Source: Marsupella aquatica | Lineage: Eukaryota; Plantae; Marchantiophyta | Direction: 5' to 3' | DNA length: 64,000 bases | NCBI GenBank assembly: GCA_973895155.1 | Contig: OZ316894.1 | Location: forward strand, 21,175,867 to 21,239,866 | Shown here: positions 1-64,000 of the stretch, piece after piece | How positions within the stretch are numbered: position 1 is the stretch's first letter | Layout: each line of letters starts with the position of its first letter | Notes under the pieces: generated by a model | The model's input: only the letters and a program-made list of their open reading frames with translations | Told to the model about the DNA's origin: nothing | Databases searched by the model: none | Translations under genes and position numbers: made by a program

Positions 1-691
1 GCTTCAGAGACACAATCCGAGGCGCCCTGTGGTTTCCATATTGATCCGGATTTCCTTTGCATCCCAGCTCGTCAGCGTTTTGTTTATCCACGCAGTCGCC
101 CTGGCTCTGGCCCGGAAAAGAATCGGAAAATAGATGCGGTGAAAACGGGGCGAAAATTTGTTTCACCTGGCAAAAACGAATTCCCTCGACGATTTTGTTC
201 ATCTCGGGGAAAAACCCATCATGGCTCACAACCAGTAGAGTTTCCTCAATGCCCTTCACCTTGCTCAGACTCTTCACCACCAAATTCAGATATTGAGGCC
301 TGTTGTGCACATACAGAACGATGGTGGTGTGATCCTCGGCTAAATTTGGGAACAGGTCACGGTTCCTCGGCAAATCATGATTTCTCGCCTCCAGACTTCT
401 CGAAAGCTCGTTATAAAACGGGATATAGTTGAAAACTGTCTGTTCTTGTTCTACACGTGCTACTTCAAGCTCATGGAGGCCCTTTGTTCCATCCCCTAAA
501 GCACTATTGCTACGCCGGCTGGATCCCCAGTCATGCTCCCCAGCGTCGAGAGGGTTTTCAGGGAACCAATTGGAGATATCAGCTGGTAGCCGCTGGATGA
601 AGGAAATCACCGACCCGACGACACACAGCTGGATGACGAACAGCAGGAAGAACCGGCGCCGGCCTCGTCCACTGAGCACGAATTTCGGCAT
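1..691 (-). CDS. GNT2: Alpha-1,6-mannosyl-glycoprotein beta-1,2-N-acetylglucosaminyltransferase (GnT-II/MGAT2, GT16), 5' part; runs off the window start
   Basis: Manual translation from ATG 691: MPKFVLSGRGRRRFFLLFVIQLCVVGSVISF (type II membrane anchor)...IVLYVHNRPQYLNLVVKSLSKVKGIEETLLVVSHDGFF...FCQVKQIFAPFSPH...CKGNPDQYGNHRAPRIVSLK, matching plant GnT-II motifs. Absent from the ORF track because there is no stop inside the window. Confidence 0.95.
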   Translation of the reverse strand, partial: MPKFVLSGRGRRRFFLLFVIQLCVVGSVISFIQRLPADISNWFPENPLDAGEHDWGSSRRSNSALGDGTKGLHELEVARVEQEQTVFNYIPFYNELSRSLEARNHDLPRNRDLFPNLAEDHTTIVLYVHNRPQYLNLVVKSLSKVKGIEETLLVVSHDGFFPEMNKIVEGIRFCQVKQIFAPFSPHLFSDSFPGQSQGDCVDKQNADELGCKGNPDQYGNHRAPRIVSLK

Positions 692-2354
692 CCCTGCTTC
701 ACTCCTGGATCACACCCATTCCAGGTAGCTGAATTAAGACCACAGCTGAACTCAGGCAAACGCTAATTTTTCAAATCGGTTCGATCGTCCGTTGCTCAGC
801 ATAGTAACATCGATTCCATTCCTTTGCCCGTCCAACACACAAAGATAGATCTAAGATTGACGGCCTGCATCATCACCAAAACGGCCGACCGCTAAGGATA
901 TGATCTCTCAGAGGGGCACATCTCCCATCTCCATAAGCAATGTGAATTGTTCTTGCTCAACTACTGGGCACTGACTACCTCAGGAAATGTTTTCGAAGAG
1001 GCCCTTATCTTCTATCTACACCGGCCATGTGAATTGAACACGCTTCATCGTGTGCGCGCAGGAGATTTGAAGAGGGCGATTCATTGTCCATGACCTTTGG
1101 AATGCAGCAGTAATGTGGCTCAGCTAGGCTTTCCAACTTCTGCGTCATCGACAAAAGGAATAGCAAAACATGTCAAAGAATGAATACCACTTCGACGAGA
1201 TAGCTGACGGAGCTCGAGCGATATCCTTTCCCTTTCAAAACCAATCTCAATGCGGGACTTTCTGAAAATGGTAAAACTGTACAATTATAGATCTACATAC
1301 CGCAGACGACCGGGGCTCATTTAGACTGCAAGAGAGCTCGTTCTGCCCTGTAATCCAAGCGGACAAAATTGGAAACCATAATTCAGAACCCAACACCAGA
1401 AACTCAAGACAGAGCCCAGACTCTCGTCGAACGGAGGCGCGCATCCCGGAAATGGAATCCAAGCGAGCAACCCACAGCGATCTGGAGCACAAGAACCCCC
1501 TCCACTTCGAATCGGAGCCCCAAAAACTGGAAAAGGAGAACCAATTCACCGAAACAGAGCCAACAAGGTAAAACAAAAAACTCAGCACAAAATCCAGAGT
1601 GGGCCAAAGGAAACCAGAATCAGACGAAGCTCAATTTTCTGGACCAAGCAAGCTACCCCCAACGATCCGGAACACGAGACCCCTCTCCCCTGCAGATCCG
1701 ACCCACGTAAAACAAACGAACAGAAACCCATTCAGTTCCACATTATTCTTCTTCTCCTTCTTTTGACTTCTTCCTCTACTCATCTTCTTCTTGAAGCGAA
1801 TGTCAAGACCTAGGTCTCACCAAAAAAGGCATTCCAGCTCCGCAAACGAAATTCGGATAAATCTGGCACGCGAGTGGAATCGCGGCAGACCTCGCGCTGA
1901 CGCTGATCTCGCTCTGCCGCGAGGACCGGCGGCCGATGCGAATTGCACAAACATAATGCCGCGCGGAGACGAGGACGAGACTCCATCGCTGAAGAAGAAG
2001 AATTGCGCACTCGTCAATTGGGAAAAGCTCCGAGCCGACCCCACCGGACCGGACCCGGCAGGACCGGAGTCACCGGACGGGAAATGGACTAACGACAAAG
2101 GCCCCCCTAGTTTTGCCGCCCTTTGCGCGCGCCGTCCATCTGCCCGTCCGTCCGGCCGTCCGTCCCTTTTGTAGAGAGTCCGCATCGGTTTGTCCGGTAC
2201 CCTGGTTGCCGGCCGGTCAATGAAAGCTCGGGTAGTTTGATGCCGGGACATACGTTTTAACCGTCGTTAGACGTACCCGTAATAGCGTATTTCGTAAAGT
2301 TTTTTTTTTTTTTGGCCAGTGTGGCGAATGTTTTTATTTATTTTTTCAAAACAT

Positions 2355-3165
2355 TTCTTATCTGATTATTTTCTGTCTGTCAGATCTCCCTATATTTAAG
2401 GATGACCATTAGATGATGGCTAATGGGACCTGTGATCAGATGGGACACTGGCTAATGAGACAGAAAATACTAGCTAATTTTTAGCCACAATTGGCCGGCG
2501 AAGCTTTTTTGGGAGGTGAAATTTGGCAAAAATTTTCCACTATAAAAAATGCTGGTGCAGATTCCGCAAGCACGAGAGTCACAATAAATGTTGTATGATG
2601 TGCTTGCTCCATTAGTCTGTGGCTTCCGGTAGCCGGTAGGTGTAGGTTCACTGCTCTCAGGATGAAAATAAATACCTAAAACATTTTGAGACTATTTAAT
2701 TTATTTTTGGGTGAAAACAACAAGTTTATTCAAACCCTTGACCCAAGGGACAAAAGGAACCTGCCTGGGAGGAGGAGGCAGGCCAATACAAGGAAAAGTA
2801 AGGGGGCTGAATGAGGGAGCACACTCACAGAAAAGAGGATGGGCATCCGCCAACCAGATTGCCTATAGGAAGGAGGACAATCAGAACAGGAAGGAGGAGC
2901 CCCAATATCCAAAGTGTGGCAAATGTTGGAGTGGATTTTGGGAATATTCTCTATCAGATTTTACTAAAATAAATCATGACTGTCAGATATCCCTATATTT
3001 GAGGAGAACTGCTAGATTCTGGCTAATGACGTACATGGTTTGGTGGAAGAGTGGCTAATGGTGTTAAGAAAATCTAGCAAATATTAGTCAAAGTGACAAA
3101 CATTTTTGGGGGAGGTGGAATCTGACTAAAATTTGCACTTAAAAAATACGCTGACACTGACCCGT
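2355..3165. repeat. Two diverged copies (~2355-2560, ~2950-3165) of a ~200-bp non-coding repeat
   Basis: Shared blocks ctgtcagat(c/a)tccctatattt(a/g)agga...agat...ggctaatg and tttt(t/g)gggaggtg(a/g)aat in both copies. Confidence 0.6.
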
Positions 3166-3856
3166 AAACTCATGGCTTTCTATGTGTTGGTGGTACCCTA
3201 GTTCTGGACAACATTGGGACACTTTTTCTACATGGATTTGGTTGTCCAATTATTTTTTAATCATTCATTTTGTGATGCTTTTTTTCCCCCTTTTTGTTTA
3301 GAAATGGGCAACGCCCAGGAAACTTTATTCATTGGAAAAAGGACAACACATGGCCCCCCGTCTGAGAGGAGGAGATAGGATCCAGCAAGAGAAAAAGGTG
3401 GCTGAAAGGGGGAGCACACCCAAGGAAAGGAAAGAGGCATCCTCCCAGATCATCCAAGAGAAGGGGGCAGACCAGAGGTGGAAGGGAAACCCCCAAGAAG
3501 GGAAACAAAACAATATACGCCATGATTCCCTATTAAAAAAAAGAACCCCAGGAGACACCAAAACAGCATTCTGACCCGGAGAACTAGCCGAGCCTCGACA
3601 ATGACAGAGCTGAATACCACCCTCCAATGGCCACCAAAACAGGTCCAAGAATCCACCAGCATTTTGCTTATCACACTTGTTGCATCCGCAACAGTGGTGT
3701 GTGTCATGTGCAAGTATACTGCTATTGTGCCTTTGTATAGAGAGCCACCAAAAGCTGATCTAGACACCAGTAGAAGGAGTCTTTAGTACTCGTGGAAGGT
3801 GCCAGTTTTATCATTCTAGAGTGAAATATTTTAAGATTGATGATTCTGGGTTAACT

Positions 3857-3928
3857 GATTGTGCTCCTGCACTTTACATGCCAACTCAAAAGATTGTGCT
3901 CCTGCACTTTACATGCCAACTCAAAAGA
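3857..3928. repeat. Perfect ~35-bp tandem duplication
   Basis: gattgtgctcctgcactttacatgccaactcaaaa occurs twice back to back. Confidence 0.9.
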
Positions 3929-4044
3929 TGTTGCAGACAACATTGATGGTTAAGCTTGGGACCAAAAGAGTCAAGGGGGCTTGACAAAAACAAGGTGACA
4001 AAAATTGGAAGACCACTTCAATGTGTTTACCGTACCTGATGCGA

Positions 4045-4202
4045 CAGGTCCATTTAGACTGTCTCCTGCCCAAGAAAGGTGGTAAGATGATGCATTCAAT
4101 ACTGTACTGGTAGAATCAAGCAGGTCCATGTACAGTGTCTCCTGACCAAGAATTCAAGAAAGGTGGTAAGATGATGCATTTAATACTGTAATGGTAGAAT
4201 CA
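4045..4202. repeat. ~76-80-bp tandem duplication
   Basis: caggtccat...tgtctcctg..caagaaaggtggtaagatgatgcatt(c/t)aatactgta..tggtagaatca twice. Confidence 0.8.
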
Positions 4203-6859
4203 GAAGAGACTGAGGGGTCCTTTCAAAAGGTCCTTTCAAAAGACCCTAAACTTTTGCCAGAACTACACGGTCCATGTCAGCATTTTGGGGGACCACTCTA
4301 GTCCTTGTAAGACTGGGAAATGTCTTGTAAATTCAAGTGAGCTCTCAATTTCATATAAAGTCAAACTGGGTTGGTCACTTGATATGCAGTTGTGATGAGA
4401 TCTAAAAACAAAATCTTGGAAGTGACCAGTCAGTTGTTGTCATCTTGTTCAGTGACACAGAGTCCCACCCCTTGAGGTGTCTATTCCAGTGACACAGAGT
4501 TTATGCAATCAGATATGGACAGTCACCCCCTAGACTCGGATAGTGGCTCTCCATCCTTTGAGTTTCCATAAGGTTCCACGGTTGTTGAAAAGGATCATCA
4601 TCCAGCACCATACACACCTGCACAATGTCACAAACAAATTACATATCTCATACAAAGATGCTTACTCTTGGACAACTTTCAGCTGCCCATATATCACCTA
4701 CCACTGGTTTCATTACCCCTTGTGAGGCCAGCAATTTCAATCTGATTAGCATAGCTTGTGATCTGGGGATGAAGGATTGTCAACAAATGTGATGAGGATG
4801 TCAGTTCACAATAGATGGCACATGTGGAAGTTCCCCCAGCACAATTTTGTCCTCCTGTTGAACCCCTTAAACTGTTACTGTCACTTCTCTCAACCTGCTG
4901 GATCTAGGGTACCATATTGGTGAAAAGTCTCAAGGAGAAAGTAAAAAGATTCCCAAACAAAGTGAAAGCTCTAGACAGACTATAGTGTTGTCTGTCCACC
5001 TGTCCACGTGCAAAGGGTGAGAGGGGAAATTGCCGGGTGACAGGGGGACCAACAGGTGTGCAGGGAAAAAAAAAGGTTGAGAAGGGAAGTGTCTAGGTGA
5101 ACTTGGGAGACACGCCGGTGAAGTGAAATGTCACTTGTGAGACCCAAAGGTGACAGGGGAAATGGCCAAGCAAAAGGGGAGATGGCCAAGTGACAGGGGC
5201 AACAGCTGGGCGAAAGCAAAATGTCTAGATAATAAGGATGTACATTTTGTATCATAAATAATAAACGAGGGTATATATTTTCACCTGGCCTTGATGGGAC
5301 TAACATTGGCCAAAGGTGGCTCATACTCACGCAGTTTGATACTGGCAGTTCAAAGTAAACATCACCTCGAGCTAGGAAGTTGTCACGAATTACAATTTGG
5401 ACTCCCCATCGGTGCAAGAAATATCCTGCCTTCACCGCTGTTTGGTATTGCGAGGCAGAGCCTGTTCATGTACTGTAGTGAAAATACTGATAATCAGAAG
5501 GTGGAGAGCGTTCTAGCTTCTCCCGGATTTTAGCAAAAACTTGTACCAAGGCATCAAGGTCAGGCTGCCCAGCCCCAAACACTGGAAAATTTTCCGCTGT
5601 GTTCGTTAATATCGTCCACAAATTTGATGTTTTATCCCAAATTAGATCCCTCTCTCTCTCTCTCCCGGCAATGTCAACGACAGAGGGCTAACGTAAGGTC
5701 TCTGGCGCTAATTAAAGTCAGAAGTTACTGTAATATTCTACTTATGTGCACAATTATCGCACTCAAGACACTGTCCATAAAGCTCGATCAATCCAGGAAC
5801 TGCTTGAAGAATATTAGGCCAGACCGACAAATAATGGTCCATTCAACTAGTCCTACCCAGATGAAGAAGAATATTTGCTCATCTATAACCATGGAAGGCT
5901 TTGCGTTGGCCGTTCATAAGCTTCACAAGATCTTTTCATTTCTCACGGCATTGACAGGTTCAAAGCACGTCGATGAAAAGGTAGTAGAATCACCCCACAG
6001 AATCATAGGTACTGCTAAGATAATAAAAATTGAGACAGACTCAGATTCCAAAGCTTAAATGAAATTTCTATTGATTTAGGAATGGTACGACGCACGGGTT
6101 CCTACATAATATTTGAGAACATGAATGTTAAACAAGCCTTGGTGAATAATTTCCAAGTCAATCTTTGAGGTGAAACTCAGGTGACGACAACAGTCGCTTT
6201 GCAAGATGGGAATAATCATGGGATCATCCGGACCAGCACCTCTCTGTTTGAAATGATTTTGCTGTAGAAACTTTTAATTTCACATTCATTTTGCTTTTCA
6301 TAATTAACTACGATCTGTACACTTTGACACAGATAGTGCGGGGGCAAGGCACAACTGCGAATTGTGCACAGGCTGAAAGAATCAACGGACTGGAGCCATA
6401 TTTACAGGTCTGTCTCCTAGGAAGCGGCATGCTTGGTCACCTGGACTGAACTATCTCATCTGAGAGCAACTTAAACTGCTAACCATGCACACAGCAGGTA
6501 TTATGTCACTGAATACACGACAAATTGGAATCGACGTGTAAGGGATAGAAGCCTAGTGGAGTGGCTTCTATCCAACTACAACCACCACAAGACAGCAAGG
6601 AAGTCTATATACTCCACACTGAAAGTTTAATCAACTCCAGAATGAACAGTAATTCGATGGCCAGCCCTGCTTATCTGCACGACGTGGAGAAGCCCATTTA
6701 GTCCTTCTGAAACACGCCGAGCAATGTGGTCATCAAAACTGATTCACGAAATCCTTGCCAAAGAAAGTCTCAAACTGTGTCCACCTGGAGTCGACGACCA
6801 ATGTGATATCCTGATTTGGATCAAATGGCTCGGTCAAATTCCGGTTCACATCGAACAGG

Positions 6860-9800
6860 CTATTCTTGAAGCGGTCTAAAGACTCCCTTGGGTGCATCAT
6901 ACATCCATCTGTAATACAAAACACACTTCTCAGAAAGCTGAGAACAGATCCAACATGAAACTCTGCCTGCTTGACTGGAGAGGATATAGTTTTCAGTAAA
7001 GATTAACAGTACCACAACTGGACCAACACAATCAGAAGCATGACAGGCTTGGGCTGAACTGTTCAATCAGCTTCCCATAGAAGCAACAGATAGTTCAAGA
7101 TGCGAAACACAAGTATCTTTTCAGTACCTCCTGAATATCCATCTCCTCAATTGGAGACTTTTGATCAGTCATCAATTCAACACCACGAAAAACAAAACAA
7201 AACAACAGAACAGAACAAAAAGCTTACCAGCATCCATTCATACAAGTGATACATCACAAACAGAAGATCTCAGAAGTCCTAGATATCATTTAAAGCGAAA
7301 AGTATAAGACAATTTGTTTTCCAAACGATTACTGAGCTCCTAGGATCATATTTAAATCAACAGTCCACCCTTCCCTTCAACAAATAACAAGGATAGTTGT
7401 CACACCTTGATAGAAATATTGGAGGTAATTCTTCCACTGAATCCCCTCTCTGTTTGAGCGTACGGCGCCTTTCTGTCTCCTCAATGAACTTTAGGGGAGG
7501 AAGTACAAAACAAGGGCCTTGAATAGAACCCACCAAATTGTTGTCGCAATGATTTGACTCGTACACCTGAGGAAAGTATAAGAAGTTCAGCCAGCCATTC
7601 AATAATTCACAAGCTTTTCATTAACCAAAATGGGAAAAGGGGGACCACATCTTCTCTCATCATCGACTCTGGACGGGATTGCCAGCCTTCGGTTGAATCG
7701 GAAAATGAATGATATCGAAGAGAGACACCACACAAATGTGCTACAGTCATATATACTTTGCAAAATAGGACTGGCTGTTATGACGAAGAACATCATGTAA
7801 AAGCACTGAACGACTAAACAATCAAAGAAGCGGGTAATTGTAAGCAAAACCTCATCTGGTGCAGTTGTTCCAGGACGACCCATGGCCAGAGGGATATCAG
7901 TTGGGTAGTAGCACCAACTCACTCTTACCCATTTGTGACCTGTAGCGATATCTTCCCAGAGAACCTGAAGAGCCAATCAAATCTAGATTATGCATGTTTC
8001 AAACCCACTCTTCATGAGATACCCAGAAACATCCGTACAATAGTGCTACATCCCAGTAGCTGTGCCATGAACACAAATTTGGGGCCTTTTGCTAACAGTT
8101 GAAAATAATTACTGCTTACAAAAGAGGAGGATACTGTGAACAATGGATTTTTTTGCTTTTCTAACCTAAAAAATTGATGTCTAGCCCGATCAGCTGAAAA
8201 TACATGCCGTTGTAGGTTAGACGACAATCAAGACTCCGTCACCAACTTCACAATTACGCTAAAAAGGAATCATGCCATGCACTTCTAGAGGTTCACACAG
8301 AAGACAGTGACAGATAGGCACCTCCGATAACCCAAACAGCACTAGACCTTACCTGGAGTCTTGCAATATATGGAGGGACATCTGACGTCTCCGGGCGGAA
8401 CAAAGCACAGTCAGACACAGAGAATGTAATTCCCCCTACACTGCATGCTCGAAAATAAGTTTTTCCGTCAGCTTTCCGTGTACTTTCACCGACCCATTCC
8501 ATGACAATGGGAAGGGGGACTTCAGCTTGTTTGCCTTGCGAGACCGTTCCTGAGTCCACATTTCCTTTCCTACTGTGAATCGCCTGAGTCCTTGTTTCAG
8601 TCTTCTTGATATGTGCTGGAGTAGCTCGTCGGTATTTCGCTTCATATCCAGTATCTTCCACGACAACAGCTACAGACTGACTGTCGCTCTTCTCTAATCC
8701 CTTTCCAAACTTCCCATCATCTTCAGCTATTTTGAGGCTATCATTTTGACCAGATATTGTCATTCCAGTTTTTCCTTGTAGTTGGGTTCTGTCCCCAGTA
8801 GTCACATTTTTCATCAGAGCCTGTGGACTTGAAGTTTGCTGCACTAAAGAAGACGCGATCTTCCCAGATTGTAGGAGTCCTTGATTGTCCTCTTGGAGAA
8901 GAGAGTGAGACGAGCTATGAAGAGGATGATTAGTCCTTGGTGACGGTTCATTGACTAGGTGCACAATGAGATGAGGAGAGGTTCCAACATTTCCTGTAAT
9001 TGGATCATCCATACTCTGATGAGCACGAGTGTCTATCTCCAAAGCGCCCTTCCCTTGAACTATCTGAAGCCCAGAATCAATCTGCCTGCCAGCAGTAGCC
9101 AGTTCACCTTCTCCTCTGACCGATCCATTCGGAATGCTACAGAAGGGCTCCGGATTCCCTTGAGAAATATCATGTGGAGGCCACAACTTTACACTATTTG
9201 GAGAACCATGACGAATGGGGCCATACTTAGCAGGACACTTCCCTCCTCGACTTGCTGTCAAACACTTAGGACAATTCCAATCACCCTTTGAAGCACCTCT
9301 GGACGAAGGGGGTTGTACACATTTCACATGGGAAACTTCATCACAGGAGTCACAGACCAAAACACTTCCTGTATCCTTGGCTATCAACTTGCAAACTTGG
9401 CAGGGAATAGGTGTGCTGATGTAAGTTGGCGGAAGAGCTTGCAGGTTCTGAGAGGCAGGGGGTACATGTTCACGTATAAACTGTTGCACACCTAGACACA
9501 GCTGCTTATGGGTAACATAAGCTTTCTGGGGATCTGGGGCTTGACCCTGCACTACATTCAAAAATTCAGGAGCGAAGAGGGTGACTGTGGCAGGCTCTTT
9601 TCTTACTCTATTACGGACCTTGGGAGGCCTTCTCAAGGTGGGTTTGGAAGCTGGTGTATGACCATTGACAGACATGCTTTTCTCAGTTTGTGTAACTAAA
9701 CGAGGGATCTCACCAGTTTTTGAGACTGGCGACAGAACGTCAGAACCGATCTCAGCCTGTGTGTTGGGATGTACATCTGGAGTAGGAAGACTGGCAGGCA

Positions 9801-12532
9801 AAGCTAATTCTGGAACTCTGTATGCCGATTGACCTGCAACACGGTACATAACCTATATTTTAGAACAAATTCACATTTGAGAGTAGTGTCACAAAAGCAT
9901 CCCCTAAAATTCGGAGGACATGCAGATAGTAAACGGACTGGATATAAGAATTATAGGTACTAAGTGCAGTGAGCCTTCGTAAAAAACCTCTAGTCTGACT
10001 TTGCATGCATTTCCCTTGCTCTGAATAGATCGCTAGTAGAATCATGTGGATTGCCGTCTCCCAGGGATCACTTGGGTCTAATTGGACTTCAAATATAATT
10101 TCTTCAATCGGTCTCAAGTGCCCTCGATTCTTGTTCTTAAGTTGTCTAGTCAAAACTGTAGATCTTCAAAAGCGATGACATAAAACTGAAATGTTCTAGG
10201 AGTCCTTACTACGTCCAATGTCAAAGCTGTACGCGGTAAACACATTAGTAGAATTGAAATCGGGTGGAACCCACAGTTCCCTCTCTCCAACCTTAACAAC
10301 TTATTTCCCTCCAAACAGTTGTCGAACTCATCACACTTAAACCATTCAGGAGTCTCCCCAGACGACAGAGAGATTATATCCAGCGAGAACTAGCAACGAG
10401 CATGAAGTGAGTGACACGTGAGCAAGGGAGTCATGTCTCTACCTGACGTTAATCGAGAATCCTCGACAGGGGAGGAGCCATCTTTGCTGGGACCGTTAGC
10501 TGCTGTTGCTGCGGCCATCATAGCTACCTGCTTGTAGCGGACGCAAAAATGAGATCTCGTTAAAAACTTAGCTAAAGGCCGCAAATCACGTCGAGTTGCA
10601 CCATTCTATATTGTCATCGAAAAGTAGAAGGCAGATTCTGTTTGAAGATGGCAAAGATTTCTTCCACTGGAAAACGGTGGAGCAGGTGTGGCAACGAGAT
10701 GTTAGTCGAAGTGAAATCGAAATGTGAACATCTTCAGTGGGCCATCAAGCGCGAGAGTGTGAACGACAGGTAAAGTCCGCTATTGATTACCCAACCGGAT
10801 CAAGGACTGCTAAATAACGTAAGATAACAACCCAACCTGACTGGGTAGAGAAGGAAAAAAAAACCTGCTGCCTGATTTCGTCAGATTCAGTTTGGGCCCG
10901 GGCAGCTGCTTCAGCTTGGTCTCTGGCTGCCGCTTCAGCTTGAACCTTGGCTGCCGCTTCAGCTTGGGCCCTAGCTGCAACTTCAGCTTGGGCCCTGGCT
11001 GCCGCTTCCGCTTTGGCTTTCGCAAGAGTTTCTGCTCTAACATTCGCTAGAGCTTCTGCTTCAGTCAGTGCTGCGACCCAAGCCTGGTCGTCACGCTTTT
11101 TCTGTGCCACCTTTCTCATGTTGCATTCTTGTAGCATTCTCTCAAGCGACTCCATGGCTACGAGATTGTTCGGTGCCACCTGACTGACAAGAATGCCGAG
11201 ATTCTGGTACGCGGTTGCAGCCAATTCTATCTCGTACGAGGTGGGTGTTCTTCCGGCTCTCATTTGAGCCATACCAGCAAGTACGAGTACGATCTCTGCC
11301 GTTTGTCCGAGAACAACTGCGACAGCATCAGCCCCCGAATATATAGCCCCACTCGTCTTCGCCCGCTTCGCAGGTTGCTCCTCATCTAGGGTGCAATCTT
11401 CTACTTGGTCTGCTTTTTCGGAAGCATGGAATGTCGAAACACCTTCTGCTCCATGCATAGGAGACAATTTGACACTTTCTGGGCATATTGGATTTTCACG
11501 AGGAGACACCACTTCTAAGGCTTCTGGAGCTACTGCAGCATCAGGCACTTGCTCGTCTTGTACTTTTACCACCGGTACTCCAGAGACTACAGGAAAGGGG
11601 ACAGAGGCAGAGTGCTCTACGAATGAACCATCTGTTTCACGGCAGTGGAAGCCTTCCTTATCAACCAAATCATGTGCCAGATCATGTGTCGAGGAGGAAA
11701 TATTTTCTGGCTCTGCATAGGACGACGATGCTCGTTCATGATTAATCGCAATACTGTCGAGAACGGCAAGAGTGGCCGCTTCTATTCCCATTCCACTTGA
11801 CATGGGGGGCGAAGGTATACCTCCGGGTTTCGCACACTGAGAAGAATCTTGCTCCTGCACAACTACGACATCTTCGTCTGTGACAACTGTAGATTCGAAT
11901 ACGACTGCCATTGTGTCCTGCACAACGACGACCTGTTTGTCTCGAGGAGGAGATGCGACTTCGACTTCCATAGCCTCCTTCATAACTACATCTTTATCTC
12001 CGACAACCACAGCAGAAGTAAGTTCGACTGCCATTGCATCTAGCAAACCCCTAGAACCTTCATCTGGAACAACGGCAGGGGACGCGTATTCGACTGTCAC
12101 TGCGTCATCTACAGTCACAACATCATCGTCTGGTACAACGGCAGGAGAAGCGGGTGCAATTGCCCCTTTATCTCGCACAAGCCCCGCATTATCGTCTACA
12201 TCATCGGCAGGAGTAGACAATTCAGTTGTCATTGCGTCTTCCACAACTACGACCTCATCGCGTCCGAATGTATCTTGCAGAAGCCCCGCATTATCGACTA
12301 CATCATCGGCAGGAGTAGACAATTCAGTTGTCATTGCGTCTTCCACGACTACGACCTCATCGCGTCCCAATGATGCAGGAGAAACAGGTTCGACTGCAAG
12401 GGAGTATTGCATGACCACGCCATCGTCGTTTGAAACAACGGCAGGAGCTGACAATTCTGTCGCCATTATTGTGTCTTTCACAACCCCAAGATCATCGTTG
12501 GTGCGAACGTCGTCAGGGGACGGGAATTCCAT
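6860..12532 (-). CDS. PHD finger + BAH domain chromatin-reader protein with long acidic repetitive N-terminus; exons 12532-10865, 10527-10443, 9833-8353, 7964-7851, 7566-7406, 6908-6860
   Basis: PHD C4HC3 CQVC...CDSC....HVKC...WNCPKC. BAH motifs DCALFRPETSDVPPYIARLQ|VLWED...WVRVSWCYYPTD...E|VYESNHCDNNLVGSIQGPCFVL...IFLSR|WMYD. All introns are GT-AG with compatible phases. Confidence 0.9.
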
Positions 12533-12885
12533 TCTTCCGCAATCAGGACCTCATCTTCCCCAAAAGAGGCACGAGAAGCAATTCCAATTTGATGTTCAAA
12601 ATCTATGAAAGCCTAAACAGTAAAGAGTCGTCACAGGACAAGAATTCAATTCTTCCGCAATCAGCAGGACCTCATCTTTTCCTAAATGTAACACAAGAAT
12701 TCAAAAGCGGCACGAGAAGCAACTTCACTTTGATGTTCAAACCTCTGAAAGCCTGAATCAAATGCGTCGTCAGGGGACGGGAATTCAATTCTTTCCGCAA
12801 TCAGGACCTCATCTTCCATAAAAGTGGCACGCATAGTCGCATAGAAGCAACTTCACTTTCATGTTCAAATCTATGAAAGCCTAAT
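12508..12885. repeat. Triplicated ~120-135-bp unit spanning the PHD-BAH start codon and 5' leader
   Basis: gtcgtca(g/c)..gac..gaattc(c/a)attctt(t)ccgcaatcag..gacctcatctt...gaagcaa...atgttcaaa...tgaaagcct occurs three times (~12508, ~12627, ~12765). Confidence 0.85.
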
Positions 12886-13024
12886 AAACAGTCCTCTCAC
12901 TCTTTCCCTGAGTGGCTTGTCGTTTCCTTCGATTGAAAGTAGGGATGCTAGGGTACCCCTGAATTCCCTCCATTCATCCATTTGGACCTCGATTGGAAGT
13001 AGGGATGCTACTAGGGTTCCTATA

Positions 13025-13879
13025 GGGCATCTCAACTATGGTCAATTTTCACACATCACTAGGGCGTCTCAACCCTATGCGTTCTAGGACTCCTTCCGGT
13101 CACCCGGATGTCTCTAATCGCCGCCCGATATTGAACACCGGTACCCAAAATCGGGTCCCAAAAAACTGGGGGTCTGAACTTTACCTCGCACCTCAAAGGA
13201 GTCCCGGCACGGGTTAGACCTGGGTTTTTCCAAAGGAAAATTGTAATCAAAAAAACCCGGGAAAAACTTTACGGTCACCAAATCGGTGGGCCGACCACCT
13301 GATCCGGGCGGCCCGCGACTGTGAAATCCCGGGTGCCATTCGGAATTCCAAATGCTTAAGTTTGAGACGCCCTACTAGTGTACCCATGCCGGGGAGCCCG
13401 GTTTGGACTTGTCACACCCGGTAGCCCCAGCCCCGGCCCTGACCCCGACTCCGACCCCGCCCAGCCCCGACCTTGAACCAGAGGGCCGGCTTGCTAAACC
13501 AGGGGAGTCCGGACCGGGCCGGGAGGGGGTCAGGAAAGTTCGGGACCGGGCTGGGGATATCGACAAATATGCGACAAATGACCCCTTTTGGAGCGGGCAA
13601 ATGACAAGTTGTCTGTCAGTTCAAACCGGGCGGGCAGTGTTGTGGGTCGGGGCAGCAGGAAGGACTGGTCGGGCACTGAATGTGAGGTCCGACCAATCAC
13701 GCCCCAGACTTGTAAGAGGTCCTGATGTTCACAGGAAACTCAATCGCATAAGGGTGCCGCGACCCATTCATATTTGACTACTCTAGTAGATGACGGCCCG
13801 GTTATAAACTGTTGCAGTGCACGCAAGTGCATTGCAAGCCACCTGCAAGATTCAATTTTTTTGTATATTTGAGATGCCC
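13025..13879. mobile_element. MITE-like element (outer), TIR GGGCATCTCAA...TTGAGATGCCC, flanked by TA/TA
   Basis: Perfect 11-bp inverted termini, TA on both sides, no coding capacity. Confidence 0.65.
13062..13372. mobile_element. Nested MITE, TIR GGGCGTCTCAA...TTGAGACGCCC, flanked by TA/TA
   Basis: Perfect 11-bp inverted termini nearly identical to those of the enclosing element. Confidence 0.7.
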
Positions 13880-13884
13880 TATTA

Positions 13885-14022
13885 GGGCGTGTCAAATTAA
13901 AGACATAAGAAAAGTCTTATGGCCAAAACCTTTTGGGACATAAAATTCTTAGTGGACATGGATTCAGGTAGCCTGTAAGGACTTATGTCTTGACCATAGA
14001 AGAGTTTTACATGCTTGCCCAT
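13885..14022. mobile_element. Truncated MITE, homologous (inverted) to the element at 52426-52583
   Basis: Starts GGGCGTGTCAAA. Internal gtcttatggc..aaac.ttttg.gacata...aggtagcc.gta...ttatgtc matches the reverse complement of 52426-52583. The right TIR was not found. Confidence 0.55.
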
Positions 14023-14729
14023 ATGTTGTCACGAGGACTTAAAGTAATATGACTACCTCGGGTAAGTGACTTGTTTCTAGCTGCATTTGAGACAAGTAAC
14101 AAGCAGGAGGTTTGAGAGTTCACTCTCAAACTCCTTTCTTTTTAATTGTATCTTTCACTTTACAATGGTTGCCCTCAAGTGGGCCACTTTTGAGAGTGTG
14201 GTCATTGGTCTTGCTAAGGGTCAGTGTCTATCTCGCATCAAGCTCACTATCCCTTGAGTAGCTAGCATTTCAGGAAACATGAAAAAACCCAACTCCTTAA
14301 GCTCTCATACTCATGTGAAGTAGTTGACATAGATTAGTTTTCTTGACCCACAAACAAAAAGAGTGGCAGTGATAAATAGAAAAGATTTAGTGGCAAGGTA
14401 TTTATCATCCCCAAAAAGAGTGGCAACCTAGTAAATCCTAGAATTTTCATTTTCCTTTGAGATCATTCATATTTCTGCCTTTTCTTTTCCTTCTCTTTTT
14501 TTGATCATGTTGGAAGGGAGAGGGAGGGAGCCAAAGAGCCAGGGAGGGAGACTGGAAGGAGAGAAAGGGAGGGCACAGAAAGGGAGGGCACGGGAGAGGA
14601 GGATTTTTTTATAAAAAGGGTCTCTTCCTCCATATAGCACTGCAGGGTGGCCACTCTTGACCCCTTGATGCCCCAACCACAGCCCTCCATCTTGCACTCC
14701 CTCCCACTCTCTTGCCCTCACAACAACAC

Positions 14730-14901
14730 CTTGTGACATGCTTTGCCTAGCTTTGACAATCTTCTCCCCTTGACATTGTTTTCATCTTGACATCTTTTTT
14801 TTTCCTTAACATTTTTTTTCTCATCTTGACATATTTTCTCAACTTGACATCATATCCTGACCTCAACATCTTTTTCTCACCTCAACATCTTATGTGCAAT
14901 A
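14730..14901. repeat. Minisatellite (ttgacat/tcaacatcttt units), left part; interrupted by the Copia insertion
   Basis: Repeated ~19-20-bp motifs; the array resumes at 21590. Confidence 0.7.
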
Positions 14902-15245
14902 TGTTAGATATTGCTCTAGTCTTGTGACTCTTGTGCTAACCACAGTTAGGCTAACTCGGGTTAGGACCTAGCTAAGGTTAGCGGTAGTGCTATTGTGCAT
15001 ATAGCCAGGGCTGATGCCAGACCTTGGTGGAACTTAGGCTCATTGTTACAGAGCTAGTTGAGAGATAGGGAGAGCTTGTGCCGTGGATGCTTGGTATGGC
15101 CGGTCGGCCTAGAGTGCAGTAAAGCTCTTGTGTGTTCCCGTGGACGTAGCCTCATGTGGAGGTGAACCACGTATCTCTCTATGTCGACTATTGTGCGTTG
15201 GATGGTTCATGGGCTTGCCGTTACGAATGTCGTCTATGCTCAACA
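14902..15245 (+). repeat. 5' LTR (344 bp)
   Basis: TGTTAGATATT...CTATGCTCAACA; 6 mismatches to the 3' LTR by manual comparison. Confidence 0.97.
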
Positions 15246-15247
15246 AG

Positions 15248-15259
15248 TGGTATCAGAGC
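15248..15259 (+). promoter_or_regulatory. Primer-binding site for initiator tRNA-Met
   Basis: TGGTATCAGAGC 2 nt after the 5' LTR. Confidence 0.95.
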
Positions 15260-16759
15260 ATGTCTGGGAGGTGACGAGGTTTTTTCGTGACAGGTTTTTC
15301 CAGCGTTCATTGTCGATGGTACATTCGGAGTTTCGTCGCATGAAACTCAAATGTATGTGGTTGTGCGGATAGGTTAGTGAGAGGGCTTTCTAACGGTGGT
15401 TAGAACTTGTTGATCGGTATCCGTGGTGCGAAGGATTTGATGTTTGCATCGTTCAGGGTTTATTCGTGTTCGATGGTATTTTGGGGGAGAAACCAGAGAT
15501 CATTTCTTCAACGGTGTGAGCTGTGCGGTGTGCGGGGCGTTGCATGTGATAGTTCAAGTTGAAGGTTGGAGCATGTTGGTCGTTTTGGTATCTAGTTTGC
15601 TGAAGTTTGCGGAACGAGTGCGTCATGACGAGTGAAGGAGGCATTCTGGTTGTTTGACAAGCTATGGTGCTTGTTTTTCCCTGAACCGGATTACTCATCG
15701 TGACGCTTGACTCGGAGGAAGAAACGTGAAGTGCTGAGGCTCAACGGAGAGATCGTGGCGAGACGGTCGTTTTTGAGTCCGGGATTGGCACTTGACGCGG
15801 AGTGAGTCGACGCAACAGAAGTTCTTTCTCTGGTGGAGCTTCAGACGTGCCGGTGCAATTCGGAAACATTTTCATATCAGCGGTCATCACTTTTCTCATT
15901 GGAAACCAAAGCGGAGGCGGCTGAGGTTTGTAAGACGGCCTTTGTGTCATTTTGGGCACATTTTTAAGGTTAGTTTAGGGCATTTTTTGCCCCAATACGG
16001 CCCCAATACCCGACAAACCAGGTTCGCCATACGCCCCGGTGCACACACCGGCCTCCCACACCCCTCTAAGCGTGAAAATGTGCTTTTTTGGGCCCAAATA
16101 CGGCCAAAAATGCCCATATACGGCCCAAATACGCGAAAATACTCATGTTTTGACCCCTTTAAACCCATTTTTTCACATTTTTTGCTGTTTATACGCAATT
16201 CTGGCCACGAATACGCGCGCCTTTGCCAGGGGCTTTAAGACCCCTTTAGAGTGTGTTTTTCTGAATATATTTTTTTCTCTCCTCCTCCTCATTGGTTTTG
16301 CCTCATCCCGGGCCCTGTGACCCTCCGTTTTAACCGCTCCGACAGGGGGAACGGCCCCATGTGAGCCCTGTTGGACTGTGCGGGAATATTCCCAAAAATA
16401 AACAGAGAGTTGTTTTTTGGCCGTCCGACAAAGATTTCGTCTGCCGAACGGTAACTTTTTTAGTTCTTTTTCGGCAAGGACGTTGCCACTAGAGTTAGCA
16501 ACGCGGCGCACCAATCACATCGCGATTCCGACGACGGGTTGTCCTTGGTATTTTGGTTATTCTTTGAGGTGGTCAAAACGGGGGAGTTTCCCAAGGTTTT
16601 ACCCACCCCGACCGAAATTTGAATAACTTTTCCGTCGAATTTTGATTTTGATTTTGGCTTTCAGTATTGGACTCCTAGCTTCGTGGGCTACGCGGCGGTG
16701 TTGAGTTTTGAGTTTTATGAGAAGTTTTGAGAAAAGACATTTTTTCGTGATTATTTCAT

Positions 16760-19700
16760 ATGAGTGACTCGGAGGATACTGGAAGAATTGGCGTCGATGG
16801 AGCTTCAGGATCGCGACGATCAGATGGTGAGTCTAAGGAGGAGCTGCTACCGTTTGAGGAGGAACTAGTGACACCGGTACGATCACCGGTGCGGCGTGCA
16901 GTGGAGGAAGCTGTGTTACTACCAGAGCTATCGGTAGTAGGAAAGAAGAGGGAGATGGCTAGATTCGGAGGAGTAAAGTTTGAGGTGGAGAAGTACAATG
17001 GTCGTACTGACTACTTGCTGTGGGAGAAGCAAGTGAAGGGTGTTCTACGGGCCATGGGTTTAGCTCATCTGCTCTCTTCGCGAGAGCAGTATGATGGAGA
17101 GGAGGAGATTTCTTTGAGACAGTGGAGACAGGAACAGGTGATTGCTGTCAATGCAGTGATGCTATATCTCAAGCCGCATATCATCAAGCAGTTGGATGAT
17201 TATGCGGATTGCACGTCACTGTTCAAGGCTCTAAGAGAGAAGTACTACCGGGAAGATGCGTCAGACCGGCTGTACAAGAAGTCTCTCTTGATGAGCCTTA
17301 GGCTCAAGGAAGGGAGCAAGATGCAAGATCACCTGGATGAATTTGACAGTCTAGCGGTGAATCTGTCAAACCTGGGAAAAGAAGTTGAAGATGAGGATAA
17401 GGCCTTGCTTCTGCTAAGCTCCTTATTGCTGTCTTATCAGGGCTTGAAATAGGTGCTCTTGTACAGAGATTTAAAGTCCATTTCGTATAATGAGGTGGTG
17501 AGCTCATTACTGTCTGATGATGCTCAGAAGAAGCTAGGTCAATCACAGACAGCATCTTCTTCTAGCACTGCGTTGAATGTGAACAGGGGAAGAGCAACGC
17601 AACGCACGAATGGGCAGAACAGGTTTAGATCTATATCACGGAGGAGATCTAAATCCAGAGGGAAATTGCAAGAGAGGAAGCCTCTTGCATGTTGGAATTG
17701 TGGCAAGCCTGACCACATGAAAAGGGATTGTCGAGTAAAGGTCCCTACTGCCTCTGCTAATGCGGCATCGAGCTCGCATGAGGTAGATTTACTCGATGAT
17801 GATGACATATTGTGATGTCAAGGTTATGCTCTCAACGTAGTGTCAAATCCAGGTAGTGATGACTGGATTCTAGATAGTGCATGTACTTTTCACATTTGCT
17901 CTAGGAGAGATTGTTTCAATTCTTACACGATTTCCAACGGGTCAGTGTTGATGGGAAATGGAATCCCATGTCAAGTTGTTGGACTTGGATCTGTAAGATT
18001 TCAGATGTTTGATGGTGTTGTGAGAACGTTGAGGAATGTGAGACATATTCCCAGCATGATGAAAAATCTCATTTCACTTGGAGTTTTAGAAGCAAATGAC
18101 CATCAGTGGAGCTTTGCTAATGGTATCCTTCAGGTTTCAACTGGTACTAAAGTTGTATTGAAGGGAAAGAGACATAGCAATCTATACGTTTTGGAGGGCA
18201 GTGTAGTTTGTGATGAAGCCAATGTAACCTTATCTCATGAGGAGACGGCCCGGCTGTGGCACTTCCGTTTGGGCCACATGAGTGAAAAATGTTTGGTTAT
18301 TCTTTAGAAGAAAGGATTACTTTCTAATTTGCAATCTTGTAAGTTGGAATTTTGTGAACATTGTGTGCTAGAAAAGCAGCACAGGAAACCCTTCGGAGTT
18401 GGAACTCACACCAACAAGGAGGTATTTGAGTATGTACATAGTGATGTGTGGGGTTCAGCCCCTACTCCCTCACATTCTGGACGGTTATACTATGTCACGT
18501 TCATAGACGATTACTCAAGGTATGTGTGGATAAATTTTCTACACAATAAGTCTGATGTTTTTGCCACTTTTAAGGAGTGGAAAGCCCAAGTTGAGAATCA
18601 GACTGGTAATAAGGTGAAATATCTTCGATCAGATAACGGCGGTGAATACAGTTCCGAGAAATTTGGAACGTATTGTAAGGAGCAGGGGATTACCCGCCAT
18701 CTCACAACAAGTTATACTCCTCAGCAGAATGGTATTTTTGAGAGACTCAACCGAACACTATTGGACCGCTCGAGGAGTATGTTGAGTCAATCATGCTTAC
18801 CACATGAGTTTTGGGCTGAAGCTGTCAACACTACAGCTTATTTGGTAAAATTTTCTCCATCTAGTTCTATTGGATTCAAGACGCCATTTGAAATGAGGTA
18901 CGGGCATCCAGCAGATTACTCACATCTAAGGATTTTTGGATGTGATGCTTATGTGCTTACACCTTCCCAGCTTTGATCCAAGCTGGAGTCCAAGTCGAAG
19001 AAGTGCATTTTCCTTGGTTATCAGAAAGGTGTGAAGGGTTATAGGTTATGGGATCCAGTAACGTGTAAGCTAATTGTCAGTAGAGATGTGTCCTTTAATG
19101 AATCCAGATCATCAAAGGAGGGGGAGAGTTCTCAGGACTCCCATACTGACAAGGGGAAATCTCCCATCCCGGACCGGGTTGAGGGGGAGATTAGTCATGA
19201 TGCAGTTCATGACAGGAGAGATGGAGAAGCTTCGGGCTTGGAGCTGGTTCCTGTGATGGAACAAGAGGAGCAAATTGTTGTTGGGGTACCTCAAATTCAA
19301 CCAGCAGCAGCAACAGATCAGCCTAAGTCATCTACTAGAAGAACTTCCAGTCGTTCTACTAGAGCTCCTACCAGGTATGGTCAATGAGCAGACTCATCTA
19401 AGCTAGATGATATTGACATTGCACCTGATGAAGATGATATGGCTTTGATCTTGGAAGAAGGAGAGCCTTCTTCGTATAGTGAGGCTTGTGCTTCAGAGCA
19501 GAAGCATGAGTGGAATATAGCAATGCAGAGGGAGTTGCAATCTTTGAGTGACAACAAGACATGGAAGCTGGTGGAGCTTCCAAGAGGTCAGCAAGTGGTG
19601 GACAGCAAGAAAATTTACAAGTTGAAGGATAGTCCTTCAGAGGGTGGAGACAAGATCTACAAGGCAAGGCTTGTTGCCAAGGGATTCACTCAGGAGAAAG

Positions 19701-21033
19701 GAGTGGATTACAATGAGGTCTTTTCACCGGTTGCTAAGTATTCCATAATTCGGATCTTGTGTCAGCTTGTTGTGTTTTTTGGTCTGGTGATGGATCAGAT
19801 GGATGTTGTTACTGCTTTTCTCTATGGCAACTTGGAAGAGATGATTTTCATGAGACAACCACTAGGCTTTATGAAGAAGGGCCAAGAGAACTTAGTTTGC
19901 AGATTTCTCAAGTCCTTGTATGGATTGAAGCAGTGTCCCAGACAGTGGAACAAGCGGTTTGATGATTTCATGCTTGCTCAAGGTTTTACAAGGATGGTGT
20001 ATGATCCTTGTGTGTATACGAAATCAATCAAGAATGATGTATTTGGTTTCATCATTCTAGTTATCTATGTGGATGACATGTTGATTGTGGTTAAAGATCA
20101 ATCTGAGGTTGACAGTCTCAAGGCGAAATTGAGTGTTGAATTCAGGATGAAGGATCTTGGTAAGGCCAAGACAATCTTAGGGATGGAGATTTTTAGGAAC
20201 TCTGAGACTGGACAGTTGTGCTTGAGTCAAGGCCAGTATGCGAGGAAAGTACTTGCACGATTCAACATGGAAAATTGTAAGCCAGTGAGTATTCCTTTAG
20301 CTTCACATTTCAAGTTATCATCGGCTTTCTCTCCTACGGATGCTGTGGAGAAAGGTCTGATGGCTAAGATTCCTTATGAGAAGGCAGTAGGCAGTCTGAT
20401 GTATTTGATGACTTGTACTAGGCCTGACTTGGCCCTAGCGATGGGCAAGGTTAGCAGATTCATGTCAAATCTAGGGAAGATACATTGGGAAGCTGTGAAG
20501 TGGATTATCAGGTATCTGAAGGGAACATAGGACTATGGATTACTATTTGATAACAGATCAAATAGAACGTTAGTTGGCTATGTAGATTCTGACTATGGAG
20601 GCTATCTGGATACAAGGAGATCTACAACTGGGTTTGTATACACTATTGGAGGAGGATGTATCAGTCGAAAATCTACCTCGCAAAAGTGCATATCTCAGTC
20701 TACTACAGAAGCAGAGTATGTTGCAGCAGCAGAAGCTGCAAAGAAAGCAATTTGGTTGGATAAGTTGATCACGGAGATGGGTTTAGAGCATGGAAAAATG
20801 ACTCTAAACTGTGATAGTCAGAGTGCTCTTCACTTGGTTGCTAACCAGGTGATGGATAGCAGGGTAAAGCACATTGATATCAGGTACCATTTTATCAGGC
20901 AAGTAGTGTCTGATAAAACTTTTGAGTTAGTCAAGATTGATGGAAAGCTCAATCCCGCTGATGCTTTACCAAAGTGATTCCTTTGGAGAGTTTCTCAAGA
21001 CACCGTGCTACTTTACAGGTTTTGCAGTTGTAA
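16760..21033 (+). pseudogene. Copia gag-pol polyprotein interrupted by six in-frame stops and a terminal frameshift
   Basis: Zinc knuckle CWNCGKPDHMKRDC, protease WILDSAC, integrase LWHFRLGH/VHSDVWG/LRSDNGGEY/PQQNG, RT YKARLVAKG/QMDVVTAFL/YVDDM, RNase H TEAEY/KHIDIRYHF. All ORF pieces share one frame. Stops at 17450, 17813, 18305, 18974, 19385 and 20528; probable 1-nt deletion near 20970. Confidence 0.95.
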
Positions 21034-21229
21034 TGCAAGTAGAGTTATTTAGAAATGTGTGACTATTTGTATATGGATTACTCATTCCTGTTAGGCTATG
21101 GCTTAGTTCTAGTTAACCCTTAGTTAACTCTTGTGGTTTTTAGGGGGAGACCTGGTTTGGTGATTGTCTAGAACTTCCCGCTGAGGATTCCATATGGTAG
21201 CATTTAGTCCAGTCCCCAAGACAAGAGTC

Positions 21230-21238
21230 AAGGGGGAG
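21230..21238 (+). promoter_or_regulatory. Polypurine tract
   Basis: AAGGGGGAG immediately before the 3' LTR. Confidence 0.9.
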
Positions 21239-21240
21239 TT

Positions 21241-21584
21241 TGTTAGATATTGCTCTAGTCTTGTGTCTCTTGTGCTAACCACAGTTAGGCTAGCTCGGGT
21301 TAGGACCTAGCTAAGGTTAGCGGTAGTGCTATTGTGCATATAGCCAGGGCTGATGCCAGACCTTGGTGGAACTTAGGCTCATTGTTACGGAGCTAGTTGA
21401 GAGATAGGGAGAGCTTGTGATGTGGATGCTTGGTATGGCCGGTCGACCTAGAGTGCAGTAAAGCTCTTGTGTGTTCCCGTGGACGTAGCCTCATGTGGAG
21501 GTGAACCACGTATCTCTCTATGTCGACTATTGTGCGTTGGATGGTTCATGGGCTTGCCGTTACGAATGTCGTCTATGCTCAACA
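21241..21584 (+). repeat. 3' LTR (344 bp)
   Basis: Near-identical direct repeat of 14902-15245. Confidence 0.97.
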
Positions 21585-21589
21585 CAATA

Positions 21590-21820
21590 GGGTACAGTCC
21601 ATCAACATATTTTTTTCACCGCAACATCTTCTATGCAATGTGCTATCACCCCTCAACATCTTTTTCACACAGCAACATCTTTTGTGCAAGGGGCTATTGT
21701 CCCTCAACATCTTTTTCTCATCGCAACATCTTCTGTGCAACATACTATAGTCAATAGTCTCTCAACATCTTTTGTGCAACCGACCCTGGTCCATAGTCCC
21801 TCAAGATCTTGTGTGCAAAG
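21590..21820. repeat. Minisatellite, right part (caacatctt(t/c)t...tgtgcaa units)
   Basis: At least seven caacat(c/a)tt motifs continuing the array from 14730-14901. Confidence 0.75.
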
Positions 21821-22089
21821 GGACTGTAGTCCACGAGCCCTATGCCCATGCGTTGCACGGCGCAAGGAGGGCGGGCCCATAGAGAGTCGGGCTGGGGCAT
21901 TTGTGGGGCAGCGTGGGGAAGCACATATGCGCCAAGGGTGCCCATTTTCTCCATCAATGGTCAAGGAAAACAGTCAAACCAATTCAATGACTGAATCTTT
22001 CCCGCCCATGAGTTTTTTTGTATTGAGACTAATGACTAAAAAAACTAGCAATTTTAAATTATTTTGCCACTAAAGATATTTTAATTCAT

Positions 22090-22219
22090 AATATTGTCAC
22101 TACTTTTGGCATTTATAAAAATACCATTTTCTATTATATGGATGATAAATTTACCAAAGGAAACCAGGGAACTATATACAAAAACTCAGTGATATTTTTA
22201 TAAATACAGTGACAATATT
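22090..22219. repeat. AT-rich fold-back (possible small MITE)
   Basis: aatattgtcact...atttataaaaata versus tatttttataaat..agtgacaatatt are inverted repeats. Confidence 0.5.
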
Positions 22220-22522
22220 CTAATTCAGGTCCACTTCCGTCTGTGTGGCCTTTGTCCCCGGATGGCGGCGGTTCTTTGGGCGGTTGCCTCCCTTGAAAAA
22301 AAGAAAAAGAAAAGAAAAAAAGGAAAAAAAATCTAATTCAAAAGTACTTATTATTATTATTATAATAGTTATAGATAGTTGTGAAGCTTTGAGACCCCCA
22401 TTAACATTAAAGAGTATGCAGGGGTTGAGGCTACCCTCTATTAACATTCAAAGGATGGACATTCAGGCTCGTGCACTCAAAATAGCAAAGAGAGAAATCA
22501 GGAAGGGCATTTATGTGTGTGA

Positions 22523-23460
22523 AGAAAGCGGAGCTCGAGCTAGAGAAGTTGCATCGATGAGCGCGAGGGTGGTGACGAATCGAGCCAAGCGGGGCTCGCC
22601 ATATCCTATTCAGCAACGAGTCCGCAAAGACGGTGGCAACAAGTGAGTGAGACCCACATTTCGGCATTGAATCTATTTGTTTGCCTCGTTCACATCTCTC
22701 TCGCGTTCGGGATGCCGTCCTGCTTGAACTGATCCGAGCTCTACGTGAGCGTAGGGTTCCATCTTGGGATGCTGGTCGTGTGTGCTTAGCTTTCTTGGGT
22801 CTTATTGTGTTTTATTGAGAACCAAATTTTGGTATTGCATCTTTTTGTTTGCCTCGTTCATATCTCTCTCGCGTTCGGGATGCCGTCCAACAAATCCGAG
22901 CTCTACGTGAGCGTAGGGTTTCATCTTGGGATGCTGGTCGGGTGCGCTTAGCTTTCTTGGGTCTTATTGTGCTTTATTGAGAACCAAATTTTGGTATTGC
23001 ATCGGTTTGTTTGCCTCAATCAGATCTCTGTGGCCTTCCGGATGCCGTCCTGCTTAACTGATCCGAGCTCTACCTAAGCGTAGGGTTTCATCTTGGGATG
23101 CTGGTCGTTTGCGCTTAGCTTTCCAGGGTCTTGTTGTGATTTTTTGAGAACCACATTTCGGCATTGCATCTGTTTGCTGGTTGACGTCTCTCTCCCTTCT
23201 GCCGTTTTTGAACTAATCCAAGCTCTACATGAACTTTAGGGTTTCATCTTGGGATGCTAGACATGTTGCGTTGTGGATCCTGGTGTAAGTTATCAGTCGT
23301 CATTGGCCTGGCTGTGTCCTGCATCCTTTAGAAGGCGCCTTACTGCGGATCAATGAAATGTGCTTATACGCGGATGCTAAATGTAAAGAATTCTTCATGG
23401 CACGGAGCTGTGCCTTCAATGCGCTTCTTTGTTTTGACTTTTGGAGAAGATATATTTTTC
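22523..23460 (+). repeat. Leader module copy 1: uORF-bearing exon (ATG 22557, donor AA|GTGAGT 22643), ~165-bp telo-box tandem units x4, H/ACA snoRNA
   Basis: Inverted near-identical copy at 42040-42805. Units start at ~22649, 22817, 22979 and 23146; TAGGGTTT at 22914, 23081 and 23237. Confidence 0.9.
23321..23455 (+). ncRNA. Candidate H/ACA snoRNA A (18S rRNA guide)
   Basis: Two hairpins (GCATCC/GGATGC; TTCTTCA/TGGAGAA) and a terminal ATA+3 nt. The 3' pocket TGGCAC + GACTT pairs with 18S AAGUC-UG-GUGCCA, 14 nt from the ATA box. The 5' pocket TATACGC pairs with 18S GCGUAUA. The H box is imperfect. Confidence 0.7.
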
Positions 23461-23545
23461 AAAATGACGATCTATATCTATCTACCTGTGGATGCAAGGA
23501 ACTAAGTCTTAGTGGTTTCTTCTATGTCATATCTTTATTTTTCCG

Positions 23546-23696
23546 TTGCTTCTGCCAAGAGGCGTTACCATGTTGCCCACTCTAGCAGCATGGGTGTCGG
23601 CAGAAGCGTAAAGAAAGAGCGTCGTAAGAGCGACCAGTTTTAAACCAACGCCGTTTCCCTTACTGATCTGGTGTTGACCTGTCTACTGGGACATTT
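23546..23696 (+). ncRNA. Candidate H/ACA snoRNA B (25S rRNA guide)
   Basis: Hairpin GCTTCTGCC/GGCAGAAGC, H box AAAGAA (23610-15), hairpin CCAGT/ACTGG, ACA (23691-93). Pocket 1 AGAGGCGTT + GTCG pairs with 25S UGAC-UG-AACGCCUCU. Pocket 2 AAAC + ACCTGTCT pairs with 25S AGACAGGU-UA-GUUU. Both pockets are 14 nt from their box. Confidence 0.85.
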
Positions 23697-24407
23697 TTGA
23701 CTTACGACTTTCTTTGGGTACAGTATTTATAGTTTGTGCCTCACGGTGAGAGTGTTCGATAGTTATTGATGCTGTTTATACAAGATTTTTGTTATTCAGA
23801 GGATAGCTTTTCTATGTATAGCGGACATCCCCTCAACCTGTATTCCGGTTGTGGCTTTACAATCTGTATAAGGGTTTTGGTTGCTTTACTTCTTGCAGCT
23901 GTAGGATATTCTCAAGCAGTATGAATTGTTGATGCTGATGGCGAAATCTGATTCCGAGTTTACTTCGGTTTGTTGTCCAGGTCGCGAAAGACGTGGAAGT
24001 TGAAGGTTCAGTGTTAACACATGTTCAGTTGGCATTCGGCCACTAGTTCCGAATAAATCTCACCACCCATGTCCTGAGGTCTACGGATAAGGAAGGTGGT
24101 CTTGACGGGTATCTGCCTAACATTCCTGACCGTAAGCTAGAAAACAACAACGCCTGAAGGCTAGGCTCAGGTGGCTCAAATTGAACTCAAGCTATGAGCT
24201 GAGAAGGAATGGAGATGCGTACCATCGTGTGGACAGTCTTTGGGAGTGAAGAGGACGAAGGGACGGATAGTTGCGACGGGCGGGGTTTGACCTGCATGGA
24301 TGGATGAGGAGTTCTGCTTGGTATAGGCAGCAGCAGAAACCGGATGGATTGTCGACGATTCAATGTTGTGGAGAGTTGAAGTGTTGGGCAGGCGCTTGTT
24401 GAAGAGG

Positions 24408-26670
24408 ATGGATCCTGAGACGGAGAGGCAACTGGCGGCGATGATCATGGAAGAGTCGAGCCGACTGCGCCGTGAAGCAGAGCGTGATGGGGTGGCCGCT
24501 TATCTGAGCAAGCCCAAAATTAGGGCTCGTGCGGATCCCCAGTTTCTTCAGGCCACGGTGCGCAGCATCCAGCAATGTAGGTGCCCTTTCCTGCCCTGCA
24601 ACTCGTGTGCTCCTCCGTATTAAGTGTTCCAAATTTTCACTGATGGTCATAGCCTGTGAGGCCTTTCCAGGGGGTTCCGCTTTCCTGCTACTGCGTTTCT
24701 TGTTGTAAGGGCAGGTGAACTCCTATCCCCCTTGCCTCCGTAGGAACACCTCAATTTTGCAAGCAGCAGGGTTTTATGTCTGCAAGGGGTAATACATTGT
24801 GCATCCTCTACCCGCCAGCATAAGGTTATTCACACGGGGCAATCAAATCCGAGGGACACTAGACGCTACGGCACAAAGTTTTGTAGTTTTGCAGAATGTA
24901 TCAGTAGCCGAAAATGCTTTGGCGGTTATTGATATCTTCCACCTTATAAATGGCATTCCGGCCATTACAAACCCTCGGCTGTATTTCATATCTGCATGGC
25001 ACTTAGTTATTCTCATGAATAGACAAGGGAGTTCTTCCCACGTATGTCAAATTTATGGACTTGTCATTCTGTACAAAAACTGCGATACCGTTCGTAGCAA
25101 TAGTTAAACACTTGGAAATGTCAACCACCTTACTTTCACCCAAGGGTGACCATGTTCTCATTCTCTGCGAATTTGTGGTATTGGGAAGATTTGCAAGTAG
25201 GATATCCTCTTTAAAGTCACGATCTCAGTTGCTTATAACTTTCTGACGAGAGTATAGGATGTTGTATCTCGAACCATTATGTCGAAAATATCAGATGTGT
25301 GACAAGGGACTTGATTGTTTTCTGTCCGGGAAAGTACACAACATTGTGAGCTATAGCGCTGGACATTCATAAGGTGTTGAGTGCATTCGGAATCACTCAA
25401 ACACACCGGTAGTCTTGCAGACTGTAGCTAGAGCCACTCAGCGAGTCAGGGTGGAGATCTTGTGCTGACTTCTTCTGGAGCTGTAGGTCAGTGACAGAAA
25501 ACCTTCAATTGCTAGACTGAGGGCGGGGGGGGAGGGCTGGTTGAACATTTTGTGGACATGTAGTGAGAATTTCCTGAGCTTTGTTCTCTGAATAGTTACC
25601 AATTACTTTGAGTTTTGTTGTGATAATAAGGTGCTAAGATAGTCTGAATCAGTAGGGATGGCAGCTTATTCCAGTTGACTCATGACTGAGTTGATGTGGT
25701 TGTTTAACAGCAAACAGGATTGTAGAAGTGAATGAAATGTGGCGACGGAGGAAGGTTGAGTTGGAGAATGAGCCGGGGAAAAGTGCTCTTCGGAGGGGAA
25801 ACAATTCTTGTGGCGAATCAAGTGATAATCATGAGGACACTGGCTTGCATCGACGCCATAGGCATGATATTGATGACGAGGACAGTGGGGATGGTGGGGA
25901 TGGTGGCTTAAAAGATGATGAACTAGAGCAATTTCTGCATTCAAGGTTTGCTCTCTATCTTGTTTGGTTTCTGATGCTATTCTGCTCATTGTTTTACTAG
26001 TAGTCTTCTGAATCACTTTGTGATGGACCCAAGCTGCAACTGTCTAAGGGTTCAGTTTCTCGCGTAGGTAGTGTTCTCGAAGGACAAGTAGGTTCTCAAT
26101 GTGGTATCATGCATCAGCGGTATTATATTTAGGTCAGAGAACACATACATTTGGGGTGATGAAGGAACGTCATTCACTGCGTTTTCTATAGCTTTCCGTT
26201 TCTCCCCTCGTTTTTGGGAGGTGGGAGTACTTGTAGATAGCAGGGAATCAGAAGTTGATGTACACTCATTAAACTCCCAGTCGCGATTGCACTGCAGGCT
26301 GAAACGCGGGCGGGGAGCTGTGGGATCAAGGATGGATGAAACAGGTCCATACCAAACTTCTCAGGCCGACAAAGAATTACGTAGTGCTCCCAGGCCAGAT
26401 GAGCGACTGAAGGATGATTGGGAGGAGCGGATAATTGGCCCTCAGGCTGGGCCTTCTGTGAATGGAAGACAGACCGGAGGCTGGGATCGAGAAAGTTGGA
26501 AGAGAAAGCAGAGAGATTCCAGCGACGAGGAAGCGGTAAAGGAAGAGGCACGTGCGAGGAGAAGAAACGACAGGAAAGAGAAGAACCCAAAGGGAGAGAG
26601 GGACTCAAAGAGAGCCTCAAGGAAGAAGAAGAGGAAAAAGTTGGAGAAGTCCTCCAAGAGGAGAAAATAG
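24408..26670 (+). CDS. Conserved uncharacterised plant nuclear protein (AT4G33690-like, from recall) with basic C-terminus; exons 24408-24576, 25711-25945, 26298-26670
   Basis: MDPETERQLAAMIMEESSRLRREAERDGVAAYL...QFLQATVRSIQQ|SNRIVEVNEMW...GLKDDELEQFLHSR|LKRGRGAVGSRMDETGPY...RKKKRKK. GT-AG introns are in phase. Confidence 0.85.
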
Positions 26671-28109
26671 TCACATTGTACATTATTGCAATACCAACTA
26701 TGTGGCGTTACTTTTTCCTGATATGGCCGTTCCTTGTACAGCATAGGTCCTTGCCACCACTTGATAAATGGTGAGTTCGATCCCTTACTATGTTTCATTC
26801 AAATCGGGTTGTCCAGTTCAAATTTGGTCCTTCATGACAGATAAACCTTCTGCCCCTGTTCCTCCCTGTCACACGCGAAGGAGTGGTGCGACCCTCTGAT
26901 TGAAAGGCTGATCAATCTATCAGGTGGATATCACTTTCACAGGTGATTGTGTCTCGGGAATTTGTAGCTGCCTGCATGGGAAGTTGAGACGTTTTGTCGG
27001 AACAAGAGCCTTGGCATGGCTGAACAGAGAGTTCCTATTCGTGTCAGTGCTGGACTCCACGATTAGGTACCATTCAAGAAGGATACAAGATGAGTTTGAA
27101 TCGAAGATTTGTATCTTCAATTGTATGTGAATAATCGTCCTCAGATGAGCAGATAACTTGTGCACAGTAACACAAGGGAGGAAGTTATTGGTGTTGCAAA
27201 TATGCCCAGTCTTGTAGTTTTTCCCTAGACCAAGGCATTGTAATGTGGTTTGGCTGAGATTACGAAATGTAAATAGCAAATGTAAATAGTGTACATGATC
27301 CGGCAAAGTTTACCAAGTAAAAGCTGCCCTGTCCTTACAGAATGTCGTATTGAATAGAGCAGTCACCTTCGATGCCGTGACAAGTGACCCGGTTGTGAAA
27401 GACCCGGAAGAGTAGTTTCACATATTCTCACAATGGTTTTTATGATGCCTCCCAACCCTGGCGTTGGTACTCCTTAATCTGGAGATACAAAACTTTGAAA
27501 GAATGACTTGGCACTATCCTTTCGAGTCATGGAACCTCATAAATGTGCCTCCAGTGACAGGAGTTTGATCTCCTGACTTTAGGAAAATGACTTTCTACTC
27601 CCATTGTGGAGAAAGCTTGGCTCAGACAAGTTTGCCCTGACCCTTGCCAAATGTGGCGGAAAGTGATTTAAAAAAAAGATGGGATCAAACGAACTACCAG
27701 CAACAATTCCAACTCTCATACCCCCCTTCCCAAATGTATTTTAAATTCCGAAGATGAGTAAAAAAGATAGGATCAAAACAACCACCAGTAATAATTCCAA
27801 GTCTCATACACTTTATTGACGTTCGACATATGTGGCGATGCAAGATGTTGAAATGCAAGATGAAAGAAATTCGCAAGATGAAAGAAATTCGAGTGTCAAA
27901 CAGATGGTTGAGATATCTGTCATCAACACAAACATAATTTCGCCTTTCTTTCCATTACATAAAAGCTTGATGTCAGATAGCAACGTTAATTGCCTATACA
28001 GTCATAGCTATACACATGCCACCTCGCAACAACAGTGACCAGCCACTACTGCATGTAAAATTGTTGTGACTTCTGCAGCAACTAATGCCACAGCATCAAT
28101 GTGAGGGCC

Positions 28110-31100
28110 TTAATCGTAATCATGCTGTCCTCCAATAAGCTGATTCACGGCAAACAAGCTCTGCAGTATACATCACATGATAACACGCACAAAAAATTAG
28201 CTGCCCTTCAAGATGTCCTAATTGTGATATGCCAATTCAAAGAGATAACCAATACTTTCATCAACTAATTCTAAAACATGAAGACAAATACCTCCAAGGT
28301 TTTATGTTTACTAAACATTGTGAGCTGATGATACTTTAAAATGCACCAACATGACTCACAACTTTTTCTCACGACAAATGAGAGTATACCCTGAACTCCA
28401 TGATTCCACTTAACGGCTCCAATGCATTGATTGTGAATAGTTAGTTCGTTCAAACGTAGCTCAGGGTTTTGCAACTCACTTGTTCAATATGCCTAACAAG
28501 CTTTCCCAGTTTGGAGACTAGAGCTCCATTCCTTCCTGTACCATCTAGTTCACTAGCGCCATTTTGCACATGTGTCTGAAAGATCTTCAAGTGAAGTTTA
28601 GAGGCGTCATGAGCTGCAACGAGAGATGGGCAGGCATCTATCTTTTTTAGCACTGAAGCGATCCTCTTCTCAGTAGAAGTCAAGATCCAAAGTGTAGAAG
28701 CAGCATTGGCTCGGGCTTCCAAACTGGAGCTCTCCAACGATTTTACAAGCAGTGGGAGTGTGCGCTCATTGCATAAGAAGAAGAATCGAGTTTCTCGACA
28801 GAATGCCAAGTTGCGCAACAAGAACAAAGCTGAGCTGCTGGCTGGGACATAGTGTGTCTGCTCTACTGTATCCAACACCTGCGACATAAAAGGCAGTAGA
28901 AAGATGTAAACTCAAGCACACCGGCCTAGCTATAAAACCCCCCATTTAGTTTCTTTGCGTTTGTGCGAAATACATACAAGTTGAATACACGGACATCCCA
29001 GACAAGTACCTGACAATTTTCAGATCCTCTGATTATTATAGGTGGGAGGCATTACCAAATCAAGCATGCTGCCATCAGACAGCCCCTTTGAAAGCATCTT
29101 CTGACCGTTTGGATACACAGATACATTGATCAAAAGCTGCAGTAACAGGTGCTGTCGTAGCACATCGTTGTTGTGCACACTCTGGCGATAGTGTTGGAGG
29201 AATTCTGCAAGGTACTGCTTTCTAAGAAAAATCGCTCTTGCTTTTGCCATGGTCACCAGAATTTGCAGCAACCCAACAGCAAGCGTATATGTTAGCTGTT
29301 CTGAAGGACAACGGAGCACAATGACTGTGGCGTAGTCCAAGAGGCTACCCCCCTTTCCACCTTGGCATATTTGAGTTTGGCAAGCCATGGCTTCTTTGGC
29401 TGCATCACTTTGAGCGGCCAGGTTACATAGTAAGCCTAGGATTTCATTCAACAGATCTTCTTCTGATAGAGCAAAACCCCAAATTAGGCGAATGAAATCA
29501 AATATTCCCTCACCACCGCATGCTTCTGCTGCCAGAGGGTTTTCAAAAACTAGGTTTTTGAGTAAGCGGAAGTAGACTATCAGCTCTCCAAGAAGTAGGC
29601 TACGATGGTGCTCGCTTAGCTTGCCCTGCTTAGCTTTCCGTGACCAAATTGAAGGTCGAACTGGCTGAGTGACCAGTTTTGGTACTTTGTTACAAGGCTT
29701 AGACCTGTGGTTGTTAGAATTTCCCAGCGTTGTGGTAAGGACATTCCTCATAGGTGCAAGGCCACAGGAACCCAAGAGAGCATACGCCTCGTATGCATGC
29801 ACGACCAATTTAGATGGTAGATCTGAATCGACAGCAAATTCTCTTGCCTGAGAGCTGAAGTCACAAGCAACAAATGGTTTTCCAAAAGTAAGAATGGTTT
29901 TCCACAATATATTGATATGTGTGGATGCTCCAACAAATAACAGTCAATAGGGAAACCTATTTCGTACGCATCGGTGCAAAAGGAACAATGGTCTAAATCT
30001 GGATCAAAGCAGGTGACTCAAATGGAATACGGTCAATATCGAACAACAGAACTCCTTAAAGTATAAACCATAATCTTGCTCTCTACATCTGATCGAAGGT
30101 TGTTGACATATGGTGAGGAAATGAAGAAAGTTTAGAGTGTAGTGCAGAAAGCATGACTGCATCAATAGCCCTGCCAAGTCTTAATCGATTCATGTTTCAC
30201 GATTCGGCTTGTTCCTATTCTTCTTGGGGTGTTGCAAGAATCCAACTATCGTCTTCAGCTGTGCGGCAAATCAAGCTTTACTAGGGAAGAACCTAACCCT
30301 GAAAGAAAACATGAGAGCCTACACACAGAAAGCACGTTAATAAAAGTGAACCTAAAGAGCACCCAAAGAATCGGACAGATTTCCTCAGTCAGAGGAGTAC
30401 CTGAAAGAAATAAGATTTTGCAGCGCGACACCAACGGTAAAGAGAATAGTGTAGAGAAAAACGAGAATGTCTCCGTTGTGAGAGACTGTGTGTTTCCGAC
30501 CCAGCTCATGTATCTCCTTCATGATCAATAAAAACGAGTTGTATAGCTGCAACCATGTAGCATACATTTAGGCTATCCGCACCATTCATAAAGTCCATTT
30601 TATATGCAAGGGTCTTTGCCTGGAACTATCCGGACAGAAAGAATCTCAAAGCTTCCTGAAGGTGATATTGATGGAGATCAGCTGACCTCACGTGATGAAG
30701 GATAGAAGACAGCAAAACTTACAATAGGCGCAAGATGCAGCGGCTTTTGATTCCCAACGCTGGAGGTAGTCTCCCAATAGTCCACTCGATCATTCTCTAG
30801 AACAGCTTTTGCAAGATTCTCCTCCGAGAGAAACGTGGCTAGAAGTGCACAAACTGCCAACTGCACCCTACGTAATAATACACTCAGAATCCTTCCAGTG
30901 TCATTCTGTCCAGCACTGGGTAGGTCCTTTATGAGTGGTGCCCTCGCAAGGATTCGTGAAATGATTCTGCACACTCCAGACTTCCCCAAAATTTCACCAA
31001 GAGATTTGTGAAACCCAGACTGGAATGATAAACCACCTCGTAGTGGCCTTCCTTGAGATTTTCCCTCCCTCAAATTTAAGGACACTATGTCACTAACTCG

Positions 31101-34100
31101 AACGTGATTGATTGCTCGATGTGGTGGTGCGGCAGCTTGTAGCAATTGTGATACCACAAGATTAAGAGCTTCTGAAACATGGAATATAGCTTCAAGTCGC
31201 TCATATTCTGTTACACTATAGAGGTTTTCTTCATGGTAACACTCCACCATATCGTGCCCTTCTATCCTGGCGCCTCCAGATTTACTATCCCGGTAACAAC
31301 CGGCCATACCGAGAGGTGGGCAACCCAAACAGTAAGACAGAGCACAAAGAAGTTTTGCAACAACAAATTCGTTTTGAACCAAGGACTGAATTTGGACATC
31401 TTCTTGCTGGGAAAGAATGCAAATAATCTCTGCTATATACCCTTTAGCACTACATATGTCGGGGGAATGCACGCACTTTGGTACATTTTCTCTGGCGTTT
31501 TCTGTTCCAAACTCCAAGTACTCGATCATCAAATCAAATGCACATGGGTTTAGGGAAAGTTTGCTTTTGATGAAGCCTAAATCTGAAACTGTCAGCTTGA
31601 GGATCAGCTCGAGCAAAACACGATGGAAACCAGGAGTGCCATTGCTCTCTTCTAGCATTCTGGTAAATACTGACCAGAATTTGTATCTTTGTAAAGCAGC
31701 ATTAACACCAAGGCTGTCGATTCTTTCAAACCCAGCAGGCATTGAATTCCTTTCCACAATTGAAGATAATCGTCGTCCACTGCTCCAAATAGTAGTTGAG
31801 ATGAGAAAGCGCAGAGCCTCCTGACGGACAGCATAACATTCCTGGGTGTTCAATATAGTGTGCACAGCTACGTCTCCAAGTTCTGGCCAATTTTGCTCTA
31901 GCAGGGCCCTTATTTTGACAGTGACTGGAGATGCCAAGACTGCCAGAATTCCAAATCCCATCCCTCTAATGGTTGCTTCTTGATCATCCAGAAGTCTCGA
32001 AAGCCAATACGTAATTCCAGTAGATGACCAGAGTTCTTCCCAAAGATGAGGGGGGACACAGGATGTGACTGACCAGAGACAAGACACAATCTCACGCACT
32101 AAATACTTGTGTCTAAGCGAAAGACAGTGATGGGAGTGAAGATGAGCCATGTGTTTGATCAAAGGTAATACTACGTCAACCAGCTCGGTTCCAATGGTAT
32201 CCCACAAACTGTCTCCATTCTCCTCCATGCTTGCTGATTCTTGTTGCCGTATCTCATTCTCACCATGTAAGTTCCTTAGATCACCATCCCCTGGTTCGGA
32301 TGAAGCCTCACTTGAACTTTCCTTGTCCTTCTGATGTGAGTATCGTGGCGGATAACCATCACTCCTCAAAGCAGCAGCAATCCCCTTGGCAACAAGTGAA
32401 ACACACTGCACTGCCAAGACACAGCAGAGGTATGGAGCGCTTGGGCCTTTTATAAACTTCGAAAGTAGCACTGGAAGCAAGCTTGTACCCTGCAAAACAT
32501 GCCAATCTAGGACAAATTTACCTACACAATCTAGGAAGGCCAGCAATGAGAGTAAAGGTATTCCAGAAATATATTCAGGACCATAGGCACATTTGGAGTA
32601 AATAAACCTCATTGAAAAAGGAACCTTGGAGCATTCTCTGAGCTAAGGTTATATTGAATCGCTGCTCAAGAAATCCAGGGAGTCATAAAGCTGTTGAGGG
32701 AATCAAACCTTTGCCAGAGCAACTGCTGTCTGACCGAATAAACTTGCATCTCCATGCTCTTTTGAGCAAAGTAAGATATCAACAAACAGCCTCAAAATAG
32801 TGAAATCCATATCACATGCGGGATATCCTTCAATTAGGACAATTGCATGATGTAGATTTGCCCCTGAATTGAAACGAAAATATCGAACTCAGTACAATTA
32901 CATGTGATGTATGATGTGAACAAAAACAAAGAAATGCCTTTGGCGTTCGTCTTCAATACTGTATCCCAGCAATTTTGTATTCAACAATCATGAACAGCAA
33001 AAGCAGTACCAACTCTTGGAGTTGGACTCTTGGCAAGTATGGGTAGGAGAATCTGCTTGGACACCATTGTCATGAAAAGTAGGCCTGAGTAGCCTGAAGA
33101 TTTTGAGCTGATGATAATCTGTACAAGCCTAAGTACCTGCAAAAAAGGATTTCTCAAAAGCGGAATATATTTTCTTCACATGCTCAGCAATTTAGAGACA
33201 ATAATGACATTCATATGCACGATGCTTTCCATCTCATTAGCTTCATGTCTATTTAGCACTATGTCCGATGTTACGGCACAATTGGACAGAAAGTATTTAA
33301 TGCTGTGACAAGAAGAGTCTGTCACCTTCAATAGTTGTGCAGATTCCGCTAGACTTGAAGGAATTCTGGTCAGGAATCGTTGAAAAGTCATAACCCAAGA
33401 AGATCTTGCTAACATCTTTGCTGCCTTCACAGGTACCATCAATGTTAAAGCCATTCCATTCTTGACTGAGCACAAATGCTGCTGACTCCAGGACTTCCGT
33501 TTTTTCCCTCCGTTACCAGGACAATTTTGTGGGCAATTGAGCTTTCAGATCTCACTTGTATGTAAATTTCTAGTCATGATTAGAGAATGTTTGCTTACTT
33601 TGGTTCTGTCTATCAAACAAGAAAATGTTACACGTCTTAGCTTCGGTAACAGTAGGAAGACATCGAATTTAGAGGCCACTCCCTGGACACTTGAAGCTCT
33701 GCTCACAAGGTGGCTGCTTAAGAAAAAGCACTAAGAAGTTTTAAAGCCAATTGAACCGGCACATTTACTAAGATGAAGCCCTCTCATCCTATATCTCAGC
33801 TCACTTCTCCACTCCTGTACATAGAAGTGTTTTCTAGGACTGAAATTTAATTGGGGTGCATATCGTGCATTTCAAAGAGACAAAGAGCTTTCTACTAGAA
33901 GTGTCTTTTGAACGATTTAGCACGTACAAGCTTGCGCTACAAAATGTCCTACAAGAAGACTCACCTGTGGATGGCGGAAGCATTGAGTTTCAAGTTCTTC
34001 CAGAAGCCGAGTCTCCGATCCCCAGCACTAAAATTTAACCAGGTCCTTTACTTAGTACTCCTTCCGTCGCAGTTAAAGCGGAACACTTGAATTAAACTTA

Positions 34101-37100
34101 CAAGTCGTAAAATGGTTGAATCCTTTTTTTAAACTGAGGGAATCTATCTGCGTGCCAGCCATTGTTAGACTAGAAATAGCCCAATGTAGAAGACTATTTA
34201 TAGGCAGGCCTAGCGAATGAACAAAGTTGCTGAAGTGACTTCAAAATGAAATTTTAATAATGAAAATCAAATCCCAACTTTTGCGAACATGCATGGCCTC
34301 ATAGATGGTCAAGAAGAGGACATACAAGTTGGGGATCTGTTAGTAACTTGAGAAGCTTTTTGACTGTTATATCTGCGTGAAGCACAGAAAGACATGCCAT
34401 CGCTTGCAGCTCCACTGTTCGCAGTTGGTCCCCCGCCGATGCAACCCTGCTTTCAAGTGATATTAGCAAGTTCTCAGATCCTCCTGCAACAGTTACAAAA
34501 TGAGTGTAAGGAGATTTAGTCCCCAAAACATATGGCGTTTTCTATACTTCTTGCAACACTGCGAGGAGGGCTGGCGAGGAGGACCCTACCCTTGAGGAGA
34601 ACAGATTGAGCTATGACACGGTGGATTAGCTTCTCATCCACCAGGCTTTCAGCAGAACTTTTTACTGCCGGTCTCACGGCTACACAAACTACCCTGCATG
34701 GGAAGAGATGTCCGCCGACAAATGGGAAAGGGACAGCAATCCGGATGTCACGATCAGTCGAATGAAGGTTTGCACCAATAATGTCCTTCGTTGTTGAGAA
34801 CGGATACTGATTGGGATCATGATCAAACACGATCTGCACATATGGATAATTACTCAGATTTGTCCAGTTAAAGTAGAAGCTTACTTAAGCCATACTCAAG
34901 CAGTGGAAAAGACAATCATATATTACATATATATATTGTAATATATGTAATTACAATATATCTAAGTACTGAAAAGAATCGACGTAACTTCTGAACGTCT
35001 AATTAGAGCTTCGGAGGGATGATTTACCTCCTTCAAGCCCCTGAGCAGCAGATCCGAGCTAAAGAGAGTGAAGGCAAGAAGCAATGCCATGTCTTTTCTG
35101 ACACATTCAAAAGGATGGAACACAAGAGGGATGAGCAACCATAAGACTTTGCATGAGTCTCCAATCAGCAAGTCTCGCAAATTTGGTACTCCGTACGAAG
35201 CTGAAGCTGGTGCCAATCTTGCGAGTAAACTCAAGCATGCGATTCCCAAGTCAGTAGGACCTGTACCAAGACTGTCCATCTTCTCAGGACTACAATGTCT
35301 ACGCCTGTCGCTGGATACATCAGCAAAACCTTCTGAAGGCTTGTCCCCCATTCTCATCCAATCAAAAATCTCTACGATCAAAACCTTGAAGAGCTCCTCA
35401 TCGTTATCCAAAATCTCTCTCAAAGATTGATCTTGAATAAGCCATGTCAAATGCTCCACTGCCGTCTTTCGGATGGCTTCAGCTACTGAATGAGACTTGA
35501 ATATACCTAGCAGTTCTTCCACTTTCTTTTGTCCACCTGCTGGAATTTCACGTTTTTCACCTCTTTCCTCTTTTTCGGAAGGTCCAAACGCCATGGAGAA
35601 CAATGTTGCCTCCTTGAACTTAAGACACTTCTGAAATGGATCTTTAAGACATTGGAATGGGTCGTCTGGGGGAATGTCAATAGATCTTTGAGAAAAACCG
35701 TTTGAATGTAGCTCAGAGCTCTTCAATTTTCTCAACCACCAGCAAGACTCCTCCAAGGTGCAAAACTGTCTCAAGATCATCAATAGCTCAGTTGAAACCC
35801 TGTAACGCTCAGAAGTGCAAGAGCTAAACAAAGACCGTAAGGTACATGAGAGTTGTGCCCATTCAAGTCTTAATTTGTTCCCAATCTGAGAACTTCGTTC
35901 TTTCTGCAAACACGGCTTGGCGGCAAAGAGGATGGAATTCAATTTTTCTACGATTTGCAAAATATCCGGTGAGCGGTATGCACTACATGCTATCCATGGA
36001 TACCCAGGAAAAAGATACTTGTATTCAGTGTCAGATATCTCTCCAACCAGATGTTCCAAGAGTACGGCTGATTGCTGCACGTAGATACAAAGGCGTACTT
36101 GCTTAGCTTCAGCAGCCATAGTGAGCACACACAGCGGCTCACGTTATCAGCGCGTGATAAATGAAGCACATAGAATTAAAAAGTAAGAAGCTCGTAAAGG
36201 AAATCATAGTTTCCAAACTTAGGATTCTGAAAAGATAAATTGCAAGAGCTAGTCCAATCAATAAACTTCATGAAGACTTTTTCATGTAACACCGCTCTAG
36301 AAAAACATGTCAATTCTTGGAAACTAGAAGATTCTCACAACGACAGCTACATTTATTCCTCTGGTCAAAGAAAGTATTTATAACCTTGCAAGTTGCTGTA
36401 TCATGCAGACCAGTTGCTATAATCTCACCCATGATGGAAGTGCCAAATATGAGCAATCTGTGAAGGACACTCAAAGGTCGAAGTTCTCCATTTCTGCAAT
36501 GAAACATGTGCTCGGACTCATCGCTACCAATGCAGATCCTGAGATCCCCCACTGCACATGCTTCTTCGCAACCGGATGCTAATTGAGGCTTCAAGTGGCT
36601 GTGCTGCTGAGCCAGCCATCTCTCCTTTGAAGATACCTCCAACAGGGAGTCATACGCAACTTGACAGATAGATGCTGTGGTGTGAGAAAGGAGCAGCCAA
36701 ATCAAGTTTCTAGCAAGCCCAATGACAGCTTCTAGTGCGACACTTCTGGACGGTTGAATGCTGCCGTCATCTTTTTCACTGCCCATCTGATGTTTTGCAT
36801 TTCCTCGACAAGCGTTGACTAATTCTATCCTGAGGACATCCGGTATAATATGTAATATCCTTGGAATCAGATATCTGTGATTGAAATAAGAATAATTGGG
36901 GACAGCTTGAATCATGCACTTGAGAAGCATCTCTGTATTAATCATCATAGATGCATTAAGTCGCTTAGCCTTCCAATGTGCAACGGCTTCTTCAGATGAG
37001 GCTAGTTCTTTGACAAGAACATGAAGAGTAAACGATGCCTCTGTTGCACGCGTATAGCTGTCGAAAAATTCAGGACTTAAATACTTCAAATATGGGGAAA

Positions 37101-40100
37101 TCTGCATCGCATTGCGGTATTTGACGTTAGTATGAAACAATATAGCATTGACACAAGTCCTGACAGATATTTCATGGCTCCAACTGTGCTGTGATCATTT
37201 AATGGATCCTATGCGCGTGTTCATTGCTCTACTCGTTGATATACCTGCGACCACTTAGCGTGTAAACTAAAAAACCAGAGACATGCGAGAAATCAAGGAG
37301 GAGAACAATTACACTTTTGTGTATTCCAAAGGTACACTCGGCCAGAATCAAATCCCCAGAGAGTGTGGTCAGGGCCTTCACAAGTACATGAGGTAATAAG
37401 CCTGCGACATGAGAGGGTTGAAGTAAACATAGAAGCTCTGCTGAGAAACTGAGCACCCTTAATACCGGGAAACAGCCCTGAGCTCGTTCATAAAAGTCCT
37501 GTTTCGTTGCAACATCCATACACATAGTTTCCAGGTCTTGAGAGTTTCCATTGACGCTTTGCAGCACCTCAGAGAGAGCATGAAAGTACTGAGAGAAATG
37601 TGCTTGCACCTGCATTGTTACTGGTCAATGGATAATATGCATAGGAGAGGCATTGAGGAGCAGGACTAAAATTTACCAGGAGGAGGAAATATTCAAAAAG
37701 CTCTACATGCATACCAAGAGTTATCATCATTCAGGACCAATCCCATCATCAATGCCATAAGTTGCCATCGAAGTCGACATAAACTTGAACAACATGAAAT
37801 TCACACCAATTGCCAAGAAGTACATTTATTCCATGACGGAGTTCAGATTCAGCACACATTTTCCTTTTGAACTGATGAACAGATGTATGGTTGAATTTGA
37901 AAAGCATTTTGCTGCATTGATGATTGTTGTTGCTGTATAAATATTCAGTGATGTAAGCTAGAGTAGAAGGGTGGGATCAACTGGTGCTGTATAAACATCA
38001 TGAGAATAGGCTTGTTCTGTAGAACAAAACCATAAACTAACATGAACGACCCAAAATATTTCACACTCGTGTCACCAGGTCAGAATGCACACCTTTCCAT
38101 CCAGAGATTTCTCGACGGGCGGCTTGAGAAGTGGCAGGAGATCATAGAGGATAGCAAAAGTCATGTCCCTATGTCGGTCATTCACCAGTAGAGATATAAG
38201 TTGCAATGCAACCAAGTGTAGTGTACGACCAAGAGAAATGACCGGCTGGATGGTATCCCTATTATCTAGTTTTAATTTATCGACTAAGTGTAAGACTTTC
38301 TCGTCGTCTAGAGCATCATGTGTAGTCGGTTTGAGATAGACAGGATAGCTGCATTTGAGATCCAATCCAGACTTCAGAAGAGATGAACCTCCACTATCTT
38401 GCAGTCCATGCGAAGGTGACTCATTCAGGTGAACTTGAAGGCCGGCTTCCCTGGAAAGTTTCAAAGCGGCCTGCAAAACACACCCTTCCGGAATAATATC
38501 TGAATCATTCTCACCAGCACTTATGACAGCAAGCCTAAGGGCAGTCCCTGAAGCCTCCTCCTTAGACTCTTTACAAATTTGAAGCTGAATTGGTACATAT
38601 AAGGAAACATTGGCAATCACCGATCTACTGTAGCAACCATAAACATAAAGGAATCCAGGTGGTTGTCGGATGAGATGGTGGGACCTTGATTTTCCGCACA
38701 AGTTCCGCAAGAAACTCGAACACAATCCGTTCCAGGTTACTGTCCGTTATCGTTTGAAGCAACACAAATGCATTCTGCAAATTTCACGACCAACTCATTA
38801 GGTACATACGGCACTAGTCTAGCATCACACCTTCGTGAAGTAGCTCTAGATTTTTGTTTCCTATGGCTTTTTGACAGACCTACGACAGCAATTGTTCTTC
38901 GTCAATTTATCACGTTGAATTGGTTTCAGGCGCCAGGAAAAGGACACTAGCATTCTTGAATAAACATACTGGAGACAATACGTAAGGGGATCATCCCACA
39001 CGGAAAACTGATTCAATCCTGCATTCTGATTACTGTTACAGATACTTTCAGGGAATCTACAATTTTGTCTTTGGCAGTCGATAATAGTGTTTTTACACAA
39101 TCATGAACTAAACATCGTCTTAATGCTGGCGTGGAATCTCAAACCACACGTAACCACATCTTGATTAGTCAGCAATTTATTTATTTAGTATTCGGCCCCC
39201 AGGGCAATTCCATTATGGGGGTAGAATTCCATTCACCTGCAGAATGGAATACTTCTGGAAAAATGCCTCGGGATGGAAGTCAAATACAACCGCTTCCCTG
39301 AGCTCTTTCAGAGCAGACCGGAGAGCTTCCCGATTATCAAGTTTTTGTAAAGAGACTGCAGCACGCATCCCTTGGTCAATGAAGAGCATGCTGGCATAGA
39401 AATACTTTTAAAAACTTTGTCACTCGTGAAATTTTAACCTCAATTCTATCACAGCTACATGGCAGAATTGTCACTTTGTACACACTGCACTCTCCACTTT
39501 CTGGGGTTCCGTAGAATTCAAATGGATTCATTCATTCTCTGTTCCAAAGTAGACCAAGTTCACTCATTGAGAATTTACTATTTTATCGGGAAAACTGCAG
39601 AAATCAATTGGTTCATCCATTCTTATCCCAACTACTGTGCAGCGTTGATCACAATAATAATGGAGGGAGGAATGATGTTGAAACTTCTAACTCACCATTC
39701 AGGTTGACGAGATACATTTCGTCACCCTCCTCCAGATCAATGCATGGGAAGGTCGGCCCAATATGATCTGCACCAAATAAATAACAATAAAGAGTATGAT
39801 GATATAAAGGCGATCAGTGTACACAGCTCCCAGGAAAATTGAGAAGATGTTGTTGGGGTTCTAAAGCACTATCATCAGTGACTAAGTTAAAACGTGGACG
39901 AATGTGAGGTACTAAGTCTGAAGGTGCCACAAAGTCTGAAGGGCTTGATCTCTGAAACACTGGTCAAGGCTATCTGAATTATTGAAGGCACTAATACTCG
40001 TTAGCTGGACTCTTCCTATGCACACTCACGAGTTCAGATCGCAGAGTTGATTTAAAAGCAGAGGTTGCTGCCATGAGTTTTGGGACCTGTTTGCGACACA

Positions 40101-41873
40101 TTTGTAAATATGTGATATTCCGGTGGTTGCTTGAGCAAAAAGTTGATTTGGGTGGGTGCTACTGCTTTTTCCTGGCCTTCATTGGATGATGGCCTCGGTT
40201 GAAAAGGTTGACTAGCGACAGGCTCGGTGCATGTTGCAGATGCTGGGCTATCTGCCCGACTCCCAGATGTAGGAGCACACCTGCTCATTTCCCCGAGCGG
40301 GAAGCCATCCATTTGCAAACGACGGTCCCTGTTCCCCTTCGATGATGGCTCATTTCTTTCAGGGATCTCAATAGTCAATGGGCCCGGTTTACTTTTCACT
40401 TGACAGTCATCGGACTTATTCCGGTCTTCCTGTCTGCAATGACCCCGTTCAGCAGCATTATCAAGAATAGGTTCTCCTTCCTGGCACCGGCCGAATGGTA
40501 ACGGGAGCTGAGTTGCTGGTACAGCATAACCCATTCCGGTGTCTCGAAGATACATTGACCTTGAAGATTCGTCCACCTTCTTATTGGTTGGCTTGAGCAA
40601 GTTCTGCAGAAGTCCAGCAACATAAGGTACGATTGTATGGCAGCAGTCGGATTGAAACAGTTCCATAAATTCCACCGCGCCAAGATCGATGAGTAGCTTT
40701 CGATGTACATCATCCTGCAGACAAAAGGTTGTCAATCTTCAAACTCCGCGAATCTTGCGAATTACAGTACTCCCGACTGCGCGGCTTTCCCAAAACTTAA
40801 CCATCAATGTCATTGAGTAGCAGAGATGACATTCATGGTGGAGATCTCATAGGTGAGAACATTCGACTAAAGGCTGTCGTCGGCATTGGTCATCGAAACC
40901 ACCAATCCTTCGAATCTGATGGCTGCTTTGAAATTACAAAATTTAAATTCACGTTCTTTATTGAGAAGTGACCGACGTTAGTAAACCGACTTGTGGAAAC
41001 ATGCCTGCGCGATCCTGCTAAGCATGCTCAGAACCAAAATCTCGTGAGAAGGCGATGGCAAGTTGAACCATTCCAAGAGTGAACGGAGCAGCGCTTTTGT
41101 GTCTTTCTCTGGATCACAAGTGGAGAGTATTCCACTGGTCAACGCACACTGCAATTTTCCCAGCGCGCTGCGGCGAGTGCACGGCGATGGATCCCCTGTT
41201 GTCATCAGAGAAGGCAGTGAGATGCTATCTGGTAGTGACTGTGATGTAAATGCTCCTAAGTGAGATTTGATTATGCAGTTTTACGTTCACGGAAACAGAT
41301 TATCGTATGATTAATGAAAATGAAGATCAGTTAAAAATGATATAAAGAATTGTGTACAGGTCTGAAATTGGGGTTGTGTCAGCACGCTTGAGCTTTTACG
41401 GAAGAGTGTTGTGACCGATCAGTTCGTTTCTAACAATACACATGAGCTACAGTAGCTAAGTGTGCTGATAGATTGAATTGGGAATCAGATTCATCGTAAG
41501 CTGGATCTAATTTCAAATGGTTGACCATAGATCCCTCAAATAGTCTCGCTTATTAGAATGTGAGAACCCGTAGGGCTTCAAAAGCCTTGCCTTAGACCAT
41601 CGAATGCTACCCCAGTAGCTCGAAATTTGACCAACGATTAGTCCTCAAGATAAAATTCAAATCTCTTGGATTACAACTCTCCTTACAACTCCTGTAAATG
41701 GATAATTGAGGTGCCTTTGGTAATAGTGAGTCGTCACTTTGGAGAGCAATGAAGCAGGAAGCAACGACGGAAATGGGCGGGTGTTGAAGTGAGGGGGCTG
41801 AATGCTTCAAACCGAGTTCAATTGCGATGGTGTGTATGGGATGCAGCAATTCGTCATTCGAACTCTGTTCCAT
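28110..41873 (-). CDS. RTTN: Rotatin (RTTN/Ana3) homologue, ARM/HEAT-like centriole/basal-body protein; roughly 18-19 coding exons (first 41873-41813, last 28160-28110)
   Basis: N-terminus IELG|DPSPCTRRSALGKL...LLEWFNLPSP...LSRIAQ|DDVHRKLLIDLGAVEF, then FPCIDL and DFHPEAFFQK, and C-terminal LLRNLAF...NAASTLW. These match recalled animal rotatin motifs (LLEWFNFP, LVDVGAVEF, DFPAEIFLQR, AAALW). Start context GCCATGG. Confidence 0.88.
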
Positions 41874-42039
41874 GGCGTCGATATTCAGGACAACAGTGAT
41901 GGCCCTCGGTTCATTCCGCTGCTAGATGCCCGTTGAGAAGTTGAATGGTGAAACTCTTCTGTTGGAACGTCAGTTGCAATGGTAATACAGCGGCAGATAC
42001 GTCAACTTTGACTCATAAGAGGAACAGGCAGAGATCTCG

Positions 42040-42805
42040 TTGAGACATATATCTTCTCCAAAAGTCAAAACAAAGAAGCGCATTGAAGGCACAACTCCGT
42101 GCCATGAAGAATTCTTTACATTTAGCATCTGTGTATAAGCACATTACATTGATCCGCAGTAAGGCGCCTTCTAAAGGCCAGGCAATAACGACTGATAACT
42201 TACACCAGGATCCACAACGCAACATGCCTAGCATCCCAAGATGAAACCCTCAGCTCATGTACAGCTTGGATTAGTTCAAAAAACGGCAGAAGGGAGAGAG
42301 TCGTCAACCAGCAAACAGATGCAATGCCGAATTGTGGTTCTCACCAAAACACAACAAGATCCTAGAAAGCTAAGCGCACACGACCAGCATCCCAAGATGA
42401 AACCCTACGCTTAGGTCGAGCTTCGGATTAGTTCAAGCAGAACGGTATCCGGAAGGCCAGAGAGATCTGATTGAGGCAAACAAACAGATGCAATGCCAAA
42501 ATTTGGTACTCACTAAAACACAATAAGACCCAAGAAAGCTAAGCGCACCCGACCAGCATCCCAAGATGGAACCCTACGCTCACGTAGAGCTCGGATTAGT
42601 TCAAGCAGGACGGCATCCCGAACGCGAGAGAGATGTGAACGAGGCAAACAAATAGATTCAATGCCGAAATGTGGGTCTCACTCACTTGTTGCCACCGTCT
42701 TCGCTGACTCGTTGCCGAATTGGATATGGCGAGCCCCGCTTGGCTCGGTTCGTCACCACCCTCGCGCTCATCTACGCAACTTCTCTAGCTCGCGCTCAGC
42801 TTTCT
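42040..42805 (-). repeat. Leader module copy 2 (3 repeat units) in the rotatin 5' leader
   Basis: Reverse complement of 22523-23460. ATG at 42771 (MSARVVTNRAKRGSPYP...), donor GTGAGT at 42685, candidate acceptor ttccaacag before 41958. Confidence 0.9.
42047..42177 (-). ncRNA. Partly decayed copy of H/ACA snoRNA A
   Basis: 3' hairpin, guide arms and ATA box are intact. The 5' hairpin has lost its GCATCC arm by a ~13-nt deletion, and TATACGCGG has become TATACACAG. Confidence 0.55.
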
Positions 42806-43520
42806 ACTACTCTTTACTCTCAACTGAACGGATTGAAACTTTTCCTAAGTGAGTAGATGGCCATGAAACTTTCTTGGATAAGGTCAAAGATACATGAAGC
42901 CAAGATGTCCACCTTGGCCAACCTCACGTGACACATTACGGAACTTTGTATACTTCTTGCGGAGAAGAAAAGCAGTATGAGCAATTGAGTTTTGTAACGA
43001 CATTGAATTGAGCACGATGTTTAATAGCCAGTAAGGAATTGTTTAAGACTCGGGCATTACTCGTACAGGGGAGTACCATGATCAAAAGCGCTGGGGCTTA
43101 GTATTCAGTAAATAGGTTGTGGTTGAGAATAGAATAATCAGTCTGCAATTGCCTGTTATCAATTGCCTGTAGATAACAGTACCACGACTGAATTGCAGCC
43201 ATTGCCTGCGGAAAAGAGCAACAATCAAATTGAAGGCTCCATGACACTAGACAACCAATCCACCTTGTAAATCAGTTCTTCACTAACGGACAACAGTATC
43301 ATACTGAACTAACACTAGCTTATCGCTATCGAAGAAGAGTATCATGATCAAATCAGATGGAGGCTCCGTAAAAAGCTGCACAACCGAGAAACCTGCGTCA
43401 TTCTTTGCAGCATCTGTAGTTTGATCATGATTTCCACTCATTCTCATGCGAAACGTGATAATCGTCTATTATAAATAAGCGTCATAACACAATTATTTTG
43501 AAAACTCGGTTACCGTCTGT

Positions 43521-43640
43521 CGAGAAGAGAGGCAAGATCGAACTCGAAAGAATGACAGAGCCTCCGCAAAATCCTAAACAACCGAGAAGAGAGGCAAGAT
43601 CGAACTCGGAAGGACGACAGAGCCTCCGCAAAATCCTAAA
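43521..43640. repeat. ~62-bp tandem duplication in the probable non-coding first exon of rotatin
   Basis: cgagaagagaggcaagatcgaactcg.aag.a.gacagagcctccgcaaaatcctaaa twice; minus-strand donor ACG|GTAACC at ~43513. Confidence 0.75.
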
Positions 43641-43986
43641 ACAACCGACCAATCTTGAAATCACGTACTCGAGACGGTGCAATTTCGATGCGGTGTTGAT
43701 TTTTTCTGCTAATCCCCGTATGAAGAAGAGAGCACTGGCGAGTTTCTCCAAGACTCGCATTCCATCGACAACTGCAGATCAGTTTCTGGAGGAGTTTTCG
43801 TTTCGAGAATTGAAATGTCGAGAGAAACCACTGATGCTGGAAGATCGAGTTTGACAGCGAGAGAGGGGGCGTTCCGGCGTTGTTACAGAGCCGACGGCGA
43901 CGATCTCAGATTGACTGTGGGGGGCTCTTCTTGACCATAGATTCCGCCCTCACGAGCTCACTCCCTGTGGAGTGCGCTCTGGATTT

Positions 43987-43995
43987 GTTATATAG
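43987..43995 (-). promoter_or_regulatory. Possible TATA box of the native rotatin promoter
   Basis: CTATATAAC on the minus strand upstream of a CT-rich leader-like stretch. Confidence 0.35.
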
Positions 43996-45205
43996 GGGGG
44001 TCGTCTGGTCTTCCACTTAGGTAGGGGGCGCATCTGGACCATATTGTCACATATTTGGGCAACTGGTAGGCATGGCTCTCCCGCAAGTTGTGCTATCTTA
44101 TTTATTTTGGCCTCATGGACATGTCTCCTGGTTGGGGCTGTTTTTTTCGGCAGTTATAAATATATTTTTGCGCTCATTTTTGGGTTTTTTGGCAGTTTGA
44201 AATACATTGTAGTGCGCATTTTTGGACAATTGTCAGACACTTCCCTTGTGCAAGTTGTGTGATTTCCTGACAATGCCTGAGTACATAGTTGGTTGGAATG
44301 TACCCAACCAACTACTTTTGTTTTTTGGCAGTTTACAATATTTTGTGCGTGCTATGTGACAAGCATTCTCTTGTGCAAGTTGTGTAATTTCCTGACAATG
44401 CTCACCTACATAGTGGGTTGGATTCAACCCACATGAGCATAGTCAAAAGTCTGGTTTTTCTGAGTTCAGTGAGGTTAAGTAGCTTTATAAGCTTGTCTAA
44501 ACCTGTTTTCCATGTTCAAATCAACAAACATCTTGTTTATTGATCCCTTCAGAATATTTTTGTTCTGCCATGTTAGCACTGTCAAACCTACACTCATTTG
44601 AGCACCAGGGGGTTCATTGTCATCTCTCACCTAATATAATACTAATACTACTTCTGATTCTGAAATATTTTGTCCATTAAATAATTAGATTATTTCCTTT
44701 CCATGTAAAGACTGTTTCCCAGGGGTGGTTCTCCCACTCCACCAAATACTAATACACTTTCATGGGCTTTAAACCACCGCTGGCCACATAATGGAGAAAT
44801 GTGCAATAGTTTTCCCTTTTTCACATTCCTCTCCTCTACTGTAGGACTTTGCTCCACAATTTCTGGAAAAAGTACCAAAAAAGGGTGAAATCTGGTATAA
44901 CCAGGTTTTTGTCATGGCTAGTATATATCACACTGCCAAAAAGACAGGAGCGCCAAACCAGGAGACACTGTACCAATGGCAAACGAGCCCAATAGAGGGG
45001 GGAAGGGAAAGACCCCAAGAAGACCAAAGAGGCCCAAAAAGTGAAGGAACATCACACAAAAACAAAACAAGTCAAGGCAAGACCTCAGCAAATAAGGAAG
45101 GCAAGGAACACCAAATAAGGAAGGAGAACCCAGTGAAGGCTTTTACAAGCAAATGAAAAGCCGTTCCATGACAGCATCCCAAAGTCCCTCATATTCTAAA
45201 ATCGT

Positions 45206-48200
45206 TCAGTTACCAATGTGTTCTGTTATTGTGACGTAGACTGTGGCAATGAATATGATGCATCCAAATACAACAATACAAACACCACCAAAGACTTGAC
45301 GACATGCTTGTCTTGGCCTTCTCGCGCTTCTAGTCAATGCTGGCTCCTCTTCTAGTATGGATAATTGAGAACTGGCAACTGGGGAATTCTGGGAGCCCAA
45401 CAAAAGCAAAATTCCTGGAATAATGAACACAACCATGACTCCTCCCGTTGCACCCACAATGGAGAACACCTGCACAGTCAATTGGCAATATCAATATCAT
45501 CAGCATCAGAAAACAAAGTTGTTTGGGTAAGCTAGTAGAATAAAAGGCCGCCATAATTATGCAGCCAGGTTTTTGACATCACTCAACCTGAACCATAGTT
45601 TTCACTAATGAAGAGTTACTTAGTGCCTAGGAAAAATCCGGAATTGTGGGCTAGCTTATCGAATCTGGTGATCATCGAAAGATCTAGGCTTGGGAGATGA
45701 TATCTAGTGCCGACTACAAAATTTGTAACAGATCTGTTGCCTCAACACTAGTCGAGGTTCCTCTATTTGCAGATACAAAAGCACACCAGTGGAAACCTAT
45801 TTGCCAAGACGACCAAATGTAATCACTGGTGGGGATGCTCTCCCACACTACTCCTTTCCTTAAATACTCACTTAAATCTGCGAGCAAAATGCATAATTCT
45901 CCAAGAGTGCTTGCCTAGATTCGTTGCACACATAAACTCCCATTTACATATTCCTTACAAATATTTTCACAGAACTTTTGGTATGTTTCAACAAATGATC
46001 CATGGTTTTGTGTCTTTCCAATGCAAATGCATATATCTTCAGTTGAGGACTCTGGAACTCAAACTCATTAGTCCATGGTACGAGAAGATGGAATGTCTCA
46101 TTCAAGTATAACTAGGACTCATTAGAGCTAAGAACCAATGCCATAATGATATCGGATCTCGACCAGCTCATGGTCGATGGTCCAAATCAGCAAGGAGCAA
46201 AAGTGAGGTACCTTTCCAAGATCAGTGATCAAGAGTGCAATTCCAAGTGTCAAACTGAAGAAGCCAAGTGTTATGAGAACATGGCGAGTCCATGAAAAGT
46301 CACTCGCAGGCACGTTTGCCACATACTTGACAGCGTCATCTATGATCAAGCGAGCAGGATGATTCTGCACGGGGTAGCATACCAGTGCAACCTGTGAACA
46401 CAACGATGTAGAGTTCGTGTCATTGCAGAGTCCATCCACGCTCAGATTGAAAATTCCAATGCTTGGAACAAAATGGCTCTGTATCTACCTCTGAAATTTC
46501 CCAGTCAAGTAGAGAAATTAACCTTTCCAGTCATGCTGTCAGCAAAACTAGTACAGCAAATATTACCGTCTTCGTTCAAAGAGAGGTGGAGTAATCCATT
46601 TTTTCAACGCAGAATAATTGCATGGTAACCATCGTTTGCGAAAAATGGCTACCCCGGTTAGAGATGACAATTTAATGATCGCCCAAGAGACGAACAATTC
46701 AGTCCTCTTAATAGAGAAACTTTGACAGCTGTCATAATTTGTACATGTCATTTCTTTGGTAAGGAAACAAACAGTTCTGCGAAGTGGGTGAGTAGCCTTT
46801 TTGAAATTTCAATAAAATGAGACACACATAATTTTAAGATTCATAATTTGGCAAGGAAATTGCACAATACAGACAATATTATACAGTACTAATAATACCG
46901 GAAACATGGGAATGAACCTTGCAATACTAAATGGGCTTGGAGGCACACATACCAGAGCCATGCCAATGCGGGCAATGTTCATGAAGAAATTTCTGTTGCC
47001 AAAGCTCTTCAACACGTCACTTTCCACATCTTGAAATATGAGGTAACCGAATTCTCCAACCTGGAAAGCCACAGCTAACAAAGTCATGAAATGTCACAAC
47101 TCGGATGAAATTCATTTGTTCAGTTGAAACTACAAATTCTTTCTTCTTCACTCTCAGATGGCAGCCTCCCAATTATTACTGCTGATCTATAGTCTCCATA
47201 ACTCCATTCACGATCCAACGTGGACGAGCGACTCTCGCTTAACTCAGTGATGTTTTTTAACTTGAATTCCATGATTGTGAGTTCATTGACACTTAGTTTA
47301 TTGATGAGTTTAGGATTACAAGGAACAGTTTCAGTATTTTTGTCTTGGATGGGAAATCACTCGGTTACAGGAATCCTTACTCGCATGTACAGAAAGGCAC
47401 AGTCACACCGAATTGAAATTGAGTCATGAATAGTTTAAGCAGAGGGAGGGACATCCTTACACTAAGGGTCAAGCCTTTCGGTAATGATAGGCTCAAATCT
47501 GTTAGGAAAAGGGATTCATAGCGTAATTCAACCCCTGCTCAAATTGATCAAATTACATTCCGGATCTGTTCTGTAGTAGTTTGCTGACTTGAAGGCTACC
47601 AGAATCTTTGTTTTTCCGTTCTGTCGCAGGAGCTTGCACATTTCTTGTACTGTGACAATTCCTTGACTTAATACTGGAATTCGAAACAAACTCACCAAGG
47701 AATATCCGATGAAACATATTGACATAGACAAGAAGATAACGCCATCCATTCTCGTGAGCCGCTCCGATCTGTTTCCCTCTGTAAGCATCTCTGAAATAAT
47801 CTCCTCGTCCAGCACTTGCTCTTCGAGGGGATCTTTGCGACGTTCAAAGAATGGATGAGGATGTTCGGCAAGCTCCGCAAAAATAGGGACAACCTGCCAA
47901 ATTGATTGTCTGGTCAATCTAGCACTTTGGAGAAGATTTGACTTTCCCTCAGACTGTAAGGTTCAATTTCAAATGACTGAGAGCACAGAATTCATATTGA
48001 GTGTTCAGGAAAGATCGAAGAGGAGAAGAATCGATAAGAGCACCAAGGCACAAACGAGACAGCAAGAAAACGGGTGATTCATCGGGCTAAACGTGTTGCC
48101 TAAGCATGCCCACATTAGTACCCAAGATCTGCGTACGTTTTTGGTAGTCCCGTTATTTTCGCCCTCGTGCATCTTAGCTGTAAAAATTCCTAATACGTAT

Positions 48201-51200
48201 AGAAGTGCAGCGACTTCCTTACATGCTAAAACAAACTATCCTGGGCCAAAACAAGAGGTAACCTGAATATGACATTGAAAAGCAAACACCACAATGTCCA
48301 GAATGATGAATGCACGCATCCCAGCTGCAAAGATCAGCACCTAAGATATCCAAGGACACGCTACCCATTAGTGAAATTGGAAGCACAACCTTGACCTTCC
48401 GCATCAACAGTTGGAGAAGGACATACTACACAATACAACTTTATAAGCATTCACAACACAAAAAACAAAAAACTCTGAGTGGTTGTTGGGTCACTTGAAT
48501 CAACTTAGTATATGACTTACTAGGGAAGTTTTTTCGTACCATATTTTTCACAAGATATTCACAACAATTTCTTGAAATTTAAGGGACAGAGTAAACGAGG
48601 TCTCACATCGGTGGGAAACCCATATCTAACAATTTGGAAGGATCCGATTAAAACCAACGCCACTGTCAGATAAGTGAGCATGACGACCTGCACAGCCACC
48701 ACCACCATCAGTGCGCGACTTCAAAAGCCCCAGCACACAGCGACTTTCACTTTCTTCTTCTGTAAGAAACACAGAATAATGCCAGTCTGTATCACCCATG
48801 GAGCGCCTCTTACATTTTATGAAGTGCGTGGCACAGGAGGAATCTAGGATGCTTACTGAGATCATGCTGCTATATTTGAGAGCTTTAAGTGTGGTTTGTA
48901 AAGACAATGGCAAGATCACCACGAGTCCAAAAAGTGCTATCAAGAATCTGCGCGCACACAATAAGAAAACCTTCCAGTAAATATGCAGGATAATATGGCA
49001 TGACAAAAGGTCTGTGAACGAGTCGATTTGTAAGTCCTCCAGTCACATCTAGCAATAATTTGCAGTCGTAATGCACGTTGAGCCTTCACGAATTGCAACA
49101 GAAACATTCTAGACGAAAATTGAAGAGAGTTTACCTGCGATTCCCCAATATCGAATTTTCTCCAAATTTCTCAGCAAAAATTGGTGTAAACACATCACCT
49201 GACCAACAAGAAAGCCCAAATGCATAATGAGAAAGTAATATAATGGTGATCACCCGACTGCACTCCAGACATCTACTTCACAGAATCCCAACATAAAAGT
49301 CAGTAGCATTTGATAGTTCGTCACCTGAAATGATGATGTATGAAGTACTGGCACCAATCAACAGGAAGAGCATGACCACAGAGGTGACGACAGCCATTTT
49401 GGTTCCGAGCAAAGTGCACACAAGACGCTGGACAATTCACAAGTATTCAGTGCAGGGGACCATGCAAATTACATCTTGATAAAATCTATCATCATTGCCT
49501 CTTAAAAGTCTCCAACTAGGGGTTCCAAGAACTTTGTTATTAATTCCTCCATTCATCCACGTCTATCTTGCCGGTGCATGATTCGAGGAAAGTGTAGGAA
49601 TCCTTTGAGCTAGAATGAAGCCCTCCGTCTCAAACTAAACCTGGAAGGTAGATATCGTTCTAATCTGAAATGTGTGCAAAGCGGCGATGAAAGGGTTGCA
49701 ATGATGGAAGATGAGCAATTGAAAGGTGTGTGAATCAAAACTCAGATTCAGACTAAAAATCATTTGAGTCGCTAAGAAATTGTCGACAGTATCATTAGAA
49801 TAGCAACTATAAGTGATGCAAGACAAATTTGAGCTGACGTTTTCGTGAAGCGTTCTGCGTTATGGACATCAAAGCTGTCTCTATGAATTACATAGTTCTT
49901 TTGACATTGCCGAGTAGTTCTTACACTAAGCTGTTTCCTGATCTCTGTAGCCCAAGCACATTCATAGAGGTAATGTCTTCTCGATGTACACTGTTTCCCT
50001 ACAAAATTCTTAAGTGCTAGTCATTCCCGTTTCTTGCTTACAAAAAAAGTGTTCTGCAGGCGAAAGGACGCAGCGACATGGGAAGTTGACTTTACTTCAA
50101 AAAATAACATACTGCGATCATCCAAGAATAAATCAACCAAGAAGACACAGTCTTCACTAGGTAGGCATGGGAAACCATAAGGTAGACAACCAGGGCATCC
50201 CAAAATGAGACACATTTTCAATATGGAGGTACATTTCAAGGTGAAGGACCTTCGTGAGATTTTATTCACCAGCATTGCGTGACCAAAATCCATGCACCAG
50301 TCAATGATTATTGACAGCACGCATGAGTAAAGCTATGACTCTCTGGGCCATCTCAAACCATGATGTGCTTCAAACGTTTATTAGAGAAGTCCATGAAACC
50401 TGGAAGAACGCAAGACAGGAAAGAGGTTCGTTTCGTCTTTATAAACGCAAGTTCACATTCTATCTTCGAGCCATCACAACAGTACTCTGCAGAAGGAGAG
50501 TACCTGTGATGATCAGATAGGAGATCATCGCTCCCGTTAAGAAAGTCAGCATCGTCACTGATGTGACTAAAGCCATTCTGGACCCCAGCACGGAAAGCAC
50601 CATTTGCTGGAACAATTCCCTGAATTCAGTGCTCAGACTACGATACAATTTCCTCATGAGACACCATGTACAAATCCTCACAAATTGTTCTCTATATAAG
50701 TCTTAACCCGATCCGCTAATTGGCATCATTTCCATAATTTTAAATGAAACGTTCAGCCTAGTCCTGACATACCCAAGAGCAAGAGCCTATCAAGAATCAC
50801 TCGCAGTTAACAGAAGCATCCAATCTCTATGGTCAATATTTTACATTACGGTCTTCTGGATCCAGAAAGCCAAACAAAACCTTCCACATAGATTTAAATA
50901 GTTTTTCCATGCCACCAGACATCAAGCAAAGAGAAGACGGCTAAAGAAGAGGATTGGGCAATAATGAGGCTACGAACACCCTTTTCAGAGCTGGTCAAAC
51001 ATTGCCACAAGAAGCTTCAAATGTCAATTATCCCTGAAATCTGATAAGAACAGAGAATGTCTCCAAATCCCAGGATTTGAGGATATACCTGATAAGATTG
51101 AGAGTTATGCTTTTCTGCAACTCTAACGAGGAGGCAGAGTGCAAAAACCTCAACAATCCATATCAAACTAGTAAAGAACAATCCTCCCACCAGACCAGTT

Positions 51201-51587
51201 TGCCTGCACACCACAAACTAACCTTGTCAATGTACTTCATTGAGCAACATAGTCTCCACAGACTATCTTCGTCTCCAAAAATAAATACCCGCTGCATGCA
51301 AAAACTGTTCCATTCAGGAGGAAGGAGCCAGGACGAATGAGTGCGGTGCAATATGACGTAAACACGGACCGAATGTGGACTATCACGAGCAGATAAATGC
51401 ATCCCGGTGGTATTTTATAAGTAGCGGGTTCGGAATAGAGGCTGTACACACCTGAATCCGTAAGGGAATGAGAGTACTCCAGCTCCAATTGCAGCATTGC
51501 ACATATTGAACACAGATATCCAAGGATTGTCATTTTTGCCAAACCGTCTACTGATGCCCAACAATGGCACCTTCTCGGATTGGGCCA
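45206..51587 (-). CDS. Amino-acid transporter, Aa_trans family (AVT6/SLC38A7-like, probably vacuolar), multi-exon
   Basis: MAQSEKVPLL (acidic dileucine motif)...SVFNMCNAAIGAGVLSFPYGFR|QTGL...SYQ|...ILPLSL...LKYSS...FAFQCHIQ|VVPIFAEL...GYLIF...CYPVQNHPAR...VFSIVGATGG..FIIPG. GT-AG introns. Confidence 0.92.
49325..49427 (-). other. Transporter alternative exon 3B (103 nt)
   Basis: gtccag|RLVCTLLGTKMAVVTSVVMLFLLIGASTSYIIIS-G|gtgac. Confidence 0.88.
50504..50606 (-). other. Transporter alternative exon 3A (103 nt)
   Basis: ttccag|QMVLSVLGSRMALVTSVTMLTFLTGAMISYLIIT-G|gtact. Confidence 0.88.
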
Positions 51588-51791
51588 TCCTCTCCTCTCC
51601 TCTCCTGAAGTTCTCTAAATTACAACGCTACAGCTCGAAGTTGAAAATCCATCATATCCTCTCCTCATCCACTACTCTACTCAAGCGATCTAGATTACAA
51701 AACAACCCTTCATCTCCTCTCCTGAAATTCACGGTCACCATATCTGATCTGATCTGCTAACGCAGAAGCCAGCTGGAGCCCAAATGCCGGT

Positions 51792-51906
51792 AGATGAACA
51801 GAACTTCTACACGAATTCTCCACCAGAAACAGCACAACAAACACCGTCAGATGAACAGAAATTCTACACGAATTCTCCACCAGAAGCAGCACAACAAACA
51901 CTGTCA
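51792..51906. repeat. 57-bp tandem duplication in the transporter 5' leader
   Basis: agatgaacagaa.ttctacacgaattctccaccagaa.cagcacaacaaacac.gtca twice. Confidence 0.85.
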
Positions 51907-52425
51907 CCTACTGACATTGCATCAATTGACACAACGGGTCCATCCGTTTTGCCAAATCTCTTCCTTCTTTCCGTGTCTCCTCATTCCAGGGAGCCAACTC
52001 GCGAGCACTTCGAACTTCGAACTTCGAAGCGGCACCGATGATGGCCAACCAAGCCCACGTACCCACCCACGCCGAGATTGGTCCACGAGTTCCGTGCCGA
52101 TCCGAATACACCTCAAGTGCACGTGGAAGAGGAAGAATTCATTATTCATGTGGCTCGTGACAGCACAGTCCTGGCTGTGCCCAACAGAAGTTCCGGTCTA
52201 AATACAGAGCTCTGAATTGAACTCTTTCTCGTCTTCCAAGAGAAATTGGCCCTCCATTTTGGGGGACTCTACTAAATATTTTTGTTTTGTTTTTTCCTTT
52301 CTTTCTTGGGGGGAGGGGGAGGGGGAGGTTTTGAGGCATGATGCCAAGGGTTTGGGACATTGGTTTGAAAGGACGGGATGAAAATTGGTATCAATGTCCA
52401 AAATTTCCTGGGAAGAGGACATTAA

Positions 52426-52583
52426 GGGTGTGTCAAATATCTCAGTTACGGCCAAGGACAAAATATGTTCTTACTACCTGGACATAAACACTACGGGCTA
52501 CCTAGATAGGTGTACCATAAGTATGGTATGTCCAAAAAGTTTCAGCCATAAGACCTTGCATATGGTAGTACTGTGACACACCC
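52426..52583. mobile_element. 158-bp MITE, TIR GGGTGTGTCA...TGACACACCC, flanked by AA/AA
   Basis: 10-bp perfect inverted termini; related copy at 13885. Confidence 0.65.
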
Positions 52584-55344
52584 AATTGGTTGGAAAGGAC
52601 ATGATGCTAATTTTCTGGGACAATGGGTTTTGAGCCTTGGTACCCATTTTGGATTTCACTTTCATCAATGAGTGAAACTCAAATGGGTACAAAGGCTCAA
52701 AACCCAGTCTTCCACAAAAGCAAAAGTAAGTGGAGAAAGTCTACTAGGGAGAGGAGAACCACCACAGATACACATTAAACCACCAGAGGCCATATAAAAA
52801 GAGAAGTTTCCAAGACTTCTCCCTTGTCACATTTATCTCCTCTAGGGTGAGACTCTGTTCCACAATTTCAGAAAAAAAAGGTACTAAAATGGTGAAACCT
52901 AGTGGATCCAGGTTTTGTCATGGACAGTGGGACTTTAAGGAGAGTGAATTGGTTGGAAAGGAAAACCTGGATAACACAAAGGTTTGACAAGGTGCTTGGA
53001 TGGACTCTGACATTGATAGAGACAATCCAAACTTTGAAGTATACTTCCATGCATCCACTACTTACAGCTCTTTAAGAGAATATTTCTCCTGATTAATTTG
53101 TTACATTATGAATGTGTCCATCTGAGCCTCTAGAACCACTATCTTTGTATCAAGGGGGGCTTTTCTTTTCCTGGGGATGGGGGGCTTTTCTTTTGAATTG
53201 ACTGGATGTGACAACACATTATTAATGTGACATGGTCCTTGTGCTGGATAAAGGAAGATTTTGAAAGGTTTGAAAAGTGGCCCTCTACACCATGAGGTTG
53301 TGTTGGTACGTAATTGAGAGTCGTTGAAGAGGATATTGTTAGTCTCGGTGTAAGAACATTGCTGTTTTCCTTTCTTTCTATTTTAAAGGAACTTGCGTGT
53401 TCTATCCACCTCTGACTAACTGGCTACCTCAGGGTCACTTTTTGGTCTCTTTTTCAAGCTTTTAATTAAATCGTCATATATATATATAGTCGCCAGCTGG
53501 CTCTTCACCTGGCTGTGTCACCCTTTAAACTTTTAGATTCCTCCCCAAGAAAGAATTAAAATGTTAGAAATCCTTTTTGTAAAAGTAGCCCTGGCTAGTT
53601 CTTGGCTTGTGGACCATGATAAATTCTCTCATTGTTCCTGTCACTGAAGAGGAGCAAATGCTTGTAACACTTCCTCACCTACTATCGTAGCAATTGAAAG
53701 CAAGAAGTGTGACAATTAACAGAGAGGTTTGTGGACCACTCTATTCTTTAAGTTTTTCCTGAGAGGATCAAGACCCTAAAAAAAGAATGATGCTTTCTAG
53801 ATCCTACAGCTAGAGAGAGCATTTCAAAGGTGACGGGGACATGCACCAAACAAGCATGGTGAATAGAGCAACTCCACTTGTCCTCTGGAGGCTACGAAGG
53901 TGCCTCTATATAATTTAGGAGGTAAGGAGAATAAACAACAACATGGATAAATATACGTGAACTGACTTTCCATGTGTTGAAAGATCCCAAGTTTTTCGGT
54001 CCACATTAAAACAGGAAAACTGAAGCAGCAAAGGTCCCACAGTCCGACATGTGTGGTGCATGAGGTGCAGGCCTAGAAAACATTTGATTGTGTTAGCAGG
54101 AACTTGGGTCAAAGGCATTTGCATATTCAGGACCACCAGGGTAGCCTATGAAGCATGATTTTATTGTAGTCGGCCTATTGTAGAGTTTTATTTATTTTCT
54201 CTGTAAGACTGTAAAGGCCATGTTGCATGTAGACGGTCCTGGAAAAAATATGACCCTTTAGATAACTGATGGCAGACTATGAGTGAGCGAGACTTTCCTC
54301 CTCCTGAGGCAGTCCTCACTGCAATAATCAAGAATTTGGAAGGCAAGGGCCAGACACTTTCCGGCTCTTCACCGTCCCGGCTTTCATATTTGAATAAGAC
54401 AACAGAAACTGCTTTCCACTGCAGAGAAAACTGAGTATACTTCACAGGATTAGTCTATATTTCTATGTGCTTTTGGAGCATGAATGATGGCAAGTTTAGG
54501 AAAACACTCTCCTTGGAGGGCTTTGCTTTGGAGAACACTCTCCTTGGTGGGCTTTACCCAACACAATAAAGTTGGCACTTCCTGAGTGAACAACTTCTAA
54601 GTGCAAATTTGGCTAATTTCAAGCTGTCCAGTTCTTCCTTTATTTTTCCTGACCATTTCTCACTTTTCATAAGTGCAAAGAGAGCTATACTAATGATAAA
54701 TGTGTAAGTGCAAACCCTGTATAAGGGTATGTGTACACTTCTGTGTAAGAGCACAAAATTCTATGCAAAACTCTTATGGATAAGTGGATCCCATTTGATA
54801 GATCTTACTTGACAAGGGTTTTACAAAAGGTATGTGCAATCCGCAGGATGTACACTCGGATGTACAGCCGATGGTTTAGGGAACGCACGAGACTCGAACT
54901 TGAACTCATGATGTCAACTTCTTGAATGTGACAAGGGACTGAGGGAAGAGGAATGACTGAAGGGTGAAGCACTCCAGCAGCAAGAAAAAGAATCATTGTG
55001 TTAGCTTTGTATAAGCACAAGTCTGAAAAGGTGTACTTATAATATAGTGCAAACCACATGCAAGTGCAAACCCCTGGCTTCTTCCCTGAAATGTGCACTT
55101 TGGGGAAGAGCCAACTGTATTCTGGCAAAAATCTGTTTTCAAACCAAACTGACAGAATAATGTCCTAAAAATCGGGAATTTGGGACTCCTTATTTTCTGT
55201 CAATTTGTCGCCACGGTTCACTTCATCACTCGATGAAGCATCCGTGACTTGTTCAGACCAGGGTTCAGACACAATGAAGTGACAACTTCCACCCTTTCTT
55301 CAAAGTTATATGGCCAGGGTATATGTTAAGGTTTATGTTTTTAA

Positions 55345-55548
55345 CTAGGGTGGCCAATGTCACCTTGTGTGAAGGAAAACAATTCTTCACCTAATTTTAC
55401 CCAAATAATTTTTATCATAAGACATCCCTAGATTGAAAGGGTTTTCTTTTTAGCTAGGGTGGCCAATGTCACCTTGTGTGAAGGAGAAGATTCCGCACCT
55501 AATTTTACTCAATAAGTTTTCATCATCAGATATCCCTAGGTTGAAGGA
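55345..55548. repeat. ~108-bp tandem duplication, each unit bounded by CTAGGG...CCCTAG
   Basis: ctagggtggccaatgtcaccttgtgtgaagga...cacctaattttac...atccctag.ttgaa twice. Confidence 0.8.
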
Positions 55549-56933
55549 TGACAGTCAGATCTTGGCCAACGGGGTCTGTGGCAAGGGGGAAAGTGGCTAA
55601 TGGAAGACAAAAAAACCTAGAGAAATTGTGTCAAAGAAATTTTGCCAAAAGCATCCAAGACTTTTCACTCATGGAATCTGGCGAATTTTCACCACCAAAA
55701 AGAAACCACTGGATGTGGGAGTCTTGGTGAATATCTCTAGTAAATGTGCACAAGTGACGGACCACGAACATGTTCATTCACAGCGCTTCAGTACTGTAGT
55801 GCAGTTTTAAAGTTGACAACATTTTGCAATCAAAACAATAAGAAGACAAATACAGAATGGGCTCTTGTGGTCCAGAATGCTGCAGAGACAATCATCGGAG
55901 GAATATATGATTGGAAGGAAGTGCCATGATAACAACTAAACCCAATTCGGAGTTTCATGTCTTTATCACGGCTGTGTTCGGTTAGAATGAAGGAAGGAGA
56001 CATTGCTGACAAATATGTGGAGTCATCTAATCTTTGATTAAATTGTTGTAAATTGTTGCCGAATTTTTCATATATTAATCACCTCCAGAGCAGAAACAAA
56101 ATCTCATCTGCCTCAGAACCCTGACCTGTCTACTTGCGCTGCAACCACTTTACACAATCCTGAGAATACACTAGACCTTAAACCCGGATGCATCAAATGT
56201 CTTGTCCAACTATGACCAGAGTGCAATTTTGCAGCTCGAACATATATCCTCTACAAGGGAGTGAGCTTATACCACACGCACTCCGATCCTATCGAATTAA
56301 ACAGGATGAAGTGATCACCGGGCTTTACCCTGGTCTGGAACGGTGAAATGTGTTCAGATAAGCGCTTGGCCTATCTGTTGACTCCAATTTCCCCTCCCTA
56401 GACAGAATCCTTTGTGGCCAGCACCACCTCAAAACTGCGATTCCGGTACTATCCAGAACCTGCCATATTTGCTTTCGTTCGGTGAAGCTTTAGATTTTTA
56501 CCTGTGCCACACTATCTTAACATTGAGAGCCAGACTCTGCTGTCCAACAGCTGATGTACATATTTGTACTGTCGAAAATTCTGGTGCTCGATGTTAATGA
56601 CACTTCCGGTACAGCACGAACTAGGAGTGACCATAACGTCAACATCCAAGTAGAATTTGGGTCTGCTGTCTTGAATTACCAGCTTAGAAGGATCGTGGAA
56701 ATTTCTTAGACACTTCTGTGGATCTTCTACGACTACCAATTCCAACCCCTTGATCTACTGGCTGTACCCGATGAAAGAAGTCTATACTGCCGTTGATTTC
56801 TTCAGTCAAGGAGTCATGATTTCACTCTCAATGGCATTCACAAAAATACCTCAAAAATTAGACCAAAATATGCTGGTAATCGTGGTCTAGATCCCTTATC
56901 TGGCTCTACCTGTAGTGCAATGCTCCTGTAAAA

Positions 56934-59866
56934 TCATTGCATATTGTGCAATCTTGGTTCGGGCCAGCTTGGAATGTTCGCTGTCGCCTCATTCACTGCT
57001 TTGACCAAGGTCACCTGTACTAACACAAGTCATACACAAGAAATGAAAAGGTTTCTGAGGATGATCATATTACAACAGCTACTCAACACCAAAAAGTTTT
57101 ACGAGTTGCATGAATAAAAATCAAGAATGCGAACCTCGAAAACTTCTAAAAAAATCCGGAACGTCAAATAGCCATCTTATGCAGGTCATTTGTTTTTGGC
57201 ACAAGAAGTCACAACAGTTCCAATGTTTCTCCCGTCTAGAAGAATGTATAGTAGCATCTTTTGTCGCTTATCTGAAATAATTGGCGCAACTAAGGTATTT
57301 GAAATCTGAAAAACTTCAGTTTACAGACCGAACAGGTTAGCGAAATCCAAAATTTTCAGAACGCACCACTGTTTCGGGAACTCCAGGAGGAGGCATAGGA
57401 AAATTTTTGGGAGGATATTTTTCTGAGAAGGACCTCTTGTCAAACCTCCACTCCCCAATCGTCCCATACGTCAACTCACCCTGCAGCACATATCCAGAAT
57501 CCTCCCCATAATGTCAGCATACGGTGAAGTTCAACAATCGTACCCAACTACCCGTCCAGAGAAATGAGGTTTCTGGGTAAATGATACTGATAAGGGATGA
57601 AAATGCGGACTCTGCTCAAGTTTAATGTGCAAAGTAGTAGAGCTATTGGTCAAATTCACCAAACATATCTGGCCGGTCCCTTGTGCATAAATAAGTGAAT
57701 TCAAGTACCATCTTTCAAACTCGATATTACAGGGGGATCCGCATACTTTAGCTGTTGCACCTATGGAGGATACTACCTTCATGTTATAATCACATCCATA
57801 AGAGTAGTGAATGATATAACCGTTCTTGATTGCTGTGTCAAACGGAGTCTGGAAACAGACGGCAATACCACAGGATAAGACGATGGACTTGCAAAGCCAA
57901 ATTACCTTCATTGTGTAATCACAGCCATATGTGTAGTGAATGATGTACATGTCTCGTAGTTCAAGGTCCCAAGGAGGCTGAAATCAAACAGCAGAGAAAC
58001 TGTCATGAGTTATGACATTTATCTATAAAAGATATAAGACTTATACTTTGCAAATTTCATGAGTTGGGACAGAAAAATTGAAAACTCCCCCACGCACAAT
58101 TCAGAAACCCTAAGATTGGAACTTGGTAGCTACCGCGCCTTCTGTCAAGGTCATTATTACCTGGAGCATGAAATCTTTCCTCAGAATGTGCTGAACACCA
58201 TGAAGGGCAGATGCTGTAGCATAGGCGTACCTGCCATAGAGTCCACACGATCTGTTAACGTCCCTTACTTCCGTGGCACTCTATTCGAAGTCATTGTACA
58301 ATTATACTGTCTATCACAAGCACAGTTCTAGAGATCAATTCCGCGCGGATTCGTAAAAACTACAAAAAGCATTCAAATCCAATTTGTGGTCTTACATTTC
58401 CAGCACCCAACCAAATTCCTTATCAGCTTCTGGATCGTCTTTCATGGCTAGCGAGGTATTGTGCCAGGTTGGAGCAATCTTCATCAGCTGAGACTGAACT
58501 CACCAAAGATAAAACCCAATTTCCCCGGATCAGAGCGAAACTCGCATGAAGAAATTGGGAGACCGAATGCTTGAAAATGCAATATGGCACACTCTATGTT
58601 GACATTAGGTAGATGAAGTTCGAGGGAGACAGAAACTCGAGCAACACCTTCTTGATGATGACTGGCGAGTTGCCGATCGGGTCAACGTTGGAGATTGGGC
58701 CCTTTTCGACGGGATAAAACCTCCGCATAATTTTTTCAAACCGTTTGGGCTCGATGTAGAAAAAAGGAAACCCAGCAGGCATGTCATCTGTAGCCAAATT
58801 AGGCAGCGCCCTTATGAAAATGTGATCCGGTTCGGCCATCATAATATACCTGACACGACGGCATTGGGGAGCTGTTAGATTGCAGACAGGCCCGCTTTTA
58901 ATTTCCTAACTACGCAAGCAACCTCAAGCAGGGGTCATCCAATGATGAGACGAAATCAGCAGTGACTTCAGAGATTCGACAAATTATGTCATGTCTTGAG
59001 CCAAAAATATGAGCTGAATGCCAGGCATTGCTATTTCAAACACTCACTCTTCTTCAATGTTCGCCTTTTCTAGCCATTGAACAAACGCCCACGGCCGGTT
59101 CAAAACGACATATCCCTGCACAATCAAACCATCCACTGTCTCGATCGGGTACGGGTATGGGTCTATCCAGCTTACGAAATGGCAGTTTCCGCCGATGTGA
59201 GCTGATCCTGATTTTGGTTAATTTCTTTGGTTCCGTTAAACCCAGCTGAGCAGGTGAAGAAACACAAGTCTCATCCACTCTGCAACAACGGAAATAACTA
59301 AGGACGGAATGGAACATTTAGAAATTGCTTTGGAGCGACATTGCAAACAAGAAAGAACTAGACGAAGATAAATAGAAACGCTCCCTCCAGGAAAACATCC
59401 TCAGCCGTTGCGAAAACGAGGAACACACCCGGTCTTGGCCCGGAGGCAGAGGATCCACTATGAATGTGGGAATTTCATCCATCACGTCGTCGGGTTTGCC
59501 GGAGTGCAAGAGTCGGGTGAACCCACCCATTTCGGAATCCGGATGATCCTTCAATTTCTTATACCAGTAGTACATAATCAGGCACTGCCACCGGTTATAT
59601 AGCGACTCATTAACCGTGACCACCACGTGATACAACCTCTTTTTCTTCGGTCCCTGCTGCAAACGCCTCAAATCGCGCGGCATTTTCACTAGTGGATCGA
59701 AGTACCTTTCGGAATTCTCGTCATCTAAAACCGAATTAGAAAGAGCACCACGATCAGACAAGTTCAACTTCGCCCTGTACATGACGATCATCGACGCCGT
59801 GTTGTACGTGACTACACAGAGGGCAAACGTGACCACCAGCAAGAAAATGAGCGTCGTCCGCCTCAT
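56934..59866 (-). CDS. HPAT: Hydroxyproline O-arabinosyltransferase (HPAT/RDN1 family, GT95), multi-exon
   Basis: N-terminal TM, YNRWQCLIMYYWYKK, MGGFTRLLHSGKPD, GYVVLNRPWAFVQW, MAEPDHIF, DPIGNSPVII, FGWVLEM|YAYA, IIHYTYGCDY, GEWRFDKRS, VNEATANIPSW. Confidence 0.96.
57777..57848 (-). other. HPAT alternative exon B (72 nt)
   Basis: ttccag|TPFDTAIKNGYIIHYSYGCDYNMK|gtagta. Confidence 0.88.
57906..57977 (-). other. HPAT alternative exon A (72 nt)
   Basis: tttcag|PPWDLELRDMYIIHYTYGCDYTMK|gtaatt. Confidence 0.9.
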
Positions 59867-60750
59867 TGTGCCGAAATCTTTCCTCTTCTCTACGCGTTCA
59901 AATCACTTCCTTCCCCTGCTACTCCCTCCGCTTCTCTCCCTATAAAAACCCCCACGACCTCCTCGCGAGCTCGTCTTCACCTTGTCGCACCAATAATCGC
60001 CCCAATCCACCGACACAGCCGTCTCTCAATCAATCATTCACAACTGAATCCATCGCCACCGCCCTCGCTAAATGAGCCCAAACCTACGCCCCTTCTCTGC
60101 TGTTCCTCCTCCTCCTCCTCCTCGCGCAGAATTCGAGCTCATCCATTTCTGCTCTCTTCTCAAACAATCGTCCCGTGGGTTCTCAAGAATCACGTCCATT
60201 TCTGCTGGCTCAAATGCTCTCTCGTCAAATCGACCTGTCGGATCTCAATGTCTTTATCGTCCCACTGTCTTCATCGTCCCGGGCGAGAAGCAGGTTTCCA
60301 TCGCTGCCAAGACCTTCAGACCTTCAGACCTGATGATGAGGAGGAGGAGGAGGAAAATGTACCGAATTTGTTCCAATTTCGGAATGCGCGAGAGAGACAA
60401 TCATGAGCTGGACTGAGATAACTCTTCTGAGATCGAGCCCGCATTAAATTTGATGGAGGATTTCCTCGATTCCGCGTCGGCGAGCTGCTGCTGCAGCTCT
60501 GTTCTCCGACCGAACCCGCATTTGACGGACGATGCTTTCGGTCTCACAGAAGACATTTCTCTTCAGTCTTCAGTCTTCATTCCCTTCGAAAGTAAACGTA
60601 CCGGTTTGTTTTGTGATGGGGCCAGTGGGGCCAAGCCGAGCCGACAGTGGCGGACACCGTTGGCTCCGTACGGACTCTCCAACGGTATTACGTTAAAACA
60701 GTGAACCTGTCTAAGTGCAGGTTTCCCGGGATGACACCATCGAGTAGCAC

Positions 60751-60886
60751 CACCAAGTAGCACTTATCCAGGGACTGGACTATGTTATAAGTGCACAGGG
60801 TATCATTCACGCATTTTTCACCAAGTAGCACTTATCCAGGGACTGGACTATGTTATAAGTGCACAGGGTATCATTCACGCATTTTT
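60751..60886. repeat. Perfect 68-bp tandem duplication
   Basis: caccaagtagcacttatccagggactggactatgttataagtgcacagggtatcattcacgcattttt twice; a diverged relative lies at ~61425-61465. Confidence 0.9.
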
Positions 60887-60920
60887 CCATTAGCAGGAAC
60901 CCAGGGGGTCCTGGTACATG

Positions 60921-61265
60921 TGTTGAGCATAGCCTACATTCGTAACGGCAAGCCCGTGAACCATCAAACGCATAAGAGTCGACACACAGAGATACGTGGT
61001 TCACCTCCACTTGAGGCTACGTCCACGGGAACACACAAGAGCTTTATTGCACTCTAGGCCGACCGGTCATACCAAACATCCACAGCAGAAGCTCTCCCTA
61101 TCTCTCAACTAGCTCCGTAACAATGAGCCTAACTTCCACCCAGGGTTTGGCATCAGCCCTGGCTATATATACAACAGCACTACCGTTAACATTAACTAAG
61201 TTCTAACTCGAGTTAGACTAACTGTGGTTAGCTCATGAGTCACAAGACTAGAGCAATATCTAACA
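60921..61265 (-). mobile_element. Solo LTR of the same Copia family, TSD ACATG
   Basis: Diverged reverse complement of the 344-bp LTR; ACATG at 60916-60920 and 61266-61270. Confidence 0.95.
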
Positions 61266-62699
61266 ACATGCACATCAAAGTATGATATATACGGGCATAA
61301 GATATCATTCCATACCATGATAAATCTTGTTGTGCACACCGGACATTACCACGTTTTGATGTGTGATTACCGGCAGGGGAACTCAGGTTCCCACTCAAAC
61401 CAAACCCTGCCACAAAATTTGGAATAGACTATTTTATAAGTGCATGGGGTATCATCCATGCACTTTGGGTTGATTGGGGAACCTGGCTTTCTGCACTCAA
61501 CCCAAAGCCGGCCACAAAATTTCCTAAGAGGGGAGCAAAAACAGGTGAGGGTTAGAATTTATAGAGTGAAAGAAAAAATTATTGGTTTGAAATCCAAAGT
61601 CTACTTGTTGCAGGTTGTGCATAGAGTTGTATCTCAATGGTCAAAACTTCTGGCTCTCAGAGTCAGGTCCTAAGGCCAAATCCAGAGTAGTAACTTTAGG
61701 CTTTTGTGCCTTGAAAAAGAACTAAATAACCCTTTGGAGGGTAGGAAATTGTGATGGGAATGCAGGTTTAATAATTTACGTGCATAGTCCACACTATCTA
61801 ATAAGTGCCTGGGAATTGCTTATGCACTTCCGTGTTGCATTGTTTCCCACACAACTGACTCCTCATACCTGCCCAAGCCCTCATATTGCATGATTCAACT
61901 GGATAAGTGCATGAAACCACTTTATGTAGTTGTTTGTTGCACTTATCAATAAATCCTTCTTATGTATGCATTGCCCTACTGATAAATGCACGTGTTAAAA
62001 TCGGAAATGTACCCATATATTTATTGTTTAGTGCAAACATTTTGTTTTTTAGTAAGGGTCAATCTGCACTTATGCAATTTGCATTTTTTGGTGCATTTAC
62101 AAAGGAAATCACTCTTAAATATGAGCGGACTACAGCACTATCCACGCTGCTCGATCACTGTAGACACTGGCACTCAATATCTAGGGACATCATCTAAGGG
62201 GGCCTTTACAAGGACTCAGCGGCAGTTTTCTTATTTTTCTGTGTGAGAGATGTAATCCTAGCTTCAAATGTGGGAACAGGACAGACTTTACATGAACTTC
62301 GGGGAGCAATCAGGCAAAACCAGTACCGATCCTAATCACTTGTGGGTCACTTGTGGGTCAATTGTGGGACCCTTGTTAAAAACATTGCTGTAAAGAATTA
62401 TTCTTGCTCTTTTAAAGACATCAATGGGGACACAGGGCATCAATGTTAAGACAGCTCTCAATTTCTTTATCCTTCAGGTTATATCAAATACCTCTTTTAA
62501 GTCTCTATGCAGGAATCGTAACCATCCATGGACCAATGTAAAACAGTCATTTCAGTGAGATTTGACTGTGGTTGAATCAGTTAATGCTTGGCTGTATGCA
62601 GCGCAGGAGAGACTGGTGGGTGACTAAGGTCTTTCCATTCACTCCCATTTTCAACCCCTAGCCCAGCTCCTTGCAACACCATTCAAAGTATACCATTTC

Positions 62700-63720
62700 A
62701 ACACTTCAGCTATCTCACCCTCTTTGCAACAAAGAAGGTACCCCTACTCCCTTTGGTGGTTCATTATATCCATTCACCCCCTATTGCCTTCTTACAAAGG
62801 GGAACAGTCCATCCGAAGTGTAGCTTCCTCTGGGGTCTATTCGCCCCCTTTCAAACCAACCCCCCATTCCTCTGGGCTGTGTTCCATTCGCACCCCTTCA
62901 GGCCAACCCCCATTTCGCAACCCACTCCCAAGATTGTCGAGAAAATTGCGGCTGTTTGTTGTTTGTAGTTTTGGGGGTCACCCTTGAGCAAATAGCCAAA
63001 CTGGGAGGCAGCAAGCGCCTTCCCCTTCCGAGTTCCACCCCCAGTCTGACCAGCAGGCTCGGTTTCAACTTCTCCTTCCCAGTTCCACCCCCAGTCTGAC
63101 CGGTGGGCTCGGTTTCAATGAATCTGTTACCTGCAGCAGCCTGTTTTGTGATTATGCACGTTGGGCTGTTATGTTGCTTCGACGACTCTTTGCAAACAAA
63201 TGTCCCTTCCAATGTCTCTTCCTACTCCCCTGTCTGACGACCCTTAGAAGGAGTGGCAGTGGCAGCAGATGACGAAGCCATTACTGGTAAATCACGTCTA
63301 GTCCAAGCCCTTGTTCGGCAGTCGAGCATGATTCTCATCAAACTTACAGCCTCAAAGTCCCAAAGGTCTGGGAGGAAGAATTTCTCAAATTCGACCCCTT
63401 CTAATACCAATCAATTCAGAGACTGCGGGAGCGAGCAATTGGGGACCTGCCAGCAAAGCGAATTTGGGGTGCTGCGCAATCTGGCAGCGTACACTTCCGT
63501 TGTCTCGCCCCCTTTGCATCAATAGGTTTTTAACCCCTACCCACTTCTTGCAAAGAGGAGGACAGTCCATCTGAAGTGAGGTGTACCCTTCCTTGTCGCA
63601 CCCTCTTTGCAACAACAGGTGTTCCCCCTTCCTTCTTCTTGCACAGGGGGAGAGGTGAGGTGTACCCTTCCTACTCTTCCGGTGTCTCAACCTCTTTGCA
63701 ACAATGGGAAAGGGGCCGAA
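62700..63720 (-). repeat. Degenerate repeat/TE remnant with internal duplications
   Basis: cagtccatc.gaagtg block at ~62805 and ~63562; agttccacccccagtctgacc...ggctcggtttcaa twice at 63030-63120. No recognisable domain. Confidence 0.35.
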
Positions 63721-64000
63721 TGGAAATCACATATGGGAATCACATCTAAGGTGCAAGCCCTTGCGTGGACAGGATGCAAGGTCATCATTCTGGTACACAA
63801 AGGTTTTACTAGGTTAGCTTTCTGCTCGACAGTTACCAATCTAAAACACATCTAAAACACGTTCAGTATCCTGGGTCGTGTGTGATTCATGTGAAGTAGT
63901 TTTCTGTGTTTCGTGTTGATGATCGTAAATGTTGAGATTGTGAAGTGAAGGACTTACGCCAGCTATTCTACTTACCTCGACTTTCCTTCACTACGCACAT

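Follow-up and report, generated by a model that had tools for sequence, protein, structure and literature searches.

Alternative splicing in plants consists mostly of intron retention, with either-or exons the least frequent class. Among transporters of the APC fold, CAT-2A and CAT-2B arise from mutually exclusive exons, and NKCC2 carries mutually exclusive copies (A, B and F) of a membrane-helix exon, exon 4 of SLC12A1, that tune its affinity; NKCC2 differs from the liverwort exon pair described here in being a vertebrate ion cotransporter whose 96-nt, frame-neutral exons encode TM2. CAT-2A and CAT-2B are closer to the liverwort case in that two isoforms come from one amino-acid transporter gene of the APC/LeuT fold (SLC7A2), and their affinities differ roughly ten-fold through residues outside the first shell; the segment exchanged is the TM8-9 intracellular region of an SLC7 protein, whereas here it is TM3 itself in a PF01490 protein known from sequence (PMC5803215, available part).

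Homologous mutually exclusive exons of the type collected by WebScipio and Kassiopeia are alike in length, phase and splice sites, are homologous to each other and encode one structural element (PMC3228551, PMC3923563). The accessible part of the Kassiopeia report lists 99 internal candidate exons predicted in Arabidopsis, none of them then annotated as mutually exclusive (PMC3923563), and in the liverwort Riccia fluitans either-or exons are the rarest class of event, 169 of 19,045 in a count that takes in non-homologous pairs too (PMC13642808, available part); these figures agree with the rarity in plants that a first-pass annotation of the present locus had claimed. FLM/MAF1 in Arabidopsis and DAL19 in Picea are plant either-or exons that alter a functional region of the protein. 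The FLM exons are unequal (19 vs 15 aa), the second being traceable only in MAF1-3 (PMC3266260), and DAL19 uses alternative first and last exons (PMC6243048); as far as the accessible portions of both sources go, neither gene has an internal pair of equal length that is conserved between classes. The pair that we describe shares length, phase and splice sites, homology and a single structural element with the catalogued type, and differs from it in belonging to a bryophyte and in being apparently common to two liverwort classes.

The window, by which we mean the whole 64-kb stretch of Marsupella aquatica DNA analysed here, contains an amino-acid transporter gene of 11 exons on the minus strand, from 51588 to 45206, with GT-AG borders at all introns. 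The model was built by hand and checked against homologues. Exon 1 (51452..51588) starts with ATG and encodes an N-terminal tail, with an acidic dileucine-like motif, and TM1; exon 2 (51089..51203) is constitutive, encodes TM2 and ends in phase 0. Exon 3 exists in two copies, A (50504..50606) and B (49325..49427). The constitutive exon 4 (49135..49198) begins in phase 1 and supplies the end of TM3 and the next loop, followed by exons 5 (48857..48947), 6 (48607..48687), 7 (48263..48340), 8 (47696..47893), 9 (46953..47060), 10 (46212..46391) and 11 (45206..45469), the last running through the stop codon. A candidate exon at 47498-47381 was dropped from the model. Elsewhere in the genome lies a partial, diverged copy of exon 8 with its intron, seen as a second contig in sequencing runs X1, X3 and X4 that aligns at 47721-48098 with lower identity and frame-shifting gaps.

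Both copies of exon 3 are 103 nt long and free of stops, with CCAG before and GT after, phase 0 on entry and phase 1 on exit, and they are identical at 18 of 34 residues and 61 of 103 nucleotides. Each covers a loop helix and most of TM3, A being of the ancestral type (Thr18, Phe22, Met27) and B of a derived type (Val18, Leu22, Ser27). The first-pass annotation had described a homologous pair with this length, these phases, AG/GT borders, no stops and 18/34 identity, and all of this was reproduced from the sequence; its exon coordinates were also correct, the next exon starting at 49198. The two copies thus agree in the three respects, length, phase with splice sites, and homology, by which PMC3228551 in its accessible part recognizes such exons. 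When the Calypogeia homologue P0003 was searched against the window by tblastn, every other exon of the gene was matched once, and a profile of the segment found exactly two matches in the 64 kb (iE 1e-17 and 6e-14). Only exon 3 of the gene is doubled in the window, and two tandem genes or a doubling in the assembly were rejected as explanations.

In the remainder of the window, a gene for hydroxyproline O-arabinosyltransferase (HPAT) lies upstream of the transporter (about 57500-59900, minus strand). There are also remains of a Copia-type LTR retrotransposon (gag, integrase and RVT_2) split over several frames (about 16750-20530, plus strand), long frames that encode a PHD finger and DUF7797 (about 8290-12550, minus strand), and several long open frames of 224-654 codons that are probably exons of one large gene (about 28450-40740, minus strand), among which the six tested gave no Pfam match.

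The homologues P0003, P0042 and P0005 score 204-210 bits against the PF01490 Aa_trans profile, whose gathering cut-off is 25.6. By sequence, then, the gene product is a PF01490 transporter (AAAP; APC superfamily, LeuT fold), with amino-acid transport itself predicted; the label SLC38A7/8-like carried by its homologues comes from names in the source databases alone. The best protein match is from Calypogeia fissa, 83% identical over 435 columns outside exon 3. Named plant proteins among the 34 matches at E<=1e-20 belong to liverworts, mosses, one zygnematophyte and Volvox, with no vascular-plant name among them; this branch of transporters may be absent from vascular plants. N-terminal residues 5-10 (51576-51559, minus strand) fit the consensus for acidic dileucine sorting motifs, which hints at a vacuolar location; the motif occurs in P0003, P0004 and P0006 as well and is absent from Marchantia P0005.

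Reading frame separates the possible transcripts. Spliced by coordinates, an mRNA with A alone or B alone is 1419 nt long and encodes 472 aa, with its sole stop at codon 473. As 103 nt does not divide by three, including both exons or skipping both shifts the frame, as the first-pass annotation had anticipated, and brings an early stop, at codon 154 with A and B together and at codon 108 with neither. Its further claim of mutual exclusion is supported by this outcome and by two annotated isoforms in Marchantia polymorpha that differ only in the segment. The gene there, Mp2g12390 (MARPO_0026s0132), is homologous to the gene in the window and has two 468-aa isoforms, a (P0042) and b (P0005), known here as annotated protein records, that exchange the same 34 residues: they are identical at 453 of 468 positions and all 15 differences fall within the segment. 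The Marchantia isoforms differ from those of the window in that a and b are also unlike at Tyr-4 (Ser/Gly; positions are counted here from the tyrosine at exon position 30), where A and B are the same. The Mp2g12390 protein accessions, BFI07472-4, are adjacent, and in MarpolBase v7.1 models at odds with Iso-Seq were curated by hand, according to the accessible part of 10.1101/2025.03.30.646155, which does not name this gene. The b isoform is the full-length model in every Marchantia annotation series listed (PTQ, BBN and BFI accessions), which suggests that it is not rare in Marchantia. Shorter Mp2g12390 models begin inside exon a, inside exon b, or beyond both, and look as frame-shifted transcripts would. 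A Riccia fluitans model (P0007) reads an a-type and then a b-type segment in tandem, with 13 extra residues between them; both exons are consequently present in the Riccia genome, in the same order as A then B. The sharing of the pair with complex thalloid liverworts, of which the first-pass annotation was unaware, strengthens its case.

A search for RNA from the window's organism found none, and the four sequencing runs that match the window behave as DNA, covering introns and giving no splice joints. A second study provides contigs of genomic DNA from a close relative; in these A and B have intact AG/GT borders and no indels are listed, so that the presence of both exons in a relative, which the first-pass annotation had proposed as a check, was found. 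Contigs from run X3 carry one change in A and one in B, and those from X4 no change in B and at least three in A; three of the four changes in the relative are non-synonymous, one being Ile31Thr, the sole change in B. These few changes are too few for showing selection. Protein searches yielded no full-length B-type isoform of the leafy-liverwort orthologue, and none of nine candidate short fragments carried exon B with its flanks. The missing isoform and RNA would fit a dead copy, with B a pseudo-exon never spliced in here. We regard this as very improbable: B is open, of exact length and bordered by AG/GT, it keeps Gly8, Gly25 and Tyr30 despite near-saturated silent sites, it is intact in the close relative, and its counterpart is annotated as an isoform in Marchantia.

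The location of the segment in TM3, claimed by the first-pass annotation, was upheld by profile alignment, a structure model and fold matches. The model of Calypogeia P0003, built from 121 sequences, reached pLDDT 89.9 (an earlier one from 18 sequences was poor, at pLDDT 60) and matches LAX3 (Z 38.5) and SLC38A9 (Z 34.3, rmsd 3.0 over 362 aligned). The exon spans residues 86-119 of this model, on helices 84-92 and 94-131; it comprises a short helix in the loop and, of the long third helix, the first two thirds. In the profile alignment, exon position 30 falls on Y204 of zebrafish SLC38A9 and Y158 of human PAT1, and exon position 26 on F154 of PAT1. In the available parts of the sources, SLC38A9 Y204 touches arginine (10.1101/288233), PAT1 Y158 and F154 bind substrate or shape the pocket (PMC13473456), and the TM3 contacts of VIAAT are Y221, T217 and E213 (10.64898/2026.09.12.751155), which by spacing rather than alignment correspond to Tyr, Tyr-4 and Tyr-8 in exon numbering.

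A and B are the same at Tyr (position 30) and at Tyr-4 (position 26), and they differ at Tyr-3 (Met/Ser), Tyr-8 (Phe/Leu) and Tyr-12; Tyr-8 is aromatic in 72 of 108 rows of the wider family. The proposal of the first-pass annotation that the two isoforms have different specificity or kinetics consequently needs a qualifier, as the two TM3 positions known to contact substrate in relatives of solved structure are shared and any functional difference would have to come from neighbouring positions. From helix spacing we infer which way the TM3 side chains face. On this basis the downstream copy B would have become less bulky at Tyr-3 (Met to Ser/Gly) and no longer aromatic at Tyr-8 (Phe to Leu), and these losses would make the pocket roomier or looser on its cytosolic side while the tyrosine anchor stays fixed. 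Homologous mutually exclusive exons do tend to vary close to functional sites (PMC7954323, accessible part), and outer-shell changes between A and B could shift affinity, as CAT-2A/2B shows to be possible.

The shared Tyr30 and position 26 would suit two proteins that are near-equivalent, both exons being spliced alternately with B a minor isoform under relaxed constraint, or one that tunes expression through unproductive splicing. The lower conservation of B than of A across liverworts (17/34 vs 27/34) points the same way, as do the Calypogeia orthologue models, which are of the A type only. We consider near-equivalence rather unlikely, in view of the reading frame that B has kept at dS near 2.3 with dN/dS near 0.17, the same derived residues recurring in B-type rows of both liverwort classes, and the full-length b isoform in all the listed Marchantia series.

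With regard to the age of the pair, Sphagnum-type genomic loci spanning the region have one copy in five of five cases, and in all four that were measured the single exon is 103 nt long with the same intron positions; mosses other than Sphagnum were compared as proteins only, and hornworts lay outside the comparison. Tandem duplication of one ancestral exon is supported by this single exon, by the 18/34 identity and by the alike intron ends of A and B. A metagenome scan gave 12 loci, none from a liverwort, one of which (L009) ends short of the exon. Two segment matches in locus L001 were rejected as an exon pair; they belong to two separate members of this transporter family, both without introns, which lie in tandem at 2869-5104 on an unrelated contig.

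Divergence between A and B is high, with dN 0.39 and dS 2.3 (NG86) and four of 12 four-fold sites identical, and these values indicate that the two copies are old and both constrained. In a tree of the constitutive part (23 rows, leaving out truncated models and algae except Spirogloea muscicola), the window gene and Calypogeia form one clade (98/100), apart from a Marchantia/Riccia clade, and Mp2g12390 is 66% identical to the window gene outside the exon. A is identical to Calypogeia P0003 at 32 of 34 residues and to Marchantia a at 27 of 34. B matches Marchantia b at 17 of 34, a at 18 and P0004 at 22; it diverges fast and by sequence is no closer to Marchantia b than to a.

The b-type rows nevertheless share residues. 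Among 26 rows compared (7 b-type, 12 a-type and 7 outgroup), column 18 is Val in 7/7 b-type rows and Thr in 12/12 a-type and 6/7 outgroup rows, and column 27 is Ser, Gly or Asn in 7/7 b-type rows vs Met or Leu in all 19 a-type and outgroup rows, counts that are inflated by the assignment of 4 of the 7 b-type rows by likeness. At column 22, Leu is found in window B, in Marchantia b and in the second Riccia segment, and Phe or Tyr in 18 of the 19 a-type and outgroup rows. A tree of the 34 columns splits the b-type rows from all others in 62% of bootstraps. By AU tests on the segment, one origin (p 0.49) and a separate duplication in leafy liverworts (p 0.36) are both acceptable. The latter value, for a clade of A and B confined to leafy liverworts, and the equal distance of B from Marchantia a and b fit an exon doubled independently in leafy and complex thalloid liverworts, so that the pair would be real but younger and its common residues convergent; the alike intron ends could likewise mean a younger copy or gene conversion. 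That history is unlikely in our judgement. One exon would have had to double on two occasions and in the same order, the second copy each time gaining Val18, Leu22 and a small residue at position 27, and A and B are close to saturated at synonymous sites. A single origin of the pair seems likely to us, and with pairs in Marchantia and Riccia and a single copy in Sphagnum the pair is probably liverwort-wide and old. Paralogues show a related pattern, a leafy-liverwort clade having b-type segments (P0014/P0038, P0004, P0006) and a Marchantia/Riccia clade a-type ones (P0015, P0010, P0008); gene duplicates may have fixed one exon each, the a-type in Mp2g08750 and the b-type in the Calypogeia paralogue.

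How one copy is chosen may depend mostly on frame. The early stops of transcripts with both exons or neither lie far upstream of the last junction, and nonsense-mediated decay would clear such transcripts; a frame shift on double inclusion coupled to transcript decay is a known policing route (PMC6071210, available part). The acceptors of A and B may also compete through a common element at their intron ends. Acceptor comparison showed that the intron end before A (50607..50632, minus strand) shares a 9-mer at -26 and its last ~11 nt with the paralogous intron end before B (49428..49453, minus strand). None of the gene's 55 acceptor pairs is more alike (this pair scores 15, the second-best 10), and 7 of 5000 random window acceptors reach that score. 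Such likeness despite near-saturated silent sites suggests either a constrained common element or later conversion.

Other mechanisms were considered too. For docking-site/selector pairing in the three flanking introns, 28/40, 38/40 and 99/300 shuffles were as good, and no docking site in these introns paired with both copies above shuffles; a scan of intron 4-5, one of five regions scanned, was equalled by 13/300 shuffles. Inverted repeats in the region are short and imperfect. U2/U12 incompatibility was rejected: the gene has one U12-like 8-mer, at 51086, which is altered in the close relative (51082), and a U12 branch motif nowhere. Steric exclusion is unlikely, given the 1076 nt of the A-B intron and a B branch-like motif near the intron end.

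We found no publication under the gene ids Mp2g12390 or MARPO_0026s0132 and none on the exon pair in the open-access literature, although the event list of Riccia fluitans (supplement of PMC13642808, seen in part) may contain the gene. Both isoforms are already in public annotation, so that the novelty lies in recognizing a pair conserved across liverwort classes.

The gene thus carries two intact tandem TM3 exons. Taken together, these data make it probable that the exon was duplicated once in an early liverwort and that each mRNA takes one copy; the two resulting amino-acid transporters, of 472 residues each, would have the anchoring tyrosine in common, with a predicted difference in affinity or substrate range. 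More tentatively, the duplication could lie at the root of most liverworts, some 400 million years back, and have made a still-active switch that alters which amino acids a probably vacuolar transporter moves, by reshaping TM3 in its cytosolic half while one tyrosine stays fixed; we think this extended reading somewhat less likely than not. If it is true, few internal mutually exclusive exon pairs known in plants would be as old, and plants would have a counterpart of CAT-2A/2B. A duplicated exon pair of equal length that both leafy and complex thalloid liverworts have kept is a rare example in plants of splicing that diversifies a protein and is deeply conserved. Because the pair is present in Marchantia, where the exons can be deleted and the isoforms assayed, three questions become directly testable: how plants enforce an exclusive choice of exon, whether gene duplication can take the place of splicing and the reverse, and which positions in TM3 determine selectivity in this uncharacterised bryophyte branch of the AAAP family.

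Follow-up and report, generated by a model that had tools for sequence, protein, structure and literature searches.

A duplicated exon pair, probably spliced in a mutually exclusive manner, in an HPAT arabinosyltransferase gene of the liverwort Marsupella aquatica

The analyzed window (64,000 nucleotides [nt] of Marsupella aquatica contig OZ316894.1, positions 21,175,867 to 21,239,866; all coordinates below are those of the window) contains a minus-strand HPAT (GT95) gene with eight coding positions, the sixth of which is occupied by a duplicated exon (A or B). Exon 1 (59429..59866) starts with the ATG and covers the N-terminal membrane anchor region and the start of the PF23452 domain, which was matched by this exon alone with 96.9 bits (E = 1.9e-27; gathering cutoff, 23.9). 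It is followed by exon 2 (59048..59115), by exon 3 (58648..58849), which encodes EPD, a likely DxD-type motif that would presumably act as one, and by exon 4 (58396..58493). Exon 5 (58161..58230) is the shared upstream exon, with a phase-0 donor, and exon 7 (57367..57480) is the shared downstream exon, with a phase-0 acceptor; exon 8 (56934..57014) runs through the stop codon. A subthreshold Rfam match on exon 4 (E = 0.19) was put down to chance. Between exons 5 and 7 lie exon 6A (57906..57977), the family-typical copy, and exon 6B (57777..57848), a diverged copy, with a spacer intron (57849..57905) between them. The other seven introns of the gene measure 154 to 352 nt.

The nearest named relative of isoform A was a Calypogeia fissa protein (CAM6093762.1, 380 amino acids [aa]; 312 of 380 residues identical). 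Identity to the Marchantia polymorpha HPAT was 273/365 (approximately 75%), and mosses reached 70 to 72%. The N terminus is hydrophobic in sequence and corresponds to a predicted helix (residues 3 to 35) in the structure model of the C. fissa orthologue. A tblastn match to another C. fissa protein, the HPAT paralogue P0112, runs upstream of the HPAT ATG and across a stop (59867-60037, minus strand); the N-terminal extension of P0112 may be conserved 5' untranslated region annotated as coding. Approximately 900 nt upstream of the HPAT start, there is a perfect two-copy 68-nt tandem repeat (60751-60887).

Other features of the window were of different kinds. A Ty1/copia-type gag-pol (16751-20977, plus strand), with the domains Retrotran_gag_2, rve, and RVT_2 in one frame, contains six in-frame stops and no frame shift and is, as far as its sequence tells, a dead plant retrotransposon. 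Two long open reading frames (ORFs) on the minus strand (8293-12550) matched PHD-finger and DUF7797 domains and probably represent a single chromatin gene. Long ORFs of 654, 393, 307, 294, 228, and 224 aa at 29020-40738 (minus strand) had no Pfam match and possibly belong to one large gene.

The duplication of exon 6, first noticed in an earlier note on this DNA, is confirmed. Both exons are 72 nt long, of phase 0, and bounded by AG and GT, and their peptides are identical at 14 of 24 positions; the spacer measures 57 nt, as had been described, and is in frame and stop free. One boundary in that description needed correction, since the upstream exon ends at 58161 and not near 58166. At the nucleotide level, A and B are identical at 48 of 72 positions (blastn E = 5e-8). 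Each is preceded by CAG and ends in AAG|GTA. A degenerate pattern of the exon end matched twice in the 64-kb window, compared with 0 matches expected from 100 shuffles. In equal length, similar sequence, same frame, and compatible splice sites, A and B agree with the definitions of neighboring homologous exons in PMC5740500 and PMC3923563. DNA contigs of run X1, which is possibly the assembly's own source, cover A, the spacer, and B with 0 differences, and run X3, from another study, provides overlapping contig pieces across the cassette, also with 0 differences. The four runs with the HPAT gene (X1 to X4) cover its introns and contain no splice joints, and they look like DNA. Reading through the donor of B as coding sequence (the frame is open for 81 codons) was rejected in view of 1-nt indels at 57543, 57599, and 57617 in other haplotypes.

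A second genomic copy (copy 2) was recovered at 80% likeness as contigs in X1 and X3, the two of the four runs in which it was checked. It aligns to 57774-57992 with 23 differences in 219 nt and no gap. Because a matching exon-5 piece is present in all four runs, copy 2 was read as a paralogue or homeologue; the linkage of its pieces is based on equal depth. Of its differences, 19 are listed (7 in B, 6 in the spacer, and 6 in A), and the remaining 4 lie near the alignment ends. In A, they include R8K, M23L, and three synonymous changes. In codons 1 to 15 of B, there are five nonsynonymous changes (T1P, A6E, N9K, G10S, and Y11C) and two synonymous ones, a composition not significantly different from neutral (Fisher P = 0.47). 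Copy 2 thus has P at position 1 of B and keeps P2, F3, D4, I12, I13, H14, and Y15, with codons 16 to 24, including the Ser column, unread; the Cys of Y11C is absent from the residues listed for its column. The pooled synonymous divergence between the window and copy 2 was 5/19.6 sites (approximately 0.25). Compared with a neutral rate of 0.25, B (at most 10/72; P = 0.016), the spacer (6/57; P = 0.006), and the intron piece before A (P = 0.01) were conserved. Compared with a rate of 0.20, P values were <0.05 only for the spacer, exon A, exon 5, and a piece of copy 3 (see below), and B had a P value of 0.12.

Outside this segment, two parts of copy 2, the central portion of intron 5 and the intron that follows B, were below the aligner's limit at 80% likeness. 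In the former, copy 2 has 95 unaligned letters, whose loose end appears by eye to be homologous with indels; the loose end after B has, also by eye, two short motifs in common with the intron of the window. A third copy, detected in all four runs, keeps 57975-58032 with 5 differences in 58 nt, and its exon 6 region was unmatched at 80% likeness. By eye, its loose end looks like the beginning of intron 5; if so, the intron would be much shorter in this copy and would nevertheless retain the element described below. A second haplotype in X3 carries A6E and Y11F in B and four changes in a spacer of unchanged length.

Exon B looks selected as coding sequence. Over the whole exon, A and B differ at a proportion of synonymous sites (pS) of 0.70 and of nonsynonymous sites (pN) of 0.25, that is, near synonymous saturation. 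In codons 11 to 24, pS was 0.68 and pN was 0.07, and for B against the Sphagnum-like exon of a metagenome locus (L004), the values were 0.79 and 0.06 (both rough, with approximately 7 synonymous sites). Most of the A/B differences sit in codons 1 to 10, where pN was approximately 0.5. When random substitutions were simulated (10,000 trials), a stop-free exon scoring at least as high as B was obtained in 2 to 4% of trials with 10 changes, in 0.2 to 0.5% with 13, and in at most 0.03% with 16. The behavior of B in these comparisons is that expected of a translated exon, as the earlier note had assumed. B is nevertheless the peptide most diverged from the HPAT family profile, mainly through codons 1 to 10; its score was 49, whereas the lowest score among the 157 training peptides, which included the family members, was 59.5. 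With the L004 exon as a reference, 14 lineage-specific sites were assigned to B and 5 to A; a further 5 that differ in all three exons were unassigned.

The duplication is likely older than the split from Calypogeia, because residues of A match C. fissa and residues of B match Marchantia, Riccia, and mosses. Exon A is identical to the C. fissa exon at 22 of 24 aa and has L5, M10, and T22 in common with it. B resembles Marchantia, Riccia, Sphagnum, and Ceratodon in having T5 and N22 and resembles Marchantiales in having I7. A tree of the 24-column exon was unresolved and did not reject A and B as one clade (p-AU = 0.22).

To place exon 6 in the protein, we used a structure model of the C. fissa orthologue only (80-sequence alignment; pLDDT, 89.9). 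The model has a GT-A fold (Foldseek E = 1.6e-8), and its best matches were GT6 enzymes, glycogenin, and LgtC. The blood-group GT6 match had a Z score of 16.4 (root mean square deviation [RMSD], 3.7; 225 aligned residues), and the LgtC match had a Z score of 16.2 (RMSD, 3.5; 236 aligned residues). A sequence-based search for HPAT relatives among solved structures found none. Exon 6 corresponds to residues 293 to 316 of the model, and a strand within it ends at H306; many GT6 alignments end at 308 to 309 against 345 to 346. H306 is likely the GT-A metal-binding C-His at the start of the C-terminal variable region, a reading that follows from its position at the end of the last core strand and from PMC7185993, rather than from a residue-level alignment. 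That source links the C-His to metal binding and the C-terminal variable region to acceptor specificity.

The earlier note had placed the W>F and T>S changes of B near the active site and proposed that they yield two different enzymes. For the exon as a whole, this location is compatible with the orthologue model, where exon 6 encodes the last part of the GT-A core. The consequence attributed to W>F is less secure, since F at column 3 is found naturally in the family (8 of 256 motifs, one of them from a transcript of the hornwort Nothoceros), also in full-length HPATs, and need not switch specificity. Judged by the family alignment, the unusual change in B is T>S: each of the 255 fetched proteins with the motif carries T at column 16, and the Ser of B occurs in 0 of 255. 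The His-Tyr-x-Tyr-Gly-Cys-Asp-Tyr core is present in both exon versions. Since this core is kept, a new reaction is not expected; the likeliest effect of the exchange, as predicted from the peptides, would be a change in kinetics or acceptor preference. In Arabidopsis, HPAT1 to HPAT3 are described as redundant on EXT3 (PMC8012813).

We searched for the pair in other genomes and proteins. A double-exon pattern (spacer of 45 to 105 nt) had 0 matches in metagenome contigs, and a single-exon pattern matched 29 loci with 9 distinct exons, which were flowering-plant-like and Sphagnum-like, none being recognizably liverwort. All 29 loci had one copy of the phase-0 72-nt exon within up to 1.5 kb on each side, by a profile that finds both A and B in the window. 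In copy 2, A, the spacer, and B are kept without a gap; the two C. fissa orthologue models contain the A form only. Neither a tandem exon 6 nor the Ser of B was present among the 255 fetched motif proteins. Homologue searches and a HMMER search of representatives (45 matches), in which clustering at 90% and 50% would hide B isoforms and no leafy-liverwort transcript was recognized, contained no B-type or A+B protein, and the members listed for the clusters of 15 proteins included no B-type member. The sole protein with two motifs, Brassica cretica P0111, was set aside as a 208-aa half-gene repeat. In the mostly open-access literature searched, largely at the level of abstracts, we found no report of exon duplication in HPATs. 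Searches on alternative splicing of HPATs, bryophyte mutually exclusive exons (MXEs), plant tandem exon duplication, and duplicated exons in glycosyltransferases likewise returned no report of the HPAT pair, and the main text of PMC4738400 lacks the strings "splic," "isoform," and "exon."

The spacer is a GT-AG intron of 57 nt, with the same length in copy 2 and in the X3 haplotype. In an Arabidopsis study (PMC3371709), the minimum intron was set at 60 nt, near the experimental limit. The only YTNAY match in the spacer is a branch-point-like CTTAT with the A at 57876, 29 nt from the donor of A and 28 nt from the 3' end of the spacer (a guess from the motif). This distance is below the 50 bp between donor and branch point that a human MXE catalogue counts as steric interference (57 clusters, 9%; PMC5740500); any usual branch point in a 57-nt intron would be. 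The position of this putative branch point agrees with the steric exclusion proposed in the earlier note. The nine distinct spacer changes are spread evenly over the frame positions (3/3/3), and none falls at +24 to +38, around the branch-like motif, as would be expected of a splicing signal rather than of coding sequence retained in the mRNA.

The 3' part of intron 5 before exon A (57978..58048, minus strand) is also conserved, with 7 differences in 59 nt compared with copy 2. It contains a branch-point-like CTCAT and a predicted 6-bp hairpin (58017-58001; pair probability, 0.8). Positions 57985-58019 were recovered as one 35-nt contig with 0 differences, at a depth equal to the sum of copies 1 and 2. 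This segment is likely a splicing control element, to judge from its conservation. A predicted duplex that loops out A and would hide the donor of A (-17.5 kcal/mol) was picked after the fold had been seen. Shuffled sequences fold about as well as this region (z = -0.17), and three of the six spacer changes of copy 2 fall in the 3' arm of the duplex; of the predicted RNA structures, only the 6-bp hairpin, located at the branch region of A, was therefore retained as a lead. A selector pairing between the intron downstream of B and the region before exon 7 (-14.1 kcal/mol) was rejected, since 6 of 476 background windows were as good, as was its spacer equivalent (33 of 476); both had been chosen post hoc.

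Depending on the splicing choice, the protein would be 380 aa with A or B, as long as the C. fissa orthologue, 356 aa with neither, 404 aa with both, and 423 aa with the spacer retained. All of these outcomes are in frame and free of stops, so frame shift and nonsense-mediated decay (NMD) could not enforce exclusivity. Our preferred explanation, which we consider probable, is that an old tandem duplication of HPAT exon 6 gave rise to two in-frame 72-nt copies that are spliced in a mutually exclusive manner through the short spacer. The spacer would probably be too short for removal, leaving A and B unjoined; U1 on the donor of A and U2 on the branch point of B, 29 nt apart, would exclude each other, and B would still be spliced in. 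The conserved intron-5 element might set the choice between A, as the default form, and B, as a tuned variant. The output would be two arabinosyltransferases of 380 aa each, with 10 differences among the 24 residues of a segment predicted to end the catalytic core.

Other explanations account for parts of these data. It is rather unlikely, in our estimate, that B is a formerly used alternative exon that is now rarely included and drifting, with A alone sufficing. Such decay would fit the faster evolution of B, the presence of T1 and S16 in columns that hardly vary elsewhere, the Y11C change of copy 2, a nonsynonymous rate between copies indistinguishable from neutral, and the absence of B-type proteins among those fetched. 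Yet B has kept its splice sites, length, and frame in the window and in the readable parts of copy 2 and the X3 haplotype; its changes fall in the most variable columns of the family or lead back to the consensus, and the spacer and the upstream intron are conserved between copies. Another explanation is that B encodes a weak or inactive isoform, so that the switch lowers HPAT activity rather than changing it. The Ser of B, found where all 255 proteins have Thr, and its position as the lowest-scoring peptide on the family profile point in that direction. However, codons 11 to 24 are almost fully conserved at a saturated synonymous distance, more than a decoy needs, and T>S and W>F are conservative, with F known from natural full-length HPATs; we regard a weak isoform as very improbable.

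Inclusion of A and B in one mRNA, with the in-frame spacer retained (423 aa) or the 57-nt intron spliced (404 aa), would be permitted by a spacer that is a multiple of three and stop free in the window, copy 2, and the X3 haplotype. With 46% G+C, the spacer slightly exceeds the seven other introns of the gene, and intron retention is the most frequent form of alternative splicing in plants (PMC2682935). The spacer changes show no third-position bias, though, and the acceptor and branch-like motif of B are kept. In addition, a core strand present a second time outside the core should be free to lose its invariant residues, and both copies have them; we consider joint inclusion unlikely. The suspicion that the pair is an assembly artifact or a chance likeness, which the possible origin of the assembly from the best run might raise, can hardly be sustained, given that a second study covers the cassette, that the diverged copy 2 also has it, and that 24 of 72 nt are different between A and B. 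The existence of one core strand in two selected copies is easiest to understand if A and B take the same place in the core, each in an isoform of its own, as mutually exclusive splicing would allow.

In animals, homologous MXEs are a familiar phenomenon. The human duplicated MXEs of PMC5740500 resemble the HPAT pair in being neighboring homologous exons of equal length, frame, and splice type, with a short donor-branch distance, that encode the same protein region. They differ in that the pair described here belongs to a plant gene and is described from DNA; its length is a multiple of three, with no enforcement by frame shift or NMD. In Arabidopsis, the Kassiopeia report (PMC3923563) gives 99 predicted internal MXE candidates, none annotated as MXE in TAIR10, and calls homologous MXEs rarely reported. 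The Arabidopsis FLM/MAF1 exon pair is similar in that one of two internal exons is used and a short segment is changed. Its exons are unequal in length, with 19 and 15 aa, and PMC3266260 describes the 3' exon as cryptic and of recent origin. The HPAT exons, in contrast, are true duplicates of likely old age and encode part of an enzyme core. The Marchantia CLU exon 22 (bioRxiv 10.64898/2026.03.13.711532) is likewise a case of a liverwort gene with two proteoforms through one short exon, but by exon skipping and not through a duplicated pair. Plant HPAT/GT95 genes (Arabidopsis HPAT1 to HPAT3, Physcomitrium HPATs, and Marchantia Mp3g24020) share the PF23452 domain, full-length homology, and the phase-0 72-nt exon; exon 6 is doubled here and single in the 29 metagenome loci.

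If the preferred explanation of mutually exclusive splicing is true, a selected and likely old exon pair in the core of a liverwort enzyme would constitute a clean plant MXE case with a compact mechanism. It would also supply a natural pair of HPATs differing only within 24 residues, which is useful as solved structures of HPAT relatives were not found by sequence. Such exon pairs would go unseen in new bryophyte genomes wherever each locus is annotated with a single isoform. Three C. fissa HPAT paralogues (P0112, P0114, and P0116) have strongly altered exon-6 peptides in which the GCDY motif is lost. On the evidence of these sequences, the exon-6 segment diversifies in leafy liverworts by gene duplication too.
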